Part shown: positions 1-64,000 of the stretch, piece by piece
How the letters are laid out: each line of letters begins with the position of its first letter
How positions within the stretch are numbered: position 1 is the stretch's first letter
Source: a virus
DNA: 64,000 nt
Reading direction: 5' to 3' (one strand)
IMG/VR virus record: IMGVR_UViG_2907847951_000001
Location: 2,430-66,429 of that record
Made by a program: the position numbers and the translations under genes
The notes under the pieces: model-generated
Seen by the model: the letters and a program-made list of their open reading frames with translations, nothing else
What the model was told of the DNA's origin: nothing
The model's database searches: none

Positions 1-529
1 CGTCATTATTATTCGGTATGCCAAAAAGAAGCGCGTCATCCCTGCCAGGGTGTTTACCGCCATACGTGGATAGCATGGCAAACCCAAACCCACGACCAGA
101 CTGACCGCCGATTCCAGTGCGCATAATTCCGTAGTGGTTAATAATGTAATCTTTCCACTGGGGCAATGCCTTTAATTTGCGGTTAGCGCCATCTATAACT
201 GCATCCAGTTCTTTGTTATATGCTCTTCCTTCTTTTGTGTTTCCCTTTCCGCGAGCAATAACAACGCGCTTACCATCAAAGAAATCCTCCCGCTTTATGG
301 TGACAGGGCAGGGGAACTGGAAGTCTTTATCCCATGCAAAACCCTGAATTAGCCCGCCTCCACCGCCCCAACTGCTGGTCAGTGTCCATGCAACTGCACC
401 AACAGACTCAGCCGCATTGGCAATGATTGAAGTTCTTTCTTCATTGATAGCGTTATATCCATCAATGAGGTTTTTCACATCTTCACCTTCGACCATGTAA
501 TAGTCGTAGTATTTGCTTTGGTCTGACAT
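1..529 (-). CDS. Eac-like early protein (3' end outside window)
   Basis: Manual translation MSDQSKYYDYYMVEGEDVK..., open to the window edge, GGAGAG RBS; family assigned from recall and position near int/xis. Confidence 0.65.
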   Translation of the reverse strand, partial: MSDQSKYYDYYMVEGEDVKNLIDGYNAINEERTSIIANAAESVGAVAWTLTSSWGGGGGLIQGFAWDKDFQFPCPVTIKREDFFDGKRVVIARGKGNTKEGRAYNKELDAVIDGANRKLKALPQWKDYIINHYGIMRTGIGGQSGRGFGFAMLSTYGGKHPGRDDALLFGIPNNND

Positions 530-564
530 TTATCTCTCCCAATAAATAAATCGCCCGCAGGCAG

Positions 565-1386
565 TTATACGATTTTGAGGTGGGGAATTTCCCCGGCGAT
601 AATTTGATCGGCGAGTTCAAGGTATAATGGCTCAATACCGAACCGCCCTACAGGAACGGCACCACCTGCGGCGATATGAAGAGCTTTTGCTAATTCTTCA
701 CGCTTCATATCTGCTTCTGAGCTGATTTTTCGGAATTCGAAATTTGCTGGATGACCAACCGTTTCGCCAGGGTAGCAGACAGGCTGAATAACAACCGTGA
801 ATTCACTTGCGTATTTCACCACTCCGTTGAACCATTCGCTTTGTTCAGATTTTTTATACTTACGGTATTGGCACTCACACCCAACCGGAGGTAATCCTTC
901 TCCATTCCAAATCGGAACCTCTTCGGATGGTAATTGCTGCTCTACTGGTTTGTGCAGGCGGTAGGCGATAATATCAGAATCAGTTCCGTTATGATTCCAG
1001 CGCCAACAGTCGGCAATATTAGTAGCCACTACTTTTTTATACCTGAACATAGCATCAACTATGGCATAAGCATTCACTGGGCGCTCACCGCCACCCCAAG
1101 TAATCCAACTGTCTTTTTCTGCTGCCAGCGCGGCTTCATACTGTTCGCGGGTGATGATTGTCTCTGCGTAGTCATCAGCCAATAATGCTTCGATTCGAGC
1201 CTTGCCATCATGCTGCGCCACGCTATCTGTTGGGATGCTCCATGTATCAAAAAAACCTCTAAAGTGTATCTTGCCACTAGTGAAAAAGCATACCTCACCA
1301 TTTCCATCTTGGGCGCATTGATGCCATTTCTCATCCCAACCACCACGTTTCGGTAATTCTTGAATTAAAATCTCTAATAAAGTCAT
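565..1386 (-). CDS. Multidomain phage early protein of unknown function
   Basis: 273 aa ORF with GGAG RBS; contains WxxWxGGxxP...DIIAYR and WNGEGLPPVG modules typical of ea-region proteins. Confidence 0.8.
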   Translation of the reverse strand: MTLLEILIQELPKRGGWDEKWHQCAQDGNGEVCFFTSGKIHFRGFFDTWSIPTDSVAQHDGKARIEALLADDYAETIITREQYEAALAAEKDSWITWGGGERPVNAYAIVDAMFRYKKVVATNIADCWRWNHNGTDSDIIAYRLHKPVEQQLPSEEVPIWNGEGLPPVGCECQYRKYKKSEQSEWFNGVVKYASEFTVVIQPVCYPGETVGHPANFEFRKISSEADMKREELAKALHIAAGGAVPVGRFGIEPLYLELADQIIAGEIPHLKIV

Positions 1387-1400
1387 GATTTACTCCCAAT

Positions 1401-1423
1401 AAAAAACCCGCACTCGGCGGGTT
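1401..1423 (-). terminator. Intrinsic terminator
   Basis: AACCCGC-ACTCG-GCGGGTT hairpin followed by a T-run on the minus strand. Confidence 0.7.
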
Positions 1424-1443
1424 ATATTTATTCGATGTTTGGT

Positions 1444-1701
1444 TTACTTCTTCGCGTTCTGCTCTGCCATCTCAATGTAGCGCGGGTCAGTTGCTTTAGG
1501 TAGCGCGATGCTTCTTTCCCTGTAGTAGCGGACGCGCTCCATGAAGTAGTCCCTGAGGTGTTCAGACTGCTCTCTGGCCACCACTTCGGCGACAACTGGC
1601 ATGTTCAGCCGCTCTTTGTAGGCGACGCCGGACGCTGCGAGGTCTACATTGACCTTATCCTGCTCGTCTTTTGTCTTTGATGCGATATTCCACTGTGACA
1701 T
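1444..1701 (-). CDS. hot: DNA polymerase III theta subunit homolog (phage P1 Hot-like)
   Basis: [31 protein letters not shown] matches the HolE/Hot signature. Confidence 0.92.
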
Positions 1702-1787
1702 AAGAAAAATCCCCTCTGCTGTGGAGGGGATTATATAGCATCAAGTGGATGGGTGCGCGGCTTTGCGTTCTGCGGGTGATTTAGGCA

Positions 1788-1985
1788 TCAACTTACCTCC
1801 CGCTCAATGTCAGGAAGAACTGCTTTAACGGCTTCGCGGACCTCTTTCATTGAACGATCAAACCAGTTTACCGAGGTTGTATAACCGTCGAACTTCGCGC
1901 CTTTGGCATTAATTTTTGCTACCGTAATATCTCTGGCCGCATTAATCATCGCTACGGCTACAGCTTCAGGGATTTGGTTAATCAC
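1788..1985 (-). CDS. Hypothetical phage protein
   Basis: 65 aa ORF overlapping the upstream gene's stop. Confidence 0.65.
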   Translation of the reverse strand: MINQIPEAVAVAMINAARDITVAKINAKGAKFDGYTTSVNWFDRSMKEVREAVKAVLPDIEREVS

Positions 1986-2808
1986 CTTTCACCTCCTGCG
2001 GCGCTGCTGGCAGCGGCATCCAGTGGGTTACGCTGTCGACAGGTTCATCATCGTCATATTCAAGAGCCTGAATATAGAAACCTTTCTTTTTGGCGTATGA
2101 AACCCCAGACATAACAATGCCGTCTGTGAATACAATCATGTCACCACCCGCCTCCGGCAGCCGCTCGCTTACCGGAATCCATGTACCCGGCACGGTGGCG
2201 GGTTCACTGCCGGGTGACTGCGGGGCGGCTGCATTCCGCAGAGCATCTTCCAGATTTGTGACATGCTCAGAGATAGCAATCTCATCCGGTCCGAACTCAT
2301 ATAGAGCATCCAGCAGTGCGCGGGCGGAATTAAACATGCCCGCGGTCGAACCATCCGGAATTACCGGAGAGCTGCCAGCATGCACCGGACATGGCCAGCG
2401 CAGCGAACCGTCGCCGCTGGGGCATGTGCAAACAGGAGAAGCCTGGAGCATGGTGGCGCGGCAGGCGTTCCAGGTGCGCATTACTATCACGGACACATCA
2501 TCGAACAACCGCATATCCTGGACAAATTTGCAGGCGTCCCTGATAGTCATTTCCTCCGGCGCTACCGGCGCTGGCTGCGCGTAGCGATAGAGAAAATAAA
2601 CATCATCAGGCAATTTGTGTGCCGCAGATGAGAAAACCAGCGCGAACTTATTGCCGTCAGGCCGCCTGCTTTGCACATCCAGCGTCGCCACCGGCTCGCT
2701 TTCCATTGCGGCCAGCGCCATGCGGGCCAGCTCTTTGCTTTCGCCATGCTTCAGGAAACCGTCTTCAGCGATTTCCTGCAGGCGATCTCTGGTTAATTTG
2801 CTGGTCAT
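1978..2808 (-). CDS. Eaa-like protein with C-terminal DUF551 domain
   Basis: MTSKLTRDRL start, ELARMALAAM and WNACRA modules, WIPVSERLP...VTHWMPLPAAP DUF551 motif. Confidence 0.85.
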   Translation of the reverse strand: MTSKLTRDRLQEIAEDGFLKHGESKELARMALAAMESEPVATLDVQSRRPDGNKFALVFSSAAHKLPDDVYFLYRYAQPAPVAPEEMTIRDACKFVQDMRLFDDVSVIVMRTWNACRATMLQASPVCTCPSGDGSLRWPCPVHAGSSPVIPDGSTAGMFNSARALLDALYEFGPDEIAISEHVTNLEDALRNAAAPQSPGSEPATVPGTWIPVSERLPEAGGDMIVFTDGIVMSGVSYAKKKGFYIQALEYDDDEPVDSVTHWMPLPAAPQEVKGD

Positions 2809-3017
2809 TGGTTGGCTCCCCGTGAAATTTTGTGGCCCGGCGCATAGCAGCGCTGGCGGTCTTTGCTTATGCGCCAGCCAGCTTTGCGCGCCTGTTGAGA
2901 AATGTCGGTCATATTCCGGCCGATGAAATCAGCCTGCCCCTGCGGATAGATTTTCCCTGACTGACAACCATCACAGTCGCAGTAGAGGTCCGCGCAGAAT
3001 CCTTCAGTGATAGCCAT
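2805..3017 (-). CDS. Small Cys-rich hypothetical protein
   Basis: CDCDGC...GW...CYAP pattern; coupled overlaps with neighbours. Confidence 0.7.
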   Translation of the reverse strand: MAITEGFCADLYCDCDGCQSGKIYPQGQADFIGRNMTDISQQARKAGWRISKDRQRCYAPGHKISRGANQ

Positions 3018-3976
3018 CACTCAACCTCCACCTTGATGCCAGCGGCGCGCATAGCGGCGACATCACCAGCGCGCACACCTTCAGCCAGTAGCCGGAGGGC
3101 CCGATTTAGCGTTTTATCGTGAACCTCTGCCAGGTACTCATTGATATCGGTCAGCTTCACGGTGACGGCGCTGGCTTGTGGCGATGCCAGCTTGTACGCC
3201 ATAACATCCATGTCTCCGCCGGTATTCATCCACCCTTTAACCTTTCCCGCCGGGTACGGAATTTTCAGCTCCTGTTTTCTGGTTTTCAGGTATACAAGTT
3301 CATCCAGACCCAGCGATTCCGGTCGCCATTTCCCGTCATGTTCTATCCAGTCGGTGACGGTGCGGGACTCAAGCTCAGGAATCCCGCCTGCCAGCGTTAA
3401 CGGCAGCCATTCACCCGACTTTTTACGCACCTCTTCCAGTTTCGAATCGTGTATCGGCCCTTCATAACCACCATCAGATTTAACCCTCACCCAGAACAGA
3501 GGCGGGTTGCAGGCTGTTACCGACTCCAGTTTCGGAATAAGACCGGACGTAATTGCATCAACGTAAGCATCAGAAATATCCTCATCAGCTCCGTCAAAGA
3601 CGTAGCAACTATCACGGATAAATTTCAGGAGCGCCGCTTTATGTGATTCCAGCTCGGCGATGCGATTGCGCAGTGCCTCCAACTCGCTATCAGCCTCAAT
3701 CAACTGAGCGCGAAGCTCCGGGGCTTTTTCGTCAGCATGGAGCCTCAACTGGGTAACCTCGTCAAACAGAGCACAAGCGATATTTCCCTGCTGAGTTGCT
3801 TTGGCCTGCGCCTTCTCCAGCGCCTCTACCAGCGCGATGACATTGTTTGGGTTGGCCAGGGCGTAAAATTTCTCCGCCGCCGCACGGCCTTTCGAATACC
3901 GGGCGATAATGGCGAGCTCTTTGGCATCGATCGCTGCCGCTTTCATAGCTGGCGCCAGTTCGGTGATATCAGTCAT
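3017..3976 (-). CDS. Ead/Ea22-like family protein
   Basis: MTDITELA start, ANPxxVIALVEALE motif, RIAELES coiled coil, AGIKVE end. Confidence 0.85.
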   Translation of the reverse strand: MTDITELAPAMKAAAIDAKELAIIARYSKGRAAAEKFYALANPNNVIALVEALEKAQAKATQQGNIACALFDEVTQLRLHADEKAPELRAQLIEADSELEALRNRIAELESHKAALLKFIRDSCYVFDGADEDISDAYVDAITSGLIPKLESVTACNPPLFWVRVKSDGGYEGPIHDSKLEEVRKKSGEWLPLTLAGGIPELESRTVTDWIEHDGKWRPESLGLDELVYLKTRKQELKIPYPAGKVKGWMNTGGDMDVMAYKLASPQASAVTVKLTDINEYLAEVHDKTLNRALRLLAEGVRAGDVAAMRAAGIKVEVE

Positions 3977-4242
3977 GCTGCATCCTCCAGACCGATTAGC
4001 TCGGCAATCTGTGCCAGCGTGTCTTCGCTTTCACCAACCGGCTTGTCCATCCAGTCAAATGAAATCAACTTGCCGTCCTCGATTACGCCGAAATTGAAAT
4101 CGTCGCTATCCACAGCCCGAAAACCGTGCGATATGGCTCCATTGCGGGTCTCGTAGTGGATGAGGTCGGATGAATATTCGATACCGTGCCCACCTTCGTT
4201 ACACCAGGCTCGCCGGATAATTACGATGAATGACTTGCTCAT
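3973..4242 (-). CDS. Hypothetical phage protein
   Basis: 89 aa ORF, ATGA overlaps at both ends. Confidence 0.75.
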   Translation of the reverse strand: MSKSFIVIIRRAWCNEGGHGIEYSSDLIHYETRNGAISHGFRAVDSDDFNFGVIEDGKLISFDWMDKPVGESEDTLAQIAELIGLEDAA

Positions 4243-4721
4243 TTGTCGGCCCCCTTCACGAAAATTACCCAGTGCGTTTTGTCCGCTTTCCCTGTGCGTT
4301 GCCAGATAGCCGGCTTCTCGTCGGTCAGCGCCAGAATCTGGCTAACCGGTATCTGGGTTTCATTCCATTTGAAGATGAGTACGCCGTGTGGCCGCAGCAC
4401 TCTGAACGCTTCTTTGAAACCCGCACGCAGGTCATCGCGCCAGGTGTCTTTGTTCAGGCGACCGTATTTCTTTCCCATCCAGGCGTTTTCGCCCACTCGT
4501 TCAAGATGCGGCGGGTCAAACACGACAATGGGGAAAGAGGCGTCAGCGAACGGCAGCGCGCGGAAGTCGGCGATAATGTCCGGACTGATAACCAGGCTGC
4601 GTCCGTCGCAAAGTTTGTGCTTCTCAGCACGGATATCACTGAATACAGCGCGCTCGTCCTGTTTATCGAACCAGAACATGCGGGAGCCACAGCACATGTC
4701 GAGGATGGTTTGCTCAGTCAT
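4239..4721 (-). CDS. Orphan SAM-dependent (probable amino-DNA) methyltransferase
   Basis: ILDMCCGSRMFW SAM motif and VVFDPPH catalytic motif. Confidence 0.85.
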   Translation of the reverse strand: MTEQTILDMCCGSRMFWFDKQDERAVFSDIRAEKHKLCDGRSLVISPDIIADFRALPFADASFPIVVFDPPHLERVGENAWMGKKYGRLNKDTWRDDLRAGFKEAFRVLRPHGVLIFKWNETQIPVSQILALTDEKPAIWQRTGKADKTHWVIFVKGADK

Positions 4722-5200
4722 TTGGCCCCCTCGCGCAGCAGCTCTGCGTATTCAGATGCCGCTCTGCTTGCTCTGGCTTTCCAGCCGGTTGTAATGTTGT
4801 TGTCTTTGATCGCCTCTTCAGCAAACATCAGAGCGAACATCTCCACCCCATCAGCCTTAATCCCGGCTACGATGCGATCGGTGGCGGGGGTTTTAGGAAC
4901 CCAGCGATGCATGGCCATCACAGCTGCATTGAACCCAATCTCTTCTGCCAATGTCACGTCATCCATGCTTTCATTTTGATAATCAATATTTTTAAGTTGA
5001 GGGATTGCCTCCTTTAGCCCCACATTCTCCGCAGCCAGCTTATCCATTTCGATGCTGCGGCCCTTCCAGCCTTCCCACATCGCACCCAGCATCAGAAACC
5101 AATGTTCGCCACATGCTGATTTCTTCTCGTTAAAGAACCAGGTGACGAATTCAATGCTCATTTTGTTTTGCTGTGCAATCTGTTCAATTTCGTTTTGCAT
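4718..5200 (-). CDS. Ea-region protein, paralog of 17780..18388
   Basis: First ~60 aa near-identical to the 17780 ORF; TPATDRIVA motif. Confidence 0.85.
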   Translation of the reverse strand: MQNEIEQIAQQNKMSIEFVTWFFNEKKSACGEHWFLMLGAMWEGWKGRSIEMDKLAAENVGLKEAIPQLKNIDYQNESMDDVTLAEEIGFNAAVMAMHRWVPKTPATDRIVAGIKADGVEMFALMFAEEAIKDNNITTGWKARASRAASEYAELLREGAK

Positions 5201-5209
5201 TGTCTAACC

Positions 5210-5551
5210 TCAAGCCGCCTGTTCAACAGGCGGCATATATGATTTATACAGGCTGCAAACTACTCCGGCCTCAATTAACCGCTCATGCAGACATTCATCA
5301 CTGACACATGCAAACAGAACATTGCCTGAACTTAAATTCAGCTCATCAGGCATGACGATATCCCATGCGAGCATATATAAGTCGCCAATCCACTGGCGGT
5401 CTTGTTTGTTTCGTTTGTCGGCTAAGATGATGATGTCGTGACCAGCAGAATAGAGAGAGCGGAGTAAGTCGACGTTGCAGATTATTTGATTGCCTGAATT
5501 GTCTCTGAGGGCATCCAGGCTGAAGACGATAAACTTATCGAGTCTTCCCAT
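5210..5551 (-). CDS. Hypothetical protein, degenerate HAD-like fold
   Basis: FIVFSLDAL...LRSLYSAGHDIIILA resembles HAD motifs I/II but lacks the first Asp. Confidence 0.6.
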   Translation of the reverse strand: MGRLDKFIVFSLDALRDNSGNQIICNVDLLRSLYSAGHDIIILADKRNKQDRQWIGDLYMLAWDIVMPDELNLSSGNVLFACVSDECLHERLIEAGVVCSLYKSYMPPVEQAA

Positions 5552-5559
5552 AGCACCTC

Positions 5560-5763
5560 TTAGTGCATAGTTTTATGCATCACTGGATGTTCCGTTGTTG
5601 CCCATTGGAGTTCTTTCTCCGGGTGAGATGAGGGGGTGCCATCATCCCATTGAATGAAGTAGTAGGGTGGTGAGCCGTCTTGCTGTTCGAATATGTTCAT
5701 CACATATCCGCGAATATCACCAGATACGTGTTTAACTATCGCGTTCTGAGGGAATTTTGGCAT
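5560..5763 (-). CDS. Small SH3-like hypothetical protein
   Basis: 67 aa ORF, VKH...G.V...YFIQWDDG...EKEL pattern. Confidence 0.65.
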   Translation of the reverse strand: MPKFPQNAIVKHVSGDIRGYVMNIFEQQDGSPPYYFIQWDDGTPSSHPEKELQWATTEHPVMHKTMH

Positions 5764-6088
5764 TTTTGGACTCCTTTATTAATAAGAAGACTATTACCAC
5801 TGCTCGCAATGGGTTTCTATGGGTGGATGATAATCCTGATTCATGTTCCGCTTTCCACACTGTTTTCCCTAAAGGTGTGATGCCTATGCGAAGCTTTTTT
5901 ATTGCCGGGAAAAGCTCTTCTGCTCGTCTTAATGGGAAGTATCCTGTGGTTGCCACAGTATTAAGCCAGTTCCATGATAATTGCGCTCCAGAATCATCAT
6001 TTGGATGAATTGTTGCGGTGTATTTTGGTTTTAGAAAGTACGCAATCCTTACGCTAATTTCACCATCACTCATTTTGCTGTAATCCAT
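5732..6088 (-). CDS. NinX/DUF2591-like protein
   Basis: MDYSKMSDGEI start and NPLRAVVIVFL C-terminal motif. Confidence 0.75.
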   Translation of the reverse strand: MDYSKMSDGEISVRIAYFLKPKYTATIHPNDDSGAQLSWNWLNTVATTGYFPLRRAEELFPAIKKLRIGITPLGKTVWKAEHESGLSSTHRNPLRAVVIVFLLIKESKNAKIPSERDS

Positions 6089-6264
6089 CACACCATCCTC
6101 TCTTTCTTCTTGCTCTTCAAAATAGCGTCCAGATACTTGTTATCGTTCACGCTTGGAAAGCTATTCCGCCCGGCCAGTTCTTCCTTCGTTGGCACCTTGT
6201 CCATTCTGTGGCGAATTGATAAATCATCAGGGAATATTGTGGGGTCGTAGTTTCTTCCGATCAT
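6088..6264 (-). CDS. DUF2737 family small protein
   Basis: Manual translation MIGRNYDPTIFP...PTKEELAGRNSFPSVNDNKYLDAIL (58 aa). Confidence 0.75.
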   Translation of the reverse strand: MIGRNYDPTIFPDDLSIRHRMDKVPTKEELAGRNSFPSVNDNKYLDAILKSKKKERMV

Positions 6265-6329
6265 GATGTTTCTCCGGTAGAGAATAGGGTGGTGATGAGA
6301 GTGTTCAGGCTCAATAAGCTGTTTATAAG

Positions 6330-6569
6330 CTATGCCTTGTCTTTAAGGTCAGCGCGAAGGTGAATTTCTTTTCCATTTGGAGCCTGAAATATAAGCACGT
6401 CATCGCGGGCAATCATCAAATGAGCGACAGCAAACAGCGCATCATCCGTAACATCGAACTTTTCCCCAGTGAATTCGCGCACGCCAGGGGACAACTTGCT
6501 TGGCTTCGAGCGGCCAGCAAAGATGCGGTTAGTTAATCCTGACAGCCCGACAGTAATAGGATTGCTCAT
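6330..6569 (-). CDS. Hypothetical phage protein
   Basis: 79 aa ORF, S.LTNRIFAGR...GEKFDVT pattern. Confidence 0.75.
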   Translation of the reverse strand: MSNPITVGLSGLTNRIFAGRSKPSKLSPGVREFTGEKFDVTDDALFAVAHLMIARDDVLIFQAPNGKEIHLRADLKDKA

Positions 6570-6838
6570 GATTCCACCGCCTTACTCAGCTTCTCGCCGA
6601 GCGCAAAGATATAGTCGCGTAATTCTTCCAGTGACCGCGCTTCTGATTGAAGAATCTCCCGGTGGCATAACTCCTTCACCAGGTGCTCAAACTTGCTGTA
6701 GTAGCCGAGGCGTGCGAGCGTTTCCTGGCCGGCATTCTTTCCTTCCTTTACGATTTTCTTCTCGTTCAGGATTAGGTCGTGAGTTGACCCGGTGACGACG
6801 TATTTTTCACCGAGTTCGATATAAAGGCTTTTGCTCAT
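6566..6838 (-). CDS. DUF5405-like protein
   Basis: IELGEKYVVT...DLILNEKK...LGYY pattern; coupled overlaps. Confidence 0.7.
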   Translation of the reverse strand: MSKSLYIELGEKYVVTGSTHDLILNEKKIVKEGKNAGQETLARLGYYSKFEHLVKELCHREILQSEARSLEELRDYIFALGEKLSKAVES

Positions 6839-7134
6839 TGATTGGCTCCTGAAAGCAGGCCCAGTTGATAACGCTTAGACCTGACGGAATAAATGCTTCG
6901 GGAAGTTGATTTGGCTATCTCTTCCGCAGTCGAGGACTTAAAGAGAGAAAGTTCTTGCGCAGTCCATGGCTTAATTTTCATGTGATAGGTGAGCCTGACT
7001 CCCATCCTTGAGGCTTTTCCCCATATTGCCGGAATCGTTCTTTCGAGCTTCTCGGCGATCAATTCGGCAGGCATGGTGGCGGATACTTCGCGCAGGGAAT
7101 CCTCTTCCCACGACTCCCAGGGAATGCATTTCAT
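6835..7134 (-). CDS. Tandem Myb/SANT-like HTH protein
   Basis: Two W-x-x-x-E...IA..L.R(T/S)...(I/V)..K...(M/L)G repeats. Confidence 0.7.
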
Positions 7135-7811
7135 TTCCACTGCTCTCCGAAAGTGAATCCTATTTCCTCCAGAGCTTCATCCATCTTGCTGATGAACTCC
7201 GGCACCTGCTCGTCGAACTCATCCATGTATTTCTTCTCGCGCTCAACGATAACGTAATGAAGCCCTTCACGTTTCATGCGGGGGTCGTAATTGGCAAAGA
7301 ACCAGGCCTCCTTGCCTGTCACCCACATGCTGTATTGTACCTGTGCCATGTATGCCGCTTTGATAGCGTCAAAGCCTCCCAGGCGAAACTTCATGAAGTC
7401 CCGAGAGGTGAATGGGCACTTAAGCTCTAATCCAAAACCGTTGCTGCACAGCCCGTCTGGTGAGCAGGCCGTGCGAAGGGTTTCATCGCGGAACAGAATG
7501 GGGGATTCGATAACGTCTACGCAGGATGTAAACTTAAATAATGCCCGAGCGTCATCTTCATATTGCTTTCCCCATGCCAAAGACTTTGCGTTTACCTCAG
7601 GGGCTACGCCAGTGCACACCTCTGCAAGTAATGTGTGGAAATAGGATATTTTCATATCAGGCCATTTCGTGCCTGAGCGTGGTTTGGCGATGACGTTGTG
7701 AACCTCTGAGGCGGTGATGACTCCGAGCCTTAACTTTACCCAGTCCTCATCACCTTGCTCTACAGTGGTAACATCAATGCCGGTTCTCGCCAGTATGATT
7801 TCTGGTGTCAT
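7131..7811 (-). CDS. exo: Lambda exonuclease (Red alpha, YqaJ family)
   Basis: [13 protein letters not shown] start, [24 protein letters not shown] motifs. Confidence 0.95.
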
Positions 7812-8722
7812 GCTGCCGCCTTATTTTTCAGAAAACTGAGAGCTTTAACGGCCTCTTCCTGCGTCAGTTCTGACGATTCACGAATTTCACGGCGGAAAAT
7901 TTGTGAGCACAGGGGGAGTAGGTTGTCATCCCACGTCTTATTCATTGAGATAAGGGCATCGTTTATCTCTTTGATAATTTGCATGTCAGCAGGGGTAATA
8001 TCCCGCTCAGGCTGGCGCTGCGCTGCAAAGTTAATACCTTCTTCACCTTCGGTATTTACGTGGTCTATCGCGGCATCCAGGCGTGTCCGGCGCGGCCAGT
8101 ATTTGGCGGCCTGCTTAACGACCGTTTTGAGTATCATCTGCTCTTCATCGGTAACCCATGGGCACTTCTTGCTGTTATCCGATTTGAATTTTTTCCATGC
8201 TTCTGAGCGGTCGCGGATTGAGTAGATTGCGTCAATCCTCATGGTGTGTGTTAAGTAATCACCATCATCGGTTTTGACTGTGACGTATGCGCCGACAATA
8301 TCCCCTCGCTGCTCTGCGGTATCGAAATCGTTGTAGATATGAACCGGCGGCTTATCGAGACCCTCACGACGGAACTGATCGTTTTTGCGAACGATCGACG
8401 ACTGGCACCACTTAATAGCCCCAGACTGCTGCGCAATATGCATCAGCCCCATGTAGCTGATGTCTAAGCAGACACCACCCTTTCTTGGAACCAGATAAGC
8501 CAGCTTCTGTGCAGGGTTAAGCGACACTCCGATGGCTGCGACGTTAACGATGGCGTTCTGCGTTGATACAGGGTTTGCCATAGCAATTTTCAGGAGATAG
8601 TCATTGTTCTGAAAACACTGAATGGCAAACTGGCTTTCCTTAGCCCATGTCACGCTCTGGTCAGTCAAAGCGCCGCAGAATAGCGGCTCCTGCTGTTTGA
8701 CGAACTCTACGATGTTGCTCAT
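7808..8722 (-). CDS. recT: RecT-family single-strand annealing recombinase
   Basis: [24 protein letters not shown]...[10 protein letters not shown] motifs; adjacent to exo. Confidence 0.9.
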
Positions 8723-9027
8723 GCTGCATCCTCAAACGAATGGCGACGGATGAATGACGCCATAGCGCGCTCGACCACTACACGAGGCCGGAATAAGTCC
8801 CACATCGCTGTGCCGGCATAGTCCTGGTAATCACAGTCCTCTTCACTAAGCCATTCAGCTGCGGCCTTTGTGTGCTCGTCTGGTCTGTGGTCTTCAAGCA
8901 GGTTAAAAAGCGGCTGCGCTGATGCACACAGCCGCTCAACCTCTTTGTCTATCTCCTGATAATCCGCATCGGTAAACCCGGCGATAATCTGCTTAATTTC
9001 GTTTTTATCATTCATGCTCAGGCGCAT
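8719..9027 (-). CDS. Hypothetical phage protein
   Basis: ORF with RBS upstream of recT. Confidence 0.7.
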   Translation of the reverse strand: MRLSMNDKNEIKQIIAGFTDADYQEIDKEVERLCASAQPLFNLLEDHRPDEHTKAAAEWLSEEDCDYQDYAGTAMWDLFRPRVVVERAMASFIRRHSFEDAA

Positions 9028-9154
9028 CGTCTCTCTCCTGTTCATTGTCATGCTCGGATAACATGCCTTGCATGAGGCGAACGAAGTCTTCGTCAGGCAT
9101 AGAGCTGACGGGGATATGATTGGTCATGGTGGTGTTTGTTTAGGAAGGGTTAGG

Positions 9155-9424
9155 TTATTTACCGAGTGCTTTGGCGATTACAGCCTCTGCTCTGGCATAG
9201 CATTGCTTTGCCTCATCAGACATCCAAATCATGTGCTCCATGCATTCACGAAGCGACTCAAGCAATTCTGGTGCGGCCGCTATGAGGTAAGCCGTAGCCA
9301 ATTCTTCTTCATTTGTCACATACCCAGCAGTAGCTACTGTCAAAAACGATTGGTCATCTCTAATCCTCAATGCGTTTTCGTTGCTGACATGCCATGGGCC
9401 CGGTGTAAATTTAAACTCTTCCAT
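9155..9424 (-). CDS. TPGPW/LIAAAPELL family hypothetical protein
   Basis: FTPGPW and LIAAAPELLE motifs; paralog of 9942..10256. Confidence 0.8.
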   Translation of the reverse strand: MEEFKFTPGPWHVSNENALRIRDDQSFLTVATAGYVTNEEELATAYLIAAAPELLESLRECMEHMIWMSDEAKQCYARAEAVIAKALGK

Positions 9425-9576
9425 CACTTCCTCCTGAACCACGGATAACCAATTGCCGCCTTCATGTCGTCATACGCTGACATCCATAAGGCACCATCAC
9501 CGATATAACGGGCTATTGCTGCTTTACTCTGCGCAACCTGCAGCAGATACTGGTCTATTGGCTTAATGTTTGACAT
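9424..9576 (-). CDS. kil: Kil host cell-division inhibitor
   Basis: Manual translation MSNIKPIDQYLLQVAQSKAAIARYIGDGALW resembles lambda Kil DQTLMAIQTKFTIATFIGD; overlaps cIII. Confidence 0.75.
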   Translation of the reverse strand: MSNIKPIDQYLLQVAQSKAAIARYIGDGALWMSAYDDMKAAIGYPWFRRK

Positions 9577-9692
9577 AAGTCCTCCATAACCTTTCTGGCG
9601 GCTTTAATTAACTGGCGAACCTTACGTTCAAGTTCAGATTCAGGGTTGTAATAGGCGGCCAGGATGCAGCCGCCAGACATCGTAAGCATCAT
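9555..9692 (-). CDS. cIII: CIII-like FtsH protease inhibitor
   Basis: Manual translation ...ESELERKVRQLIKAARKVMEDLCQ resembles lambda CIII ESLLERITRKLRDGWKRLIDILNQ; position before kil. Confidence 0.7.
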   Translation of the reverse strand: MMLTMSGGCILAAYYNPESELERKVRQLIKAARKVMEDLCQTLSQ

Positions 9693-9941
9693 GGCGTTTC
9701 CTTAGTTAGTGATTACATTTCGATAGCGTCTTAATAAAACGCTGTTGAGATGTAAAAAAATTGCCGCCACGAATGACGGCAAATGACACAGGTTGATACT
9801 GGGCAATATCACGCTGTTAACTCAGCGAATTAACAGCAGGCTATTACCATGGGATGGTTAGCATGAGATATGCTATGGTGCCGTATATGAGGCACATAAA
9901 TGTCAGAGCGATGCTGAGAGAGCGAATGCCGTTTCTGCTCA

Positions 9942-10256
9942 TTATTTCTTACCTAGAGCTTGTGCTATTGCAGATTTAGCTACAGCGATTGGATGCTCTT
10001 CATGATAATCAAGGTCATCTCCATAGATTCTGTCGTACCATGAATAAAATCCCTGTAATGCTTCAAGTAATTTCGGTGCCGCTTCAATTAATGCCATATC
10101 CTCCTTTTTTACAACCAGCGTTGGGTGTCCATCCCGCATCACAGTCGAATCAATTACTCCGCCATCTCTCCCTATCGTTTTGCTGCTCAGGCGAAGAAAG
10201 CTATTGCTTGTCCACCACTCCCAGGGACCAGGCGTCCCTTTAAATTCACCACTCAT
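9942..10256 (-). CDS. TPGPW/LIEAAPKLL family hypothetical protein
   Basis: FKGTPGPW and LIEAAPKLLEAL motifs. Confidence 0.8.
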   Translation of the reverse strand: MSGEFKGTPGPWEWWTSNSFLRLSSKTIGRDGGVIDSTVMRDGHPTLVVKKEDMALIEAAPKLLEALQGFYSWYDRIYGDDLDYHEEHPIAVAKSAIAQALGKK

Positions 10257-10366
10257 ACAACCCCCTGCATAGTAAACACATAAGCACAAACAGCGGCTAA
10301 TATAACTATCACCGCTAACTCGATTTTGAACGAGCGCCAGGCTCGCTTGTCACAGTCGCGAATCAT
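10253..10366 (-). CDS. Small membrane protein
   Basis: Manual translation MIRDCDKRAWRSFKIELAVIVILAAVCAYVFTMQGVV, AGGAG RBS, ATGA coupling. Confidence 0.55.
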   Translation of the reverse strand: MIRDCDKRAWRSFKIELAVIVILAAVCAYVFTMQGVV

Positions 10367-10398
10367 TGGATGCTCCTGAGGTAATAAAAAGGCCACCA

Positions 10399-10716
10399 TC
10401 AGGCAGCCTTCTCATAAACAATCTTTCCGTTTTTCATGATGCTATCAATCATCCAGTCGTAGCCGCAGAACCCTTTACTGCCTTTGATTTCTGCATTCTT
10501 TGCTTTAGCACCATCGACAATTCTCACAGTAATTCCGGCACCCCAACCGTCGCCGAAATTATAGTAATGGTAAGCGCCATCCTTAACGTTATCATTGCCC
10601 TTCAAAGGCAAATCTCGGCTCTTAACGTACTTGTCACTAGCCCCAGACCAGCCGCCATTCCATGACCCTCTATTGGGCATAGAAAGCTCAAAAATTGCAT
10701 ATTTTGCCATTTTCAC
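10399..10716 (-). CDS. Hypothetical phage protein
   Basis: 105 aa ORF between terminator-like hairpins. Confidence 0.75.
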   Translation of the reverse strand: MKMAKYAIFELSMPNRGSWNGGWSGASDKYVKSRDLPLKGNDNVKDGAYHYYNFGDGWGAGITVRIVDGAKAKNAEIKGSKGFCGYDWMIDSIMKNGKIVYEKAA

Positions 10717-11000
10717 CCCATTAACGAGTTTTAACCTGTTTGCCCTTACGGTAATAAAAAACCGCCGGAGCGAATCTTATGGTTCATTTATTTCTAGCTG
10801 GACATTTAAGCCGGCCGCAACTGCCTCTGGCATTAACTCCTGTAGCGTTTTCTGGTCTTCTCGCCATTGTCTTCTGAGTATTGATAACTTTCCCGAACGC
10901 ACATCTGGCGACGCCTGAGCGCCTTAATCGTCTCCTCCATCTGCTTCTTGTCCATGCACTTACTCCTTTTTGTTCCCCCGCAGGTCGTTAGATCTGCTGA

Positions 11001-11363
11001 TTAACGAGCTGTAACCTGTTTTGATTTGCGATGCCCTGCAACGAAGAGGGCAACTTCTGGAAGGCACATGCCGCCATCCAGCGGCTTGTGACCAAACTCA
11101 TTGCTGTAAACAATTGCTGCTCTCTCGATCTGGCGTTTGTATTCCTCACAATTCCAGTCAACATCCTGAGCGACGAACTTAATTGGTGTTGCTTCTTCAA
11201 CGCTTCCCGGCGTGTGGTGTGTTCCTTTTGCTTGTAACTGCGCACGGCTCAGTGTAGGGCGATGCATAACCTCTACACTCGATGTTTCTGCGTTCTGTAA
11301 TGCAGCACGGCGCTCACGGCGGCGACCAGTTGCTGAACCATTGAATGATGTTCTGCGTGTCAT
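11001..11363 (-). CDS. N: N-type transcription antiterminator
   Basis: Arg-rich motif ATGRRRERRAA; first gene after pL/nutL. Confidence 0.85.
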   Translation of the reverse strand: MTRRTSFNGSATGRRRERRAALQNAETSSVEVMHRPTLSRAQLQAKGTHHTPGSVEEATPIKFVAQDVDWNCEEYKRQIERAAIVYSNEFGHKPLDGGMCLPEVALFVAGHRKSKQVTAR

Positions 11364-11375
11364 AGAAACCTCCTG

Positions 11376-11490
11376 ATGAACTTTGGTGAAGGCGCCGAGA
11401 CCTGTTCCAATTCCCGGATTTCAAGTCGTTTCATAGTCCGTCCCGTGAGTTGCTGGGACTAAGCTCCGCGACACGCCTTCCCAAAGTTCA
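11376..11490 (-). promoter_or_regulatory. Long N-leader hairpin (probable RNase III site)
   Basis: TGAACTTTGGTGAAGGCG pairs with CGCCTTCCCAAAGTTCA, between nutL and N as in lambda. Confidence 0.65.
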
Positions 11491-11503
11491 CTTTGGTTTA
11501 TTT

Positions 11504-11548
11504 CGGCTTTTCAGCCGCGTAGATTCGTACCTGAATCGTTGTGATTTC
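11504..11548 (-). promoter_or_regulatory. nutL (boxA-like plus boxB)
   Basis: Minus strand TCACAACGA...TCTACG CGGCTGAAAAGCCG hairpin, mirrored by nutR. Confidence 0.8.
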
Positions 11549-11585
11549 ACCGCCCTGGTGAGTGCTGCGTCCTGCTGATGGGTTA

Positions 11586-11648
11586 AATATACCCTTAGGC
11601 ATCATGCTTGGCAATACCCATGGATATAAAAAATGAAACCAAGGGTAT
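11586..11648 (-). promoter_or_regulatory. pL and OL operators
   Basis: TTGCCA-17bp-TATATT on the minus strand; three ATACCCnnGGGTAT-like sites at 11589, 11614, 11635. Confidence 0.8.
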
Positions 11649-11888
11649 AAATGCATGATGCATAAGGTAATAAAATTTTAAGATGTGACAATACTCAGGG
11701 TTTAGATTGGAGGGATCTTGATTTTTAGTAGGGTAGGTTCCAATATCATCCGTGTGGTTATTTAATAAAAATGAAATAATTCAAATTTCAGGTGATGATA
11801 TGCAGAGCGCATTGCTGCGTGTTAAGGCTGGGGTGTACGAAGAGTCGCCTGCAAGCCGTGTAGTTCTCGCCTGCAGGGATGTGGGAAT

Positions 11889-12503
11889 TTACCGATTAAA
11901 TTTTTTGCCGATGTATACGACAACACCAATGATTTTTGCGTTGTCGCCAACTGCAATCAAAGGAGCTCTGGCATCGCTGGTTGCCAATAACCCTTGATTT
12001 TGATCTGGAATGAATTTGTAAACTGAGTCTGATCCGTTAATTCTTGCATAAACGAAGTCATTATTTCCGGCTGTTTCGTTTACATCCACAACGATAACGT
12101 CGCCATCAGCCGCTTCCGGGTATCCGGAATGTCTCTTTAAGATATACGCACGGCATCCATCGGAACGGATTTCCGATGGTGCTGCTATAAAGTCGGCCGT
12201 CTTAGTCTCACCTTCCCATAATGGCACCAGGAAAGCGCCGCTGACCACCTTGCCAGGGGCGACACCATCATTGTCAGATGCTTGCCCATTCCTCATTGGA
12301 CCTTCATTCATATCCAGCCACTCCGGGCGAACATTCAATGCCTTTGCAATTTGCACTATGTAGGCTGATTTGTTCGTCTTTCCAGAAAGGATTTTGAAGA
12401 TTGTCGGCTGAGCTACGCCAGCTGCTTCAGCAAGCTGCGCCTGCTTCATGCCGCTTTCCTTCATTGCCAGCTCAAGCCGTTCTGCGATCGTTTGGTTTTT
12501 CAT
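11889..12503 (-). CDS. cI: CI repressor (HTH plus degenerate S24 domain)
   Basis: QAQLAEAAGVAQPTIFKI HTH, GDVIVVD and IIGVV S24 motifs, divergent from cro; start at MKNQT follows pRM. Confidence 0.92.
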   Translation of the reverse strand: MKNQTIAERLELAMKESGMKQAQLAEAAGVAQPTIFKILSGKTNKSAYIVQIAKALNVRPEWLDMNEGPMRNGQASDNDGVAPGKVVSGAFLVPLWEGETKTADFIAAPSEIRSDGCRAYILKRHSGYPEAADGDVIVVDVNETAGNNDFVYARINGSDSVYKFIPDQNQGLLATSDARAPLIAVGDNAKIIGVVVYIGKKFNR

Positions 12504-12510
12504 AAGGCTG

Positions 12511-12606
12511 AACATATATCCGAGGGTATTTTTCGTCAAATAACTATGGGTATTGACTTTTGAGAAACTCATGGGTATATTTACTCTTGAACTTACCAAA
12601 GGGTAT
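12511..12606. promoter_or_regulatory. OR operators with pR and pRM
   Basis: Four sites ending GGGTAT at 12516, 12540, 12565, 12593; pR TTGACT-17-TATATT; pRM TTGACG-17-TATGTT on the minus strand. Confidence 0.8.
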
Positions 12607-12611
12607 TAGAT

Positions 12612-12839
12612 ATGGTTAACAAGGCTATTGAAAAGGCCATCAACGCTCTCGGTAACCAGCAAAAGCTGGCTGAGGCTGTAGGTGTTAAGCAGCCGAGTGT
12701 GTGGCGATGGCTTCATAACAAAAAGCGTGTTTCGCCTGAGAACGTAGTCGCCATTGTTACCGCAACAAATGGACTCGTTAAAGCTCACGAAATTCGCCCT
12801 GATTTACCGCAGCTTTTCCCGCCAGAAATGGCTGCGTGA
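12612..12839 (+). CDS. cro: Cro repressor (YdaS-like)
   Basis: GNQQKLAEAVGVKQPSVWRW HTH and EIRPDL motif. Confidence 0.9.
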   Translation: MVNKAIEKAINALGNQQKLAEAVGVKQPSVWRWLHNKKRVSPENVVAIVTATNGLVKAHEIRPDLPQLFPPEMAA

Positions 12840-12847
12840 TAACCAAC

Positions 12848-12887
12848 CTCTCACAACGACCATTCGGTCTACGTCGCTGAAAAGCGA
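12848..12887 (+). promoter_or_regulatory. nutR
   Basis: CTCTCACAACGA...TCTACG TCGCTGAAAAGCGA boxB hairpin after cro. Confidence 0.8.
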
Positions 12888-12961
12888 ATCAATAACAAAC
12901 CTTTTCAAGGCTATGCGTGTTTGCGCATCAGCCTCATTTTTTATCACCACGGAAATTATCT

Positions 12962-13261
12962 ATGGAAGACACCGCAAACTACAGCAAACCATCGCAGCGC
13001 GACATCGATCGCGCAGAGACAGACCTGCTAATCAATCTCTCTGCACTTACTCAGCGACGACTGGCAAAGATGATTGGATGTCATGAGACGAAGATAAGCC
13101 GCACTGACTGGCGCTTCATAGCGTCGATTCTGTGCGCTTTTGGGATGGATTCAGACATCAGTCCGATTAGCCGCGCATTTCGTTGTGCGCTTGAAGTAGT
13201 CACAAAAGAAAAAGCCCCGGCTGCAACCGAGGCTTTCGAGAAACACAATTTGGAATTTTAA
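12962..13261 (+). CDS. cII: CII transcriptional activator
   Basis: DIDRAETDLLINLS...QRRLAKMIGCHETKISRTDW, phage 21/HK022-type CII. Confidence 0.9.
   Translation: MEDTANYSKPSQRDIDRAETDLLINLSALTQRRLAKMIGCHETKISRTDWRFIASILCAFGMDSDISPISRAFRCALEVVTKEKAPAATEAFEKHNLEF
12974..12987 (-). promoter_or_regulatory. pRE CII-binding site
   Basis: TTGC-N6-TTGC on the minus strand in the 5' end of cII. Confidence 0.75.
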
Positions 13262-13285
13262 CGGGTTCCACAGGAGCTATTTTAC

Positions 13286-13429
13286 ATGAAAAAACTCAGT
13301 CCTGACCAGGACAAACTTCACAAACACATACTTCGTGATCGCCTTTTGTCAGAGTTCAAGCAGCCTGGTCGATTTCGGGCTGAGTTGGAGAAATGGAAAC
13401 AACTGCTGAAGGGTAAGGGTCATGAGTAA
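13286..13429 (+). CDS. DUF2740-like small protein
   Basis: Manual translation [36 protein letters not shown]; AGGAG RBS. Confidence 0.75.
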
Positions 13430-14327
13430 CATATCAAACCTAGCCGAAGCCAGAGAGGCCAGAAGGCTCCAGCAACCGCAAAACAGTGGCGGTAAGGGGT
13501 TCGCCTTGCTGCATCGTAAAATTATGGATGTGCCGTTCTACAAGGACGCAGAGGCGGCGCATTTGTGGGTTCATCTGATACTCAAGGCCAAGCATGCGCC
13601 TGAGGTGGTACTGACAGACCTTGGAGAAAAGTTAATCAACCGAGGTCAACTCCTGAGCGGTAGAAACTCACTGGCTTCTGAGACGGGACTGAAACCAGAC
13701 CGGGTTCAATATCTGCTTCGTAAGTTCCAAAAGCTGGGAATGGTTGACTGGGTTTCTCATGGGAAATTCTCAGTTTTCACCATCGTTAAATACGACGATT
13801 ATCAGTCAAATTATGTACCAGCAGATTACCAGCAGATTACCATCTCAAACGCAGGCGCACCAACGCCTGCAGAGCAACCTGTACCAGCAGATTACCAGAA
13901 AATTACCACAGATAAAGAATATATAAATAATAACTTACTACCTAACGGTAGTAAGTATGTCGCATCAGTCGAAGAAAAACCGACTGAAAAGACCTCAAGA
14001 CTTTCCTGCGAAGAAGTATGGCAAGCACTTCGTGAAGGCGTACCGGATGCCAGGGGATGGAATGTACTCACCCCTGACCGTCGAAAGAGAATCCAGAAGT
14101 TTTGGCGGGAAGCCAAGCCTATTGCCAAACAGTTCGGCGATGTCGAGCCATTCGGTATGGAATCCTTCAGGACGTACCTCGCTTACCTGCATAAATCCTG
14201 TCGCTGGATGTTTGAGACGCGGACGGACAATGCCACCGGCAAAACCTGGCAGAAACGGAATTACGAATACATTTTGAGTGCAGAAATTTATGCACAGACC
14301 CGCGAAGGAGAGCGAGATGATCGATGA
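13422..14327 (+). CDS. Replication initiator (O/gp18-like)
   Basis: [10 protein letters not shown]...[11 protein letters not shown]-domain; internal iterons; precedes helicase. Confidence 0.9.
13815..13945 (+). repeat. Replication origin iterons plus AT-rich tract
   Basis: About six copies of TACCAGCAGAT-like 11-mers in two clusters, followed by AAAGAATATATAAATAATAACTTA. Confidence 0.8.
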
Positions 14328-15720
14328 GATTATTACCCTGCCGCACAGCCTGGAAGCTGAGCAAAGTGTGATTGGCGGTCTTTTGCTTGATGACGATAGC
14401 AGCGAGCGAGTCCAGAAGGTACTGGCGATGCTCAAGCCTGAGTCGTTTTACAGCAAAGTTCATCAAATCCTCTTTGCGGAAATCAGGCAGATGATCCGCG
14501 ACAACAAGCCGGTTGATGGTCTGACTTTATTCGACGCGCTTGAAAGCAAAGGACTGGTTGAGCAGGTCGGAGGGTTTGCCTACATCGGCCAGATTGCAAA
14601 AAACACCCCGAGCGCAGCAAACATAGTGGCCTACGCAGCATCTGTGCGTGAGTCTGCTATGGAGCGCTATGGCATTCAGCGCATGACCGAAGCGACAGAG
14701 TTGCTCTACGCCAGGAACGGCATGAGCGCCACTGAAAAGTACGAAGCCATCCAGAGCATCTTCACCCAGCTGACAGACCACTCAAAGACGGGTAGTCGTC
14801 GAGGGGCAAGAACGCTCGCGGATGTTGCTGACGACTGGATAGCCGAGGTGGAAAAGCGCTTCGATCCTAACCAGCGCTCACGTGGATTATCGACAGGCAT
14901 CAAATCTCTTGACGACATGCTTGAGCCAAAAGGGCTCGTTCGTGGTTCGCTGTTTGTCATTGGCGCAAGGCCAAAGATGGGCAAAACAACTCTCTACAGC
15001 CAGCTGGCTCTGAACTGTGCCATCAACGAGAGATTGCCGTCGATCATGTTTAGTCTGGAAATGCCTGACAAGCAGATTCTGGAGCGCATGATTGGGCAGG
15101 CCTCTGGCGTCAACACGGATATTTTTTATCGCGGCGCGGGTCGTGATGAGGAATTTGCGATCGCCAACGCTCGCCTGGCGGAAATGGTTGAGAGCCAGAA
15201 TCTCTACATCGACGATACGCCGGGAGCCAGCCTTTCACACATCATCGCTGAGTGCCGACGCATTAAGCGAGAGAGGGGGAAGGTCGGGATGGTGCTTGTC
15301 GATTACCTGACGCTTATGGCAGCGGAAAAAGCGGACCGAAATGACCTGGCATATGGACTCATCACAAAAGGCCTCAAAAACCTCGCCAAGGAGCTTGATT
15401 GCGTTGTTGTCCTGCTGACCCAGCTTAACCGTGAGCTGGAAAAGCGAGCCAACAAGCGACCACTCCCAAGCGACTCAAGGGACACCGGCCAAATCGAACA
15501 GGATTGCGATTACTGGCTGGGGATTTACCGAGAGGGTGCCTACGACGAGAACTACCCACAGGGAGATACAGAGCTACTCCTGCGGCTAAATCGTCATGGC
15601 AGCGGTGGTGTCGTGTTCTGCGAGCAGCGCAATGGCGCAATTTATGACTGTGACCAGATGCAGGCCGAAATGATGCGACGCGACAGAGAGCAACAACCAA
15701 AATCAAAGGGGGGATTTTGA
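14317..15720 (+). CDS. DnaB-family replicative helicase
   Basis: PHSLEAEQSVIG, GARPKMGKT Walker A, FSLEM, VDYL, IEQDCD motifs. Confidence 0.95.
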   Translation: MIDEIITLPHSLEAEQSVIGGLLLDDDSSERVQKVLAMLKPESFYSKVHQILFAEIRQMIRDNKPVDGLTLFDALESKGLVEQVGGFAYIGQIAKNTPSAANIVAYAASVRESAMERYGIQRMTEATELLYARNGMSATEKYEAIQSIFTQLTDHSKTGSRRGARTLADVADDWIAEVEKRFDPNQRSRGLSTGIKSLDDMLEPKGLVRGSLFVIGARPKMGKTTLYSQLALNCAINERLPSIMFSLEMPDKQILERMIGQASGVNTDIFYRGAGRDEEFAIANARLAEMVESQNLYIDDTPGASLSHIIAECRRIKRERGKVGMVLVDYLTLMAAEKADRNDLAYGLITKGLKNLAKELDCVVVLLTQLNRELEKRANKRPLPSDSRDTGQIEQDCDYWLGIYREGAYDENYPQGDTELLLRLNRHGSGGVVFCEQRNGAIYDCDQMQAEMMRRDREQQPKSKGGF

Positions 15721-15721
15721 A

Positions 15722-15970
15722 ATGTTCTATGAGGATGCCATTAAGAGAGAGGATGCTTTTGAATTCCTGATGAAAGCCTATGCTGATTTTCCAGAGGAAA
15801 TCCCTTGCGGGTTAAATCGGAATGTATCAGAAAGAATCTTTAAAGATTGGCGCTGGGTTAGGACGCTTGATGGTGAAATCGTCTTTGCAAACTGTCTGCA
15901 GCAATGCATTTCAATAAGCGATTTCAATGAAAGGAAGTTTGCTATAGAGGGGGCTGTATGGACTCTTTAA
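15722..15970 (+). CDS. Hypothetical protein
   Basis: 82 aa ORF in the pR operon. Confidence 0.65.
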   Translation: MFYEDAIKREDAFEFLMKAYADFPEEIPCGLNRNVSERIFKDWRWVRTLDGEIVFANCLQQCISISDFNERKFAIEGAVWTL

Positions 15971-16563
15971 AACAACGCATGCTCGACTTCATCAGGCAAA
16001 ACCAGCCAGTAACCGAACAGCAACTCAAGGATGGCCTTGGCATATCACTCAATGCCAGCCGGCAGAATCGGAGGCAACTGCGGACTGCCGGCCTGATTTA
16101 TATCAGCTGCGGTTCTGGTGCTTTCCTCTCCATCGAAGACTTCCAGAAATGGCTTGAGCATGGAGGCGGACACGAAAAAATCAGCATGACGGCCAAGAAA
16201 GGAATCCATAACGCCGTTGATAACTCAGCCAGGAAGCGCGTCATTGAATACCTGTCAGAGCAGACAGAACCAGTGGGCGCGGGTGAGATATCCAAGGCCT
16301 GCAACCTGATAAACAAATCAGCCTACCGGGTTCTGGCGACACTCTCCGATGACGGAACGGTAATTCACGACGGCCGGGTTAAAGGCCGGCAGTATCTAAT
16401 CGCCTCATCCGATGTTCAATGGCCGGCAAATGGAGAGAAGTCCAGCGAAAGGAAGGTGAAGGCATTCGCGAAGTACAACCCGAAGAAAAACGGCGTAGTT
16501 CAGGCATATCTGAACAGCCCGGCACGTCAGAGGCTGATGGCTGTATATGGGAAATGCATTTAG
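15958..16563 (+). CDS. Tandem winged-helix protein
   Basis: Two wHTH-like segments (MLDFIRQNQPVT..., VIEYLSEQTEPVGAGEISKAC...). Confidence 0.75.
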   Translation: MDSLKQRMLDFIRQNQPVTEQQLKDGLGISLNASRQNRRQLRTAGLIYISCGSGAFLSIEDFQKWLEHGGGHEKISMTAKKGIHNAVDNSARKRVIEYLSEQTEPVGAGEISKACNLINKSAYRVLATLSDDGTVIHDGRVKGRQYLIASSDVQWPANGEKSSERKVKAFAKYNPKKNGVVQAYLNSPARQRLMAVYGKCI

Positions 16564-16593
16564 ATGAATCCATAAAGATTTCAGGAGGAAGAT

Positions 16594-16794
16594 GTGATTT
16601 GGATACCAGTAAATGGAGTAAAAAGTATACCGGTAGGCGACTGGTTAGTTACCACAATAGAAAGGGGGCCAAAAAGCAGAGAGATTCACGTCGCCAAAGT
16701 TAGAGAAAATTACATCATCGTTGGAAATCACTTTAACTTTGATATGCCTGAAGTGATTGCTTACATGAAGCTTCCAGAGCCATTTAAATATTAA
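16594..16794 (+). CDS. DUF551-like small protein
   Basis: WIPV...VIAYMKLPEP motif; AGGAGG RBS. Confidence 0.65.
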   Translation: MIWIPVNGVKSIPVGDWLVTTIERGPKSREIHVAKVRENYIIVGNHFNFDMPEVIAYMKLPEPFKY

Positions 16795-16831
16795 TTTTCA
16801 TACAGCAAGAGGCTGTATATGGGAGGGTGGG

Positions 16832-17098
16832 ATGAGCGAACCAAAACAAGGAGATTTAATTCGTTGGACGCGCGATACCGGCTGGCGCAGCACTGAAGTC
16901 GTCGAGTTCGAGCTGGAGATATACAGATTCACTCTCGGCTTTTTCGAAGATGAGCAGCATCGAGAAGCTGGCGTATTTACCCCGCTTTGTGACCTGGACT
17001 TGTGGATAGATGGCCCGGAGTCAGGCGACGGATATGTATCCAACTTCGGTCCATATCGAACCAATCAGGTCCCGGCATTCGATATTATAAAGAGATAA
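16832..17098 (+). CDS. Hypothetical protein
   Basis: 88 aa ORF with GGAGG RBS. Confidence 0.65.
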   Translation: MSEPKQGDLIRWTRDTGWRSTEVVEFELEIYRFTLGFFEDEQHREAGVFTPLCDLDLWIDGPESGDGYVSNFGPYRTNQVPAFDIIKR

Positions 17099-17212
17099 AA
17101 AATACCGGAGATGTGACATGTCTGAAATCTACATAGCAGAGCTATCTGCAGGATTTAGTGGGCTGATTGTGATAATCGGCCTTTTTTATGTCCGGAGGAA
17201 ATGGTGAGGACA

Positions 17213-17443
17213 ATGTTTAAGCCAGGTCAGTTAGTGCAGTCAATCAAATATGGCGACCATTATGTGGTAATCAGCGTCGGCCCTGAAAGAGCACAGGCAA
17301 TCCCGTTAACACCAAAGCGCTGGTTTACTGGGGTTATGTTTGTCGAATATGAGCGATTTAGATTGGTTTGTAACAATTACAGACCCAAGCATGCGCACAG
17401 AAAAAAACTCCAGGCGCTGGGGTTTAAGGATTGGACGGTATGA
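17213..17443 (+). CDS. Hypothetical protein
   Basis: MFKPGQLVQS start with GAGG RBS. Confidence 0.65.
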   Translation: MFKPGQLVQSIKYGDHYVVISVGPERAQAIPLTPKRWFTGVMFVEYERFRLVCNNYRPKHAHRKKLQALGFKDWTV

Positions 17444-17738
17444 GCGAAAAATAACCCGGCGAGTGGTTTGTGCCGCCAATAAGTACGAATCGAAAATTGG
17501 TGGAAACCCATTGGTCTTTATCGGTGTTCGGCACTACTGCCCAATAATGCGACAAAGCATCAGCCAACTTCTTAGCGTCATCGACAGGGCGACAGAGGTT
17601 CAGGGATTCGTTGACCAGTTCGGCGCCTTCATGGACCGAAAAGAAGCGCTAAAGGTGGCAAAGGAGGCTGGTCAGCTTAACGTCGCGAGGATTAAAACCT
17701 GGCCGGATGATGAGTTGTTTAGCGAAGATTTATATTAA
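17440..17738 (+). pseudogene. Nin-region gene apparently frameshifted just after its start
   Basis: Coupled ATG gives ATG AGC GAA AAA TAA, while the body (ITRRVVCAAN...QGFVDQFG...LFSEDLY) is in another frame; one extra A would restore it. Confidence 0.55.
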
Positions 17739-17740
17739 CA

Positions 17741-17763
17741 GGCCTGCATAGCGGGCCTTTTTT
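17741..17763 (+). terminator. Intrinsic terminator
   Basis: GGCCTGC-ATA-GCGGGCC TTTTTT. Confidence 0.7.
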
Positions 17764-17779
17764 ATGAGGGTAAGAAAGC

Positions 17780-18388
17780 ATGAATAACGAAATTGAACAG
17801 GTTGCACAGCAAAACAAAATGAGCATTGAATTCGTCACCTGGTTCTTTAACGAGAAGAAATCAGCATGTGGCGAACATTGGTTTCTGATGCTGGGTGCGA
17901 TGTGGGAAGGCTGGAAGGGACGCAACATCGAAATGGATAAGCTGGCTGCGGAGAATGTGTACCTGCTCAACGGCGCAGCCCGTGAACTCAACACTTCATG
18001 GATGTTCCACAAAACGATGCTTGGCGCACAGGCGGCCCTGGCATGTCTTGCTCATGGATATCAGGCTGCAGCTCGCGAATGGCTGGAAGGCACCACCGAC
18101 GAAGCTGTGGCTGAAATCCCTGATGATATTACCGTTGGTGAACTGCCTGAATGGTTCGACAGCCAGATGGTCAGCAATGACGGGAAAAGCGGATTCCTGA
18201 CCCGGGCAGAAGCCGAAGAGGCTATCAAGAAGGCATGTCCAGCCACCGATCGCATCGTAGCCGAAGCCGAGGCGCGCGGGGTTGAAAAAGGTATCGCCCA
18301 CTTGGAGAAGAAGTTCAGCAATATCGGCGTGCAGATCATGAATCTGCAATGGCTGGCTGATTCGCTGCGCGATGGGGCCGACAAATGA
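17780..18388 (+). CDS. Ea-type protein, paralog of 4718..5200
   Basis: Near-identical N-terminus; PATDRIVA motif. Confidence 0.85.
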   Translation: MNNEIEQVAQQNKMSIEFVTWFFNEKKSACGEHWFLMLGAMWEGWKGRNIEMDKLAAENVYLLNGAARELNTSWMFHKTMLGAQAALACLAHGYQAAAREWLEGTTDEAVAEIPDDITVGELPEWFDSQMVSNDGKSGFLTRAEAEEAIKKACPATDRIVAEAEARGVEKGIAHLEKKFSNIGVQIMNLQWLADSLRDGADK

Positions 18389-18780
18389 GCAAGACGCTGG
18401 ACATTCGCGCCGGTGACCGGTTCGAAACGGTTTACCCATTCATTTTCGTATGCACTGACTATCAGCAATGGGACGGAAATGTATTCACCGATGAAAGGTG
18501 GATTGGTGGTTGCCGAAAAACATTTGAGCCAGCTGATTGCGGTTATGGTGACCAGACCGTTTACACAGCTGATGCAGAAGGGAAAAGAATCCTTGAGGTT
18601 CTGTCTGTCGCTGAGATGCCTGGAAAGTGGCAGCGCCGGATTATCTACGCCTGCCACCTCATTGACCCTGAGGGGAAAGAGAGAAAAGGCAGGAAGGCCT
18701 ATACGGTAACCGAGGACAGATTCATCAAAATGTCGTCAGGGTATTTTGCGGATTATGGAGTGGAGAACAGCGATGACTGA
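18385..18780 (+). CDS. Hypothetical protein
   Basis: 131 aa ORF, coupled overlaps. Confidence 0.75.
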   Translation: MSKTLDIRAGDRFETVYPFIFVCTDYQQWDGNVFTDERWIGGCRKTFEPADCGYGDQTVYTADAEGKRILEVLSVAEMPGKWQRRIIYACHLIDPEGKERKGRKAYTVTEDRFIKMSSGYFADYGVENSDD

Positions 18781-18970
18781 TATCACCGAACTGGCGCAGA
18801 GCGACATCAACACCGCGATGTTTTCTTCAATCGAAGGGTTTGCATTCCTGGTCGTTGATTCTCTCGAATTTGAAATGGGCCGCGAACTGACCGACGAAGA
18901 GTCTCAGCGCGTCTATAAGCAGGTAGAAGTGGCTATTAACAACGCGACAAGCGAAGGCGGTGTGGAATGA
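18773..18970 (+). CDS. Hypothetical protein with Ead-like MTDITELA start
   Basis: GGAG RBS; first 25 nt identical to the 3976 start. Confidence 0.7.
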   Translation: MTDITELAQSDINTAMFSSIEGFAFLVVDSLEFEMGRELTDEESQRVYKQVEVAINNATSEGGVE

Positions 18971-19428
18971 CTGACGCAGAATTAGCACATACAAAAGAGC
19001 TGGCATTTTGGATGACAGAGCGTGTCTTCATGAATCCTATTAGCGCCAAGTTGCTCAATGAAGACTGGCGAAAAGCATTTCCTGATGAGGTGGCTGTAGC
19101 TGAGAGCATGAAAGCGCTGGTAGAGGCGCTGGAGAAGGCGCAGACCATCAACGCAGCAGCCGAAAAGCTGGTCCGCTGCAAAGGTCGCTATCACAGCGAG
19201 CAGAACTACCGAGCATTGGCGGCGTTGTTTGGCGTGAACACTCCAGATCTGCCGCCGCTGGATAGCGAGTCAAGCGCCGTCACCGTGAAGCTGCCCGATA
19301 TCAATGAGTACCTTGCAGAGGTTCACGATAAAACGCTAAATCGGGCCTTCCGGCTACTGGCTGAAGGTGTGCGTGCTGGTGATGTCGCCGCAATGCGCGC
19401 CGCTGGCATCAAGGTGGAGGCTGAGTGA
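18967..19428 (+). CDS. Ead/Ea22-like protein
   Basis: LVEALEKAQ motif; C-terminal ~50 aa near-identical to 3017..3976. Confidence 0.8.
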   Translation: MTDAELAHTKELAFWMTERVFMNPISAKLLNEDWRKAFPDEVAVAESMKALVEALEKAQTINAAAEKLVRCKGRYHSEQNYRALAALFGVNTPDLPPLDSESSAVTVKLPDINEYLAEVHDKTLNRAFRLLAEGVRAGDVAAMRAAGIKVEAE

Positions 19429-19604
19429 TGCGTAAATCATCAATAGCAATAGCGATGGCACTTGCCTCGATAGGTACAGCTTCTGTGGCATGGGAAAGAA
19501 CCATTTGTGAGCTTCGGCCGCAATCATATCCGGTTTCAAATCGCCATACAGGGAAGGCCGCAGAACGCCGAAACGCCAAACGCCGCAGGAGAGCAAAGAA
19601 ATGA
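19428..19604 (+). CDS. Small basic hypothetical protein
   Basis: Manual translation MRKSSIAIAMALASIG...HTGKAAERRNAKRRRRAKK; coupled overlaps. Confidence 0.55.
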   Translation: MRKSSIAIAMALASIGTASVAWERTICELRPQSYPVSNRHTGKAAERRNAKRRRRAKK

Positions 19605-19765
19605 CCAGCAAACTCAAAAAGCGCCGAATTCGCCGACTACGTGACGATGCGGCCTGGTACAAAGCAGAAGCCATGGACTGGCAGAAGAGGGTCTTTGAGT
19701 TGGCTGATGAAGTCGCAGCACTCAGAGAGAAGTTACATGAACTAACCAACAGGGGATCACCATGA
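19601..19765 (+). CDS. Small Eaa-like protein
   Basis: Manual translation MTSKLKKRRIRRLRDDAAWYKAEAMDW... Confidence 0.55.
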   Translation: MTSKLKKRRIRRLRDDAAWYKAEAMDWQKRVFELADEVAALREKLHELTNRGSP

Positions 19766-19921
19766 GCAATGTTATCCCGCTTCACACAGATTATCTCAGG
19801 CAGGCTTTTGAGCTTATCGAAAGTCTCAACGACACCTGGTTATCCAAAAAGCAGCAGGCCATCCTAGAGCAGACATTGTGCTGTCTGGAAAAGCAGATTG
19901 AACTCAACGTGAGGAAGGAAA

Positions 19922-20371
19922 GTGCAAATAGACCTGGTTAAACACCCAGGCGGCGTATTCTCCCCGGCAAACGAAACAGACCTCGAACGACTCCAGCGCT
20001 TCAAAAACGGCGAAACCTACACAGCAGAGATAAAGCTAACAAGGAACCCGTCTTTTCATCGGAAAGTCATGGCTTTCTTTGGCTTTTGTTTTGCGCACTG
20101 GAGTGCTGAGCGCGCAGGTCTGGAGCACATGGACGAGCATAGTCAGTTCGATCGCTTCAGAAAAGACCTCACTATTCTCGCAGGGTTTTACGTGAAGACT
20201 GTGAGGCTCAATGGCGATATCAGGGTGGAAGCACAAAGCCTGGCATACGCAAATATGGAGCAGGAAAAGTTCGAAAGGGTATTTAGCGCGCTGATCAACG
20301 CCGCTATTAAGCATGTGTTCTCCGGCACAAAAGACCCAATCATTCTAAATCAATTGCAGTCATTTTTCTGA
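19922..20371 (+). CDS. DUF1367 family protein
   Basis: RNPSFHRKVMAFF, FDRFRKDLTILAGFY, SLAYANM motifs. Confidence 0.85.
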   Translation: MQIDLVKHPGGVFSPANETDLERLQRFKNGETYTAEIKLTRNPSFHRKVMAFFGFCFAHWSAERAGLEHMDEHSQFDRFRKDLTILAGFYVKTVRLNGDIRVEAQSLAYANMEQEKFERVFSALINAAIKHVFSGTKDPIILNQLQSFF

Positions 20372-20379
20372 GGTGCATC

Positions 20380-20703
20380 ATGTCAAATCGCAAGGTCACC
20401 ACCAGAACCCTCCTGGTTCTCAGGGAGCTGTCATCAACCATGACCGGCAAAGAAGCATCCAAAGTTCTCAATTACAAACCAGCCACCATGTATGACGTCG
20501 CTTATCGCTACGGAATTAAATTCACTTCATCTAAATGCCGGCATTCAGCCGAAACCATCCAACGGATTAAATCGCTCAGAGAAGAGCAAAAACTCAAGTT
20601 CCGGGAAATCTCTGAAATAACCGGATTCACTACCAATGTCTGCATCTACCTCTACGGAAGGCGCGATATATGCGACAGACACCCTTCGTCTACGACCCAA
20701 TGA
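20380..20703 (+). CDS. HTH DNA-binding protein
   Basis: Two HTH-like segments; GAGG RBS. Confidence 0.7.
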   Translation: MSNRKVTTRTLLVLRELSSTMTGKEASKVLNYKPATMYDVAYRYGIKFTSSKCRHSAETIQRIKSLREEQKLKFREISEITGFTTNVCIYLYGRRDICDRHPSSTTQ

Positions 20704-20870
20704 CCAACGAAGAAGCTGAGGCCTTAATTGCTGCATACACCTCCCGCAACATCGTTGCTACTAAAACCCTCGCGCATGACCCTCGACTATGGATAGTGAC
20801 AGTAATTCTGCCTGAGTCATTACGGGAACCACGGATAGACCGGCGCTATCAACAGAAGCACTGGACATGA
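20700..20870 (+). CDS. Small nin-region protein
   Basis: MTNEEAEALIAAY...WIVTVILPE pattern. Confidence 0.6.
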   Translation: MTNEEAEALIAAYTSRNIVATKTLAHDPRLWIVTVILPESLREPRIDRRYQQKHWT

Positions 20871-20969
20871 ACGCTAAAGAATCAAACTCACTCAGAACGC
20901 AATTTCTCATCATGCACTGGTGGTGCGGAATTGACCTCGCCTACTACGTAATAAAACGGGACGCCAAAA

Positions 20970-21140
20970 ATGCTAAGTCCTGAACAAATCACCCAGTATC
21001 ACGCTGAGTGCAACCGGCGCGCTGGCGTCTGCCTCGAATGCGGCATCAGGCTTGTCGAGCAGGAATGCCACGTATGCGATCGGTGCGCAATAAACCTTTA
21101 TCCCGATCAGAACCAGGAAGAGGAGCCGGAAGATGGCTAG
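20970..21140 (+). CDS. ninF: NinF-like zinc-binding protein
   Basis: Manual translation MLSPEQITQY...CLECG..L...ECHVCDRC...EEEPEDG resembles lambda/P22 NinF. Confidence 0.75.
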   Translation: MLSPEQITQYHAECNRRAGVCLECGIRLVEQECHVCDRCAINLYPDQNQEEEPEDG

Positions 21141-21384
21141 ACCTAACTCACCACCAAAACCCTATACGGAAAAAGAGAAGGAATACATCCGAAGAGTGGC
21201 AGGGAAGGTGCCAGTAGAAGTGATGGCAGCCGCAATAAACAGGCCTGTAAAGGCCGTTCTGTGGTGGGCTAACAACCATGGCATTAGCCTTCGAGTTCCA
21301 TTCGAGACGCTGGCAAAGCATTGGCCTGACCAGGCAAACAGAATGACGGGAGGGAAACTGAAGAAGGAGGCATGTGATGGCTAA
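21133..21384 (+). CDS. HTH-like protein
   Basis: YTEKEKEYIRRVAG...MAAAINRP pattern. Confidence 0.65.
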   Translation: MARPNSPPKPYTEKEKEYIRRVAGKVPVEVMAAAINRPVKAVLWWANNHGISLRVPFETLAKHWPDQANRMTGGKLKKEACDG

Positions 21385-22000
21385 GGGCGCGATGCCTAAA
21401 CCCAAAAAATGCCCCATTTGCTCCACTGAATACATCCCACGAAGTTCTCTCCAGAAGGTCTGTCACAACTATAAATGCGCTATCGCTTACAACAAAAAGC
21501 GAGATGAAGAAAATGCAGCCCGCAACAAGCGAAAGCAAGAGCGCCTCCAAAAATCTGAGCTTAAGCAGCGAAAGGATAGGCTTAAAACTGCTTCACAATG
21601 GAATAAAGAAGCTCAGGCAGCAGTAAACAAGTTCATTTACTGGCGTGACTATGGAAGGCCGTGTATCGCATGTGGAAGACCTCTTAATTATGGCGTTCGC
21701 GGGGGTGCTGTAGACTCCAGCCACTATCGCTCAAGAGGCGCAGCTCCATGGCTTCGTTTTAATGTTTTCAACAACCACTCTGGCTGCGTGAGATGCAACA
21801 GGGAACTATCAGGCAATCTGATTCCATACCGAATTAACCTCATAGAGAAAATTGGCCTGCAACGGGTCGAGCGTATAGAGCATGACAATACAGTAAGGAA
21901 GTTTTCTATCGAATACCTGAAGCGTGTGAAAGCAATATTCACGCGACGGGCAAGGCATTACGAAAAATTGAGAAAGAGACAACTGGAGGTGGCGGCCTGA
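21377..22000 (+). CDS. ninG: NinG/Rap recombination endonuclease
   Basis: KCPIC, RDYGRPCIACG, HYRSRGAAP.LRF, CVRCN...GN motifs. Confidence 0.92.
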   Translation: MAKGAMPKPKKCPICSTEYIPRSSLQKVCHNYKCAIAYNKKRDEENAARNKRKQERLQKSELKQRKDRLKTASQWNKEAQAAVNKFIYWRDYGRPCIACGRPLNYGVRGGAVDSSHYRSRGAAPWLRFNVFNNHSGCVRCNRELSGNLIPYRINLIEKIGLQRVERIEHDNTVRKFSIEYLKRVKAIFTRRARHYEKLRKRQLEVAA

Positions 22001-22048
22001 TTCGTTAACTCCAATAAACCAGCACTGTATTAATTCAAGGTAAAAACC

Positions 22049-22228
22049 ATGAACACAGTAACCAGCATTAACCAGGCAAAAATGCAGAAGACCCGCGACC
22101 ACGCAGAACTCGCCAGCGTTCAGCAGATTAAAGGTCAATGCCAGCGGACGCTCGACTATCTGAATGCCAGGGAATCAGAACTCAAGGAGAAACTTGGCAT
22201 CACAGACGATGACCCCGAGGTGGCATGA
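22049..22228 (+). CDS. Small hypothetical protein
   Basis: Manual translation MNTVTSINQAK...ELKEKLGITDDDPEVA. Confidence 0.55.
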   Translation: MNTVTSINQAKMQKTRDHAELASVQQIKGQCQRTLDYLNARESELKEKLGITDDDPEVA

Positions 22229-22413
22229 TGTGCTCGTACACCATCGAGGAAATCAAAGCGCTCGCTATCAGCAGCGGCAGCGCAAACCAGTTCTTTATGC
22301 GAACCGGTATCAAGCCGAACGACGTAATCAGCATCCTTTGCGATCTGATTCAGGAAAGCGGAATCGTACAAACCTCAACCCCACTCGTTATTACCCCATC
22401 TAAATCAGGATAG
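22225..22413 (+). CDS. Small hypothetical protein
   Basis: 62 aa ORF coupled to the previous stop. Confidence 0.5.
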   Translation: MMCSYTIEEIKALAISSGSANQFFMRTGIKPNDVISILCDLIQESGIVQTSTPLVITPSKSG

Positions 22414-22756
22414 TTCTCTCAGAAGGACATCACTATGACAACGTTTGATTATTACCGCTTAGCAAGGCTGCGCGGGAAGCTTCGCTATGCCCGAGATTAT
22501 GAGCGGCGAATTATGGATGAAATCAGAGCAGTGGAAGCAGGTAAGAAAGGAGTCATTGATACGGTGTTAACCCAGTTAATCAGGTGGTGCGCATGATGAC
22601 GCTATTCGTTTTATTCGTGGCCGTGTATGCATTCTTCGCCGGCATGGTAGCCGAGCACGAACATACAAAGATGCTGGCAGATGGGAAAGCAGATGTTGAG
22701 CTGCCCTCATTAAAAATTGCATTGCTATGGCCTTTATATATCTGGAGGAATGATAA

Positions 22757-23380
22757 GTGAAGCAACTGCAGCGCGACCTTCAAAATTTATCAAAACTCGC
22801 AGGAGTAAGGCGAGAAACAGACATGCGAAGGCTTTTCGGGAATGGATGGAAGACCATTAGCGAATCAAAGGCCAAATGGATACGCTACATGCTGACAGTT
22901 TGGGGTGATCACATGCGTGGTGATTGTGCTCCTGCCAGCCAGGTGAATGTAATTGGCCGGCTGATGATGCGAACAGAATGGAGTGAACAAAAGGGACGGC
23001 AAATCGAAGAGGTCGTTACTGCATTGCATTGCCAGGGCTACAGGGATGAGGAATTGCTAAGAAAGGCAAGAGATATCATTATCCCCGAGTCATCAGTGCG
23101 CAACATCATTGCTCTCGCCAAAGAATCAGATGATGCTGCGTTTATGGAACGGGTTATAACGACAACTCTTGGGGCTGGAAGCCCTGTCCTCTCATTAGCC
23201 AGATTACGATACTGCAATCGCAAAAGCTCGCAAGCTATAAACAGGGCGCTAATTAGCATGACGGGCATAACCTGCAAGGAAGCGCGAAACAGAATAGAAT
23301 GGGCTGAAAATATCCTTGAAGGGGAACTGTTTTACGCCTCTAAACGAGAAATTGAGAAAGAATTTCTATCTGCGGCATGA
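22757..23380 (+). CDS. Q: Late antiterminator Q
   Basis: WIRYMLTVWG...NVIGRLM...EARNRIEWAE pattern; last gene before the late leader and lysis genes. Confidence 0.8.
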   Translation: MKQLQRDLQNLSKLAGVRRETDMRRLFGNGWKTISESKAKWIRYMLTVWGDHMRGDCAPASQVNVIGRLMMRTEWSEQKGRQIEEVVTALHCQGYRDEELLRKARDIIIPESSVRNIIALAKESDDAAFMERVITTTLGAGSPVLSLARLRYCNRKSSQAINRALISMTGITCKEARNRIEWAENILEGELFYASKREIEKEFLSAA

Positions 23381-23472
23381 AATAGCACGAATAGCTAAAG
23401 ACAAAGGGCAAGGGAACTGCCATATTTGAGGTATGCTCGGGAGCAATAGCGAACAGAGCAGCCGAATTTAAG

Positions 23473-23499
23473 AGCCTCACAGCAATGTGGGGCTTTTTT
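23473..23499 (+). terminator. tR'-like terminator of the late leader
   Basis: AGCCTCAC-AGCAAT-GTGGGGCT TTTTT about 100 bp after Q. Confidence 0.75.
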
Positions 23500-23504
23500 G
23501 TTTC

Positions 23505-24142
23505 TGCAATCCGGTCAGGGCTTTTGAGTTAATGCGTGCTGCACGACACGCTGAGGCTCATACGCGAGAGTCCTGAGCCAGATTGCAAACACTGCGTCAT
23601 GGTGGCGTGGTTATCTGCGCATAGGTGCTTGACTGATCAGCAGGCCGTTGCTCCACGAAACGGAGCCCATAACAGGTAAGAAAGTTACCGGAAGCAACGC
23701 CGTGGTAGTGCACGGTCCACTGTGGTAAGTAGCTTTCTTTCCGTTGTGATGAATGTGCGGGCTGACGCACTGGTTTAGGGTGGGCAGTTTCCCATGCCTT
23801 TCCGGACTCGAGCGGAAAAACTGATTCACTAAGGGTAGGCAATGCAGGAGATCAGCACCTGCCATCACAACTGTATGCTTGGGCGGGTGGTTACTATACA
23901 AAAGCCATTGGCTACCACCTCAACCCTCTCAATAGGCAAGAGCATTGTAAGTAGCATATCTGGGAAATGCGGCTTATGCAGATGCGGTTCGATTCCGCCG
24001 CAGTGCTCTTTTCTATTGTGGTGTAACTCAATTCCCGCTTGCGGGTTAGATGGGTAGAGTAATGCATCAACTGGCATAGCCAGCTGGATAGGCATGATGC
24101 TAATGCCGTTCCAGAGTATCGGTTCGAGTCCGATCACCACAA
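23505..24142 (+). ncRNA. Tandem structured RNA array with three tRNA-like domains
   Basis: Back-to-back closing stems; TTCGA T-arms at 23984 and 24118; acceptor-like stems GTTGTGATG/CATCACAAC and TGTGGTG/CACCACA; no canonical anticodon arm. Confidence 0.6.
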
Positions 24143-24305
24143 TCCCATCCCTCTACCTTGGGACCCTTAAGGCCGTAGAGCCTGCTTTCACCCTCATTGC
24201 TTCCTTTGCCTGCTCTCCCTCAGGCAATTTTTTAAAGCGCATTATCACCAAAGACCAGACAGACACTATCAACCTTATCCGCTGTGGCTACGGGTTAGTG
24301 CGCTT

Positions 24306-24335
24306 AAAAAAATAAAACCCGCAATAAGCGGGCTT
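24306..24335 (-). terminator. Minus-strand terminator within the late leader
   Basis: GCCCGC-TTATT-GCGGGT TTTATTTTTTT on the minus strand. Confidence 0.6.
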
Positions 24336-24562
24336 CGTGAATATGGGCGGCAAGAGGCTGCGTCAACAGCCTCCTGCCTGATTTGCTCATGCCTTTAATC
24401 ACGAACAAACCACGTTACCGCAAACCGTATCCTGGATTTGTTCGAAAAGAAACTTCACGTACTCCGAATTTGAACAGATCCCCCATTTTTGGGGTCGCTT
24501 ACGCGGCCTGGTAGTCTCATGCCAGTCGCTTTATCAGGCCACCGCATGGTGGAGACTACGCA

Positions 24563-24859
24563 ATGGCAAACGGAACAGAATTATTTCCGGCTTTGCTTCT
24601 CGCGCTCATCATGACGGTGCTAGGTTCATGGGCAAAGTATGAGACCAGGCCGATTGCTGAAAAGGTCAGCCTTGGCAGTCATATGATCGTGTCAATCTTT
24701 GCTGGAACTATGATGGCTCTATATGGGCTGGACAAACAGTGGTCACTCTACATCCTCGGTATGGGGTGCGGGGCTGCAGGATGGCAAGGTGCAGCGATCC
24801 TCAAAAAGTTGCCATGGTTCAGCCAAAGTGACAATGGTGATAATTATGGCAAGAACTGA
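24563..24859 (+). CDS. Holin (LydA-like, 3 predicted TM segments)
   Basis: Hydrophobic segments, S.FAG...CGAAGWQG motif, upstream of endolysin. Confidence 0.8.
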   Translation: MANGTELFPALLLALIMTVLGSWAKYETRPIAEKVSLGSHMIVSIFAGTMMALYGLDKQWSLYILGMGCGAAGWQGAAILKKLPWFSQSDNGDNYGKN

Positions 24860-25142
24860 GATCAGGGTCGGAAGGTATATCTTCGACCTTGTACCTGTCG
24901 TGTTTCTTATCTTAACCGCGATTCTCTGCAATCAGTTCAATGATTCAGTGAATAACAGTCGTGACGCGGTAAAGCTAGCCAGCGATATGAACAGACAGCG
25001 AACAGCCGCAGAGATGCGCGCTATGCATGCTGAGCGTGAAGCCGCCAAAAATGGCGGAGGCTCATTCAACGTATTCGTTATCCAGCCAGATAAGCGCAAC
25101 GCTTCATCTCCGGCCTATGTCGACCTGAACAAACCCTTGTGA
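24846..25142 (+). CDS. Single-TM lysis accessory protein (possible antiholin)
   Basis: MARTEIRVGRYIFDLVPVVFLILTAILC followed by a coiled coil; between holin and endolysin. Confidence 0.6.
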   Translation: MARTEIRVGRYIFDLVPVVFLILTAILCNQFNDSVNNSRDAVKLASDMNRQRTAAEMRAMHAEREAAKNGGGSFNVFVIQPDKRNASSPAYVDLNKPL

Positions 25143-25149
25143 GTGATGT

Positions 25150-25782
25150 ATGAACCAGACGCAGTTTAAGCTAGCCGCACAGATTACTGATGCGCTGGCC
25201 GCAAAGTGGTTTCCTCACATTCAGAAAACCATGGCTGAGTTTGGCATCGATACTCCGCTTCGGCAGGCAGCATTCATCGCGCAGATCGGCACTGAGTCGA
25301 ACGGGTTTAAATCTGTGGTCGAGTCCCTTAATTATTCAGTTGAAGGCCTGAAGATTTTCGGCTCACGACTGACAACAGAGCAGCGGCAGAGACTTGGAAG
25401 GAAACCTGGTGAGCTTGCTCTTTCTCCATCATGTCAGGCGGATATTGCCAACATCGTTTATGGCGGCCGCTACGGAAACGTAAACCCTGGCGATGGCTGG
25501 AAGTTCAGAGGTCGCGGGCTAAAGCAGGTCACCTTCCACGACAACTATCTGGCATGCGGTAAAGCGCTTGGCTTAGACCTCATCGCTAATCCTGATTTGT
25601 TACTCCTGGACGAAAACGCTTCCCGTAGTGCCGGCTGGTTCTGGAAAGCAAACAACTGCAACCAGTTTGCAGACAAAGAAGACATTGTCGGACTGACAAA
25701 ACGTATCAATGGCGGGACAAACGGCCTGGACGACCGGAAAGCTCGTTACATCATCGCTAAAGGCGTTCTGGTGAAAAAATGA
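25150..25782 (+). CDS. GH19 endolysin
   Basis: AAFIAQIGTES, GDGWKFRGRGLKQVT, SAGWFW, INGGTNGL motifs. Confidence 0.93.
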   Translation: MNQTQFKLAAQITDALAAKWFPHIQKTMAEFGIDTPLRQAAFIAQIGTESNGFKSVVESLNYSVEGLKIFGSRLTTEQRQRLGRKPGELALSPSCQADIANIVYGGRYGNVNPGDGWKFRGRGLKQVTFHDNYLACGKALGLDLIANPDLLLLDENASRSAGWFWKANNCNQFADKEDIVGLTKRINGGTNGLDDRKARYIIAKGVLVKK

Positions 25783-25994
25783 AATTTATTGATAACCTTC
25801 CGCAACTCTGGAAAATGTGGTCAGTCCGCATCATGGCGATTCTGGCGCTGGTTGCTTCCGTCTGGGCACAAATCCCTGACGATGTGAAAGCCCTAATCCC
25901 TCCTCAGTATCTCGGCTATGCAGTCGGCTTTGTGTCGGTATGCGGCATCATTGCCCGGGCCATTAAGCAATTCAACACCGATGAGCAAAAATGA
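25779..25994 (+). CDS. Second holin-like 2-TM protein
   Basis: MKFIDN...WKMWSVR pattern with two TM segments ending IARAIKQ. Confidence 0.7.
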   Translation: MKFIDNLPQLWKMWSVRIMAILALVASVWAQIPDDVKALIPPQYLGYAVGFVSVCGIIARAIKQFNTDEQK

Positions 25995-26551
25995 ACATCC
26001 CATCGCTGTTTCAGCCTGGCTGGAAATGGTGGCCTGGCTGGAAATGGTGCGGAATTGCATTGCTGTGTGGTGCCTTGCTTGGCGCACTTGCCACCTGGTG
26101 GGTGACTGATAACAAGTTCACCGCCGACATCGCCACGATAAAGCAGCAGCACGCCGAAGACCTCAAAGCCATCAGTGACGAAGCAAGCTTTCAGAGGGAC
26201 AGGATTGCATTACAAGAGCATACGTTTGCCGCTCAGAATGCTGTCAGCGACCTGAAGCACACCAAGGAGTTAACCGATGCGCTCGCAGAAAATAAAGCTC
26301 TTCGCGAGTCTATTTCCAATGGTTCTCGCCAGTTGCAGCTCGCCAAAGCCGGTCTTGCAACCTGTAACCTGTCAAAAAGTGCAACTTCCAGCGCCAGCGG
26401 CCTGGGTGATGCTGGAACCATCGCCTTCTCTGACGATTTTGGACGGAACATTTACGACATCCGCGCCGGAATCATCAGCGACCAGCAAAAACTGAAAGCG
26501 CTGCAGGATTACATCCGCTCCGCTCAGGATGCTGGCGTGATAGCGAAATAA
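25991..26551 (+). CDS. Rz: Rz i-spanin
   Basis: N-terminal TM, coiled coil, ALQDYIR motif. Confidence 0.88.
   Translation: MNIPSLFQPGWKWWPGWKWCGIALLCGALLGALATWWVTDNKFTADIATIKQQHAEDLKAISDEASFQRDRIALQEHTFAAQNAVSDLKHTKELTDALAENKALRESISNGSRQLQLAKAGLATCNLSKSATSSASGLGDAGTIAFSDDFGRNIYDIRAGIISDQQKLKALQDYIRSAQDAGVIAK
26277..26495 (+). CDS. Rz1: Rz1 o-spanin lipoprotein embedded in Rz
   Basis: Lipobox LASC, Pro-rich, PAAWVM motif, alternate frame inside Rz. Confidence 0.85.
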   Translation: MRSQKIKLFASLFPMVLASCSSPKPVLQPVTCQKVQLPAPAAWVMLEPSPSLTILDGTFTTSAPESSATSKN

Positions 26552-26663
26552 AAGAATGTGTAGCCACGGAAGGAGGTCGATCCACATCTTGGCAGGCCGG
26601 AACAGACGGAAGTGGCTCAGCACCGCTGTAAAGCAGAGCGAAAGCTGCGAAAGAACCTCAAAG

Positions 26664-26691
26664 GCTCAGTCAGAAATGGCTGGGCTTTTTT
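26664..26691 (+). terminator. Intrinsic terminator
   Basis: GCTCAGTC-AGAAAT-GGCTGGGC TTTTT. Confidence 0.6.
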
Positions 26692-26704
26692 ATTGCCCCA
26701 ACCC

Positions 26705-26836
26705 AGCGCCATGCCCGGCGTAGTCAAACCACAAAGCCTTACAGAAATAAGCCTCGGAGAAACACCGTTATAAGCGGCGGCTTCTTTGTGGGCGGTTTTT
26801 CTGGGCAACGAGGCTTATCTCTATAAGGTTAACGCA
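26705..26836 (+). promoter_or_regulatory. Structured leader of Rha gene (copy 1)
   Basis: ~20-bp outer stem covers the AAGG SD; homologous to 42080..42209. Confidence 0.6.
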
Positions 26837-27526
26837 ATGAAGAAACTCATTAAGCAAGTCAATGGCGTTCCTGTTGTGAGCACCGAAGTTATTGCTATCG
26901 AATTTGGCCGCCGACACGACAACGTGTTGCAAAGCATCCGATCTCTCATTGCCTCTGGTCATTTAGGAGCCCTTGATTTCAAGGACTCCTCCTACATCAG
27001 CAAGCAGAACAAAGAAATCGCCTGCTATGAGCTAACCGAACGCGGATTCCTGATCGCGATGCCATTCATCGGTGGCGATAAAGCAAAAGATGGTCAGGTA
27101 AGACTGGTAGATAGCTTTATTCAGTATCGCGAGTTGGCCAATAAAGAGGCTGCCATACGCGCTGAAAGGGAAGTGGCCAGGCTTGAATATCGGCCAATGA
27201 CTGATGCGATAAAGCGCCTGAAAGAATCAGAAGGTAAAGCGCCAGAGCATTACCACTTCAGTAACGAAGCCGACATGATTAATCGGATCGTGTTGGGCAT
27301 GCCATCTTCCAGGTTCCGTAAAGAAAACGAAATCGGCAAAGATGAGGCGATTCGTGATTACCTTACAGCCGAACAGATTCGCGCCATTACTGAATTGCAA
27401 CGTGCTGACACAGTATTCATCACCATGGGTTGGACATTCGACCAACGCAAAGAAGCGCTGAAAGGTCTGTTTGACCGCAATCACCGCTTACCGCTCATTG
27501 AAGAGCAACATCGACTGGCGGCGTAA
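26837..27526 (+). CDS. Rha family regulatory protein
   Basis: S..IA..FGRRHDNVLQSI, SSY...QNK...CYELTERGF motifs. Confidence 0.88.
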   Translation: MKKLIKQVNGVPVVSTEVIAIEFGRRHDNVLQSIRSLIASGHLGALDFKDSSYISKQNKEIACYELTERGFLIAMPFIGGDKAKDGQVRLVDSFIQYRELANKEAAIRAEREVARLEYRPMTDAIKRLKESEGKAPEHYHFSNEADMINRIVLGMPSSRFRKENEIGKDEAIRDYLTAEQIRAITELQRADTVFITMGWTFDQRKEALKGLFDRNHRLPLIEEQHRLAA

Positions 27527-27536
27527 GGATGCGTAT

Positions 27537-27893
27537 ATGAACGAAGTCACGAAAAGTCTTTATGCCGGATGGCAAGATAAGCTCGAAGCCGATCGGGTCG
27601 ACTGTATCATCTTAAGAGCGCAAAAGTTCTGTCATGGGTATTTATCAGCCAAGCAAGCATTCAAAACCTATGAGGCTGAATATTCCAGCAACGGCATCGT
27701 CCGCCTTCATGTCGATAAGTATCAGTTGTATGGCATATCTGAGCTTAAAACATTCAAGCAAACAGGTTGGCATTCTTACACCCATTACCTTGAGGTGATT
27801 GGCATGTATATCGGCTCAGCCATTGGGGACAAGTCTTACCTGTCCATGAATGTCAGCAGAATGGCTGGCGCCTCTTCTTCACTCAACACATAA
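27537..27893 (+). CDS. Hypothetical protein
   Basis: AAGGA RBS before MNEVTK. Confidence 0.55.
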   Translation: MNEVTKSLYAGWQDKLEADRVDCIILRAQKFCHGYLSAKQAFKTYEAEYSSNGIVRLHVDKYQLYGISELKTFKQTGWHSYTHYLEVIGMYIGSAIGDKSYLSMNVSRMAGASSSLNT

Positions 27894-27910
27894 GGCAGCC
27901 TGAGGCAAAC

Positions 27911-28123
27911 ATGACTCCAGAACAATTCGCTTACTGGCTACAAGGCTACGCCGAAATCTCTGGCAAGCAGCCTACAGAATCTGAGTGGCAGGTCATAAAA
28001 GACCACCTCCAGACGGTGTTTAATAAGGTAACGCCCGATCGACTTGGTGGGCCAGCCAGAACCCCTATTGGGCTGAGTGATTATTTAAAATCTTGGCCGC
28101 ACGACATTGGTGTCACCTGTTGA
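27911..28123 (+). CDS. Conserved small phage protein
   Basis: MTPEQFAYWLQG...W..IKDHL..VF.KVTP pattern. Confidence 0.7.
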   Translation: MTPEQFAYWLQGYAEISGKQPTESEWQVIKDHLQTVFNKVTPDRLGGPARTPIGLSDYLKSWPHDIGVTC

Positions 28124-28154
28124 GGTGGACAAGCAAAAGCTTGAGAGGTAACCC

Positions 28155-28400
28155 ATGAATAAATGCAAAACCGGACAAGTGGAGTGCCCTATTTGCGGGG
28201 TAGGTGAGCTTATGATGGGAACAACAAATAGTTTCGTAGAATATAAGGGCGCGAAGCACTGTATACCCCTTCACTTTTGCGTATGTAGCTATTGCGAAAC
28301 CGAACAAGCCACCGAACAGCAATTATTAGAAAACAAGATGGAAATGATCGCGTTAAAGGAAAGATACGCGGAGCATCTCGATGAACACCCGGATTTATAA
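28155..28400 (+). CDS. Stand-alone MqsA/YgiT-type zinc-finger domain protein
   Basis: CPICGVGEL...EYKG...CSYC..E, like the MqsA N-domain; no HTH. Confidence 0.7.
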   Translation: MNKCKTGQVECPICGVGELMMGTTNSFVEYKGAKHCIPLHFCVCSYCETEQATEQQLLENKMEMIALKERYAEHLDEHPDL

Positions 28401-29061
28401 ATACCTCATAGCCGCTCTCGTAGCGGCTTTTTCTTTTTCTGCGGCAGCCAAATCTGATTGCCCCGGTAAATTCCTGAATGACAATCCTCCTGCCATCCAG
28501 TACGACCAGGAGATTTGCTTCACTCAGTTCTCTGTCCTCTACAGCGATAAACTTAAAGACCCTGTTATCAGCGCCCAACACCTCACAGCAGATGACGTTA
28601 AAGGCTCTCTTCAGCTTAAGCGCAAGGATGCGTTCCACTCTGAGCCAAAAGTCACCAGACAATTTGAGTCCACGCAGAGGGACTACGCAAAGTCAGGTTA
28701 CGATATGGGCCACATGACCGCAGCAGGCGACGCTGGAAATGCTCAGGAGCAGTTTGAAACATTCAGCCTGGCAAATATGACCCCACAACTTCCAGACCTC
28801 AACAGAAAGGCCTGGCGAATGATGGAAGAGTCCGTGAGAAAACAGGTTCTCGCTGAAGGTGATGCCTGGGTAGTCACTGGCATGGTTCCCGGAACAAAGA
28901 CAATCGGTAACGGCGTAAACGTCCCGAGCGTTATCTGGAAGGCTGTTAAAGCCAAATCAGGCGAGTCTGTTTATGTCGGCGACAACACGACCGGCACAGT
29001 AACAAAGCTCACCACTGAGCAGTTTAAAGCGAAGTACAACATCTCTCCTTTTGGTGATTAG
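28381..29061 (+). CDS. Secreted DNA/RNA non-specific endonuclease (NucA/EndoG family)
   Basis: Signal peptide; YDMGHM, F.LANMTPQ...LNR..W..ME motifs. Confidence 0.9.
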   Translation: MNTRIYKYLIAALVAAFSFSAAAKSDCPGKFLNDNPPAIQYDQEICFTQFSVLYSDKLKDPVISAQHLTADDVKGSLQLKRKDAFHSEPKVTRQFESTQRDYAKSGYDMGHMTAAGDAGNAQEQFETFSLANMTPQLPDLNRKAWRMMEESVRKQVLAEGDAWVVTGMVPGTKTIGNGVNVPSVIWKAVKAKSGESVYVGDNTTGTVTKLTTEQFKAKYNISPFGD

Positions 29062-29065
29062 TCAC

Positions 29066-29262
29066 CATTGCGTCGGTCTGTCGCCGTCCACTCATCTTAA
29101 CTGAGACCGTGGGCCCGCAAGGGTTTCCTCCCCCGCGAGTGGTTGAGTGGAGTCAATAACAGACAATGCCGGGTCCGCAAAGCCTTCATACGTCAGCCAT
29201 CCAGAGCTGAGGCAGACGAATCTGGAATCACCGCAATGCAGAATTTTCTTCCGAGAGAATTC
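29066..29262 (+). ncRNA. Predicted structured RNA
   Basis: Nested stems, GCAA tetraloop and possible pseudoknot in an ORF-free gap. Confidence 0.4.
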
Positions 29263-29481
29263 GACATTGTAGTGAGCAGTTAAAAACCGCCACCGAGAGA
29301 ATAAAGACCTCTCAGCAGAAAGTTCTAAAAATGAACAAACCACGCATCTACTTCAACCGTGTAACCAGAAAATGGCGCTGCTACTCAATCAGCAAAGACA
29401 TGCGATATGCATCAGCTGATGGGGAAAGCCCGGGCGAAGCATGGAAGAAGTGGAGTTGCAGCTACTAACCGAGGAATAGCA

Positions 29482-29682
29482 ATGAACAATCATTCAGTAC
29501 CATTTAACCATATCCCCGATGCACTTCAGAACATCGCAGCCCAGTGCCTTGCTGACGTAATCAGTAACAACGGCGTTTCTGGTGGCGACCAGGAGGCGGC
29601 AAAGGCTATCGGGAGAGCGTTTGTTGCTCTTTATCTTTCTGAGGTTGATGGAAAGGGCGGCGATAAAGCAATTGGGGAGTGA
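29482..29682 (+). CDS. Hypothetical protein
   Basis: GAGGA RBS, 66 aa. Confidence 0.55.
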   Translation: MNNHSVPFNHIPDALQNIAAQCLADVISNNGVSGGDQEAAKAIGRAFVALYLSEVDGKGGDKAIGE

Positions 29683-29870
29683 ATATGCCATACAGGCTCT
29701 CGTTAACCATCCACTGCAAGGCTAAGTGGTGGCTCTCCGCATATCTCTGGCTCTGGATAAAGAAAGAGCAGATTAAAGCCTGCATCACTCAGCAAGAGAT
29801 TACCGCTGAAGAGATAAACGCAATGGCCAACTGGATGGCAAAGAAAGGCTTTGTGCTGAAGGTTGGTTGA
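29679..29870 (+). CDS. Hypothetical protein
   Basis: Coupled small ORF before terminase. Confidence 0.5.
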   Translation: MNMPYRLSLTIHCKAKWWLSAYLWLWIKKEQIKACITQQEITAEEINAMANWMAKKGFVLKVG

Positions 29871-29891
29871 TAAGTTAATCAGGAAAACAAC

Positions 29892-30323
29892 ATGGCAGGT
29901 CTGACAATAAAGCAAGAGGCTTTCTGTCAGGCATACATCGAAACGGGTAATGCTTCTGAGGCTTATCGCACGGCGTATGCTGCTGACAAGATGAAGCCGG
30001 AAGCAATACACGTAAAAGCATCTGAGCTGCTTTCAAACGGTAAGGTATCGGTAAGGGTAAGTGAATTGCAGGGTGAAATTAAACAGCGCCATAACGTCAC
30101 TGTGGACTCCCTGATAGCGGAACTTGAAGAGGCAAGACAAAAGGCATTGAGCGCTGAAACGCCGCAATCATCCGCTGCTGTTGCCGCTACAATGGGCAAG
30201 GCGAAGCTAACCGGTCTGGATAAACAGATTGTTGAACTAACAGGTCAGGGCGGCGGCCCGGTTCGCGTGGTCACAATGTCACCTGACGATATTAAGCGGG
30301 TGATGGAAAATGACGATTGCTGA
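29892..30323 (+). CDS. terS: Terminase small subunit
   Basis: LTIKQEAFCQAYIETGNASEAYR motif. Confidence 0.92.
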   Translation: MAGLTIKQEAFCQAYIETGNASEAYRTAYAADKMKPEAIHVKASELLSNGKVSVRVSELQGEIKQRHNVTVDSLIAELEEARQKALSAETPQSSAAVAATMGKAKLTGLDKQIVELTGQGGGPVRVVTMSPDDIKRVMENDDC

Positions 30324-31806
30324 TTCCCTGATCCGCGCAAAAATGTGCGAAGCTGATCGCCTGTACTTTGCCCGATACTTCTTCAAGCAGCGAATGGGCG
30401 CAAAGATGATTGTCGCGCCTCATCACCAGGTCATTGACCGCACATTGCAGCGTGTCGTTGATGGTGAGATAAAGCGGCTGATTATTAACGTCCCGCCAGG
30501 CTATACCAAAACAGAGCTGGCGACGATTAACTTCATTGCTCATGGGCTGGCGCTTAATAACCGCTGTCGCTTCATGCACCTGTCTTACTCACACAACCTT
30601 GCACTCCTTAACTCATCGACAGCACGCGGCATCGTTAAGTCTGGTGCGTTTCAGGCTATGTGGCCTATGGCGCTGCGCGATGATGCAGACAGCAAGGCAA
30701 TGTGGTGGACGGAATACGGCGGTGGCGTATATGCCTCTTCCGCAGCCGGGCAGGTTACTGGCTTTCGTGCCGGCCATATGGAAGACGGATTTCAGGGCGC
30801 ATTGCTGATCGACGACCCTGTTAAGCCTGACGATGCCTTCTCCGAGGTTGTTAGAGATGGTATCAACAACCGATTTAACGAAACCATCAAATCACGACTG
30901 GCTGTGGAAACAACGCCGATCATCGTGATTATGCAGCGCATCCACTATCACGACCTGAGCGGTTATCTGTTGCGGGGTGGTAGCGGTGAAAAATGGTACC
31001 ACCTGAATCTTCCCGTGATTATTGATAACTCAGTCACCTATCCGGAAGAGAACACGCACGGGATCCCAATTGAACACGGGCTTCCTGATGGGTGGTTATG
31101 GCCTCGCAAGCACAACGAATCACACCGCATAGCATTAACATCGCATCGCAGAACCTTTGAGGCTCAGTACATGCAGGCGCCTCGCAGGTTCAATGCTGAA
31201 GGCGCTCTGTGGGATGAGTCGATGATTACCGCTGCGCACAACATTAAAATCCATCTTCCGAAAACGCGGACGGTCATCGCCATAGACCCGCAGGCAACAA
31301 ACAGCGAAGAAAGCGATGAAACGGGTATCGTGGCCGCCTCCTGCTATGGTGGCGGACTGGAGCGCATGTATTCCCTTGATGGTGATTACAGCGGCAAATA
31401 CACCCCCAATGGCTGGGCCAAAAAAGCGATGGATGCGTATGAAACGCATGAAGCTGATGCGATCGTAATCGAGACCAACCAGGGCGGTGACATGGCGGAA
31501 GAGACGCTTCGCAACGCCGGCTTTAAAGGTCGCATCATTCGCGTTCACGCGAGCAAGGGGAAGTTTGCCCGGGCTGAGCCAATATCAGCCTTGTATTCAC
31601 AAGGAAAGGTTGCGCACATGGGGAATCTTTATCAGGTTGAAAACCAGTTCCTTGAGTATGTGCCGGCCACTTCGAAGAAATCACCAGACAGGCTTGACGC
31701 CGCTGTGTGGGGACTGACTGAGCTTAGCCTTGGCAGTGGTGGAATCAATATGAACCCCAACCTGGTGAGACAGGCCTCTTCCCGCAATCACTTCCCACGT
31801 CGATGA
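30310..31806 (+). CDS. terL: Terminase large subunit
   Basis: NVPPGYTKT Walker A, LIDDP, IAIDP and SPDRLDA nuclease motifs. Confidence 0.95.
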   Translation: MTIADSLIRAKMCEADRLYFARYFFKQRMGAKMIVAPHHQVIDRTLQRVVDGEIKRLIINVPPGYTKTELATINFIAHGLALNNRCRFMHLSYSHNLALLNSSTARGIVKSGAFQAMWPMALRDDADSKAMWWTEYGGGVYASSAAGQVTGFRAGHMEDGFQGALLIDDPVKPDDAFSEVVRDGINNRFNETIKSRLAVETTPIIVIMQRIHYHDLSGYLLRGGSGEKWYHLNLPVIIDNSVTYPEENTHGIPIEHGLPDGWLWPRKHNESHRIALTSHRRTFEAQYMQAPRRFNAEGALWDESMITAAHNIKIHLPKTRTVIAIDPQATNSEESDETGIVAASCYGGGLERMYSLDGDYSGKYTPNGWAKKAMDAYETHEADAIVIETNQGGDMAEETLRNAGFKGRIIRVHASKGKFARAEPISALYSQGKVAHMGNLYQVENQFLEYVPATSKKSPDRLDAAVWGLTELSLGSGGINMNPNLVRQASSRNHFPRR

Positions 31807-31813
31807 GAAACAT

Positions 31814-33352
31814 ATGGCAAATTATAATAAACGCCGTCAACGTCGGCAGGGTGGCGCGCGCAAGCCGTTAACCATATCCGCGGCTATCCGAGAAAAAATC
31901 GAGAGTGGGGAGCTTATCCCGACGTTCGACCAGATTAAGTTGATGTACGGCCCGGCAAAGACGCTGGGAGCACCAAAAAGTGCTCAGATGGCAATGGACC
32001 ATCAGCTTGAGGTGTCCGGTGCTTATACGCTCTTACAGCACGCTTTCGACATGGGGCAGTTTCCAAACCTCGGCCCGAGCTTCATGGGGTATGCCGCGCT
32101 TTCATCCCTGACGCAGAACGGGTTAATTCGCGCCTGTGTCGAGACAGTCGCAGATGACATGACGCGAGAGTGGATCGAGATTACAGCCACGGACTCAAAT
32201 GGCGATGGCGACGATTCTGACGAAAAATCAGCCCTCGAAGAGGCGATGATTGACTTTCGCCTACAGGCCTTATGTCACAAGGCTGCCGAGTTTGACGGTT
32301 ACTTCGGTGGCTGCCTTATCTTTATTGATACCGGGGCATCAGATAGCCAGCTCTTAACTCCGCTCGATATCAGTGACAAGTCAGCTGAGCTGAAGAACTT
32401 CAAGCGCTTTACGATTATCGAGCCGATCAACGTCTTCCCTGGCAACTATGAATCACTCGACCCACTGAGCCCTCGGTACTATGTGCCCGACACATGGTGG
32501 GTGCTGGGTAAACAGGTTCACAAGAGCCGGCTGATTCGCGTCTGTGGTAACGAAGTCCCGGTCATCCTCAAGCCAACCTACAATTTTCTCGGCATCCCCC
32601 GCGCACAGATTCTCTATGACTATGTGCTGCACTTTCAGGATGCGAGAATGGCTGAAGCAAGGTTACTGGAGAAGTTCTCCCTGAAGGTCTTCAAGACCAA
32701 CATGCAGGACATCCTGACCAACCCCAACGCTACCAGCGGCATCGATGCACGAATTAACTACCTCACGGCCTACATGAGCAATGATGGTGTATTTGCGCTC
32801 GACAAAGAGATGGAAGACTTCATCAACGTCTCCGTCCCGCTGAATGGCGTTACCGATATCGTCCGGCAGCAACTGGAGTTCATCGTTGCAATCAACCGCA
32901 CTCCCGCCGTGAAGCTTATGGGCATTTCACCCCAGGGTTTCAATACCGGCGACGCGGATATCAAAAACTACAACGACCACATCAACTCGCAGCAGGAGAA
33001 AGTGCTCCGCGAACCGCTGCAGAAGATGCTGGACATCATCCAGATTGTGAAACTTGGCACTTATGACGAATCGGTGTCCTTCAAGTTCACCTCCCTGAAC
33101 GAAGACGATGAGAAGTCGATTGCCGAGACGCAGTTAATCAAGGCGCAGACCCGCCAGATTTACAAAGAAAGCGGCGACGTGGATTCGTTTGAGGTGCGGA
33201 AAGCTCTCTCCGATGACCCGCACAGCGGCTTTTACGGCATAGACGCAGAACAGGTTCCGGAAGGCGGCGATGACGAAGAAGAAACAGAAAACGGCATCTT
33301 CAACCCGACCGAACGCGGGACTGGAAGTGGAGTACAGGAAGAAGCTGCTTAG
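31814..33352 (+). CDS. Portal protein (DUF1073 type)
   Basis: Position after terL; VHKSRL and P..KLMGISP.G motifs. Confidence 0.85.
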   Translation: MANYNKRRQRRQGGARKPLTISAAIREKIESGELIPTFDQIKLMYGPAKTLGAPKSAQMAMDHQLEVSGAYTLLQHAFDMGQFPNLGPSFMGYAALSSLTQNGLIRACVETVADDMTREWIEITATDSNGDGDDSDEKSALEEAMIDFRLQALCHKAAEFDGYFGGCLIFIDTGASDSQLLTPLDISDKSAELKNFKRFTIIEPINVFPGNYESLDPLSPRYYVPDTWWVLGKQVHKSRLIRVCGNEVPVILKPTYNFLGIPRAQILYDYVLHFQDARMAEARLLEKFSLKVFKTNMQDILTNPNATSGIDARINYLTAYMSNDGVFALDKEMEDFINVSVPLNGVTDIVRQQLEFIVAINRTPAVKLMGISPQGFNTGDADIKNYNDHINSQQEKVLREPLQKMLDIIQIVKLGTYDESVSFKFTSLNEDDEKSIAETQLIKAQTRQIYKESGDVDSFEVRKALSDDPHSGFYGIDAEQVPEGGDDEEETENGIFNPTERGTGSGVQEEAA

Positions 33353-34067
33353 CCTTATCGACGAAATGTCTCGCTCTGTAGACTGGTGGTTAAGCGCCGA
33401 ATATCGCCGCAATGAAAGCGAAATTGTTGGCGATGCTTCACCGGCCAAAGAAGTCGGATCGAAGCTGATAAGCATCATGGCTACCTGGCGAGAGACTTTC
33501 GATAAAAAGGCGAAGGATATAGCCCTATGGTTTGTCCGCCGCTCCAATGCCTGGGCATCCACATCTGTAAAGAACAAGTTCAAGGCGCAGGACATGACCG
33601 TTAACTTCCGGGTTACTCCGGAGGTGCAAAATGTCCTCGACAGCCTCTACGAGACACAGGTTAGCCTCATTAAGTCCATTCCTGAGCAATACCTCACGCA
33701 AGTGCAGACTATGGTTCAGGAAAGCATTGTGCGCGGGCGTGATGTTGGTTACCTGAAGGATGAGCTTAAAAAGCGATACGGAATCACTGAGCGCAGGGCA
33801 AAGGTTATCGCCCGCGACCAGAACGCCAAGGCGACAAACTCAATCGCTCTTGAGCGCTGCAGGCAAGCCGGTATTACCCAGGGGATATGGGTCCACCGTG
33901 CGGGCGGGAGTAAAACCTTTCGTCACGCTCACGTGAAAATGAATGGCACCGAGTTTGAGCTTGCAAAAGGTTGCTGGGATGACCACGAAAAGCAATTCGT
34001 GCAACCCGGCCAGTTAATAAACTGCCGGTGCGAGTACAGGCCGGTGATTCCAACGCCCGGTGAGTAA
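33270..34067 (+). CDS. Minor head protein, MuF/SPP1 gp7 family
   Basis: RAKVIARDQ...R..H..MNG..F...PGQLINCRC motifs. Confidence 0.9.
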   Translation: MTKKKQKTASSTRPNAGLEVEYRKKLLSLIDEMSRSVDWWLSAEYRRNESEIVGDASPAKEVGSKLISIMATWRETFDKKAKDIALWFVRRSNAWASTSVKNKFKAQDMTVNFRVTPEVQNVLDSLYETQVSLIKSIPEQYLTQVQTMVQESIVRGRDVGYLKDELKKRYGITERRAKVIARDQNAKATNSIALERCRQAGITQGIWVHRAGGSKTFRHAHVKMNGTEFELAKGCWDDHEKQFVQPGQLINCRCEYRPVIPTPGE

Positions 34068-34163
34068 CATGTCCCACGAAATCCTCAGCTCGGCCGCCAC
34101 GATGTTTATCGCCGGTGGCGCAATCCTCGCTGTAACCCTCATTGTCGCTCTCAAGAGGAAGAA

Positions 34164-34415
34164 ATGATGCTCGCCACCAAAATCATCGAACAGGCAGCCA
34201 CAAATGAAGAGTCCGCTCTTTATCTGGCTGCCATGCTAAACATCAGCATCGACTTCGATGAGGATGAAGGCGTAATCAGTGTGGTGTGGTCATCTCCTGA
34301 TGGCATGCTGCAGACGGCATCGGTTGATCATGATTTCGAGAAAGAGGACATGGCGGCGAAAATGCCACTTGTCAGGGCGCTGATTACCACGGCAGCATCA
34401 TATATAATCCAGTAA
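34164..34415 (+). CDS. Hypothetical protein (moron)
   Basis: 83 aa ORF with GAGG RBS. Confidence 0.55.
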   Translation: MMLATKIIEQAATNEESALYLAAMLNISIDFDEDEGVISVVWSSPDGMLQTASVDHDFEKEDMAAKMPLVRALITTAASYIIQ

Positions 34416-34504
34416 GCATATCTGGATAGGGTAGCTCCCGAAAAGCGGCATCGCCACCGCCTTCCAGATATATATTGGCGCAAACGCTCTGGCGAGGTGT
34501 TCAA

Positions 34505-34723
34505 TTGAGTATCAAGTTTAATGAGGTGGTTAGTGTTGGTGACAAGGTTATCTACTACCCGTGCAAATGCCCATTGTGCAGAATCGTGGCAAGATGGAAG
34601 CCTGTTTTAACCATGTCCCCCGCGTGGCGTACCAGTGATGGGGTTGTTATGGTTAAAATAAATAAAGCTCCTTACATAGTAAACGTCCGTCAAGTAGAAG
34701 TTTTGAATACACCCAAGCGTTAA
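34505..34723 (+). CDS. Small hypothetical protein (moron)
   Basis: TTG start after GAGG; followed by a terminator. Confidence 0.5.
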   Translation: MSIKFNEVVSVGDKVIYYPCKCPLCRIVARWKPVLTMSPAWRTSDGVVMVKINKAPYIVNVRQVEVLNTPKR

Positions 34724-34742
34724 AAACACCAAATTACATAAC

Positions 34743-34768
34743 AGGCTGCCATCCGGCGGCCTTTTTTA
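34743..34768 (+). terminator. Intrinsic terminator
   Basis: GGCTGCC-ATCC-GGCGGCC TTTTT. Confidence 0.7.
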
Positions 34769-34789
34769 TTGCCAGAGGCAAGGTAACAG

Positions 34790-36256
34790 ATGCCAGTACA
34801 AAAAGTTAAAGGCGGCTGGCGCTGGGGTAATCACGGTAAAGTCTACCCCACAAAAGAAGAAGCCGAAGAGCAGGAAAGAGCAGCATACGCCAATGGATAT
34901 ACCGGCGACAGAGCGCTCGCTTTTGATGAAGGCTCCCGACGCAGGATTGACGAAAACGGATACCTTCACGTCACACAGACCCACCTTACCAAAGAGCAGG
35001 TAGCCCCATACTACGGGCGCGAGATTCCGGGATGGGAAGCGCTAGAGCTTGACCCCGATCGCGTTTACTACGGATACCGCTCCGGCGAAGAGCTTGAGAA
35101 AGCCAAAGACACATTTAACGGAATGCCCCTGCTGATTATCCATAAGCAGGACTCGGCTCATTCGCCACTCAAAGAGGAGCGGGTTGGCTCGATTGGCACA
35201 ACTCCAGTCTGGTCTCCGCCTTACCTCGACAACGCACTATCAGTAACTGACCAGTCCGCCATCGACGCAATCAACGATGAGAGCCTGAAAGAAATCAGTT
35301 GCGGATACTTCTTCGAGCCTGACTTCACGCCCGGGGAATTCAACGGTATTCCGTATGACTTTGTTATGCGAAATCTCCGTGGCAACCACGTTGCTTTAGT
35401 GAAAGAGGGGCGAGCCGGCCCCGAAGTTTCTGTCCATGACGGTATGCCGTCACAACTCAAAAAGGTGCAATCAATGCAACTTACCAAAAAACAGGCGCTT
35501 GTAATGGGCAATCTGGCCGCATACCTCAAGCCCCGCCTTGCACAGGATGCCGCACCGGCAGACCTGGCAAAACTGGTTACGTCTTACAAAAAGCCAGGGA
35601 ATCTCGTTAAAGCCGTTGTGCGCCAGTATGGCAACCAACTGGCACAGGATATGGACATCGAGCCAGAAGAACTGGCTGAGCTGATGGAAGCTGCTGAAGC
35701 CGTTCCGGAAAGCGTCGTTGATAACGAAGCAGACCCGATGGGCCAAGAAGATGACACCATCTTCGACGAAGAGAACCCTCTGGAAAGCATCAAGGCCATT
35801 CTCGGCGGCAAAGTTCCGGATGACATCCTGGAGAAAGTAGCCGCTGTATTCGCTCGTCCTACTGGTGATGAAGACCCGGAAGACAAGAAAGAAGAGAAGG
35901 CAGAAGAAAAAGAAGAGAAAAAAGAGGCCGCAATGGACGCCAACACCATCAAACATCAGGCCCGCGTTGAGGCTCAGGCCCACTTCCGCAGCCTGAGTGA
36001 GGCTGGGCGCGCCGTGCGTGAACTGGTCGGCGAGCTGGATGTTATGGCGTTTGATAGCGCAGAGGACATCTACGGCCACGCGCTGAAACAGAAAGGCGTG
36101 AACATCAAAAACTACGACAAGGCCGCATACAAAGGCATGGTGGACATCTTGGCGGCTAACAAGCCAGCCACGAATCCGGCGCCCGCTTTTGATAGCGCGT
36201 CTGCTACATCTTTCGACGGTCAGTTTGCTGGCCTCAAAAACATCAAAATCCGATAA
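34790..36256 (+). CDS. Head maturation protease/scaffold (DUF2213)
   Basis: EISCGY and NHVALV..GRAG motifs; acidic scaffold-like C-terminal half. Confidence 0.88.
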   Translation: MPVQKVKGGWRWGNHGKVYPTKEEAEEQERAAYANGYTGDRALAFDEGSRRRIDENGYLHVTQTHLTKEQVAPYYGREIPGWEALELDPDRVYYGYRSGEELEKAKDTFNGMPLLIIHKQDSAHSPLKEERVGSIGTTPVWSPPYLDNALSVTDQSAIDAINDESLKEISCGYFFEPDFTPGEFNGIPYDFVMRNLRGNHVALVKEGRAGPEVSVHDGMPSQLKKVQSMQLTKKQALVMGNLAAYLKPRLAQDAAPADLAKLVTSYKKPGNLVKAVVRQYGNQLAQDMDIEPEELAELMEAAEAVPESVVDNEADPMGQEDDTIFDEENPLESIKAILGGKVPDDILEKVAAVFARPTGDEDPEDKKEEKAEEKEEKKEAAMDANTIKHQARVEAQAHFRSLSEAGRAVRELVGELDVMAFDSAEDIYGHALKQKGVNIKNYDKAAYKGMVDILAANKPATNPAPAFDSASATSFDGQFAGLKNIKIR

Positions 36257-36268
36257 GAGGCTCTGACA

Positions 36269-36757
36269 ATGGGACTTCAAAAACAGGTTGGCCTGTACTA
36301 CTCCGGTGCGGTTGAGGGCGATAAGGCCTCTCATAACCCGGTTGTATATCTGCCGAAAAATCCGCTGGCTGAAGGTGCTGTCACTGTCGGCCGCTTCGTG
36401 TTTCGTGGCACTGACCCGGAAACCCAGGTAAAAGCCTCTGGCTCTGTGGTTGCTGGCTTTGTTCAGCGCCTGATCAACTACTACAACTATACCATCACCT
36501 CCAGCGGTACGCTGACCATCCCGACCGAAACCCCGGTCACGGTTGCGGTGAAAGGTGAGTTCTACGCGGCTATCAACCAGTCAGCGACCCCGAACTACGG
36601 CCAGAAAGCATTTGCCTCTACCACAGATGGCAGCATCGCTTACGCCAACGCCGGCGCAACTGTTGCTGGTCACGTAGAGACTGGCTTTGTCGTGAAAGAG
36701 ATTCGCGCTGAAGACGGTCTGGTGCTGATCTCCAACTATTCCCCTGCGCTCGCATAA
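36269..36757 (+). CDS. Head cement/decoration protein
   Basis: Position before the major capsid gene; GRFVF motif. Confidence 0.75.
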   Translation: MGLQKQVGLYYSGAVEGDKASHNPVVYLPKNPLAEGAVTVGRFVFRGTDPETQVKASGSVVAGFVQRLINYYNYTITSSGTLTIPTETPVTVAVKGEFYAAINQSATPNYGQKAFASTTDGSIAYANAGATVAGHVETGFVVKEIRAEDGLVLISNYSPALA

Positions 36758-36830
36758 TTAATTAAATATCCGCCTGCGACTGACACTGCACTAACGCGGT
36801 GGGCTTTGTCGCGCGCGGATGGAGACAAAA

Positions 36831-37850
36831 ATGAATATTACGTTTGAACAAGCGAAGCGTTATGGCTTTGATTTCGGTCGTAACGCCCGCCAGTGGATTA
36901 CTGCGGAAAATATGCCGCAAATCCTGCAGGATGCCGCGCTGATCACCCAGGCTAACACCACCGTCCCGGCTGAACTGCTGGCATACATCGACCCGACCGT
37001 TATCGAGATTATGACCGCGCCTCGTAACGCTCGCGAATTGTATGCAGAAGAAAAACGCGGCGACTGGACGACTCCGTATTTCAAATGGCGTGCAGATGAA
37101 GTGACTGGCAACACCGCCGCTTATTCTGACTTCGGCCAGTTTGGCGTATCCGGCGTCAACAGCGAATGGCATACCCGCGAGCAATACCGCTTCCAGACCA
37201 TCATCGAATACGGCGATCTGGAGCAGGATATGGCGGCGCAGGCGAAAATCAACCTGGCTTCTGCCAAGCAGCGCGCAGCGGCGACCACCATCGATATCGA
37301 CGCCAACAAATTCTACCTGCTCGGTGTAGAGGGCAAAGAAATCTATGGCGTGCTGAACGACCCGAACCTGCCGGCTGCAGTGACCCCGATTTCAGTCGGC
37401 GGCCAGACTGCATGGGCATCTAAAGACGCGATTGCTCGCTACAACGACGTCATCAAACTGTTTACCACGCTGGTTAACCAGTTAAACGGTCTGGTTGATG
37501 AGAAGTCGAAGCTGAAAATCGTCATGTCTCCGGGTACCCGCTCTCTGCTGGCAGCACCTACCAGCCTGGGTCTGACCACCATGAAGATGCTGGAAGATTA
37601 TTTCCCGAACGCTGAGTTCGTATCACTGCCGCAACTTGGCGCAGCATACGCGCCGGCCGCATCTGAAACTCTGATGATTATCGCGCCGGAAGTGTTGGGT
37701 AATGAAACCGGCCTGCTGGGCTTCGGTGAGAAAATCCGCATGGGTCGCGTAGTGCCTTCTCTGTCCTCCTTTGCACAGAAAGTCACTGGCACCACATACG
37801 GTGGCGTCATCCGGGTTCCCGCAGCTGTCGCTCAGATGACTGGTATCTAA
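36831..37850 (+). CDS. Major capsid protein (DUF2184 type)
   Basis: YIDP.VIE, GDW, YG.LNDPNL, MTGI C-terminus. Confidence 0.9.
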   Translation: MNITFEQAKRYGFDFGRNARQWITAENMPQILQDAALITQANTTVPAELLAYIDPTVIEIMTAPRNARELYAEEKRGDWTTPYFKWRADEVTGNTAAYSDFGQFGVSGVNSEWHTREQYRFQTIIEYGDLEQDMAAQAKINLASAKQRAAATTIDIDANKFYLLGVEGKEIYGVLNDPNLPAAVTPISVGGQTAWASKDAIARYNDVIKLFTTLVNQLNGLVDEKSKLKIVMSPGTRSLLAAPTSLGLTTMKMLEDYFPNAEFVSLPQLGAAYAPAASETLMIIAPEVLGNETGLLGFGEKIRMGRVVPSLSSFAQKVTGTTYGGVIRVPAAVAQMTGI

Positions 37851-37852
37851 CC

Positions 37853-38281
37853 ATGGCTCGCCCTCGCAAAACCACAGCCTCTCCGGAGGCTGTTTCAACT
37901 CCTGAAGGAAATACTATGTCTGGCTCTATTCACGTTCGCCTGAAACACCCACATGGACTCATCTTTGACCTGAAGAACGATAAGAAAGTCTCTCTGAAAG
38001 GTTCCGACTTCCATCTGCGCGGCCTGGAAAAAGGTGTGCTCACCTGCGGATTCGGATCCACCACTGTTGATGCCGCTGAATGGGAAGAGGTTCTGGTGAC
38101 GTATCCATCGCTGGTAGCCGACATGGTTCGAAAAGGCACGCTCATTCATGAGAAAGATGCCGCAAGCGCTGATGCGAACGCCAGTGAGAAAAAAGGCGTT
38201 AAGCACGGTCGCGAGCCGGTCGATGTCAAAAATGACAAGACCATTAAAACTCAGGAAGTTCCGGCCAGCGAGGCAGCATAA
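37853..38281 (+). CDS. Virion-associated hypothetical protein
   Basis: Between major capsid and adaptor genes. Confidence 0.7.
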   Translation: MARPRKTTASPEAVSTPEGNTMSGSIHVRLKHPHGLIFDLKNDKKVSLKGSDFHLRGLEKGVLTCGFGSTTVDAAEWEEVLVTYPSLVADMVRKGTLIHEKDAASADANASEKKGVKHGREPVDVKNDKTIKTQEVPASEAA

Positions 38282-38694
38282 TGGCGATCGTCACTTTCGA
38301 CAGTGGCGAGTTCCTTTCCATTTACCCGCGATTCTCCGGTGTTCTCACGCCAGCGCAATTACAGAACGCATTTGATGTGGCCTGCCTTGTGCTGGATAAC
38401 ACTGAGTCGTCTGTAGTTCCCTATGACCCTACAAATGGCATCAATGACCGCAAGACATTGCTCTATGCGCTCACGTGCCATATCGCCTCTATGGCGCTCT
38501 GGGGGAATGGTCAGGCTGGCCCTGCATCAGGAGCGACAGAGGGTAGTGTGAGCGTCTCGTTTGCTGTCCCTGATGTAACAAACGCCTCATGGTTCAAGAT
38601 GACACCATGCGGTCAGTTGTTCTGGCAGGCGACCAGGAAATACGTTGTTGGTGGTCGATATTACCCGCGGCGCTACGTTCACCCATGGGGATGA
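38281..38694 (+). CDS. Head-tail adaptor (DUF4054)
   Basis: F...YP.F, EGSVSVSF, W...T.CG..FW motifs. Confidence 0.85.
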   Translation: MAIVTFDSGEFLSIYPRFSGVLTPAQLQNAFDVACLVLDNTESSVVPYDPTNGINDRKTLLYALTCHIASMALWGNGQAGPASGATEGSVSVSFAVPDVTNASWFKMTPCGQLFWQATRKYVVGGRYYPRRYVHPWG

Positions 38695-38697
38695 GTT

Positions 38698-39183
38698 ATG
38701 GCATCGATATCAGGTGGCGACAAAATCAACCAGGTGCTGGCTGACATGCTCAAGGGTGCAGAAATTCGCATGAATGTTGGCATCCTTGCTGGCTCGACCA
38801 ATGAAGATACCGGCGAGCCTATAGCGCCATATGCTGCTGCTAACGAATTCGGCACTAAAACTATCCCGGCCAGGCCGTTCATGCGCAATACGGCTGCAGA
38901 CAAAACCTCTGAGTGGGCTGATGTTGCCGCAAAGGCAATGAAGGGGCAGGCGCAGAATGCTGATGGTTTCAGAAACGCCTTCACCATTCTTGGCATGACT
39001 GCTGCTCAGGATATCAAGGACACCATTGAGCATTCGGTTCCGCCTCCTAACGCGCAATCAACGATTGATGCTAAGCGCAGGAAGGGGAGAGCCATGCCTG
39101 AGATGACGCTGGTAGATTCTGGCAGCATGCAGCGCGCGGTTGATTTCGAGATTATAGAAGGTAACGACAATGAACCTGCATAA
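38698..39183 (+). CDS. Neck/virion morphogenesis protein
   Basis: NEFGT..IPARPFMR and PPNA.STI motifs. Confidence 0.8.
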   Translation: MASISGGDKINQVLADMLKGAEIRMNVGILAGSTNEDTGEPIAPYAAANEFGTKTIPARPFMRNTAADKTSEWADVAAKAMKGQAQNADGFRNAFTILGMTAAQDIKDTIEHSVPPPNAQSTIDAKRRKGRAMPEMTLVDSGSMQRAVDFEIIEGNDNEPA

Positions 39184-39535
39184 CCTCGTATCAGGCCTCA
39201 TAGACACCGTAAACCCATTCATTGACGTACAGATGAAAGTCTTTGTCAGTGAGTCAGAAGATGACAGCGGGAAGATGGTTAAGGTCTATGCCGAGTCTAC
39301 CGTTAACGGTCAGCTTCAGGCTCTGTCCAATGACGACCTGCGACACGTCGATAATCTCAACCTCACCGGCATCGTCAAAAAGTTCTACGTCAACGGCTCC
39401 TTCAATGGCATTAACCGCCCACGGAAAACAGGTGGCGACTTCCTGATAATTGGTGGTGAAACATGGATGATCCGCCAGGTTCTGGAAGAGTGGCCCGACT
39501 GGTGCTCATTCGTAATTCAACTGCAGGTAACCTAA
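39170..39535 (+). CDS. Head closure protein
   Basis: MNLHNLV...GGD...W....VLE.WPDW motif. Confidence 0.75.
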   Translation: MNLHNLVSGLIDTVNPFIDVQMKVFVSESEDDSGKMVKVYAESTVNGQLQALSNDDLRHVDNLNLTGIVKKFYVNGSFNGINRPRKTGGDFLIIGGETWMIRQVLEEWPDWCSFVIQLQVT

Positions 39536-40102
39536 ATGGCGGCATCCATCACGCCGCTGATGGATGGTTTGTTTCTGTCTCTGCGGGCATTCCTGAAGGC
39601 TCACCTGACCCTTTCGGCCTGCAGGCAATCGCAGCAAAACAACACTGAGATGCCGGATGGTAATTACGTCATTATGACGCCCCTCGGCATTGACGGGCTA
39701 TCAACAAACTCCATCAGCTACCAGTACACAACCGGCGCAGATTCAGGAACAGAAACGCATAAACGAACGGCCATCTGGCGCTGTCAGCTGGATTTCTACG
39801 GGGATGCCGCTCAGGACTATGCAAACATCATCTTTACGCTTTCTCGTTCCGATTATGCCTGCCAGTGGTTTCGTGATTTCTCGGAGAGCACATCAAGCGC
39901 TCCGCCGTTAATCACCCCTCTTTACTGCAAAGACCCGATACAGACAACCATGGTGAATGGTGAGGACCAGTGGGAAAACCGCTGGACTTGCGACTTCTAC
40001 GCCCAAATCCCCGTCGACGTGTCGGTAACTCAGTATTTCATGACCAGCGCAAACGTCCGCGCTGATTCTGTAGACGCCAAATTTCCTCCTGAGAGTGCGT
40101 AA
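39536..40102 (+). CDS. Tail terminator/neck protein
   Basis: QLDFYG, PLYC.DP, WENRW motifs; precedes sheath. Confidence 0.75.
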   Translation: MAASITPLMDGLFLSLRAFLKAHLTLSACRQSQQNNTEMPDGNYVIMTPLGIDGLSTNSISYQYTTGADSGTETHKRTAIWRCQLDFYGDAAQDYANIIFTLSRSDYACQWFRDFSESTSSAPPLITPLYCKDPIQTTMVNGEDQWENRWTCDFYAQIPVDVSVTQYFMTSANVRADSVDAKFPPESA

Positions 40103-40104
40103 AC

Positions 40105-41595
40105 ATGGCAATTAGTTTAAGTAACATCATCAAAATCAACCCGGGCGTGCTGTCAGCCACAGGCTCGGCGCTTGACCTTAATGGGTTGATTCTGACTGAC
40201 AGCGAATACGCGCCAAAGGGTGCGCTCCTGTCATTCACTAATTCTGACGATGTCTCCACGTATTTCGGTAGTTCATCTACTGAGTTCTCGATGGCGGACA
40301 TTTATTTCCAGGGATTCAATAACGCCAGCCAGACGCCGGGGCAGTTGTTTTTCTGTCGCTATAACTCAGATGCGATCGGCGCGTTTCTCCGCTCGGCCAG
40401 CCTGGGAGCGCTGACCCTCGCAGAGCTGAAATTGTTGAGCGGCACACTGACACTGACCATCAACGGTACATCGGTCACCACCGCTAATATCAGCCTGTCT
40501 TCTGTTGCGAGCTTCACCGCTGCAGCAACGCAAATTGAAGACGCCATTAATGCCGTTAACTCCGGTGTGCAGGTGACAGTCGTTTGGGATACCACCACCA
40601 AGGCATTCATTATCACCACCGAAACGACTGGTGATGCGGCAACGCTGACATTTTCCTCAGGTACGCTGGCTCCGAGCCTGCTGTTAACTTCTGCCACTGG
40701 CGCAACCCTTTCCCAGGGTGCTGATGCCGACGTTGTCAGCGAACTGATGACCTCGGTTACCGCTCTGACGCAGGACTGGGCTCAGTTCACCACAACCTTT
40801 GTGCCTACTGCAGACCAGGTGACTGCATTCGCGTCATGGGTGAGCGGCGAAGCTTACCGGTACGTGTTCGTGTTGCTGGATGACTCCAATTACTGCCTGC
40901 AGTCAGGCAGCACACAGACGCTGTTCTACCCGGTTAAAACTGCAAATTATGCCGGCGTGTTCCCTGTATACGGTGATGTCAGTAAAACCGCCTCTGCTCT
41001 TGGGTACGGCGCAAGCCTGAACTTTAATCAGCAGAATGGCCGTCTGCCGATCGCCTTCCGGGTGCTGAATGGCCTCCTGGCTGACGTAACCACCAACTCC
41101 GATTATTCGGCGCTGATTACCAACGGCTACAGCTTCTACGGCACGTATGGTGCGAATAACTACACGCAGAATATGTGGTACAACGGCGCTATCTCCGGCG
41201 ATTACAAATGGCTGGATGCTCAGTTAGGTCAGATTTGGCTTAACGCAAATCTCCAGAAAGCCATTATGACGCTGTTTACGTCCAACACGTACATTCCGTA
41301 CAACGCGCAAGGTAAAGCGCTCATTGAGGGCTGCATGACAGCCACAATCGAGCAATTCAAGACCTGGGGTGGCTGCTCGGTAGGAACAGACCTGGATGCA
41401 TCGCAGATTCTGGCAATCAAAAACATTGTCGGCTCTGATATCAGCTCCTCTCTGACCTCTGCCGGCTACTACATCTACGTCGCGCCGTTCAACGCAGCAA
41501 TGCGCGCTAACCGAACTACGCCAACCGTATACCTCTGGTATTGCGATGGCGGCGTCATTCAGAAACTTACTGTGAATTCCGTGGAGGTACAGTGA
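40105..41595 (+). CDS. Tail sheath protein (DUF3383)
   Basis: PGVL..G, YFG..S.E, QIWLN..LQ, WY.DGG.IQ motifs. Confidence 0.88.
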   Translation: MAISLSNIIKINPGVLSATGSALDLNGLILTDSEYAPKGALLSFTNSDDVSTYFGSSSTEFSMADIYFQGFNNASQTPGQLFFCRYNSDAIGAFLRSASLGALTLAELKLLSGTLTLTINGTSVTTANISLSSVASFTAAATQIEDAINAVNSGVQVTVVWDTTTKAFIITTETTGDAATLTFSSGTLAPSLLLTSATGATLSQGADADVVSELMTSVTALTQDWAQFTTTFVPTADQVTAFASWVSGEAYRYVFVLLDDSNYCLQSGSTQTLFYPVKTANYAGVFPVYGDVSKTASALGYGASLNFNQQNGRLPIAFRVLNGLLADVTTNSDYSALITNGYSFYGTYGANNYTQNMWYNGAISGDYKWLDAQLGQIWLNANLQKAIMTLFTSNTYIPYNAQGKALIEGCMTATIEQFKTWGGCSVGTDLDASQILAIKNIVGSDISSSLTSAGYYIYVAPFNAAMRANRTTPTVYLWYCDGGVIQKLTVNSVEVQ

Positions 41596-42035
41596 TGTCT
41601 AATTCATTAACTTCTGCTGACTGCACAATCATTCTGACGGTCACCAACCTGTATACCAGTGGCTTTAACCTGGAGCAGTTCGAAGCGCAGAACATCTTTG
41701 AGCAGGGCGACACTGAGCTGGCGGAAACCATCCGTACTGCAGACGGTAAGCTGACTGGCGGCTTTGTGTTTGGCGACCTGCCGTGGACCTTCCACCTGCT
41801 GCCTGATTCGCCAAGCCGGAGCTATATAGATACCTGGTTTCAAACCCAGCGTACATCGAAAGCGATTTTCCGCTGTAACGGGACGGTCTATCTGCCGTCA
41901 CTGAGCCGGAAATACACGATGACAAACGGCATTTTCAAAAGCTGGAAAGCCGTCCCTTCTGCTGGCCGTATCCTGCAGCCAATGGCAGGTCTGATTGAGT
42001 GGGAAAACATCGTTGGCTCTGATTACACCGCATAA
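41595..42035 (+). CDS. Tail tube protein
   Basis: Follows sheath; DGKL..GFV and L..DSPS motifs. Confidence 0.8.
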   Translation: MSNSLTSADCTIILTVTNLYTSGFNLEQFEAQNIFEQGDTELAETIRTADGKLTGGFVFGDLPWTFHLLPDSPSRSYIDTWFQTQRTSKAIFRCNGTVYLPSLSRKYTMTNGIFKSWKAVPSAGRILQPMAGLIEWENIVGSDYTA

Positions 42036-42042
42036 CACAAAC

Positions 42043-42069
42043 AGCCCCGTCACCTGATGGGGCTTTTTT
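42043..42069 (+). terminator. Intrinsic terminator
   Basis: AGCCCCGTC-ACCT-GATGGGGCT TTTTT. Confidence 0.7.
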
Positions 42070-42079
42070 ATCTGCAGTA

Positions 42080-42209
42080 AGCGCACTCACCCGCGCATTC
42101 AAACCAAGAACCTTTCAGAAAGCGAATCTGAGAACTGCCGTTAGTGCCGGTGGGCCTCTTGGGGCGGCTTTTCTGTGTGAGCAGGTTCGCTTTTTAAAAG
42201 GCAAAACAC
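42080..42209 (+). promoter_or_regulatory. Structured leader of Rha gene (copy 2)
   Basis: Outer stem covers the AAGG SD; homologous to 26705..26836. Confidence 0.6.
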
Positions 42210-42758
42210 ATGACTAAATTGCAGGCAACTAATGAATTTGATTTTCGCCATCTTGTTACTGCAGCAAATGGCGAGCCGGTGACAGATACATTCCAGATCG
42301 CAAAGGCGTTTGGCAAACGCCATCAGCATGTAATCAGGGCGATTAAAAACCTCAAGTGCTCCCGGGAATTCTCGACGGCCCATTTTTGGGCTGCCGAGAA
42401 AATCAATGACTTAGGTATTTTTGATAAGACGCAAACCTATTACAGGATGGATTTTAGTGGGTTTGTCATGCTGGTTATGGGGTTCACTGGCGAGAAGGCC
42501 GACGCTGTTAAAGAAGCCTATATCAACGCATTTAACTGGATGACAGCCGAACTACGCAGGTACAGCGAGAGCTATGAGGCAGAGCGCAACGCCGTAATGC
42601 TGGAGTACATGAAAGAAAAGGATGTTGCCAGCATGTCAGGCCGCCTGTTGCGTCGATGGGGAAAAGAGAAGAAGCCGCAGTTGCTTTCCCGTATCGAAAA
42701 GCTCGACCAGCAAGGCCAGATTACTTTACCCGGATTCGTTAATGCGATCGCAAAGTAA
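42210..42758 (+). CDS. Rha family regulatory protein (moron)
   Basis: IAKAFGKRHQHVIRAI, GF..LVMGFTGEKA..KEAYINAFN.M motifs. Confidence 0.9.
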   Translation: MTKLQATNEFDFRHLVTAANGEPVTDTFQIAKAFGKRHQHVIRAIKNLKCSREFSTAHFWAAEKINDLGIFDKTQTYYRMDFSGFVMLVMGFTGEKADAVKEAYINAFNWMTAELRRYSESYEAERNAVMLEYMKEKDVASMSGRLLRRWGKEKKPQLLSRIEKLDQQGQITLPGFVNAIAK

Positions 42759-42830
42759 TCACCGCCAAATTACAACAGCCCACTCAGGTGGGCTTTTTTA
42801 TGCGCAGTCAAAATAAACTCAGGAACAAAA

Positions 42831-43289
42831 ATGAGCCGCAAGAATATTGATTTCACCATTGATGCGAACAATCGCGACAAAGGGAAGACCTTCCGCATTA
42901 CTGAAATGTCAGCCACGGATGCAGAGATGTGGGCAACAGACCTCGCATGCGCCCTGATTGGCAGCGGCGTTGATGTGCCGAACAGTGTTACAAACTTCCT
43001 CGCTAAAGCGTCATCTGACACTGAAAGCGAAGAAATCCGCGACTCGGTTATGGCATCCGGCATGATCGGCCTGGCGAAATACGGCATCACTGCGCTATCC
43101 AAGGTTGACCGCGACGAGCGCGTTCGTCTGTCGAATGAGCTCATGCGATGCGTGCAGTTTGTGGCCGCACCAAATGCAGTTATCCCGCTGTCACCAGAAA
43201 TCCACATCGAAGAACCAAGCACGCTATTCCGCCTCAAGGTCGAAGCTCTGAAACTTCACCTGTCTTTCTTGAACGCCATCGCAGACTAG
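42831..43289 (+). CDS. Tail assembly chaperone
   Basis: RDKGKTFRITEMSA and IEE..TL..L motifs; before tape measure. Confidence 0.8.
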   Translation: MSRKNIDFTIDANNRDKGKTFRITEMSATDAEMWATDLACALIGSGVDVPNSVTNFLAKASSDTESEEIRDSVMASGMIGLAKYGITALSKVDRDERVRLSNELMRCVQFVAAPNAVIPLSPEIHIEEPSTLFRLKVEALKLHLSFLNAIAD

Positions 43290-43303
43290 ACCTGCCGCCA
43301 GAG

Positions 43304-43504
43304 ATGCCTGAAGACGCGCGCGGGCTCATACAGTACGAGAACGTTCCTAGAACTATTGCGGCGGTTGTTTCCGGGAAGTTGGCGACTCTTCATGAGCTGA
43401 GCACTGTCTACAGTGTGCAGGATATGTGGTGGCTGCTTGAAATTCGCAGGGTAGACAATCACAACAAATCGGTAATGAGTAAACCACATGGCTCAAGTAA
43501 TTGA
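43304..43504 (+). CDS. Second tail chaperone ORF (possible -1 frameshift extension)
   Basis: NVPRTIAAV...LATLHEL.TVY.V.D motif in the -1 frame relative to the upstream gene. Confidence 0.65.
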   Translation: MPEDARGLIQYENVPRTIAAVVSGKLATLHELSTVYSVQDMWWLLEIRRVDNHNKSVMSKPHGSSN

Positions 43505-45443
43505 CGCGCTGCTTATCACCTTTGGTATCGACACCAGAGAGTTTGATAAGGCCCGGCAGAAAATCGACGACGGGACGAAAAATCTTCGCGAGACATCAAA
43601 GAAAAACGCCGATTACATGGAATCCCAGGGCAAGAGAGCTGCAGGGTTCTTCTCAAGCATAAAGAACGAGATGCTGGCACTGGCCGGTGTAAGCCTGACG
43701 TTTGGTGGAACGCTTGGCTTCGTTAAAGGAATGACGAATGACCTTCAGGCGCTTTCTAATCAGGCTACGGTTTTAAGGTCTTCGGCAAAAGAGCTTGATG
43801 GCTTTGGTCGCGCCGCTGAGGCGGCTGGATCCAGCGTGCAATCTATGCTGGGTTCGCTATCTGCTGTTAATGACAAGATGATGGCAGCCAGGCAAGGTCG
43901 TCCTGACTCAGGGTTTATGGGAGCTTTACAGATGCTAAGTCAGGATACTGGTATAAACCTATCCCGGTTTATGCAGGACCCTAACGTCACATCACAAGAG
44001 CTATCAAAGCAGATCCTTGAAGCAATTAGGAAAGACCCAAACAAAGACCGCGCCAGGATGGCTGGGCGCACAATTGGTTTTGATGATGCCATCATAAATA
44101 GCGCCAATTCAGGCCAACTGTTACGCAATATTGACAGATTCACTGCATCATCTGGCATTACTGACAGAAATACTAAAGCAGCAAAAGAGTTCAATGAACA
44201 GTGGACAATTCTTGCGCAAAATTTTGATGCCTTCAAAAACCAACTCTACTCAGGCCTTATTCCTTATGTTAAGCAGTTCAGCAACTACCTGAATGATATT
44301 TCGGTATGGATGCGAACTCATCCTAAGGAAATCAAAGACAGTTTCGATGCTATCTTTTCGTCTGTGAAAAGCCTCGCCTTGATAGCAAATGATGCCGCCA
44401 AGCAGGTCGGAGGATGGACGACAGCCTTAGAAATTTTAATAGGTCTCAAGGTTGCATCATGGGTTTATGGAGTAACAAAATCATTCTCAGGGTTATTTGC
44501 CCTGGTGCCCCCCCCCTGGCTTATTGCTGCCGCGGCTATTGGTACAGGCGCAAAGGCAGTCAGCAATATTTCTGATGCCGCCACAAAAGCAGACAACACA
44601 AGCTCCTTGTGGGAGTCAATAAAACAGCGATGGAACGCCGGCGGCTGGTACAACAATAAAAAAGTAAATGAGAACAAAAGCCCAGAGGACAGGAGAAGAG
44701 ATCAGGATGAAAAGTCGTATTGGGAAACGACCAAACAATACCTAGGTAAGATAGCTGATTTCTTTGTTTCTCCTGCGGGAGCCGCAGAATTATCCCCACA
44801 TCTTCAAGGCTATCAGCCTAATGTTCCGCTAAACGCTACAGCAGCAAGGCTTGGCCCAAAAGGAAAGGCGCTATTAAACGCTATGGCTGGCGAGTTCGGA
44901 TTGCTTGAAGGGAAATATGGCCTTCCTGCCGGGCTTCTCCGTGGTGTGGCTGCAACAGAATCTGGCGGCGACCCGTATGCAGTATCAAAAGATGGTGCCA
45001 AAGGGTTATTCCAGTTTATGCCAGGTACCGCAAAGGATATGGGGCTAAAGGGTGGTGATGTCTACGACCCTAAAAAATCAGCAGAAGCTGCGGCAAAATA
45101 TCTGCACTATTTGATAATGGCTACTGGCGACACGCAATCAGCTCTGCAGGCATATAACTGGGGGTTAGGAAATCTACAGAAAAAAGGTATGCAAAATGCG
45201 CCTAAAGAGACGAAAGAATATTACGACAAAGTTATGGCTAACATGAAGGCCGGAGCGGGGATGGCTATTGATAGCGTTTCTCCGCACAGGGTAAATGCCA
45301 GCGGAGAGCCAAATTTCAATATTCAAACACTGAATATCTCATCGCCGGCAACAAGCGTCGGTAAGCTCTCCCAAGACATGAGCAGAACAGCAAAAAATCG
45401 TGCGACGCTAATTGGATACGACAGCGGCCAGTCAGGAGGCTAA
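43488..45443 (+). CDS. Tape measure protein with lytic transglycosylase domain
   Basis: Helical N-part; TESGG...GAKGLFQFMP.TA...AYNWG SLT motifs. Confidence 0.9.
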   Translation: MAQVIDALLITFGIDTREFDKARQKIDDGTKNLRETSKKNADYMESQGKRAAGFFSSIKNEMLALAGVSLTFGGTLGFVKGMTNDLQALSNQATVLRSSAKELDGFGRAAEAAGSSVQSMLGSLSAVNDKMMAARQGRPDSGFMGALQMLSQDTGINLSRFMQDPNVTSQELSKQILEAIRKDPNKDRARMAGRTIGFDDAIINSANSGQLLRNIDRFTASSGITDRNTKAAKEFNEQWTILAQNFDAFKNQLYSGLIPYVKQFSNYLNDISVWMRTHPKEIKDSFDAIFSSVKSLALIANDAAKQVGGWTTALEILIGLKVASWVYGVTKSFSGLFALVPPPWLIAAAAIGTGAKAVSNISDAATKADNTSSLWESIKQRWNAGGWYNNKKVNENKSPEDRRRDQDEKSYWETTKQYLGKIADFFVSPAGAAELSPHLQGYQPNVPLNATAARLGPKGKALLNAMAGEFGLLEGKYGLPAGLLRGVAATESGGDPYAVSKDGAKGLFQFMPGTAKDMGLKGGDVYDPKKSAEAAAKYLHYLIMATGDTQSALQAYNWGLGNLQKKGMQNAPKETKEYYDKVMANMKAGAGMAIDSVSPHRVNASGEPNFNIQTLNISSPATSVGKLSQDMSRTAKNRATLIGYDSGQSGG

Positions 45444-46280
45444 ATGTTCTCACTGAACGAAACAACCCTGCTGTCAGCCATAAACTCTGGCAGCATTTTT
45501 TCCATTATCAACTCAACGCTATTTCCTTCATGGGGCATCACCTATAATAAAGTCGACGAGACGCTAACTGGTGTTATCCCGGGGATGACCGTGTTTGAGC
45601 CCACAGGCTGGGTTTCTGCAGAGCCAGTAGGTGATGCTGCCATTGTGAACGCCCCGATAGAAAAAGGCTCTTACACTTCATATAACAAGGTCAGGCGGCC
45701 GGCTGAGTTGCGAGTGGTTTTTGTTCTGGAAGGCTGGAGTGCTTACACGGGAGCGCTACCAAACATCACGAACTTCTCTACCCTCAGCAGAACCGGATTG
45801 CTTGGCATTCTGGATACGATGAAAAATACGGCTTGTACGTATGACATCGAGACTCCGGATCGCGTTTATGAAGGTTACGACCTGGCGCACTACGACTACT
45901 CGATAAGCGCGAAAGGCGGCTTAACGCTACTGAAAGTTAGCGCTACATTTCAGCAGGTAATGGATATCGCCGAGGTGTCTTTATCGAGCAACACTACACC
46001 AAACGCTCCATCTGATAACAATTCAGCAAGCGTAAATTCTGCGATTTTGACGACTAACGGACAATCCTCAGTCAAAGATGTAACTCTGACAGATGTTAAG
46101 AATGCCTGGACTAGCGGGAATGTATCGCTTTCAAGTGCCTTGCAAACAACCTCAAGCGCTATCGTATCTGGTGTTAATTCAGCTGCGGCTACGGTTGGTA
46201 ATGCATGGACATCGGGAACTGACCAAGTGTCAACGCAAATAAAAAACGGAATCGGTAAATTCGTTTCGGTGGTGACGTGA
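45444..46280 (+). CDS. Baseplate (Dit-like) protein
   Basis: PIEKGSY.SYNKV..P and YDIETPD motifs. Confidence 0.75.
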   Translation: MFSLNETTLLSAINSGSIFSIINSTLFPSWGITYNKVDETLTGVIPGMTVFEPTGWVSAEPVGDAAIVNAPIEKGSYTSYNKVRRPAELRVVFVLEGWSAYTGALPNITNFSTLSRTGLLGILDTMKNTACTYDIETPDRVYEGYDLAHYDYSISAKGGLTLLKVSATFQQVMDIAEVSLSSNTTPNAPSDNNSASVNSAILTTNGQSSVKDVTLTDVKNAWTSGNVSLSSALQTTSSAIVSGVNSAAATVGNAWTSGTDQVSTQIKNGIGKFVSVVT

Positions 46281-46585
46281 TGCAGGAAATTACACTCAAC
46301 GCGATAAAGTCCCAGCGAGTTACGGTATCTCTTAATAACACCTCCTACACGATAAGGATCCATCAGCGGTCTACCGGCTTATTCCTTGACCTCTATCTCG
46401 GTGACAATGCCATAGCGCAGGGGGTGTTATGCCTGAACTGCAATTGGCTTGTAAGATACGCATATTTAGGCTTCCCTGGCGATCTCGTTTTTGTCGATAC
46501 GAATGGCGCAGCAGACCCTTACTGGGATGAATTGGGTAGCCGTTTTAAGCTCTACTTCCTCACATCTTCAGAGATTTCGTCGTGA
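46277..46585 (+). CDS. Baseplate protein
   Basis: YLGF.GDL.F.DT.G..DP....LG.R..L motif. Confidence 0.75.
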   Translation: MMQEITLNAIKSQRVTVSLNNTSYTIRIHQRSTGLFLDLYLGDNAIAQGVLCLNCNWLVRYAYLGFPGDLVFVDTNGAADPYWDELGSRFKLYFLTSSEISS

Positions 46586-47442
46586 CTTACAAAATCAGAG
46601 ATCTAAAAGTTGAATTCACTTTAACAGATGGTGAGTTTGAAAGCGGAAGAGGAAATGTTTTAACTATTTCAAATGGAAAGGTAGATTGCGCTATTTCTGC
46701 TTATGGAGGAACTTCAGCCACTCAGATGGACATGAGTGTTTGGGGGTTGTCTCTTGATTATATGGCAAAGATTAGTGGTAAGTCACAAAGACAAACACAA
46801 GCTAAAAAAAACCTTGTGAAGGTTACTGCAGATGGAGAGGTGGTTTTTTTTGGTACGATAATTTCTGCCAGAATCAATCTAACACAATCTCCTGACGCCC
46901 CGCTGGAGATAACCGCGAATACAGCTGGATATTATCAAGCACTACCAATCCCTGATACATATGTTAAAGGTGAAACCACCGCGCAAGACGTTGTAAAATC
47001 AATATGCAATCAGGTCGGGCTTAAATTCGCAAACTATGGCGTAAACACACAGATAAAAGATGTACACTTGAAAGGAAACGCCATTGAGCAAATCAACTCT
47101 ATTGCACACGATTATGGCTTCTCCTTTGAATTGAATTTAGAAACTGTTTCTATATTCAAATATGGTACAGCAAGAGATAACATCATTCCTAGCGTAAGCC
47201 CAGACACAGGCTTGATAGGTTATCCAGTCTTTTACGATTTAGGGATTGCGTTTAGGTGCATGTTCTCTTCATCAATCGTAATCGCCAGGCTTATAGATCT
47301 AAAAACAATGCTTCCAAACGCTTCTGGTAGATATCAGGTATGCGAAGGTACAACGCACTATCTATCATCAAATGTCGAAGGTGGCTTTTGGGAAACTTAT
47401 GTCGTAGGTTTCCCAATATCTCCAGGGGTAAACGATGTCTAA
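46582..47442 (+). CDS. Baseplate hub protein
   Basis: SPDTGLIGYP motif; position before spike. Confidence 0.75.
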   Translation: MTYKIRDLKVEFTLTDGEFESGRGNVLTISNGKVDCAISAYGGTSATQMDMSVWGLSLDYMAKISGKSQRQTQAKKNLVKVTADGEVVFFGTIISARINLTQSPDAPLEITANTAGYYQALPIPDTYVKGETTAQDVVKSICNQVGLKFANYGVNTQIKDVHLKGNAIEQINSIAHDYGFSFELNLETVSIFKYGTARDNIIPSVSPDTGLIGYPVFYDLGIAFRCMFSSSIVIARLIDLKTMLPNASGRYQVCEGTTHYLSSNVEGGFWETYVVGFPISPGVNDV

Positions 47443-48046
47443 AAAACGCACCGTATCTCCGGTGGATTCCAGTTGCGATGCCAATATGCTGGGGTATGTG
47501 TTCGGCAGGCTTATAGGAAACATGACCTTTGTTAAAATTGTTAAAGTCATTGAAGTCGACATATCTAAAGGCATCGTGGATCTGGAAGGCCTCCTGTATA
47601 CAGTCAATGCCAATGGGGAAAGCCTGAATGATGGCGGCAGGTTCTTTTCTATACCATACCTTAGGCTGCAAAGGGGTAGTAGTGCAGTAGTCATGAATCC
47701 AGTAGTTGGTGATATTGGACTTATGGTGTGCTGCGATAGAGATATAACCGGAATCAAAGATACCAAGACAGGATCTGTACCTACAAGCGGTCGCCTACAT
47801 AGTGCAGCAGATGGAATTTACCTCACCTCCATTGCCTGCTTGTCCACAAACCCATCTCAATACATTGAGTTTTCAGATAATAAAATCACTATCGTAGCTC
47901 CACATGGTTTGCATGTAGATGGCGATATTACAACTAATGGAACAATTACGGCGTCGGGCGACGTGATAGGCGCAGGGATTTCACTTGATAACCATGTTCA
48001 TGGTGGGGTAGCATCAGGGGGCTCAACTACGTCAGGGCCGCAATGA
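47435..48046 (+). CDS. Baseplate central spike (gpV/gp45-like)
   Basis: PVVGDIG...CDRDI and C-terminal HVHGGV metal-binding apex. Confidence 0.88.
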   Translation: MSKKRTVSPVDSSCDANMLGYVFGRLIGNMTFVKIVKVIEVDISKGIVDLEGLLYTVNANGESLNDGGRFFSIPYLRLQRGSSAVVMNPVVGDIGLMVCCDRDITGIKDTKTGSVPTSGRLHSAADGIYLTSIACLSTNPSQYIEFSDNKITIVAPHGLHVDGDITTNGTITASGDVIGAGISLDNHVHGGVASGGSTTSGPQ

Positions 48047-48495
48047 TGAAAAAACTAATGGTTATCTTGTTTTTCTCCCCGCTAGCATTGGGCGGAGAGG
48101 CGCCGGTTAAGCACCTTCCATCAACAGAGAAGGTGTCTTTTGCTTGTGATAACCAATCAAGGTTTTATTATTTCGCTGCATTTGCCTCATTGTTATATGT
48201 GGACCCAGCAATTCCTCCATCAGATATTTATGCCAAGACTGGGCGTTACAGCAATGACACCTCTGCTTTTGATTATAATAAAAAAGAGGCTGAAAAATAC
48301 GGTGAGAAAATAATGATATCTAAAGCAGGTACTGAGAGAGCAATTGATTACTTCTATCGCAATCAGGATGATGCCAAATTATTTTCCTCGATGGAGTATC
48401 AATCTTCGTTCTATAAAGTATGCATGCTAAATCCGGTAAGGTATGTTATTTCATATAAGGAACTTGAGTCATCGGGTTTTATGAGAGAGAAATGA
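48043..48495 (+). CDS. Exported AT-rich moron protein
   Basis: MKKLMVILFFSPLALG signal peptide; low GC. Confidence 0.7.
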   Translation: MMKKLMVILFFSPLALGGEAPVKHLPSTEKVSFACDNQSRFYYFAAFASLLYVDPAIPPSDIYAKTGRYSNDTSAFDYNKKEAEKYGEKIMISKAGTERAIDYFYRNQDDAKLFSSMEYQSSFYKVCMLNPVRYVISYKELESSGFMREK

Positions 48496-48499
48496 ATGT

Positions 48500-49048
48500 T
48501 CATTTGCTCATCCCTAACATAGAGCGAATAAATGAACTAAAAGTAGATTTTTTATTTGGTTTCTCTTCTTCATTTTCTAATAAAATGTGTAGTTCACAAC
48601 CACAGCCAAATTCCATTCCTGGAAAAGACTGGCCGTAAGGTGTCTGGCATCCATTTTTAATCACAAAGATTGCGTCATTCAGACTTTCATGGGTTTTCCG
48701 ATTGGTAGCCTTGCAACTTCCGGCTCTAAACTTCCATTTGCCATTTTTTATTCCTTGACTGATGGCAGCGTTTTTTGCCCTCTCTGAGCTGGCTTTGCCT
48801 CTAAAAGATAAACTAATGATGGCTGATTGCTTCTCATCTAGACCAAAGTGAATCGCGATCTGCTTCCTGAAGGAATAAGGATCTCTGCCGTTGTTGCATT
48901 CATCTCTGTAAAATTTTTCTAATGAAGTTAACGCTCCCTTTTGCCTATATGGATTGAATCCCATGAAAGAAATTGCGACCTGTTCAGCCACGTCTTTATC
49001 AAGCATGGCTAGTTTTATGATGTCATCTACAATATCCTGTTTTTTCAT
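48500..49048 (-). CDS. MuF/gp7-domain paralog downstream of mnt
   Basis: Manual alignment to the C-terminal half of 33270..34067; TAATG overlap with mnt. Confidence 0.75.
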   Translation of the reverse strand: MKKQDIVDDIIKLAMLDKDVAEQVAISFMGFNPYRQKGALTSLEKFYRDECNNGRDPYSFRKQIAIHFGLDEKQSAIISLSFRGKASSERAKNAAISQGIKNGKWKFRAGSCKATNRKTHESLNDAIFVIKNGCQTPYGQSFPGMEFGCGCELHILLENEEEKPNKKSTFSSFIRSMLGMSK

Positions 49049-49302
49049 TATTTATCTTTAGCATTGCTTTGATAGAGGGAGCTAAGGGTTTCATAAACCA
49101 TTTTTTTGACTAGTTCAGACTGCTCTTCTGCAATGGCCATGGCATTGTCGTTAGATGTTGTCGATGGTTTATCAAGCGCATCTTGCACGATTTGAAGCAA
49201 CTCAGCATTGAACGATCGCCCATTGGCGATAGCTCTATCCTTAAGTTTTTTCTTCACATCAGCCGGCATTCGGAATGTGAATTTTGGTTCATCTCTGGCC
49301 AT
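49048..49302 (-). CDS. mnt: Mnt repressor
   Basis: MARDEPKFTFRMP...NGRS.N.ELLQIVQDAL.KP...EQSELVKKMV matches P22 Mnt. Confidence 0.9.
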   Translation of the reverse strand: MARDEPKFTFRMPADVKKKLKDRAIANGRSFNAELLQIVQDALDKPSTTSNDNAMAIAEEQSELVKKMVYETLSSLYQSNAKDK

Positions 49303-49324
49303 ATTGAGTTCCATTGTTTAAGAA

Positions 49325-49377
49325 TTGACATGATAGAAGCAGTCTACTATATTCTCAATAAGGTCACGGTGACCCCA
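49325..49377 (+). promoter_or_regulatory. Pant with Arc and Mnt operators
   Basis: TTGACA-17-TATATT; ATGATAGAAGCAGTCTACTAT (P22 Oarc-like); GGTCACGGTGACC palindrome at the Omnt position. Confidence 0.85.
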
Positions 49378-49387
49378 TGGAGGCAAG

Positions 49388-49549
49388 ATGAAAGGCATGA
49401 GCAAAAATCCGCAGTTCAATCTGCGATGGCCGAAAGACGTTCTGGATATGGTTCGCAAGGTTGCGGAAGAAAATGGAAGGTCTGTTAACTCGGAGATCTA
49501 CCAGAGGGTAATGGAGAGCTTTAAAAAAGAAGGACGCTTAAGTGTTTAA
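49388..49549 (+). CDS. arc: Arc repressor
   Basis: Manual translation MKGMSKNPQFNLRWPKDVLDMVRKVAEENGRSVNSEIYQRVMESFKKEGRLSV, nearly identical to P22 Arc. Confidence 0.95.
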   Translation: MKGMSKNPQFNLRWPKDVLDMVRKVAEENGRSVNSEIYQRVMESFKKEGRLSV

Positions 49550-49617
49550 AAAGTTGAAGCCCCAACTGCTGTAACAGTCAGGGCTTCGGTATCAACAAAC
49601 CACCTAGGAATGATGAC
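49550..49617 (-). ncRNA. sar: Sar antisense RNA
   Basis: GAAGCCCCAACTGCTGTAACAGTCAGGGCTTC hairpin in the arc-ant gap as in P22; minus-strand TATACT -10 in the ant start. Confidence 0.75.
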
Positions 49618-50601
49618 ATGACAAGTATAGCAATTCTTGAAGCTGTTAACACCTCTTACGTCCCATTCAACGGGCAGCAAATTATCACGGCGATGGCTGC
49701 CGGTGTTGCATATGTTGCGATGAAACCAATCGTTGAAAACCTCGGCATGAGTTGGTCTACTCAGCAAACAAAGCTGATGAAACAACTGGAAAAATTCAAC
49801 TGTGTTCATATGAACATGGTTGCTGCTGATGGCAAGTTGCGCAAACTTCTTTGCCTCCCCCTGAAGAAGCTCAACGGCTGGCTTTTCAGCATCAACCCTG
49901 AAAAAGTTCGTGCTGATATTCGCGACAAGCTGATTCAGTATCAGGAAGAGTGCTTTACCGCCCTTCACGACTATTGGTCTAAAGGGATTGCCATTAAGTC
50001 AGCGCCTGAGACCACTGTCGATGAGCGAACTCCGCTGCGCGGAATTGTTAATCGCATCATGGGCAAGTACGGCCTGACTTATCAGTCAGTGTACAAAATG
50101 GTTCACAAAGAGTTTGGGGTAAGGCACATCGATGAGTTATCCCCCAAGCAAACTGCAGAAGCTGTCGAGTACCTTGCCTCGAAAGCAATTGAAGGCGAGT
50201 TCATTGCAAGGAAAGAGAAAAACAACTTTTCTGGTGATTATAATTTCCCGCTTCAAAGCGCAGACCCTGCCAGCAGATCTTTTGGGAACGTTTGGATGAC
50301 GCCAAAGGTTATTTTGGATGAGAGCAATCCAGCTCCTGAGCTGGAACTACTGGATAGGCTTGAAAAAGATGGTTATTGCGTCGATGGCGTAAGGCTGCGC
50401 ATACATTCAATGTATCAGATAGCCAAATATCATCTTGATATGCAGGCTGCAATATCTTCTGCTGCGGTCAGCCTGGGTTTCATAAATGACTCTCTGAAAT
50501 CCCAGTCCAAGGAAAGGGGGCTTAACGTCATCTTCAATGGAAGCAAGTGTATGAAAGAGGGGCCCATAACAGGACTCCCCGAAAGGTCCCTAAAAAGATA
50601 A
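49618..50601 (+). CDS. ant: Antirepressor Ant (P22 Ant N-domain)
   Basis: [18 protein letters not shown]...[25 protein letters not shown] matches P22 Ant. Confidence 0.92.
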
Positions 50602-50610
50602 AAATCCTTA

Positions 50611-50635
50611 AACCTCGCTTCGGCGGGGTTTTTTT
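50611..50635 (+). terminator. Intrinsic terminator after ant
   Basis: AACCTCGC-TTCG-GCGGGGTT TTTTT. Confidence 0.75.
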
Positions 50636-50650
50636 ATGCCCGGAGAAAAC

Positions 50651-51010
50651 GTGATCACCTCTTCTTTGTATCTAAACCCCGACACGTGGGATATCGAACT
50701 TGATGATACTGGCAACATTGCTGTGGTGGAAAATCCCTACGCATGCGCTCAGGACGTGGCAACCGCGTGCTCTGCGTTTCGTGGCGAGTGCATTTACGAC
50801 GTAAATATTGGTGTTCCTTACTATCCGACAATTCTCGGCAAAAACCCTGGCTCAGGCGTCGTACAAAGCGCTCTGGAGGCAGAGGCTCTACGCCTGCCTT
50901 ACATCGCCACGGCTGATGCCACGGTCGTCACAAATCGCGCTGAGCGAGTTTGCGGCGGGGTGATTGTAGTAACCGATACAAACGGCCTTTCCCGCACCGT
51001 TAACCTTTGA
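50651..51010 (+). CDS. Baseplate wedge protein (gpW/gp25-like)
   Basis: WDI.LD..GNIA...AQDVA.AC..F.GE..YD...G.PY motif. Confidence 0.8.
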   Translation: MITSSLYLNPDTWDIELDDTGNIAVVENPYACAQDVATACSAFRGECIYDVNIGVPYYPTILGKNPGSGVVQSALEAEALRLPYIATADATVVTNRAERVCGGVIVVTDTNGLSRTVNL

Positions 51011-51017
51011 GGCTAAA

Positions 51018-52250
51018 ATGTCCACAACAATAACCACCTCGGTGCCATCAGTCACATTTTCAACTACCGGCTTAGATGTCCCTGACGAGGCTGATATCCT
51101 CGCCGGCCGGCTGACAGACCTTTCCACTGCTCTCGGTACGTCGATGAGCAAAGAGCTTACTACGCCGCAGGGTCAGATTGCTGTCGCCGACACCGCTATC
51201 ATTGCGGATAAAAACGACCAGTGCCTCGCCATTATGAACATGGTCAACCCGGATTACTCAACCGGCAGGTGGCAGGATGCTATCGGGCGCATTTACTTCA
51301 TCGACCGCAAAGGCGCTTCAGGGACGATTGTGACGGCGACTTGCTCTGGTCTTGTAGGAACACTCATCCCTGCCGGATCGATCGCTCAGGATGCGAATGG
51401 CTATCTCTATTTCTCATTATCTGATGCCACCATCGGCTCTGATGGTTCGGCATCTGTTGAATTTCAGAATCAGACCACTGGTCCAATCGCCTGCCCAATC
51501 GGTGAGTTAAACACGATTTACAAAGCGGTATCTGGATGGTCAACCATTACCAACGTTGCTGCAGGAGTTCTCGGGTCAGATGAGGAGGGGCGTGCAGCAT
51601 TTGAGTATCGTCGCAGGCAGTCAGTTGCTAAGAATGCCAGCAACACGCTTGCAGCAATTTATGCGGCCATTCTTGAGGTTGACGGCGTCACTGATGCTTA
51701 CGTCACCGATAACAAGACCAGCACCGCTGTAGAGAAAGGCGTAACTAATTACAGCATAGCGCCACACTCGTTTTATGCGGCTGTATATGGTGGTTCGGAC
51801 GCGGATATTGCCAAGGCGATCTGGAGCGCCGCCCCTCCTGGTGTAGATATGAATGGTGACACGTCTTACACCGTTCAGGACACGGAAAACTACGTTTATC
51901 CCTATCCGTCGTATGACATCAGATGGGAAACGCCAACGCCGACAAGCATGTATGTCGAGGTTCAGATTGTGCAAAGCAACCTGCTACCGAGTGACGTTAC
52001 AAACCAGATTAAGGCCGCCATCCAGAAGGCATTCAATGGTGAGGACGGCGGAACCCGGGCGCGCATAGGGTCTAAAGTTTTTGCCGGCCGTTATTACTCT
52101 GGCATCCAGGCGATTGACCCTAACAACATGGAAATACTCGGCATCACGCTATCCCTGGATGGTCTTTCTTATGGGCCGTCCGTGGAGTTTGGCATAGATG
52201 AAATCCCGACTTTGGATGATGCAAATATTCTGGTGATTATCTCAAGCTAA
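51018..52250 (+). CDS. Baseplate J-like protein
   Basis: TPQGQ, GRWQDAIGRIYF, G...E....FE.RR motifs. Confidence 0.88.
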   Translation: MSTTITTSVPSVTFSTTGLDVPDEADILAGRLTDLSTALGTSMSKELTTPQGQIAVADTAIIADKNDQCLAIMNMVNPDYSTGRWQDAIGRIYFIDRKGASGTIVTATCSGLVGTLIPAGSIAQDANGYLYFSLSDATIGSDGSASVEFQNQTTGPIACPIGELNTIYKAVSGWSTITNVAAGVLGSDEEGRAAFEYRRRQSVAKNASNTLAAIYAAILEVDGVTDAYVTDNKTSTAVEKGVTNYSIAPHSFYAAVYGGSDADIAKAIWSAAPPGVDMNGDTSYTVQDTENYVYPYPSYDIRWETPTPTSMYVEVQIVQSNLLPSDVTNQIKAAIQKAFNGEDGGTRARIGSKVFAGRYYSGIQAIDPNNMEILGITLSLDGLSYGPSVEFGIDEIPTLDDANILVIISS

Positions 52251-52801
52251 TGAATACCTGGGTCTGCGTTGCCTCCGGGCCATCGCTGACGCGCGAAGAC
52301 TGCATCCTCGTCGAAGAGTCACAACTCCCCGTTATCGCAGTTAACTCCAGTTGGGAAATGATACCCGGTTGTCAGTACGTCTATGCCGGCGATCACACCT
52401 GGTGGGCTGCGAACTTTAACGATGTGCCTGCTGACAAATGCAGATTTACCAGCGTGCATGCAACGGCCACTCAATTTTCCATCAACTATTTCGAGCCACC
52501 TGTCAGGGGATCATTTAACTCAGGGCAGAGAGCCATTCTCCTCGCAAAGCATCTGGGCGCGAAACGGATAATCCTTCTCGGTTACGACTGCTCTCTAAAG
52601 GCAGGCATTCACTGGCATGGGAAGCATGAAAGAGGGTTGCGTAATCCTGATGCGGATAGCCTTAAGCGCTGGCGTGGAGAGTTTCGTCAGGTTCTGCCTG
52701 TTGTAGGCGAGGGAAACATCATCAACTGCTCAAGGCATACCGAACTGGATATGTTTCAGGTTGGAAATTTAGAAGAAGAACTATGCAAAAGTTTTTTATA
52801 G
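52250..52801 (+). CDS. Maf/DUF115/CstII-like putative CMP-sugar glycosyltransferase
   Basis: VASGPSL, VIAVN, NSG..AI.LA..LGAKRI.LLGYD, HWHG.H, IINCS motifs. Confidence 0.7.
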   Translation: MNTWVCVASGPSLTREDCILVEESQLPVIAVNSSWEMIPGCQYVYAGDHTWWAANFNDVPADKCRFTSVHATATQFSINYFEPPVRGSFNSGQRAILLAKHLGAKRIILLGYDCSLKAGIHWHGKHERGLRNPDADSLKRWRGEFRQVLPVVGEGNIINCSRHTELDMFQVGNLEEELCKSFL

Positions 52802-53670
52802 ACGGGATGCTCGGCATTGGTGACAACATCATGCAGCGACCATTTGTCAAAAAGATGGTCGAGAAAGGAAATGAGGTCTGGATTAAAACGGCCACCCCGG
52901 AAATCTACATCGACATACCCGGGCTTCATTTCGTCAAATCGGGTACATCACTGCGAACACAGCATCGCAACGAAGAAGCATCTGGTGTTGCGTGGGAAGC
53001 GCTTCCTGAAGATCACCTCATTATCCGGAAGAAAATCTTCTACGGCACTGTTGAGCTAAGTCGAGGAAGTGTCTTTGACGCCGGCAGGCGGCAGTTTGGC
53101 ATCGAGCCAACCAGATTAGACCTTCCATCATTCACGCTTCCAGATATCGGCATCCCGACCAATAAGAAGGTGGCTCTCATCAGGCCAACTACAGAGCGCC
53201 GAGAGTGGCACAACGCCGCCAGAGGTCCGTTAAACGGACACGTTGACCAGGCCTCCAGATACCTTGCCCAACTAGGTTATTTCTGTATCAGCGTAGCGGA
53301 TTTACAGCCAGGCGTTGAGTGGATCCCCGATAACGAGCCATTTGCTCATCTGAAGCTCCACGGCGGCCAGTTGAAGTTAACCGAATTAATGGCCCTGGTA
53401 GAGCGCTCCGATGTTGTTGTGACGGGCAGTGGACTGATTTCACAGATGGCTTTTGCATATCGCAGGCACACCATTTTTCTCGGTGGTGGCTGTGGCGGGT
53501 GCAATCACCACTCAAAGATAACTGACGGACGCCTGATGGATTTATCCCGTTGCCTGTTCCTTTATCCAGACGATTACTGCATGTGCCAGCAGATGAAGCA
53601 CAACTGCAACAAGCACATTTCCGACCTCCATGAAAAGCTGTCCCGGTGGATGCATGAGAAAAATCTCTGA
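52783..53670 (+). CDS. GT9-like (heptosyltransferase-like) glycosyltransferase
   Basis: LGIGDNIMQRP N-terminal motif; LTELMALVERSDVVV..SG...MAFA; C-terminal Cys cluster. Confidence 0.7.
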   Translation: MQKFFIDGMLGIGDNIMQRPFVKKMVEKGNEVWIKTATPEIYIDIPGLHFVKSGTSLRTQHRNEEASGVAWEALPEDHLIIRKKIFYGTVELSRGSVFDAGRRQFGIEPTRLDLPSFTLPDIGIPTNKKVALIRPTTERREWHNAARGPLNGHVDQASRYLAQLGYFCISVADLQPGVEWIPDNEPFAHLKLHGGQLKLTELMALVERSDVVVTGSGLISQMAFAYRRHTIFLGGGCGGCNHHSKITDGRLMDLSRCLFLYPDDYCMCQQMKHNCNKHISDLHEKLSRWMHEKNL

Positions 53671-54265
53671 AATTATTGAGTCAGAACTTAGCTTCTTTCC
53701 TGAGCTGGGGTTCGGATACTTCCCTGTGCCGAAAAATCGCCCTTATGACGAACGGTACTTTGAGAAATACAAAGCAATGGCTGACACGGAAATGGGCCGT
53801 CAGTTGACAGACTTCAGGGTTAACTTTGTCCGTAAGCATCACCAGGGTGATGTATGCGACGTTGGCATTGGCTGCGGCCAGTTTGTTGAAGCATGTGACT
53901 GCAGCGGCTTTGATGTTAACCAGGCTGGCATTGACTGGCTTGAGGCTGAAGGCAGATATCTGGATTTCTACAAACAAGGATGCGACGCGCTGACGTTCTG
54001 GGATGTGCTTGAGCACATTGATGAGCCAGATAAGGCGATCGCCTGCGCCAATAAATGGGTTTTCGTCTCCATACCCGTCTTCGACAGTGCAGAACACATT
54101 CTCAGAAGCCGGCACTTCCGCAAGGATGAGCACATTTTCTATTTCACCAATGACGGCCTGATCCGCTGGTTTGGGGATAACGGCTTTGTGCTCGTCGAAT
54201 CGGTAAACACCGAATCAGAAATAGGCCGCGACGGCATAACAACGTATGCATTCAGACGGGAGTAA
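53654..54265 (+). CDS. Class I SAM-dependent methyltransferase
   Basis: DVGIGCGQF and TFWDVLEHI motifs. Confidence 0.85.
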   Translation: MRKISEIIESELSFFPELGFGYFPVPKNRPYDERYFEKYKAMADTEMGRQLTDFRVNFVRKHHQGDVCDVGIGCGQFVEACDCSGFDVNQAGIDWLEAEGRYLDFYKQGCDALTFWDVLEHIDEPDKAIACANKWVFVSIPVFDSAEHILRSRHFRKDEHIFYFTNDGLIRWFGDNGFVLVESVNTESEIGRDGITTYAFRRE

Positions 54266-54267
54266 TT

Positions 54268-54867
54268 ATGGAAAGTTACGCTGCTGCGATAATGAGGCAG
54301 TACGTCAATTCAGAAAAACTCCTTTCCCTCATCGAAACATTCAACCAGTCCGTCGGCCCTGACAAATTCATCGAAGACTTCTATGACCTGGTCTGGAACA
54401 TACAAACAGCGACCACTTACGGCCTGAATGTGTGGGGGAAAATTGTCGTAATAGACAGAACACTGACCGTAACAGAAAACAAAGTCTATCTCGGTTTCAA
54501 GCAAGCTCTTAGCCACCCTCCGGTAGTAGATGACCCACAGCCATTCAATCAGGCTCCGTTTTACGTCAGGGACTCGAACGTTACTTCAACCGTGACGTTA
54601 ACCGATGATGCCTACCGAAAACTCATTATGTGCAAGGCGATGGCAAACATCTCCAACTGCACAATCCCGGCAATGAACAGAATGCTGATGTTCATGTTTG
54701 GTGAAAGCGGCGTCTGCTACGTGAGAAACGATGGCGATATGACCATGAGCTACGTGTTTGAGTTTGAGCTAAGCATGGTAGAGCTGGCGATTGTTCAGAG
54801 TTCTGGCGCCTTGCCTGCGCCGGCGGGAGTTACCGTAAACATTATACAGGTATCCAGTTCATCATGA
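54268..54867 (+). CDS. Baseplate wedge protein (DUF2612)
   Basis: QY.NS..L, W.I.TA..YGL.VWGKIV, L.DD.YR.LI..KA..NI motifs. Confidence 0.85.
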   Translation: MESYAAAIMRQYVNSEKLLSLIETFNQSVGPDKFIEDFYDLVWNIQTATTYGLNVWGKIVVIDRTLTVTENKVYLGFKQALSHPPVVDDPQPFNQAPFYVRDSNVTSTVTLTDDAYRKLIMCKAMANISNCTIPAMNRMLMFMFGESGVCYVRNDGDMTMSYVFEFELSMVELAIVQSSGALPAPAGVTVNIIQVSSSS

Positions 54868-56162
54868 ATTCTTCTGATATTCCAGATCGCTATACCAAAG
54901 CGTTCAGCGTTAATGGCAACAAAAACCCCATCCCAACAGACTCATCAACTACAACCCTTGGGAATGGTGAAGCCACTTTTGATTCTGGTTTTCCTCCGTT
55001 AACCATGACGGCCATCAGCGCCGGCGGCATTCCTCCAGACGGGAAAGACATGAACGGCATCCTGTATTCGGTCACCATCAAGCAGCAGTGGAATGATGCC
55101 GGCATGGGATACCCGTTCAACAGCACATTTGCTGCAGCCATTTCAGGTTATCCAAAGGGTGCAATTCTGCCGTCCAGCGATTATGGCGTGCTGTGGTTGA
55201 ACCAGACCAACGCGAATACCACAAACCCTGAAGGCACAACCGGTTCATCTACCGGGTGGATCCCCGCATGGGGATGTGGCTCAGCCGCAGTCAGCATTAG
55301 CTCTGCCAATGTCACGGTCTCAAATATCTCTGCAGCAAATCCACGCCTGATTCTTTCAGGCGCGCTGACTGGTAACCGCTATCTCTACCTTCCACCATTT
55401 GTGAAGGACTGGACGATTGAGAACAACTGCACTGGCTCAAATTTTTACGTGGTAATTTCTACGACTGCCAGTGGCGGAACAACAGTCATCTCGAAGCCCG
55501 GAACGGTAATCAGTGTGCATGGTGACGGCACCAATATCACATCACTCCAGGATGTACACGGAAAGGCTATTTTCGCTTCAAATGGCACCTTCTCATTCAC
55601 CGCTCCAGCAGGCGTAACTTTAGTAAAAGCAACCGTTACTGGCGCAGGTGGCTCAGGAAGCGGCTGCCAGGCTTCGTCGGTCAATGAATCTTACAGTGGC
55701 GGTGGCGGTGGCGCTGGAGGGACGGCCATAGGATGGGTCTCTGTCGTACCCGGCGTGACTTATTCAGTTGTGGTTGGGCGTGGCGGATTGTCAGTTTCTG
55801 GTGCAACACCAGGGAATGACGGTGGCGATTCATCATTTGCTGGTCTGCTGTTTGGTCGAGGCGGAAAAGGGGCAAGTAAAGCCAGTATTACCAACTCTGC
55901 TGGCGGCGATGGCGGTTTAGCTTCAGGCGGCGACATCAACATCAAGGGCGGCACTGGTCTTGACGGACAATCAGGCATCTACATGCTGACTGGTGCCGGC
56001 GGCGCTTCTTACTGGGGCGGTGGCGGACGAAATGGCGCAGCAGGCGGTATTGCTGGAACCTCAAACGGGTCTGGCGGCGGCGGTGCTTACGACACCGGTT
56101 TCAGCAGCACTGCGTACTCATCTGGTGCAGGCGCAAACGGCATCGTCCTGATCGAATACTAA
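54864..56162 (+). CDS. Tail fiber protein with C-terminal Gly-rich domain
   Basis: GFPPLTM...GGIPP.GKDMNG.L anchor; GAGGSG...GGGGGAGG...G.V.IEY. Confidence 0.85.
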   Translation: MNSSDIPDRYTKAFSVNGNKNPIPTDSSTTTLGNGEATFDSGFPPLTMTAISAGGIPPDGKDMNGILYSVTIKQQWNDAGMGYPFNSTFAAAISGYPKGAILPSSDYGVLWLNQTNANTTNPEGTTGSSTGWIPAWGCGSAAVSISSANVTVSNISAANPRLILSGALTGNRYLYLPPFVKDWTIENNCTGSNFYVVISTTASGGTTVISKPGTVISVHGDGTNITSLQDVHGKAIFASNGTFSFTAPAGVTLVKATVTGAGGSGSGCQASSVNESYSGGGGGAGGTAIGWVSVVPGVTYSVVVGRGGLSVSGATPGNDGGDSSFAGLLFGRGGKGASKASITNSAGGDGGLASGGDINIKGGTGLDGQSGIYMLTGAGGASYWGGGGRNGAAGGIAGTSNGSGGGGAYDTGFSSTAYSSGAGANGIVLIEY

Positions 56163-56240
56163 AACCCCTTCAGATTTTCAATTTCCTCGCCATTTACGCG
56201 CGAAAAACAATTACCCATCTTATTTTATTCGGGACAAAAA

Positions 56241-59200
56241 ATGGCAAACACAGATACTGCCAATGCGAAGCAATACGCAACGCTGGCCCAGGTAGCCGCT
56301 GCCCAGGCAAAAATTTATGCCGATCAGTCTCAGGAGGCTTCAGGTTTCGCTGATGCTGCGCAGGAGTCGGCAGACCAATCAGCCACCTCTGCTGCAAGCG
56401 CGGCGGATTCGGCGGCGGCTGCATCAACATCTGCATCATCTTCAGCCATAAGCGCAGCTGACTCCGCGACTAGCGCAAACGCAGCGTCCACGTCAGCCCT
56501 TACTGCGGCTGAGTTTGGCGATAATAAACTTACTTTTGCGGATACTGCAACCGGCATAGCTGGCACAATAAACGGTCAATATTTCCGTGTTCCTCAGGGT
56601 GTTGGTAATGTTCTTGCATTTCGTTATTACAAAAACAACGCAGGCGTAGCGCAAGAGGTTGCTGAATACCCAGGGCAGGGGTCAATCACAAATAGCATCA
56701 GACAATATGCAACATTAACTGCGGCTCAAAATGATGTTTCAGCTGGTAACATCTTAAATGGCGGGTATTGCTGGGTGCGAAAATCAGGAAATTCTACGAT
56801 TTCAGATGAGTACCTGAATACGTCTGGGACGCTGGTTGCAACAGGGAGACAAATACTGACTCAGTCAGCATTTTCGTATTCTCGGTTGTCAAATATGTAC
56901 GATGACGGTGGCTTCAGAGCAGGCGTGCCACCCAAAATGAAAAATGCCACATCAACATATGTCACAGGTAAACTGGTAACCATGCCAGATACATACCTAA
57001 TTGGCATAGGTTGCAAGTACGGCGTTAGACTTCCTGATGGTGATACATATACCAGCGTTCTGGCCTCTCCGGTAAAAATCCCTGAGCCGCTGTATGGTAA
57101 ATACGTGCTGATGTCAGCGCTTGTTTATGCTGCTGATGGCAACTTTGGGTCTGATTCAACGTGCTCATATCTGGCAGATGCTGGTCTGAACAACATCACC
57201 AGCCCAACTGTGCCATATGTCAATTATCGCCGTGATGTTTCCTCTACGGTTCGTTGCTATGCCACTCTGGCATTTGTTCCTGCTGATGGCAGTGCACGCT
57301 ATCTCCACATAGGCAAGGGAGGTCTTGGAGCACCTTCAGATGCACGGCTCATTACCGGCCTGTGCTATGTGTTTAGCGAATCGGTAATGAATCTGGACAG
57401 CATTAAATGGGACGCGCCATACCCGGCCAGTGACTTTGCAATCAACCATCGCGAACTGGATAAAAAGTTTAATTATCACGGCAACATCATCCCGTTCGGC
57501 GATATGGATGGTGGGGCATTTAACCCGCTTATTCGTTCCGGCTCATCCGTAGTTGCTCTCACCACGCAGCAGTCGCTTATTGAGCGCGGGTATAAAAACG
57601 CCCTACAAGCCCGTACCGGCGGAACAGAGTTTATTCGCAGCACCGGCAATGCAGACCTGCGCGGGAAAACTGTTTGCGGTTATTTTCTTATTTATGCCGA
57701 AACTCAGAGTGATGTTGATAACCTTGATTACGCTAACATTTTCCAGAGCAATGATGGCTCGCTGGTACAAATTACCTACAGCAACGATATCGGTAAGAAA
57801 AAAGTCGGCGATTACCTGTGGCTATTGTGGGCGAAAGGCACCGTTAACGCGTATACCAACCCTGTTACCGAGCTTTGCCTGGGCTGGGCGACAGCGCCTG
57901 TCACCGCGAACCGGTTTGCCACCGGCTTTTATCTTTCCGTCGGAGCAACGGACTACGATATTCAGCCGCTGCTCTGGCGCCTGACAGAGCGCAACGTTGC
58001 CAAGCGCGTAGTCAACGATCTGGACACGTTGAACCAGGTGCGCTTCACAAACCAGGATGCGCTGCAGTTTAATTTCGAGCGCAACCTGCTGACGTATGGC
58101 GACATGGATGGAGGGAGCCTTAACCCTCCTGTTCGTGGTGGGTCGGCTGTTGTTTCCCTGACCACTCAGCAGTCACTGCTGGATCGCGGATATACCAGGG
58201 CAATTAAGTGGCGCACCGACGGGTCAGCGACGGAGTTTGTTGGCTATACCAGTACTACTGATCTGCGTGGGAAATACGTTGGTGCCTATTTCCTGATTTA
58301 TGCAGAGAATCCCGCTGACGTAGCGGGTATCGCCCGAGCGCAGATATTCCAGGTTAATGGCGCATCTCTGGTTGAGATCACCTATACCACTGAGCGCGGT
58401 ATCAAAACCGTAGGGCCGAACTTGTATCTTGTGTGGCAGGCAGGACAGGTTAGCACCTATACCTCACCCGTTTACACTCTGTGGGTGGGGTCAGGAGTCG
58501 CACCTGCTACGTCTGAGCGCTATGCGACGGCCTTCTTCCTGATGGCGGCAGATACCGCAATAACAATGGACCCTGTGCTGCGTCGTCTGACGGAACGCAA
58601 TATGGCAAAGCTCGTAAACGAGCAATACACCAGTGCATCTGCAGAGTTCATCAGCGAGAAAATCACCGTCAAAAACAGCAGTAAAATTGTCATTCTGGGT
58701 GATAGTTACACGGAGTCAATGCACGCTCTGAAAGACAAGAGCTATGCGGCGATGGTCTCCATGCTGACCGACTGGCGAATAGAGCCGTATGGCGTTTCCG
58801 GAAATGACTGTGTGATGATGAACCAGCGCATCATCAGCAACAGCCCGACATTTGGGTGGGGTATTCGCGATATGGGAGCGTCTCATGTTGTGATTATCAG
58901 TCAGACAAATGATGCGGCAAAACGCAGCATCTCCTACCGGTACTGGCAGGATGACATGCAGCGGGTCATTCAGTCGGTCAGGGCTCTTGGCGCGAAGCCT
59001 ATTTTCAGCACTGAGCATCCGCAAATTGATAACTGGGCGTATGCGCAGACCCGTCAGGTTGCCGAGAAATTTGGCGCTGAATTCTGGGATATTACTACTG
59101 AAGCTCGAAACTTCGAGTTCAATAGCGATGGACGTTTATGGGTAGGCTCTCACCCAGGGACCAGAACGAACACACAACTGTGGTCAGGTATGCTGAAGGG

Positions 59201-60536
59201 CGTTAACGGAATGCCGCGACCCAGAAGCGGGCTTAAAATCTTCCGTGTCCGTCCTGGGTATACCGTCGGTACCGTTGCCGATCTGGTCTATGACGATGTA
59301 ACTGACCGCGCGCAACGATTTAAAGAAATAACGCTGGGGCATACCGCCATTCCGACGGCAGACCAGAGTTATTTCGATAATCTGAGCGTGTATAACGCGA
59401 TCAACACTACCCGTACCCGCTATAACTCTGAGTATGGGCAACTTGCGCAGGGCACGGCGCTGGCATTCACAAATTATGCACTGGTGGAAGCCATTCTTCC
59501 GTCGTCTGCTGATGGGGTGCAGTCTGTACGCCTGGTCACTGCGGGTAGCGCTGTAACTGTGTACGCCTTAAACCGCCTGACACAGCCAGCGTTCACCACG
59601 GCTATCTATAAGGCATTCACGGGAGTTACGGCAACGCCAGCTGTTGGTGATGTTTACAGTGATGGGACCACCTCATTTACTGTTGTTGGGCAGTATCAGG
59701 ATAAATTGATTTGCAATCCGAATGCAGCCACAGCAAGCAGCGGGACGCTAACGAAAGTCAGTGGTTCCGGGCCATCATCCATTACCTATACAGGCGCAGA
59801 GCAGGGCTTCGACCCGGCGTATTACACGCACTACGCGGATAAAAAAGGAACCTGGGAAGCTGTAACTGGTGCGATCACGTCACCAAATATCGTGAAGTAC
59901 ATGCAGGGGGACAAAATATCGTTCCTGATCGCCGCATCAGGTAGCTTTAGCCTGTCAGATATTCATGTTGAATATACAGGCCGTGACAGCAAAAGCCTGG
60001 ATAACTGGCAGCCGGTGGAGCGCCGGGCGAGGGGAGCGGAGCTTCTTGCTCAGGGAAAATTTGGTGATGATGAAATCTCCGGATGGACCCGGATCGGAAG
60101 CGTACCTCGCTATGCCCCATCAGGTGGAAATCCGCCGGCAGGATGCACAAAGGTGGTGGTCGTTGACGACACCAATTATATCACCCAGGACTTTACGGCA
60201 CCGACTGAAGCAGATGCCGTGGAGCTGGAGATTAAGGTTTGGTGCCGTCGATGGGTATCGCTATTTGATTCATCAACAGATTTTTCTACTTCAACCATTA
60301 CCCCTGACTCATATGACCTGTCAAAGCTTCGCGTTCTGATAGGTCAGCAAGCCACTGGTAAAGAAGTGGTTGCCACTGAATTCTCTTCGTCTGCAGCCCT
60401 GGGATGGAGAGAGATAAAATTCAGATACTGGCATACCGGTAACAATGCATCTCCGACCAAAAACCTGCGGCTGACCGTAATGGGTGAGGCAGGGAAACAG
60501 ACCGAAGTCGCATTTGTTTCCATCAGGGAGGTTTAA
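56241..60536 (+). CDS. Tailspike/receptor-binding protein with tandem repeats and SGNH esterase domain
   Basis: Ala/Ser stalk, GQYFRVPQG anchor, ILGDSYT/GVSG/TND/SHP SGNH blocks. Confidence 0.85.
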   Translation: MANTDTANAKQYATLAQVAAAQAKIYADQSQEASGFADAAQESADQSATSAASAADSAAAASTSASSSAISAADSATSANAASTSALTAAEFGDNKLTFADTATGIAGTINGQYFRVPQGVGNVLAFRYYKNNAGVAQEVAEYPGQGSITNSIRQYATLTAAQNDVSAGNILNGGYCWVRKSGNSTISDEYLNTSGTLVATGRQILTQSAFSYSRLSNMYDDGGFRAGVPPKMKNATSTYVTGKLVTMPDTYLIGIGCKYGVRLPDGDTYTSVLASPVKIPEPLYGKYVLMSALVYAADGNFGSDSTCSYLADAGLNNITSPTVPYVNYRRDVSSTVRCYATLAFVPADGSARYLHIGKGGLGAPSDARLITGLCYVFSESVMNLDSIKWDAPYPASDFAINHRELDKKFNYHGNIIPFGDMDGGAFNPLIRSGSSVVALTTQQSLIERGYKNALQARTGGTEFIRSTGNADLRGKTVCGYFLIYAETQSDVDNLDYANIFQSNDGSLVQITYSNDIGKKKVGDYLWLLWAKGTVNAYTNPVTELCLGWATAPVTANRFATGFYLSVGATDYDIQPLLWRLTERNVAKRVVNDLDTLNQVRFTNQDALQFNFERNLLTYGDMDGGSLNPPVRGGSAVVSLTTQQSLLDRGYTRAIKWRTDGSATEFVGYTSTTDLRGKYVGAYFLIYAENPADVAGIARAQIFQVNGASLVEITYTTERGIKTVGPNLYLVWQAGQVSTYTSPVYTLWVGSGVAPATSERYATAFFLMAADTAITMDPVLRRLTERNMAKLVNEQYTSASAEFISEKITVKNSSKIVILGDSYTESMHALKDKSYAAMVSMLTDWRIEPYGVSGNDCVMMNQRIISNSPTFGWGIRDMGASHVVIISQTNDAAKRSISYRYWQDDMQRVIQSVRALGAKPIFSTEHPQIDNWAYAQTRQVAEKFGAEFWDITTEARNFEFNSDGRLWVGSHPGTRTNTQLWSGMLKGVNGMPRPRSGLKIFRVRPGYTVGTVADLVYDDVTDRAQRFKEITLGHTAIPTADQSYFDNLSVYNAINTTRTRYNSEYGQLAQGTALAFTNYALVEAILPSSADGVQSVRLVTAGSAVTVYALNRLTQPAFTTAIYKAFTGVTATPAVGDVYSDGTTSFTVVGQYQDKLICNPNAATASSGTLTKVSGSGPSSITYTGAEQGFDPAYYTHYADKKGTWEAVTGAITSPNIVKYMQGDKISFLIAASGSFSLSDIHVEYTGRDSKSLDNWQPVERRARGAELLAQGKFGDDEISGWTRIGSVPRYAPSGGNPPAGCTKVVVVDDTNYITQDFTAPTEADAVELEIKVWCRRWVSLFDSSTDFSTSTITPDSYDLSKLRVLIGQQATGKEVVATEFSSSAALGWREIKFRYWHTGNNASPTKNLRLTVMGEAGKQTEVAFVSIREV

Positions 60537-60612
60537 TGCCGTGCCACGGACGGCAACCCAATTGCAAACAGGACATTACGGCTGTCATGAATATTGATAG
60601 CCGTAACCTCTA

Positions 60613-60655
60613 TTGACCCCCCCATCGATAAAAACTACTGTATATAATAACAGTA
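60613..60655 (+). promoter_or_regulatory. SOS promoter with LexA box
   Basis: TTGACC-17-TACTGT; TACTGTATATAATAACAGTA = CTG-N10-CAG. Confidence 0.85.
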
Positions 60656-60672
60656 TCAATCGGAGGCAGAAC

Positions 60673-60912
60673 ATGCACCGTCAGTCAGACATCAACCAGG
60701 CATTCCGCGAGTCGGTATTGCGTAACCCCAAAGGCTACCAGTATCTGCATACAAAGGATTTTGTGTCAGCGCTGCGCCGGCGCGGGCTGCACTTTACCGA
60801 CTCTGAGGCCAATGCATGGATATCGAGAGAGCAAAGCTATTTTGTCGACAAAACGCCAGACCATAGCGAAAACCGTTTGTGGATGATGGCGAACATGGGG
60901 AGGATTATCTGA
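60673..60912 (+). CDS. LexA-controlled small protein
   Basis: GGAGG RBS right after the SOS box; 79 aa. Confidence 0.75.
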   Translation: MHRQSDINQAFRESVLRNPKGYQYLHTKDFVSALRRRGLHFTDSEANAWISREQSYFVDKTPDHSENRLWMMANMGRII

Positions 60913-61229
60913 TGGGATTCCCTTCACCCGCGACAGATTACGTCGAACAGCGCCTTTCTGTTAACTTGATATGCAACGTTGGGCCAAACACATTGTTGTT
61001 TGAAACAAGTGGTGGTTATGCAGTGGTTGATGTCTCTCTGAAACCTAAGCAGGGATGCCAGGTGATGGTTAGCTATGAAGGACACAATCAGATAGCGAAG
61101 CTTATGGGGAAATCTTTAATCACGGAGGATGGAGAGGCGATCGAGGGGGAGGCTCTGGATGATGTCACCGTTGCCGGTGTGGTGACGCACATTATCGTGG
61201 ATGTGAGAAGTGACAGTGTAGCGGTGTGA
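60912..61229 (+). CDS. UmuD'-like (HumD-type) protein
   Basis: Begins MGFPSPATDYVE, i.e. at the UmuD cleavage product; VVD.S and GVVT motifs; no GDSM. Confidence 0.75.
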   Translation: MGFPSPATDYVEQRLSVNLICNVGPNTLLFETSGGYAVVDVSLKPKQGCQVMVSYEGHNQIAKLMGKSLITEDGEAIEGEALDDVTVAGVVTHIIVDVRSDSVAV

Positions 61230-61376
61230 TCCCGAAGCTTCCTCGTCGAGCACTCGAAAAGGTTAGCAACGGTTTGATCTTTAATGGATGCAATGGTAAG
61301 CGTTGGAAGCCATAAAATGGGCTATTTTGGTGCTTAAATCATTGATGTAAAACGGAAAGTATAAGTTATGCCGTAA

Positions 61377-61405
61377 ACAGGAATCGTATTCGGTCTCTTT
61401 TTATC
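61377..61405 (+). repeat. attR core = displaced 3' end of SdsR (RyeB) sRNA
   Basis: ACAGGAATCGTATTCGGTCTCTTTTT matches the recalled SdsR 3' end but lacks the 5' stem arm; IHF-like site at ~61335-61347; near pphA as in E. coli. Confidence 0.85.
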
Positions 61406-61786
61406 GGTAACCTTCTGCTTTCGCAATAGCCAGCGACATCATGTCAGTCAAACCCCAGGCTGGCCTCTGGATGTCCCGTTATAGCACACCGTTTTTAGCA
61501 TACACAATCCATTTACACACAAATCGCATCCTGAGGAAGGGTTGCGTCGGGAAGGAGAGATCTGAAGTTGGGGTGGAAAGAGAAAAGAAAAAACCTGCAC
61601 CTAACCAGGCCCGGCGTGCAGGTTAACTGGCGGGCCAACATCGGAAGGCTGCTAGTATACACATTTGTATGACAAATAAAATAAGCAAAGTCTAATAGGT
61701 TTGGCAATTCATGCGATTAGCTATCAATGAACGACCGTATCGCTAAAAATAATAAGCGAATGCGCCGCTATTTACAGCGGCTAAAA

Positions 61787-61933
61787 TTATTCAGGGACGC
61801 TAAAGGTGGGATATATTTTACTTTCGAGATAGCAGAGCAAAAGCCAAATTTCATCACTAAAAACAAACCATACGCAGCCCAGCAGAATGACCGCAAGAAT
61901 AATCAGCAGGAAAATTTCGGTTTTACTCATCAT
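61787..61933 (-). CDS. Small host membrane protein
   Basis: MMSKTEIFLLIILAVILLGCVWFVF hydrophobic segment. Confidence 0.5.
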   Translation of the reverse strand: MMSKTEIFLLIILAVILLGCVWFVFSDEIWLLLCYLESKIYPTFSVPE

Positions 61934-62033
61934 GCCAACCACTATCCAATGGCGCCAGGGGCCATGATAGTAGCGAAATAACGACCGAATAAGCAAACGC
62001 CGCGTGTCAGCGCGGCGCTATCCGCAGCGACAT

Positions 62034-63002
62034 TTACGCACCATGGCGCGGTTGCGTCAGGATGTCCACCTGCTCAGCCAGCTGATCCAGCAGCTGGAAC
62101 CGACGCCGGTATTCGGCCCGTTTTTTGCTGGCGATACTCTCCAGTGATTTTCGTTCCAGACGCTGCGGCAGCCGCCAGCGCCATGCGCTTTCCGGCTTAC
62201 CATCGATGGACTGCCAGAACTCGTCGTAGCTGGCGTGGAAATGGCGGCCCTTGCTCAGACGATAGCGCAGGGCACGGAACACATGGCCGTTATCGCTGAC
62301 GCCATAAATCGACTCGATAGCGCTGCGAGCGGCCAGTAGCCAAATGAACTCCAGCAGCAGGCGCTTCGGGAACAGGCCGAAGCAGGCGCGAGTGGCCTGC
62401 TTAATCACCTCATGGGAAACGTGGCGCCGTGGCCCCTGCAGGCCGCCGATGACCAGTTGCCAGGCTTCACCGTCCCAGGTCACGCTAAAGGTTGCGCTGG
62501 CCAACAGGGTGTGATCGCCGTCGCGTAGCCATAATGTGGTTTCGCCCTCGCGCTCAGCCTTCCCGGCTGAGGAGGCGGAGAGAGTGAACGGGCTGTCGTC
62601 TTTTCCGTTCAGCGTCAGCAGCGGGACCTCGCTCACCGCGGTCATGGCATGCGCCAGCAGCGACCCCTGCAGGGTATCGATGTAGCGATAATGACTTATC
62701 ACCGCCATCGCCCGCTGCCAGGCGTTAAGATCGCGCGTCAGGTACTGACGGTGCACTTTCCCCGGCAAGGTCGCCTGCGCGGTCAGAAGCTGATTAAAAT
62801 CATCACGGGCGCTAAGCGACTCAAGCATTGCTTTGGTGGGGCTATAAAATAACGCCGTACGCAGCAGAAATTTAAGGCGAAAGTTTTTCTGCCGCCAGAT
62901 AGGTGCAGGTATTAGTCTGCCCATCACCAGATCGGCAATAAGATGCGAGCGCGGCGCAAGCACGCTGGTTGAATGCAGGCTATTGTCTGTCACGATAAAC
63001 AC
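62034..63002 (-). CDS. VirK/YbjX (DUF535) family protein
   Basis: REGE, IGGLQG, ATRACFGLFPKRLL, YDEFW, IASKKRAEYRRR motifs. Confidence 0.88.
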   Translation of the reverse strand: MFIVTDNSLHSTSVLAPRSHLIADLVMGRLIPAPIWRQKNFRLKFLLRTALFYSPTKAMLESLSARDDFNQLLTAQATLPGKVHRQYLTRDLNAWQRAMAVISHYRYIDTLQGSLLAHAMTAVSEVPLLTLNGKDDSPFTLSASSAGKAEREGETTLWLRDGDHTLLASATFSVTWDGEAWQLVIGGLQGPRRHVSHEVIKQATRACFGLFPKRLLLEFIWLLAARSAIESIYGVSDNGHVFRALRYRLSKGRHFHASYDEFWQSIDGKPESAWRWRLPQRLERKSLESIASKKRAEYRRRFQLLDQLAEQVDILTQPRHGA

Positions 63003-63158
63003 CTCGTTGTTATTTCCTCCTATTTTAAAGCGAGCTTCTGATAAGCTTAATCCTCTGGCCGACTATATTTCCCGTTTGTTTAAAATCGATTGAGGTGTAA
63101 ATAAAAATCACCGGGGATTCGGCGCAATTACCTATAATTACAGCAGAGAGGTAATTAT

Positions 63159-63812
63159 ATGTATCAACGTATTAATGGTAGCGACTGGCGTAATATCTGG
63201 CTGATGGGCGATCTGCATGGTTGCTTTGCGCTACTGATGGGCCGCCTGCGTCAGCTGCGCTTTGATCCCTGGGCCGATCTGCTCATTTCCGTGGGCGATC
63301 TGATCGATCGCGGACCGCAGAGCGCTGACTGCCTCGGCCTGCTGCGCTGCCGCTGGTTCAGGGCCGTTCGGGGGAATCATGAACAGATGGCGCTGGAGGC
63401 GCTGGAGAGCGGGGATATGGCACTCTGGCAGATGAATGGCGGCGACTGGTATGGCCGGGGCACCGCGCAGCAGCGCGCCGAGGCCGACCGGCTGTTAGCG
63501 CGTTGTCAGCGGCTACCGTTGATTATTGAAGTTGGGTGTGCAGATGCCCGGCATGTGATCGCCCATGCCGATTATCCGGCGCCAGTCTATCGCTGGCAGC
63601 AGCCGGTGGATCCCCAGCGGGTGTTATGGAGCCGTCATCGCCTGAGCGAACATCTGGCGGGACGTCATGGCGCCATCGCCGGAGCAGACCATTTCTGGTT
63701 TGGCCATACGCCGCTTCGCACGCCTTATGAACGCGATAATCAACACTATATTGATACGGGCGCCGTGTTTGGCGGAACGCTGACGCTGGTGGCGCTACAA
63801 TCGGCAGGTTAA
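63159..63812 (+). CDS. pphA: Serine/threonine protein phosphatase 1
   Basis: GDLHG, VGDLIDRG, RGNHE, FGHTP motifs; synteny with yebW. Confidence 0.92.
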   Translation: MYQRINGSDWRNIWLMGDLHGCFALLMGRLRQLRFDPWADLLISVGDLIDRGPQSADCLGLLRCRWFRAVRGNHEQMALEALESGDMALWQMNGGDWYGRGTAQQRAEADRLLARCQRLPLIIEVGCADARHVIAHADYPAPVYRWQQPVDPQRVLWSRHRLSEHLAGRHGAIAGADHFWFGHTPLRTPYERDNQHYIDTGAVFGGTLTLVALQSAG

Positions 63813-64000
63813 AAATCGCTGTATTCGCTGGCGGGTTGCCAGAAGCCATCAATAAAATCTTCTATCGGATAGCAGCCGCCGTGGCGGATCCGCTGATCCT
63901 CCATCGCCACTAAGCACTGCGTTTCCTCGCGGTAGACGTCAACCACAATGTCCTCGCAGCCGCCATCCAGATAGCAAATAAACAACACCAAGGCAAACAT
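63809..64000 (-). CDS. yebW: YebW (DUF1482) family protein
   Basis: MFALVLFICYLDGGCEDIVVDVY...QRIRHGGC. Confidence 0.88.
   Translation of the reverse strand: MFALVLFICYLDGGCEDIVVDVYREETQCLVAMEDQRIRHGGCYPIEDFIDGFWQPASEYSDF

Follow-up and report, generated by a model that had tools for sequence, protein, structure and literature searches.

Among the minor head proteins of tailed phages, those of the MuF/gp7 type belong to the most common, and the portal is a known binding partner of proteins of this type. To our knowledge, no biochemical role has been defined for the MuF core beyond portal binding and early infection. SPP1 gp7 is reported to bind the portal strongly and to support the start of infection (PMC6316719), and 80alpha gp44 is described as being ejected with the DNA, the ends of which it guards (PMC7290940), and as requiring the portal crown for its incorporation into the capsid (PMC12889711). 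Neither half of gp44 complements, and its DNA-end binding is attributed to the C-terminal tail, residues 272-331 (PMC7290940). MuF domains of temperate phages have also been linked to biological conflict as polymorphic toxins, which are full-length MuFs with C-terminal toxin domains whose genes lie in the head module and which are presumed to be injected (Jamet et al. 2017, PMC5576092). P22 SieA is reported to be a lysogen-expressed block to DNA injection at the inner membrane (PMC10883804). Literature searches on MuF together with superinfection exclusion, prophages or defence listed no paper on a lysogeny-expressed MuF-like defence.

We analyzed a 64,000-nucleotide stretch of a viral record (IMGVR_UViG_2907847951_000001), hereafter the window, belonging to a Klebsiella-type prophage, a temperate myovirus. 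The gene under study, ORF182, and its landmarks are as follows:

48500..49048, minus strand: ORF182, short MuF-like protein of 182 aa (ORF list; stop codon at 48500-48502)
48569..48901, minus strand: MuF-core homology region, residues 50-160 (hhalign aligned columns)
48713-48715, 48689-48691, 48602-48604 and 48596-48598, minus strand: codons of C112, H120, C149 and C151, respectively (invariant columns in 29 sequences)
48503..48550, minus strand: C-terminal tail, residues 167-182 (STFSSFIRSML...), an amphipathic helix that is weak in ORF182

ORF182 is a real gene. An earlier note on this DNA, made from the letters and an ORF list, had described an ORF at exactly 48500..49048 that is coupled to mnt, and both statements held: the translation agrees with the strings quoted there, and the ATG of ORF182 overlaps the TAA of mnt by 1 base (TAATG), with no terminator-like site between the two genes in a terminator scan. 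The GC content across positions 48200-49250 is 0.36-0.41, compared to 0.45-0.55 in the flanks, and no meaningful repeats surround the ORF182/mnt module. ORF182 is encoded on the strand opposite to that of all late genes, 14.4 kb downstream of the head-module MuF gene, and is without the head-module location, portal adjacency and late strand that would accompany membership in the MuF class.

The neighboring genes and sites comprise all elements of a P22-type immI switch, namely Mnt, Arc, Ant, overlapping divergent Pant and Pmnt promoters, and the sar terminator:

49048..49314, minus strand: mnt, an 88-aa ORF whose likely start, judged from P22 Mnt, is its second Met (49302; Pfam Arc E 1.3e-18, Repressor_Mnt E 4.2e-08)
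49330..49358, minus strand: Pmnt-like promoter, TTGAGA-17-TATCAT (consensus scan 10/12; epsilon34 and P22 alignment)
49325..49353, plus strand: Pant-like promoter, TTGACA-17-TATATT, face to face with the overlapping Pmnt (consensus scan 11/12; P22 and epsilon34 alignment)
49388..49549, plus strand: arc (Pfam Arc E 4.1e-28; megablast 82.6% to epsilon34 arc-ant)
49556..49587, minus strand: terminator-like hairpin where P22 and epsilon34 have the sar antisense RNA (terminator scan; epsilon34 sar annotation)
49618..50601, plus strand: ant, antirepressor (Pfam P22_AR_N E 5.5e-44)
50610..50631, plus strand: terminator-like hairpin 3' of ant (terminator scan)

Over 80 residues, Mnt shares 65% identity with its P22 counterpart, and the arc-ant DNA is ~73-83% identical to that of P22 immI. 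The region matches the annotated Pmnt/Pant/arcO of epsilon34, and that of P22, almost base for base, with a single position of the promoter/operator core differing from P22 and epsilon34. In contrast to P22, a podovirus in which immI lies between the ejection-protein and tailspike genes, the switch lies here among the clustered baseplate genes of a contractile-tailed prophage; immI was likewise transplanted into the baseplate cluster in Klebsiella phage ST899-OXA48phi17.1. Since P22 and epsilon34 have almost the same Pant/Pmnt core, it is reasonable to expect ORF182 to be expressed in the lysogen, and its place as second gene of the mnt operon suggests that it is most likely made there from Pmnt via translational coupling to mnt.

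The assignment of ORF182 to the sieA position, likewise made in the earlier note, agrees with the P22 gene order (sieA <- orf59a <- mnt, all on one strand, downstream of mnt). Both genes are prophage cargo of similar length (164 aa for SieA and 182 aa for ORF182) on the same strand and side of mnt. However, the two proteins lack sequence similarity (BLASTP E 3.2) in a direct comparison with P22 SieA, which represents one of three SieA sequence types (PMC10883804). SieA is integral to the inner membrane, with three predicted transmembrane segments (PMC10883804), whereas no transmembrane segment was found in ORF182 (maximum Kyte-Doolittle 19-residue mean 0.89), and sieA is served by a promoter of its own ~700 bp from mnt, unlike the translationally coupled ORF182. 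A survey of the cargo downstream of mnt, which the earlier note had called for, revealed a variable slot across 80 IMG/VR mnt loci; these were gathered using an alignment-based mnt scan, a single-sequence mnt scan having returned none. P22-type SieA was present in 5/80 loci as judged by direct tblastn. Clustering of the downstream ORFs had produced 27 SieA-like loci, an artificial grouping caused by a non-coding upstream extension that they have in common. A 239-aa gene together with a PIN-domain gene occupied the slot in 10/80 loci, a 199-aa gene in 6/80 and a Rap1a-like immunity protein in 1/80, and 0/80 carried an ORF182 homolog behind mnt. ORF182 is also missing from ST899-OXA48phi17.1, in which an unrelated 217-aa gene overlaps the mnt-like gene. 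The slot behind mnt is therefore a minable cargo hot spot, holding SieA, PIN pairs, a Rap1a-like protein, the ORF182 family and several unknowns.

The window encodes a full-length MuF protein beside its portal gene:

33270..34067, plus strand: canonical MuF/gp7-type minor head protein, 265 aa, adjoining the portal gene (PF04233 E 1e-12; phrog_324 E 2e-68; TIGR01641 41.7 bits)
31814..33352, plus strand: portal protein, PF06381 family (phrog_146 E 3.5e-100; precomputed PF06381 on homologs)

The earlier note had aligned ORF182 by eye with this head protein, describing the His and CxC as kept, ARDQ as lost and the N-terminus as unrelated, and each of these points was borne out. BLASTP aligned ORF182 residues 40-157 with residues 142-260 of the phage MuF (55.5 bits, E 3e-14, 35/124 identical, 28%), and the MuF gene was the sole other match to ORF182 in the provirus record (E 2.7e-11). 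H120, C149 and C151 are retained, SLSF stands in place of ARDQ, and residues 1-49 are without detectable sequence match by BLASTP or hhalign; the ~140-residue N-terminal part of canonical MuF is missing from ORF182. A phmmer search of 1.84 billion representatives recovered canonical MuF-length proteins at library-wide E values of 1.5e-4 and 1.7e-4. The MuF profile match that the note had asked for was obtained by one route and not by the other: hhalign of the 29-member short family against 3 canonical MuFs gave a probability of 99.2% (E 2.9e-19, 113 columns), while direct Pfam and TIGRFAM scores stayed under the cut-off. Specifically, ORF182 scored 15.3 bits against PF04233 (cut-off 29.6), with the match covering positions 12-111 of the 112 in the profile, and 15 bits against TIGR01641 (phageSPP1_gp7; cut-off 39.65). 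None of the 9 other short-family members tested attained the PF04233 cut-off, and a six-frame PF04233 search of the virus record returned the canonical MuF only. These alignments indicate that ORF182 is truly homologous to the C-terminal MuF/gp7 core, albeit divergent. It consists of ~50 residues of helices, a MuF core of ~110 residues and a short amphipathic tail, and it shares with SPP1 gp7, Mu gpF and 80alpha gp44 (PF04233, TIGR01641) the GRD, W, H and PG..CxC landmarks of that core.

Structure prediction places ORF182 in the MuF fold class. With the family alignment as input, AF2 returned a model with a mean pLDDT of 89.3 and a pTM of 0.81; the input held 32 rows, including 3 canonical MuFs, which may have biased the model slightly. 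From the ORF182 sequence alone, pLDDT was 31.9, so that a confident model was obtained only with the family alignment. The comparison with MuF structures proposed in the earlier note also came out in favor of the homology, as a Foldseek search of BFVD yielded 11 matches at E <= 0.001 (best E 6e-06), and among the 50 matches listed, 37 were named, 37/37 of these as minor capsid, head morphogenesis or MuF/GpF-like proteins. In the PDB, a sequence search gave nothing usable and Foldseek with the ORF182 model gave 0 matches at E <= 0.001; no solved structure of a MuF core was found there by Foldseek.

The earlier note had further taken ORF182 to be a paralog of the phage's own MuF. Read as a copy made within the phage, this claim did not stand. 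ORF182 scored 55.5 bits against its own MuF and 53.1 and 51.6 bits against unrelated MuFs, and in a tree it fell in a separate clade of short proteins, with the phage's own MuF among the canonical MuFs. The near-equal scores and the separate clade argue that ORF182 is not a recent copy of the resident MuF; they point to an old, separately evolving family that came in as cargo. This short family comprises 29 proteins including ORF182, to which identity is 18-32% (91% for P0001); it includes members from Rahnella, Yersinia and Serratia, and it has a sister subfamily in environmental Proteobacteria on contigs of up to 534 kb. Ten residues (D56, W105, C112, H120, F128, G133, P143, G144, C149 and C151) are invariant in 29/29 members, which at 18-32% identity argues for a functional protein, and eight of these (D56, W105, H120, G133, P143, G144, C149 and C151) stay invariant once the 3 canonical MuFs are added to bring the alignment to 32 sequences. 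The family has SLSF, NSFR or RFFAN where the 3 canonical MuFs have (A)RDQ with invariant D183 and Q184. It also carries an invariant Cys-His-Cys-x-Cys tetrad, and since C112 is missing in 3/3 of the canonical MuFs aligned, this Cys3His tetrad appears to be a family-specific gain. The Cys/His cluster of ORF182 is a putative zinc site that probably stabilises the protein.

A terminal amphipathic peptide is a further gain of the family relative to canonical MuF proteins. A cationic C-terminal peptide is the top amphipathic segment in 7/9 Enterobacterales members, with a hydrophobic moment of 0.62-0.87, and a similar peptide, MFxKIFRKEK, is found at the N-terminus of 12/14 environmental members examined. 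The tail of ORF182 itself has a hydrophobic moment of 0.55 and a net charge of 0, against a background of 0.29 +/- 0.14, and AF2 predicts a helix at residues 169-177 with low pLDDT.

The ORF182 family is extremely rare. It was absent by tblastn from 50,697 phage records and 72,556 plasmids, and ORF182 had no match in E. coli complete genomes by blastn, a DNA search only. Pattern scans of IMG/VR viral contigs with ORF182, P0002, P0003, A3 and A6 yielded no confirmed locus, nor did scans of the genome contigs of GTDB species representatives (A2 and A3) or of metagenome contigs (A2), blanks that are weak given that these scans require exact short peptide patterns. P0005 was the only pattern query to give a locus, L003, bringing the readable contexts to 2. 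There, a family member 27% identical to ORF182 lies 3' of an Arc-family gene (Pfam Arc E 4.2e-05), the pair is antisense to the late operon, between a Q antiterminator gene and lysis genes, and the short-MuF gene has a hairpin terminator of its own. Both readable contexts are prophages, and in both an Arc-family gene is directly upstream on the same strand.

Our leading guess, advanced tentatively from the homology and the setting, is that ORF182 is a candidate anti-phage protein that would act in superinfection exclusion or assembly interference through MuF mimicry. ORF182, the second gene of the mnt operon in an immI switch moved into a myovirus baseplate cluster, would be silenced in lytic growth by antisense late transcription and by Arc. 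It is exchangeable cargo at a site taken up in P22 by the exclusion gene sieA and in other phages by unrelated genes. The free MuF core, probably zinc-stabilised and possibly located at the inner membrane through its amphipathic terminal peptide, would then take the place of the MuF-type pilot protein at its partner when a MuF-encoding phage enters or replicates. Candidates for this partner are the crown of the portal and the complex of DNA and protein that is ejected, and the outcome would be a failure of DNA delivery, end protection or head completion. Zinc binding, membrane association, the partner and the effect on phages are all properties that we infer for ORF182. We regard as doubtful the more specific proposal of a membrane-tethered, zinc-stabilised MuF mimic, made from Pmnt, that captures DNA ends, the crown of the portal or the pilot complex after its ejection as part of a portable Arc/Mnt-plus-miniMuF cassette, which would occur in prophages of Enterobacterales and have a sister group among environmental Proteobacteria.

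Several observations count against parts of these proposals. The absence of the MuF N-terminal ~140 residues and of ARDQ speaks against mimicry, and the failure of gp44 halves to complement, together with DNA-end binding in the gp44 tail, suggests that a bare MuF core may miss the same partners. The weakly amphipathic tail with its net charge of 0 and the absence of a transmembrane segment count against an anti-phage protein held at the membrane, and the rarity of the family, like the lack of a PADLOC match, counts against the anti-phage reading. Moreover, a decoy that poisons MuF-dependent assembly could harm its own phage, which has both a MuF and a portal.

It is somewhat unlikely, albeit worth serious consideration, that ORF182 is instead lysogenic-conversion or regulatory cargo, a small zinc-stabilised nucleic-acid- or protein-binding module acting on host physiology or on another mobile element, in which case its MuF ancestry would be uninformative as to its present partner. 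The contents of the slot are not all anti-phage (e.g. the Rap1a-like T6SS immunity protein and small secreted proteins), the gain of C112 and the terminal peptide with loss of ARDQ and the N-terminal half indicates divergence from the head-protein role, and the sister subfamily resides on contigs as long as 534 kb. Yet the residues common to 32/32 sequences, canonical MuFs included, suggest that an ancestral interaction or fold role was kept, and both readable contexts are prophages. A toxin-antitoxin-like or abortive-infection pair, with the Arc/Mnt ribbon-helix-helix (RHH) protein as antitoxin and autoregulator and the short MuF as a toxin released on phage attack or element loss, is less probable still. 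The upstream Arc-family gene in 2/2 contexts, the stop/start overlap of mnt and ORF182, and weak antitoxin RHH matches (FitA-like at 2.3e-06 for Mnt; FitA-like at 4.1e-09 and HicB at 5.8e-05 for phi17.1) would fit such a pair. However, Mnt is 65% identical across its full length to a P22 Mnt that lacks a partner of this kind, related mnt genes precede unrelated cargo, such that repressor and cargo do not co-vary, the L003 genes are 115 bp apart, and ORF182 matched no toxin family in Pfam or PADLOC, nor any PADLOC entry at all.

An accessory role in the prophage's own life cycle, either binding the resident portal or MuF to counter leaky late expression or modulating the Mnt/Ant switch, strikes us as quite improbable. 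While operon and promoters imply co-expression with the maintenance repressor, and the phage encodes the natural partners in its portal and canonical MuF, ORF182 is no nearer to its own MuF than to foreign ones, and its absence from ST899-OXA48phi17.1 and 80/80 other mnt loci indicates that it is dispensable for the switch. We consider it very improbable that ORF182 encodes a second small MuF which is part of the virion or packaged, and does not serve lysogeny: a half-size protein of Pseudomonas phage NP3 is annotated as a MuF-type minor capsid protein (160 aa; TM against the model 0.51/0.57) and Atlas clusters with lengths of 161-201 aa scored 0.93-0.94, but ORF182 is antisense to all late genes, 14 kb off the head module, mnt-coupled and low in GC. 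A decaying passenger without function is equally hard to credit, for despite the rarity of the short family its ORFs are intact, ten residues are invariant in 29 sequences at 18-32% identity, and the predicted fold is compact and confident.

ORF182 differs from the closest known systems. Genes of canonical MuF proteins adjoin the portal gene, whereas ORF182 belongs to the immI lysogeny operon of the other strand, falls in a separate clade and scores under the family thresholds; the MuF polymorphic toxins are full-length, whereas ORF182 is a bare truncated core in a lysogeny operon without a toxin domain. If expressed in the lysogen, a free MuF core would be a natural minimal domain for binding and His/Cys zinc studies. 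By its homology and position ORF182 is a plausible candidate for a novel block to incoming phages, and if it does exclude phages, no earlier defence would have been made out of a copy of the pilot protein of its target.

ORF182 is flanked by a second low-GC cargo gene:

48043..48495, plus strand: 150-aa ORF with a signal-peptide-like N-terminus (ORF list, sequence)

No family was found for this ORF in Pfam, PHROG, PADLOC or NCBIfam, no relatives in any of the libraries tried, and no similarity to the secreted-protein gene beside the L003 pair. It is convergent with ORF182, the two stops lying 4 bp apart, and is ATGA-coupled to a baseplate V-like gene.

The provirus record comprises 66,429 bases, of which the window covers 64 kb, and its source is a temperate, contractile-tailed phage. 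Genes for a protease/scaffold, major head protein, tail sheath, tape measure and baseplate hub were identified in the window in addition to the following:

11889..12599, CI/LexA-type repressor
30310..31806, terminase
31814..33352, portal (PF06381, DUF1073)
33270..34067, plus strand, canonical MuF/gp7 protein (the phage's own MuF)
47435..48046, P2 V-like spike
48043..48495, plus strand, 150-aa ORF with a signal-peptide-like start (insert)
48500..49048, minus strand, ORF182, the 182-aa gene under study (insert)
49048..49314, minus strand, mnt (insert)
49388..49549, plus strand, arc (insert)
49618..50601, plus strand, ant (insert)
50636 onward, W-like and J-like wedge proteins

The insert, 2.6 kb between the spike and W-like genes, has a GC content of 0.36-0.41, compared to 0.45-0.55 in its flanks. 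Positions 48043-50631 include a complete immI cassette of the P22 type (mnt, arc, ant, Pant overlapping Pmnt, and a sar-like terminator), which sits within the baseplate cluster of this contractile-tailed prophage, flanked by the V-like spike and W-like wedge genes. The low-GC 150-aa ORF is ATGA-coupled to the V-like gene, and its stop lies 4 bp from that of ORF182. It matched no family in Pfam, PHROGs, PADLOC or NCBIfam, with Atlas matches all <0.9, and may be a second cargo piece or a periplasm-directed factor. Several sources label homologs of the portal 'anti-CBASS protein Acb1 family', and longer portal relatives carry additional C-terminal domains (PF18798, PF18809 and PF18825). Since the portal ORF and the listed MuF ORF share 83 nt, the true MuF start may lie further downstream.

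The translation of ORF182 in the earlier note was confirmed from the ORF listing, as was its coupling to mnt, the ORF182 ATG and mnt TAA sharing one base. The likeness to the phage's own MuF that the note had seen by eye was borne out at 55.5 bits (E 3e-14, 28% identity over 124 columns), and the match on that protein, residues 142-260, coincides exactly with its Pfam Phage_Mu_F region. Direct family scores were sub-threshold (PF04233, E 0.035, 15.3 bits; phrog_324, E 0.0028; TIGR01641, E 0.025), and homology was therefore checked by library scan, profile comparison and fold. When 1.84 billion representatives were scanned exhaustively with phmmer, 10 proteins reached E <= 0.001: seven of 179-208 aa, two of MuF length and one of 999 aa. 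The last, P0006, matches ORF182 residues 13-46 in 7 stretches (53% identity, E 1.4e-08) and looks like a repeat protein that has the helical segment of the ORF182 N-terminus in common. The anticipated profile match fell below the cut-offs of PF04233 and TIGR01641 directly but was obtained with hhalign, in which the profile of 29 short relatives matched three canonical MuFs with 99.2% probability (E 2.9e-19). AlphaFold2, supplied with the family alignment, modelled ORF182 with a mean pLDDT of 89.3 and a pTM of 0.81. As the note had expected of a structure comparison, all 37 named rows among the 50 listed in a Foldseek search of BFVD were MuF-type minor capsid/head-morphogenesis proteins (best E 6e-06); a search of the PDB found nothing similar.

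The proposal that ORF182 is a paralog copied from the phage's own MuF did not hold. It is equally similar to two unrelated MuFs (53.1 and 51.6 bits, versus 55.5), one of which is 42% identical to the own MuF; judged by these scores, ORF182 is not a copy of it. In a maximum-likelihood tree of 32 core sequences, with no row dropped, three groups emerged: nine short proteins from Enterobacterales, ORF182 among them; twenty short environmental proteins; and the three canonical MuFs including the own MuF, set off by a branch with 99/93 support. Being unrooted, with long branches for the canonical rows, the tree supports no order of origin. Named sources are Klebsiella, Rahnella, Yersinia and Serratia for the Enterobacterales members, and Gallionellaceae, Methylobacter and Desulfurivibrionaceae assemblies for the environmental ones; every short member is labelled 'hypothetical protein'. 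The short proteins constitute a subfamily of their own, as yet unannotated, within the MuF superfamily.

All 29 short sequences share D56, W105, C112, H120, F128, G133, P143, G144, C149 and C151. Eight of these 10 positions are common to canonical MuFs. C112, found in the short family alone, makes up a Cys-His-Cys-x-Cys set with the other three, which is probably a zinc site. Missing from the family are the ~140 N-terminal residues of canonical MuFs and the ARDQ motif, and a short peptide, cationic and amphipathic, has been gained. Seven of the nine Enterobacterales members have the most amphipathic 11-mer of the protein at the very end of the C-terminus (moment 0.62-0.87, background 0.29 +/- 0.14); the value for ORF182, as for its 91% relative, is 0.55. 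An MFxKIFRKEK-like peptide is instead N-terminal in 12 of the 14 environmental members that were analyzed. No transmembrane segment was found. Such peptides are similar to the helices that target MinD and FtsA to the membrane, which offers a lead.

Mnt is 65% identical to P22 Mnt over its whole length. Promoters with consensus scores of 11/12 and 10/12 face each other at 49325-49358, and their promoter/operator core aligns to P22 and epsilon34 with one difference, over a stretch annotated in epsilon34 as Pmnt/Pant/arcO. The scan that detected the sar-like terminator placed another 3' of ant and no terminator-like site between mnt and ORF182. P22 lysogens make Mnt from Pmnt, and Mnt represses Pant; given the homologous promoter core, ORF182 should likewise be made in the lysogen. 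Since the flanking late genes are all on the opposite strand, late transcription must traverse ORF182 and mnt antisense.

The slot behind mnt is a cargo site. It is the sieA position, as the earlier note recognized, the P22 order being sieA <- orf59a <- mnt. In epsilon34, a terminator directly follows mnt. Klebsiella phage ST899-OXA48phi17.1 shares the immI-in-baseplate layout, but its mnt-like gene is overlapped by a 217-aa gene that is unrelated to ORF182 and matches no family. The contents of the slot, which the note had thought worth surveying, vary among the best 80 of 197 IMG/VR stretches with a Mnt relative: P22-type SieA in 5, a 239-aa gene with a PIN-domain gene in 10, a 199-aa gene in 6, a Rap1a-like protein in 1 and an ORF182 homolog (E <= 1e-3) in none. 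In locus L064 (4308-5566), as in 9 more, the family-less 239-aa gene lies directly 3' of mnt and overlaps the 182-aa PIN-domain gene (Pfam PIN E 4.1e-10); the two may be a pair of the toxin or abortive-infection type that occupies the SieA slot. The Rap1a-family (T6SS immunity) protein, in locus L023 (4252-4593), has a signal peptide and directly follows mnt (Pfam Rap1a E 1.1e-13).

The sole other family member whose DNA context was read (locus L003), 27% identical to ORF182, belongs to a lambdoid prophage. The Q antiterminator gene is on one side of it and HicAB, glycosyltransferase and lysis genes are on the other, and it runs antisense to these genes. A 79-aa Arc-family gene precedes it at a distance of 115 bp, and a hairpin terminator follows. 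Thus, in both contexts, a small sample, a family member accompanies an Arc/Mnt-type gene and is oriented against late genes. The surrounding 3456-7449 is a dense moron region: from Q to the lysis genes it also carries HicA/HicB, a gene for a 125-aa secreted protein and two for glycosyltransferases.

ORF182 is prophage cargo, a moron or candidate exclusion gene, built on a structural-protein domain. According to excerpts of the cited papers, SPP1 gp7 is a strong portal binder, and only about 25% of the virions that lack it are infectious (PMC6316719); 80alpha gp44 is a MuF-domain protein (PMC12323379) that is ejected with the DNA, binds and protects blunt DNA ends (PMC7290940) and requires portal crown residues 488-511 for incorporation (PMC12889711); and SieA, expressed in lysogens, is an inner-membrane block to the injection of DNA and acts on ejection proteins (PMC10883804). 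Together with the anatomy of ORF182, this literature leads us to favor, tentatively, a lysogen-expressed mimic that would compete with the MuF-type pilot protein of an invader for its partner, either at the membrane upon entry or at the portal in the course of assembly. Such a mimic is open to doubt on several counts: gp44 binds DNA ends through a tail outside the core, neither half of gp44 works on its own, portal binding may reside in the missing N-terminal half, the tail of ORF182 is itself weak, and the phage's own assembly would need protection.

A host-directed or otherwise unrelated role for this cargo is unlikely, if still appreciable. That ORF182 forms an RHH-toxin pair with Mnt is distinctly less probable, since Mnt is a shared regulator preceding different cargo, and service in the prophage's own cycle is slightly more improbable again. 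We consider it very improbable that ORF182 is a small virion protein, and equally so that it is a relic. In the main texts of the open-access literature searched, MuF appeared only as a head, pilot or toxin-carrier domain, and no description of a MuF-like gene in a lysogeny operon was found.

Some members extend beyond the short core. The environmental proteins P0044 and P0045 carry an N-terminal extension of ~105 residues with no Pfam match, and P0004 and P0007 bear C-terminal extensions that are strongly basic (tail net charge +10 and +11) and call to mind the tail of 80alpha gp44, which is basic and binds DNA.

Follow-up and report, generated by a model that had tools for sequence, protein, structure and literature searches.

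The Klebsiella-type prophage from which this DNA derives has three transferase genes placed among its tail genes, which raises the question of what they make there and on which acceptor. The original prediction, made from one 64,000-nucleotide stretch of the provirus (the window), was that they form a virion glycosylation cassette. The genes, here P1, P2 and P3 (the phage of the same name is always called phage P1), are located in Table 1 together with their flanking baseplate genes. Open reading frames and junctions agree that three tightly coupled, overlapping genes split the J/DUF2612 pair: J is joined to P1 through the predicted TAATG, P1 and P2 overlap by 19 nt and P2 and P3 by 41 nt, and a 2-nt gap precedes DUF2612. 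Met9 of P3 is nearly invariant in alignment A3 and, judged by sequence, is likely to be the true start (53654), which would reduce the P2/P3 overlap to 17 nt. That J and DUF2612 are normally neighbors is borne out by Pantoea phage PA-1, the closest DUF2612 relative, in which ORF078 (72% identical to the DUF2612 protein) directly follows J (the J protein is 63% identical to ORF077) with a 4-nt overlap and no cassette between; a J-, wedge- or gp47-like gene also stands beside the DUF2612 match in 11 of 25 rows among the matches listed. The cassette has no visible promoter or terminator of its own, as had been claimed: in a scan of 49500–61500 none of the six promoter-like sites found is on the + strand (shuffles give 13.0 ± 3.6), and + strand terminator-like sites are absent from 50631 to 55897. 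Cassette windows have the GC content of the flanks (0.48–0.53), with no compositional break. All three are genuine genes, as evidenced by PHROG matches to each and AlphaFold2 models for P1 and P2.

Table 1. Features of the J/P1-P2-P3/DUF2612 locus (window coordinates).
Feature	Position	Strand	Evidence or remark
Baseplate J gene	51018..52250	+	PF04865 E 6.9e-16; phrog_6 baseplate wedge; upstream edge of insertion
TAATG junction, J stop TAA / P1 ATG, one shared base	52248..52252	+	Direct reading
P1, 183 aa, putative first glycosyltransferase	52250..52801	+	Maf/CstII/MptE fold, PmgO family
P1 residues 10–13, G-P-S-L, N-terminal loop	52277..52288	+	Invariant columns, alignment A2, 40 sequences
P1 residues 121–123, H-W-H, His motif	52610..52618	+	Invariant columns, alignment A2
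P2, 295 aa, distant GT9-like GT-B glycosyltransferase, TibC-like	52783..53670	+	phrog_6804 E 2.1e-69
P2 residues 11–14, G-I-G-D, Gly-rich loop	52813..52824	+	G11, G13, D14 invariant, alignment A1
P2 residues 266–275, C-x-C-x4-H-x-C knuckle, putative metal site	53578..53607	+	Alignment A1
P3, 211 aa, class I SAM-dependent methyltransferase	53630..54265	+	PF13489 (Methyltransf_23) E 2.3e-11
P3 residues 77–83, D-V-G-I-G-C-G, SAM-binding motif I	53858..53878	+	D77, G79, G81, G83 invariant, alignment A3
DUF2612 baseplate gene	54268..54867	+	PF11041 E 3.4e-59; downstream edge of insertion

P1 matches phrog_4603 (E 6.8e-51), called ‘alpha-2,3-sialyltransferase’ purely by annotation, and is 42% identical to PmgO of phage P1. 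Against PF01973 (MptE-like/DUF115) it scores 30.5 bits, under the gathering cut-off of 34.6, and PF01973 is precomputed on most clusters of its homologs. When the AlphaFold2 model (pLDDT 95.4) was compared with solved structures in the PDB, the top match was Maf 5mu5 (E 5.9e-4, TMq 0.64), a flagellin glycosyltransferase with a central-domain fold common to P1; the match covers the core only (TMt 0.21 over the 632 residues of the Maf chain), as P1 lacks the flanking domains of the multi-domain, ∼630-residue Maf proteins. HPPK 8sd5 and thiamin pyrophosphokinase 3k94 fall in ranks 2–8 (TMq 0.42–0.49), and CstII 1ro7 is a weak match at rank 21 (E 1.3e-2, TMq 0.39). Maf thus heads the search, in line with the fold predicted for the first gene, and the GPSL, NSG and HxH-type motifs noted in the first gene are present and conserved across alignment A2, in which N90-S-G92, L109, G111 and C114 are further invariant positions.

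For P2, no Pfam family is found at E ≤ 1 and the gathering score of PF01075 (GT9) is not reached; PF01075 is precomputed on 15 of 75 clusters of P2 homologs, and the sole sequence-profile match is WaaF 1psw (E 3.3e-4). In Foldseek, the AlphaFold2 model (pLDDT 94.4) superposes on solved GT9 enzymes as a GT-B two-lobe fold. Its top match is TibC 4rap (E 4e-9, TMq 0.63), to which sequence and profile searches gave no match, followed by 1psw (WaaF, E 9.7e-8), 3tov (3.3e-7) and WaaC 2gt1 (3.7e-5). The likeness to the TibC/AAH enzymes (BAHT; PDB 4rap, 4rb4) includes the atypical four-stranded N-lobe, for which DSSP places strands at residues 3–6, 31–35, 48–51 and 81–83 of the model, before residue 125. 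Both proteins have an Asp in the N-terminal Gly-rich loop, and P2 Asp14 is a candidate catalytic base by its putative positional equivalence to TibC Asp110. A conserved Cys cluster in the C-lobe, in P2 a putative metal site, may be a further point of likeness: P2 has a Cys3-His knuckle (C266, C268, H273 and C275, unchanged across all 40 sequences), modeled as part of a loop that links the last strand (257–260) to the C-terminal helix (282–292), whereas TibC has a Cys4 iron finger (Cys339, 342, 358, 370). P2 is smaller (295 versus 406 residues) and lacks the N-terminal β-barrel of TibC (residues 1–97), its Gly-rich loop beginning at residue 11. It shares the fold of the GT9 enzymes WaaC and WaaF, and a GT9-P2 fusion is known, but P2 is shorter than these enzymes, carries the knuckle and is restricted to phages rather than LPS loci. 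The original description of a GT9-like protein with GIGD and a C-terminal Cys cluster is thus matched by both the fold search and the invariant residues.

The third gene had been called a SAM methyltransferase, and its Methyltransf_23 match agrees; it also matches phrog_6564 (E 2.5e-78) and, weakly, UbiG O-methyltransferase profiles (E 0.007). None of the three proteins has a TM-like segment (maximum 19-residue Kyte-Doolittle mean 0.92–1.15), and the whole 66-kb provirus record contains no match to the GtrA-type flippase PF04138 or to the CTP_transf_3 cytidylyltransferases (CMP-sugar synthetases). The reported absence of a flippase, TM segments and sugar-synthesis genes is consistent with these results, GtrA and CTP_transf_3 being the enzyme families checked. 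The arrangement differs from GtrABC lysogenic conversion, in which a GtrA flippase works with a membrane-embedded transferase; the provirus has no such flippase match and P1–P3 have no TM-like segment. Going by annotations, no autotransporter substrate lies among the provirus neighbors of the cassette.

The trio is a mobile module, confined to phages, and many unrelated phages carry it as a single unit. Relatives of the module number 310 in IMG/VR and 878 as representative clusters, the 878 P2 representatives forming a discrete family, and Atlas neighbors of the family are mostly viral. The whole trio is kept in 52 of 90 analyzed loci, and labeled late genes adjoin the module in 69: the neighbors are head or connector genes in 33, the module follows lysis genes in 24 and it precedes terminase or portal in nine. 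The baseplate setting seen here is the rarest (3/90), so a tail or baseplate target is not implied by position, and no structural gene is a constant neighbor among the loci surveyed. The survey thus upholds the late-gene setting of the original prediction and removes the baseplate position as a pointer to the target. The trio is also present in the 265-kb jumbo phage Eowyn, which lacks a tyrosine integrase, indicating that its function belongs to lytic growth. Labeled phage genes lie near the module in 14 of 21 bacterial-genome loci analyzed, and 23 of 25 genome loci are from Proteobacteria. Gene order is kept in P1-P2 fusions, which account for 15 of 33 long proteins in the top 150 representatives, with one additional example found via PHROG; methyltransferase-P2, LicD-P2, GT9-intein-P2 and P2-P2 fusions were also seen. 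The fusions of P2 to P1, methyltransferase, LicD and GT9 domains point to a single glycan-building pathway. Classic phages that carry the module include D3 and PMG1 and, for the PmgO part, phage P1, in which the late promoter LPpmgL and C1 operators precede pmgO. The partners of this late-expressed homolog of P1 in phage P1 are not P2 and P3 but PmgP, itself MptE-like, and PmgQ, which is unrelated. Plaque formation by phage P1 does not require pmgO, which is neutral for a role in virion glycosylation. Literature searches returned no functional study of the module.

The best reading of these data, which we hold tentatively, is a mobile, late-transcribed, glycan-building module with a virion protein as the likeliest acceptor. 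The analysis itself establishes how the genes are built and linked, their folds and conserved motifs, their late setting and their restriction to phages; what follows on donors, sequence of steps, methyl acceptor and protein target is inferred. The module would share the transcripts of late genes, those for the virion and for lysis, and P1, P2 and P3 would act as soluble cytoplasmic enzymes. P1 and then P2, following gene order, would most likely transfer two sugars taken from the nucleotide sugars of the host; because the cassette has no sugar-synthesis genes, host CMP-Kdo and ADP-heptose are the obvious candidates, suggested by analogy with the enzyme families. P3 would then O-methylate the product. 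The acceptor would be one of the phage's own virion proteins, which would receive its glycan in the cytoplasm during assembly, much as the cytoplasmic TibC modifies its protein before it leaves the cell. The modified site is probably in the tail, fibers or a flexible segment, rather than in the ordered capsid shell. The late role is consistent with translational coupling on both sides and the lack of a + strand promoter-like site. A virion target is favored by the predicted folds, as the top solved match of each transferase model is a protein O-glycosyltransferase (TibC, Maf), and by the invariant Cys/His knuckle, which may recall the TibC iron finger; the hosts, mainly Proteobacteria, fit the proposed Kdo and heptose donors. 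Against it, the other solved GT9 matches of stated function act on LPS, fold rank in models cannot fix an acceptor, pyrophosphokinases share the P1 fold, and in nine lambdoid-type loci the module is closely followed by a gene for a TET-associated glycosyltransferase (TAGT; PF20691). A more specific version, in which phages of Proteobacteria use P1-P2-P3 to rebuild a methyl-capped, Kdo-heptose glycan like the LPS inner core on their own virion proteins, is possible but rather unlikely.

The enzyme families and the late-operon embedding lend partial support to the virion glycosylation originally proposed, but protein comparisons found no acceptor. In module-bearing phages, the C-termini of the capsid and tail-tube proteins do not carry Ser/Thr-rich tails, and comparison of the provirus with the module-less PA-1 revealed, variable fiber tips aside, no module-linked extra segment. 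The Gly_rich_2 fiber domain is missing from all five other module-bearing phages compared, and no virion domain was found fused to P2. The virion of D3, a module carrier, has been described by cryo-EM (2.7 Å at the vertex), and the terms ‘glycos’, ‘modification’ and ‘extra density’ have zero occurrences in that paper. Its silence on a glycan is an absence of mention, and that study of the capsid would miss flexible or tail sites.

The enzymes could instead work at the cytoplasmic face of the membrane on lipid-linked intermediates of the host envelope (lipid A-core, or undecaprenyl-linked O-antigen, capsule or ECA), capping them or adding sugars so that the surface polysaccharide is altered or shut down, during infection or in the lysogen. 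Besides TibC, the solved GT9-type matches are the LPS-core enzymes WaaF and WaaC, with 3tov of unstated function; CstII, the weaker match of P1, acts on lipooligosaccharide; the hosts are nearly all LPS-bearing Proteobacteria; and P2 occurs fused to LicD, a family that decorates surface glycans. Kdo and methyl groups are, in addition, chain terminators of ABC-transporter-dependent O-antigens. We nevertheless judge an envelope target unlikely. The module stands in a host LPS or capsule locus in none of the 21 bacterial-genome loci analyzed, and neither a + strand promoter-like site or terminator nor a shift in GC sets it apart from its surroundings. It lies inside late operons and occurs in an integrase-less jumbo phage, and in phage P1 a late promoter and repressor operators control the homolog. 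The nearest P2 fold is the protein-modifying TibC, and LPS made minutes before lysis would hardly replace that already in the outer membrane.

Modification of replicated phage DNA, with the transferases glycosylating and P3 methylating a base to shield it from restriction in the next host, is quite improbable. Late expression would suit a post-replicative step, and the TAGT gene downstream of the module in the nine lambdoid-type loci (PF20691, E 1e-46) is accompanied by a ParB-like protein. Phage P1 DNA is not known to carry more than ordinary methylation, despite the PmgO homolog, and P3 is Methyltransf_23/UbiG-like, not a DNA methylase. The provirus has no match to C5 DNA methylase (PF00145), Tet_JBP (PF12851) or TAGT; Tet_JBP is likewise absent from five TAGT-bearing module phages, which leaves them without provision for a hydroxymethyl acceptor base. 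A precedent, described by Pyle et al. (10.1101/2023.12.21.572611), is the TET/5mYOX clusters, which lie near structural genes and whose GT-B enzymes can place Kdo or heptose from E. coli metabolites on 5hmC. A TAGT gene neighbors the module in some phages, but such clusters need a C5-methylase and TET, and the DNA glycosyltransferases that Pyle et al. describe resemble T4 β-GT, BshA and MshA, a GT-B subtype other than GT9. It is very improbable that members of the trio are packaged in the particle and act on a target of the host or the phage soon after delivery into the next cell. Packaged proteins need late expression, the family is named putative morphogenetic in phage P1, and the PAJU2 record labels ORF010, a homolog of P1, ‘structural protein’. 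That label is known as a record annotation, and the same label in Eowyn is a Prokka homology transfer; the proteins resemble ordinary soluble enzymes, fusions to virion domains are absent and pmgO is non-essential. Slighter still is the chance that P1 is of the pyrophosphokinase type and that a small molecule or cofactor required late in infection is what the trio produces or modifies. The MptE-like Pfam match of P1 and the presence of 8sd5 and 3k94 at fold ranks 2–8 favor this, but Maf ranks first, with a TMq of 0.64 against 0.42–0.49, 15–16 representatives join P1 to a GT-B glycosyltransferase, and the P2 and P1-P2 fusions together form a pattern of glycan assembly.

The preferred reading, glycosylation of a virion protein, has precedents elsewhere. 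The chlorovirus PBCV-1 builds a methylated capsid glycan with its own cytoplasmic glycosyltransferases and methyltransferases, without host secretory machinery; it is a eukaryotic virus with different enzyme families, and its likeness to the module is one of description. In some mycobacteriophages, the glycosylation genes are located among the structural genes. The PBCV-1 capsid glycosyltransferase is mentioned in 10.1101/2023.12.21.572611. Freeman et al. (2023) are cited as reporting that mycobacteriophage-encoded transferases decorate virion proteins, as we propose here, with glycans on the C-termini of capsid and tail-tube subunits; unlike that case, the module-bearing phages lack Ser/Thr-rich tails on these subunits, and their hosts are Gram-negative.

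The module probably decorates something that the phage makes late in infection. If a virion protein is the acceptor, glycosylation of phage particles would extend from mycobacteriophages to phages of Klebsiella, Pseudomonas, relatives of E. coli and environmental Proteobacteria, with enzymes that differ from the mycobacteriophage ones and sugars that mimic the host LPS core. The Kdo-heptose version, if true, would give phages of Gram-negative bacteria their first virion glycosylation system, and a coat of host-like sugars would be common to siphoviruses, myoviruses, lambdoid prophages and jumbo phages. Consequences would follow for antibody recognition, clearance of therapeutic phages, particle stability and adsorption, and several hundred clusters labeled ‘hypothetical’, ‘sialyltransferase’ or ‘heptosyltransferase’ would be re-annotated. 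The question is directly testable, as D3, PMG1 and, for the PmgO part, phage P1 carry the module. Even with DNA or a host glycan as the target, the trio would constitute a conserved late-gene pathway.

The window lies in a 66,429-base IMG/VR provirus record with a completeness rating of 100%, which encodes a tyrosine integrase immediately before the start of the window. Its closest protein homologs carry the names Klebsiella variicola and K. michiganensis. A megablast search of window positions 50600-56200 against phages gave no match, and a search of sequencing runs for the window returned only two wastewater metagenome runs (0.05 of words) and no RNA run. The ORF listing gives five co-directional ORFs, encoding baseplate J, the cassette proteins P1, P2 and P3, and the DUF2612 protein (see table). 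The insertion of three genes between J and DUF2612 is confirmed, as are the coupled junctions of the original prediction: the TAA of J and the ATG of P1 have one base in common in the junction sequence, the P1 and P2 genes overlap by 19 nt and the P2 and P3 genes by 41 nt (17 nt with the alternative P3 start at Met9, a residue conserved almost without exception in relatives), and a 2-base gap separates the P3 stop from the DUF2612 start. The predicted lack of a visible promoter or terminator in the cassette also holds for the + strand; a scan of 49500-61500 found six promoter-like sites, none on the + strand (shuffles 13.0 ± 3.6), and no + strand terminator-like site between 50631 and 55897. 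The GC content of the cassette is the same as that of its flanks. J and DUF2612 genes are usually neighbors, as had been supposed: a J-, wedge- or gp47-like gene stands under the same DUF2612 match in 11 of 25 cases among the matches listed, and in Pantoea phage PA-1, the closest DUF2612 relative (72% identity), the two genes overlap without a cassette. P2 relatives occur in 29 phage records, none of them from Pantoea.

Features of the cassette and of the adjoining baseplate region (window coordinates).
Feature	Position	Strand	Length or evidence
gpV spike	47435-48046		Apex motif
ORF, no family match	48043-48495		Hydrophobic N-terminus
ORF, no family match	48500-49048	-	
Arc/Mnt-type repressor	49048-49314	-	PF03869, E 1.3e-18, and Mnt C-terminus
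P22-type antirepressor	49618-50601		PF10547, E 5.5e-44
gpW	50636-51010		
Baseplate J	51018-52250	+	Pfam PF04865, E 6.9e-16
P1	52250-52801	+	183 aa
P2	52783-53670	+	295 aa
P3	53630-54265	+	211 aa
DUF2612	54268-54867	+	Pfam PF11041, E 3.4e-59

Relative to PA-1, the window has a second insertion (48043-50631, between gpV and gpW) that resembles the immI region of P22, here embedded in the baseplate operon. Five bases before gpW, at 50610-50631 on the + strand, lies a strong hairpin of the intrinsic-terminator type (9 pairs followed by a T run), with no promoter-like site downstream of it; the W, J, cassette and fibre genes may be transcribed past it by antitermination. In the tape-measure position, the protein encoded at 43488-45443 contains a lytic transglycosylase-type region (phrog_2013, 'lytic tail protein', E 4.7e-166).

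For P1, searches of the PDB with its sequence and its profile gave nothing meaningful, and the match to Pfam MptE-like PF01973 (30.5 bits) falls under the cut-off of 34.6; the PHROG match is to phrog_4603 (E 6.8e-51). The P1 model (pLDDT 95.4, 40-sequence alignment) finds its best solved match in the flagellin glycosyltransferase Maf (5mu5, E 5.9e-4, TMq 0.64), followed by the archaeal pyrophosphokinase MptE, SteA and thiamin pyrophosphokinase, with CstII at rank 21. The originally predicted Maf/CstII-type fold is supported. P1 shares 42% identity with the phage P1 protein PmgO. The late pmgL operon of that phage (L085, 5941-8499) encodes two MptE-like paralogs, PmgO and PmgP, together with a Ser/Thr phosphatase (ppp) and PmgQ, annotated as a glycosyltransferase; the Maf-like core is accompanied there by another set of enzymes. 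PmgP and PmgQ were considered as counterparts of P3 and P2 and rejected, as they are not homologs.

P2 matches no Pfam or NCBIfam family, and a plain sequence search of the PDB gave nothing meaningful; it belongs to phrog_6804 (E 2.1e-69), and its family profile reaches WaaF (1psw, E 3.3e-4). The best solved matches of the P2 model (pLDDT 94.4) are chains of TibC (E 4e-9, TMq 0.63), then WaaF (9.7e-8), a Veillonella GT9 enzyme (3.3e-7) and WaaC, and in a viral structure library the model matches only phage proteins that are uncharacterised or labeled RfaF, GT9 or Aah/TibC. According to the accessible text of its description (PMC4358343), TibC is an iron-containing autotransporter heptosyltransferase; P2 shares with it a four-stranded N-lobe and an N-terminal Gly-rich loop (G11, G13 and D14, the Asp invariant), and an invariant C266-x-C268-x4-H273-x-C275 in a C-lobe loop recalls its four-Cys iron finger. 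The GT9-like protein with a C-terminal Cys cluster was correctly recognized at the outset. However, P2 lacks the N-terminal β-barrel of TibC and its cluster is Cys3-His rather than Cys4, so P2 is at most similar in working to the TibC/AAH heptosyltransferases (BAHT) and is not a member of that family. The closest resemblance of each transferase is to a protein-glycosylating enzyme.

P3 is a class I SAM methyltransferase, as first assigned (PF13489, E 2.3e-11, motif I invariant); its profile matches only generic UbiG-type O-methyltransferases in the PDB, weakly, and a plain PDB search gave nothing meaningful. No TM-like segments are present in P1, P2 or P3 and the provirus holds no GtrA flippase, as the original reading had it. 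The three are soluble enzymes, co-translated with late genes.

The linkage of the three genes was examined in 80 IMG/VR loci (kept from 310 relatives) and 25 genome loci, using crude gene calling and BLASTP clustering; 15 of the 105 were dropped because the procedure did not place a P2 ORF in the cluster. The full trio is present in 52 of the remaining 90 loci, P1 with P2 in 11, P2 with P3 in 14 and P2 alone in 13, with seven loci cut near a contig end. Near-duplicates were kept (L005 shares 97% identity with the window, and the contigs of L031 and L093 appear to be one and the same), so the counts refer to loci, which are not independent lineages. Searched against 1.84 billion representatives, the profile recovered 878 P2 family members at E<=1e-3, of which 560 reach E<=1e-30. 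Among the best 150 of the 878, 33 proteins have a length of at least 345 aa, and 15 of these 33 are P1-P2 fusions in gene order; one additional, divergent P1-P2 fusion was recovered via PHROG. Other fusions join P2 to a methyltransferase (in either order, P2-methyltransferase being found in P0057), to LicD, to a GT9-like domain, to GT9 through an intein, or to a second P2. The three enzymes are physically or genetically fused in many relatives, in architectures that are those of glycan-building and -capping enzymes. In P0226 (1032 aa), a canonical GT9 domain precedes an intein with a LAGLIDADG endonuclease and then the P2 domain. In L094, a prophage locus of Erwinia tracheiphila, the P2 homolog and the next gene each appear as a pair of neighboring ORFs, which suggests frameshifts or decay of the module.

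The synteny survey proposed with the original prediction was run on the same 90 loci, with neighbors labeled from one representative per cluster using PHROG and Pfam. The baseplate position is the rarest module location (3/90). Head/connector modules of the D3/PAJU2 type account for 33, in the order terminase, portal, capsid, adaptor, head closure, module, neck, tail terminator and major tail; 24 modules directly follow holin, endolysin and Rz and precede the terminase, nine lie just before the terminase or portal, and 21 have no labeled neighbor. In D3, the capsid gene is followed by orf7, the homolog of P1, whereas the P2 and P3 homologs, orf12 and orf13, lie between the head-closure and HK97-gp10-like genes; the module is found between head and tail genes in Mulvp2 and after the adaptor in PAJU2. 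The 265-kb phage Eowyn, whose host is K. variicola, also carries the trio, and its record shows no tyrosine integrase. In phage P1, the operon that contains pmgO is preceded by the late promoter LPpmgL and by C1 operators, and a table in the accessible part of PMC10695390 gives pmgO as non-essential by CRISPRi and deletion. In the bacterial genome loci examined, the P2 family lies in prophage contexts, with no instance inside an LPS locus, the hosts are Proteobacteria in 23 of 25, and the atlas neighbors of the family are mostly viral. Together with the late-gene neighbors, these observations indicate that the module is a phage-specific function with late-phase expression. In PAJU2-type phages, the slot between portal and head-tail adaptor, where a capsid/scaffold gene is expected, is held by phrog_1289 (cluster c20; L111, 1748-2752), whose members end in a collagen-like Gly/Lys/Asp-rich tail; the PHROG label 'portal protein' is probably wrong.

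The searches for an acceptor pointed to no target, neither to the Ser/Thr-rich tail or baseplate proteins originally envisaged nor to another. No Ser/Thr-rich C-terminal tails were found on the capsid-, protease- or tail-tube-type clusters of module-bearing phages, a protein-by-protein comparison with the module-less PA-1 revealed no module-linked extra segment beyond variable fibre tips, and PHROG recognized no virion domain in those N-terminal stretches of P2 fusions that had no other assignment. A Gly_rich_2 fibre domain (PF21722) is encoded next to the module in the window and is absent from five of five other module-bearing phages. The 1431-aa tail fibre (56241-60536) matches no Pfam family, and its match to the PA-1 tail spike is limited to the first ~106 residues; by eye, it seems to hold two similar ~190-residue segments in tandem and, beyond them, a putative GDS-type esterase-like motif. 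The D3 capsid paper (PMC12749128; phage stock D3, named host PAO1) describes virions at 3.5 Å overall and 2.7 Å at the vertices (maps EMD-70878 and EMD-70879), and a term search of its text found none of 'glycos', 'modification' and 'extra density'. This silence is an absence of mention, blind to flexible, substoichiometric or tail sites, yet it speaks against a heavily glycosylated ordered capsid shell. In a glycostain study, to the extent of its accessible text, ten phages were negative; none is known to carry the module, and the study is therefore uninformative for it.

Other targets were also considered. The module may hypermodify phage DNA, DNA modification being an alternative listed with the original prediction: phage GT-B enzymes can put Kdo or heptose on 5hmC, according to the accessible text of 10.1101/2023.12.21.572611, and a TET-associated glycosyltransferase (TAGT, PF20691, E 1e-46) follows the module in nine lambdoid-type loci. 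However, the family search found no Tet_JBP, C5 methylase or TAGT in the provirus, Tet_JBP is also absent from five of five TAGT-bearing relatives searched, and P3 is not a DNA methylase. In the nine loci (L009, L010, L013, L023, L024 and others), the TAGT lies with a ParB-N-like protein between the module and the small terminase; it is an orphan that may work on DNA or lengthen the glycan made by the module.

The lack of a GtrA flippase in the provirus and of TM segments in P1-P3 rules out Gtr-type lysogenic conversion; the BASEL paper covers O-antigen GtrABS only and does not bear on the module. In a looser version, the enzymes may act on lipid-linked host glycans in the cytoplasm, since LPS is the substrate of most solved GT9 enzymes. 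It is also possible that the P1 homolog is itself packaged, as the original PAJU2 record (L111, AP009624, 3474-4043) labels its Maf-like P1 homolog, ORF010, a 'structural protein'; if virion protein sequencing underlies that label, the enzyme is a component of the particle. In Eowyn, the label was transferred by homology through Prokka and does not stem from proteomics.

Database entries for these genes date back to the sequencing of D3 and phage P1, and the names sialyltransferase, GT9 heptosyltransferase and methyltransferase already appear in some of them. The literature searched, which excludes most subscription journals and supplements, yielded no functional study of the module and no report of virion glycosylation in a phage of Gram-negative bacteria; the only precedent to surface is the mycobacteriophage virion glycosylation reported by Freeman et al. 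(2023), as cited in other papers. Taken together, the three genes very probably form a late-phase glycan-building module. P1 would start the glycan, most obviously from CMP-Kdo, a CMP-sugar universal in these hosts, P2 would add heptose from ADP-heptose, by analogy with WaaC acting on Kdo, and P3 would cap the product with a methyl group. The acceptor would be a virion protein, and that the module glycosylates one is a more tentative proposal, to which we give somewhat less than an even chance.
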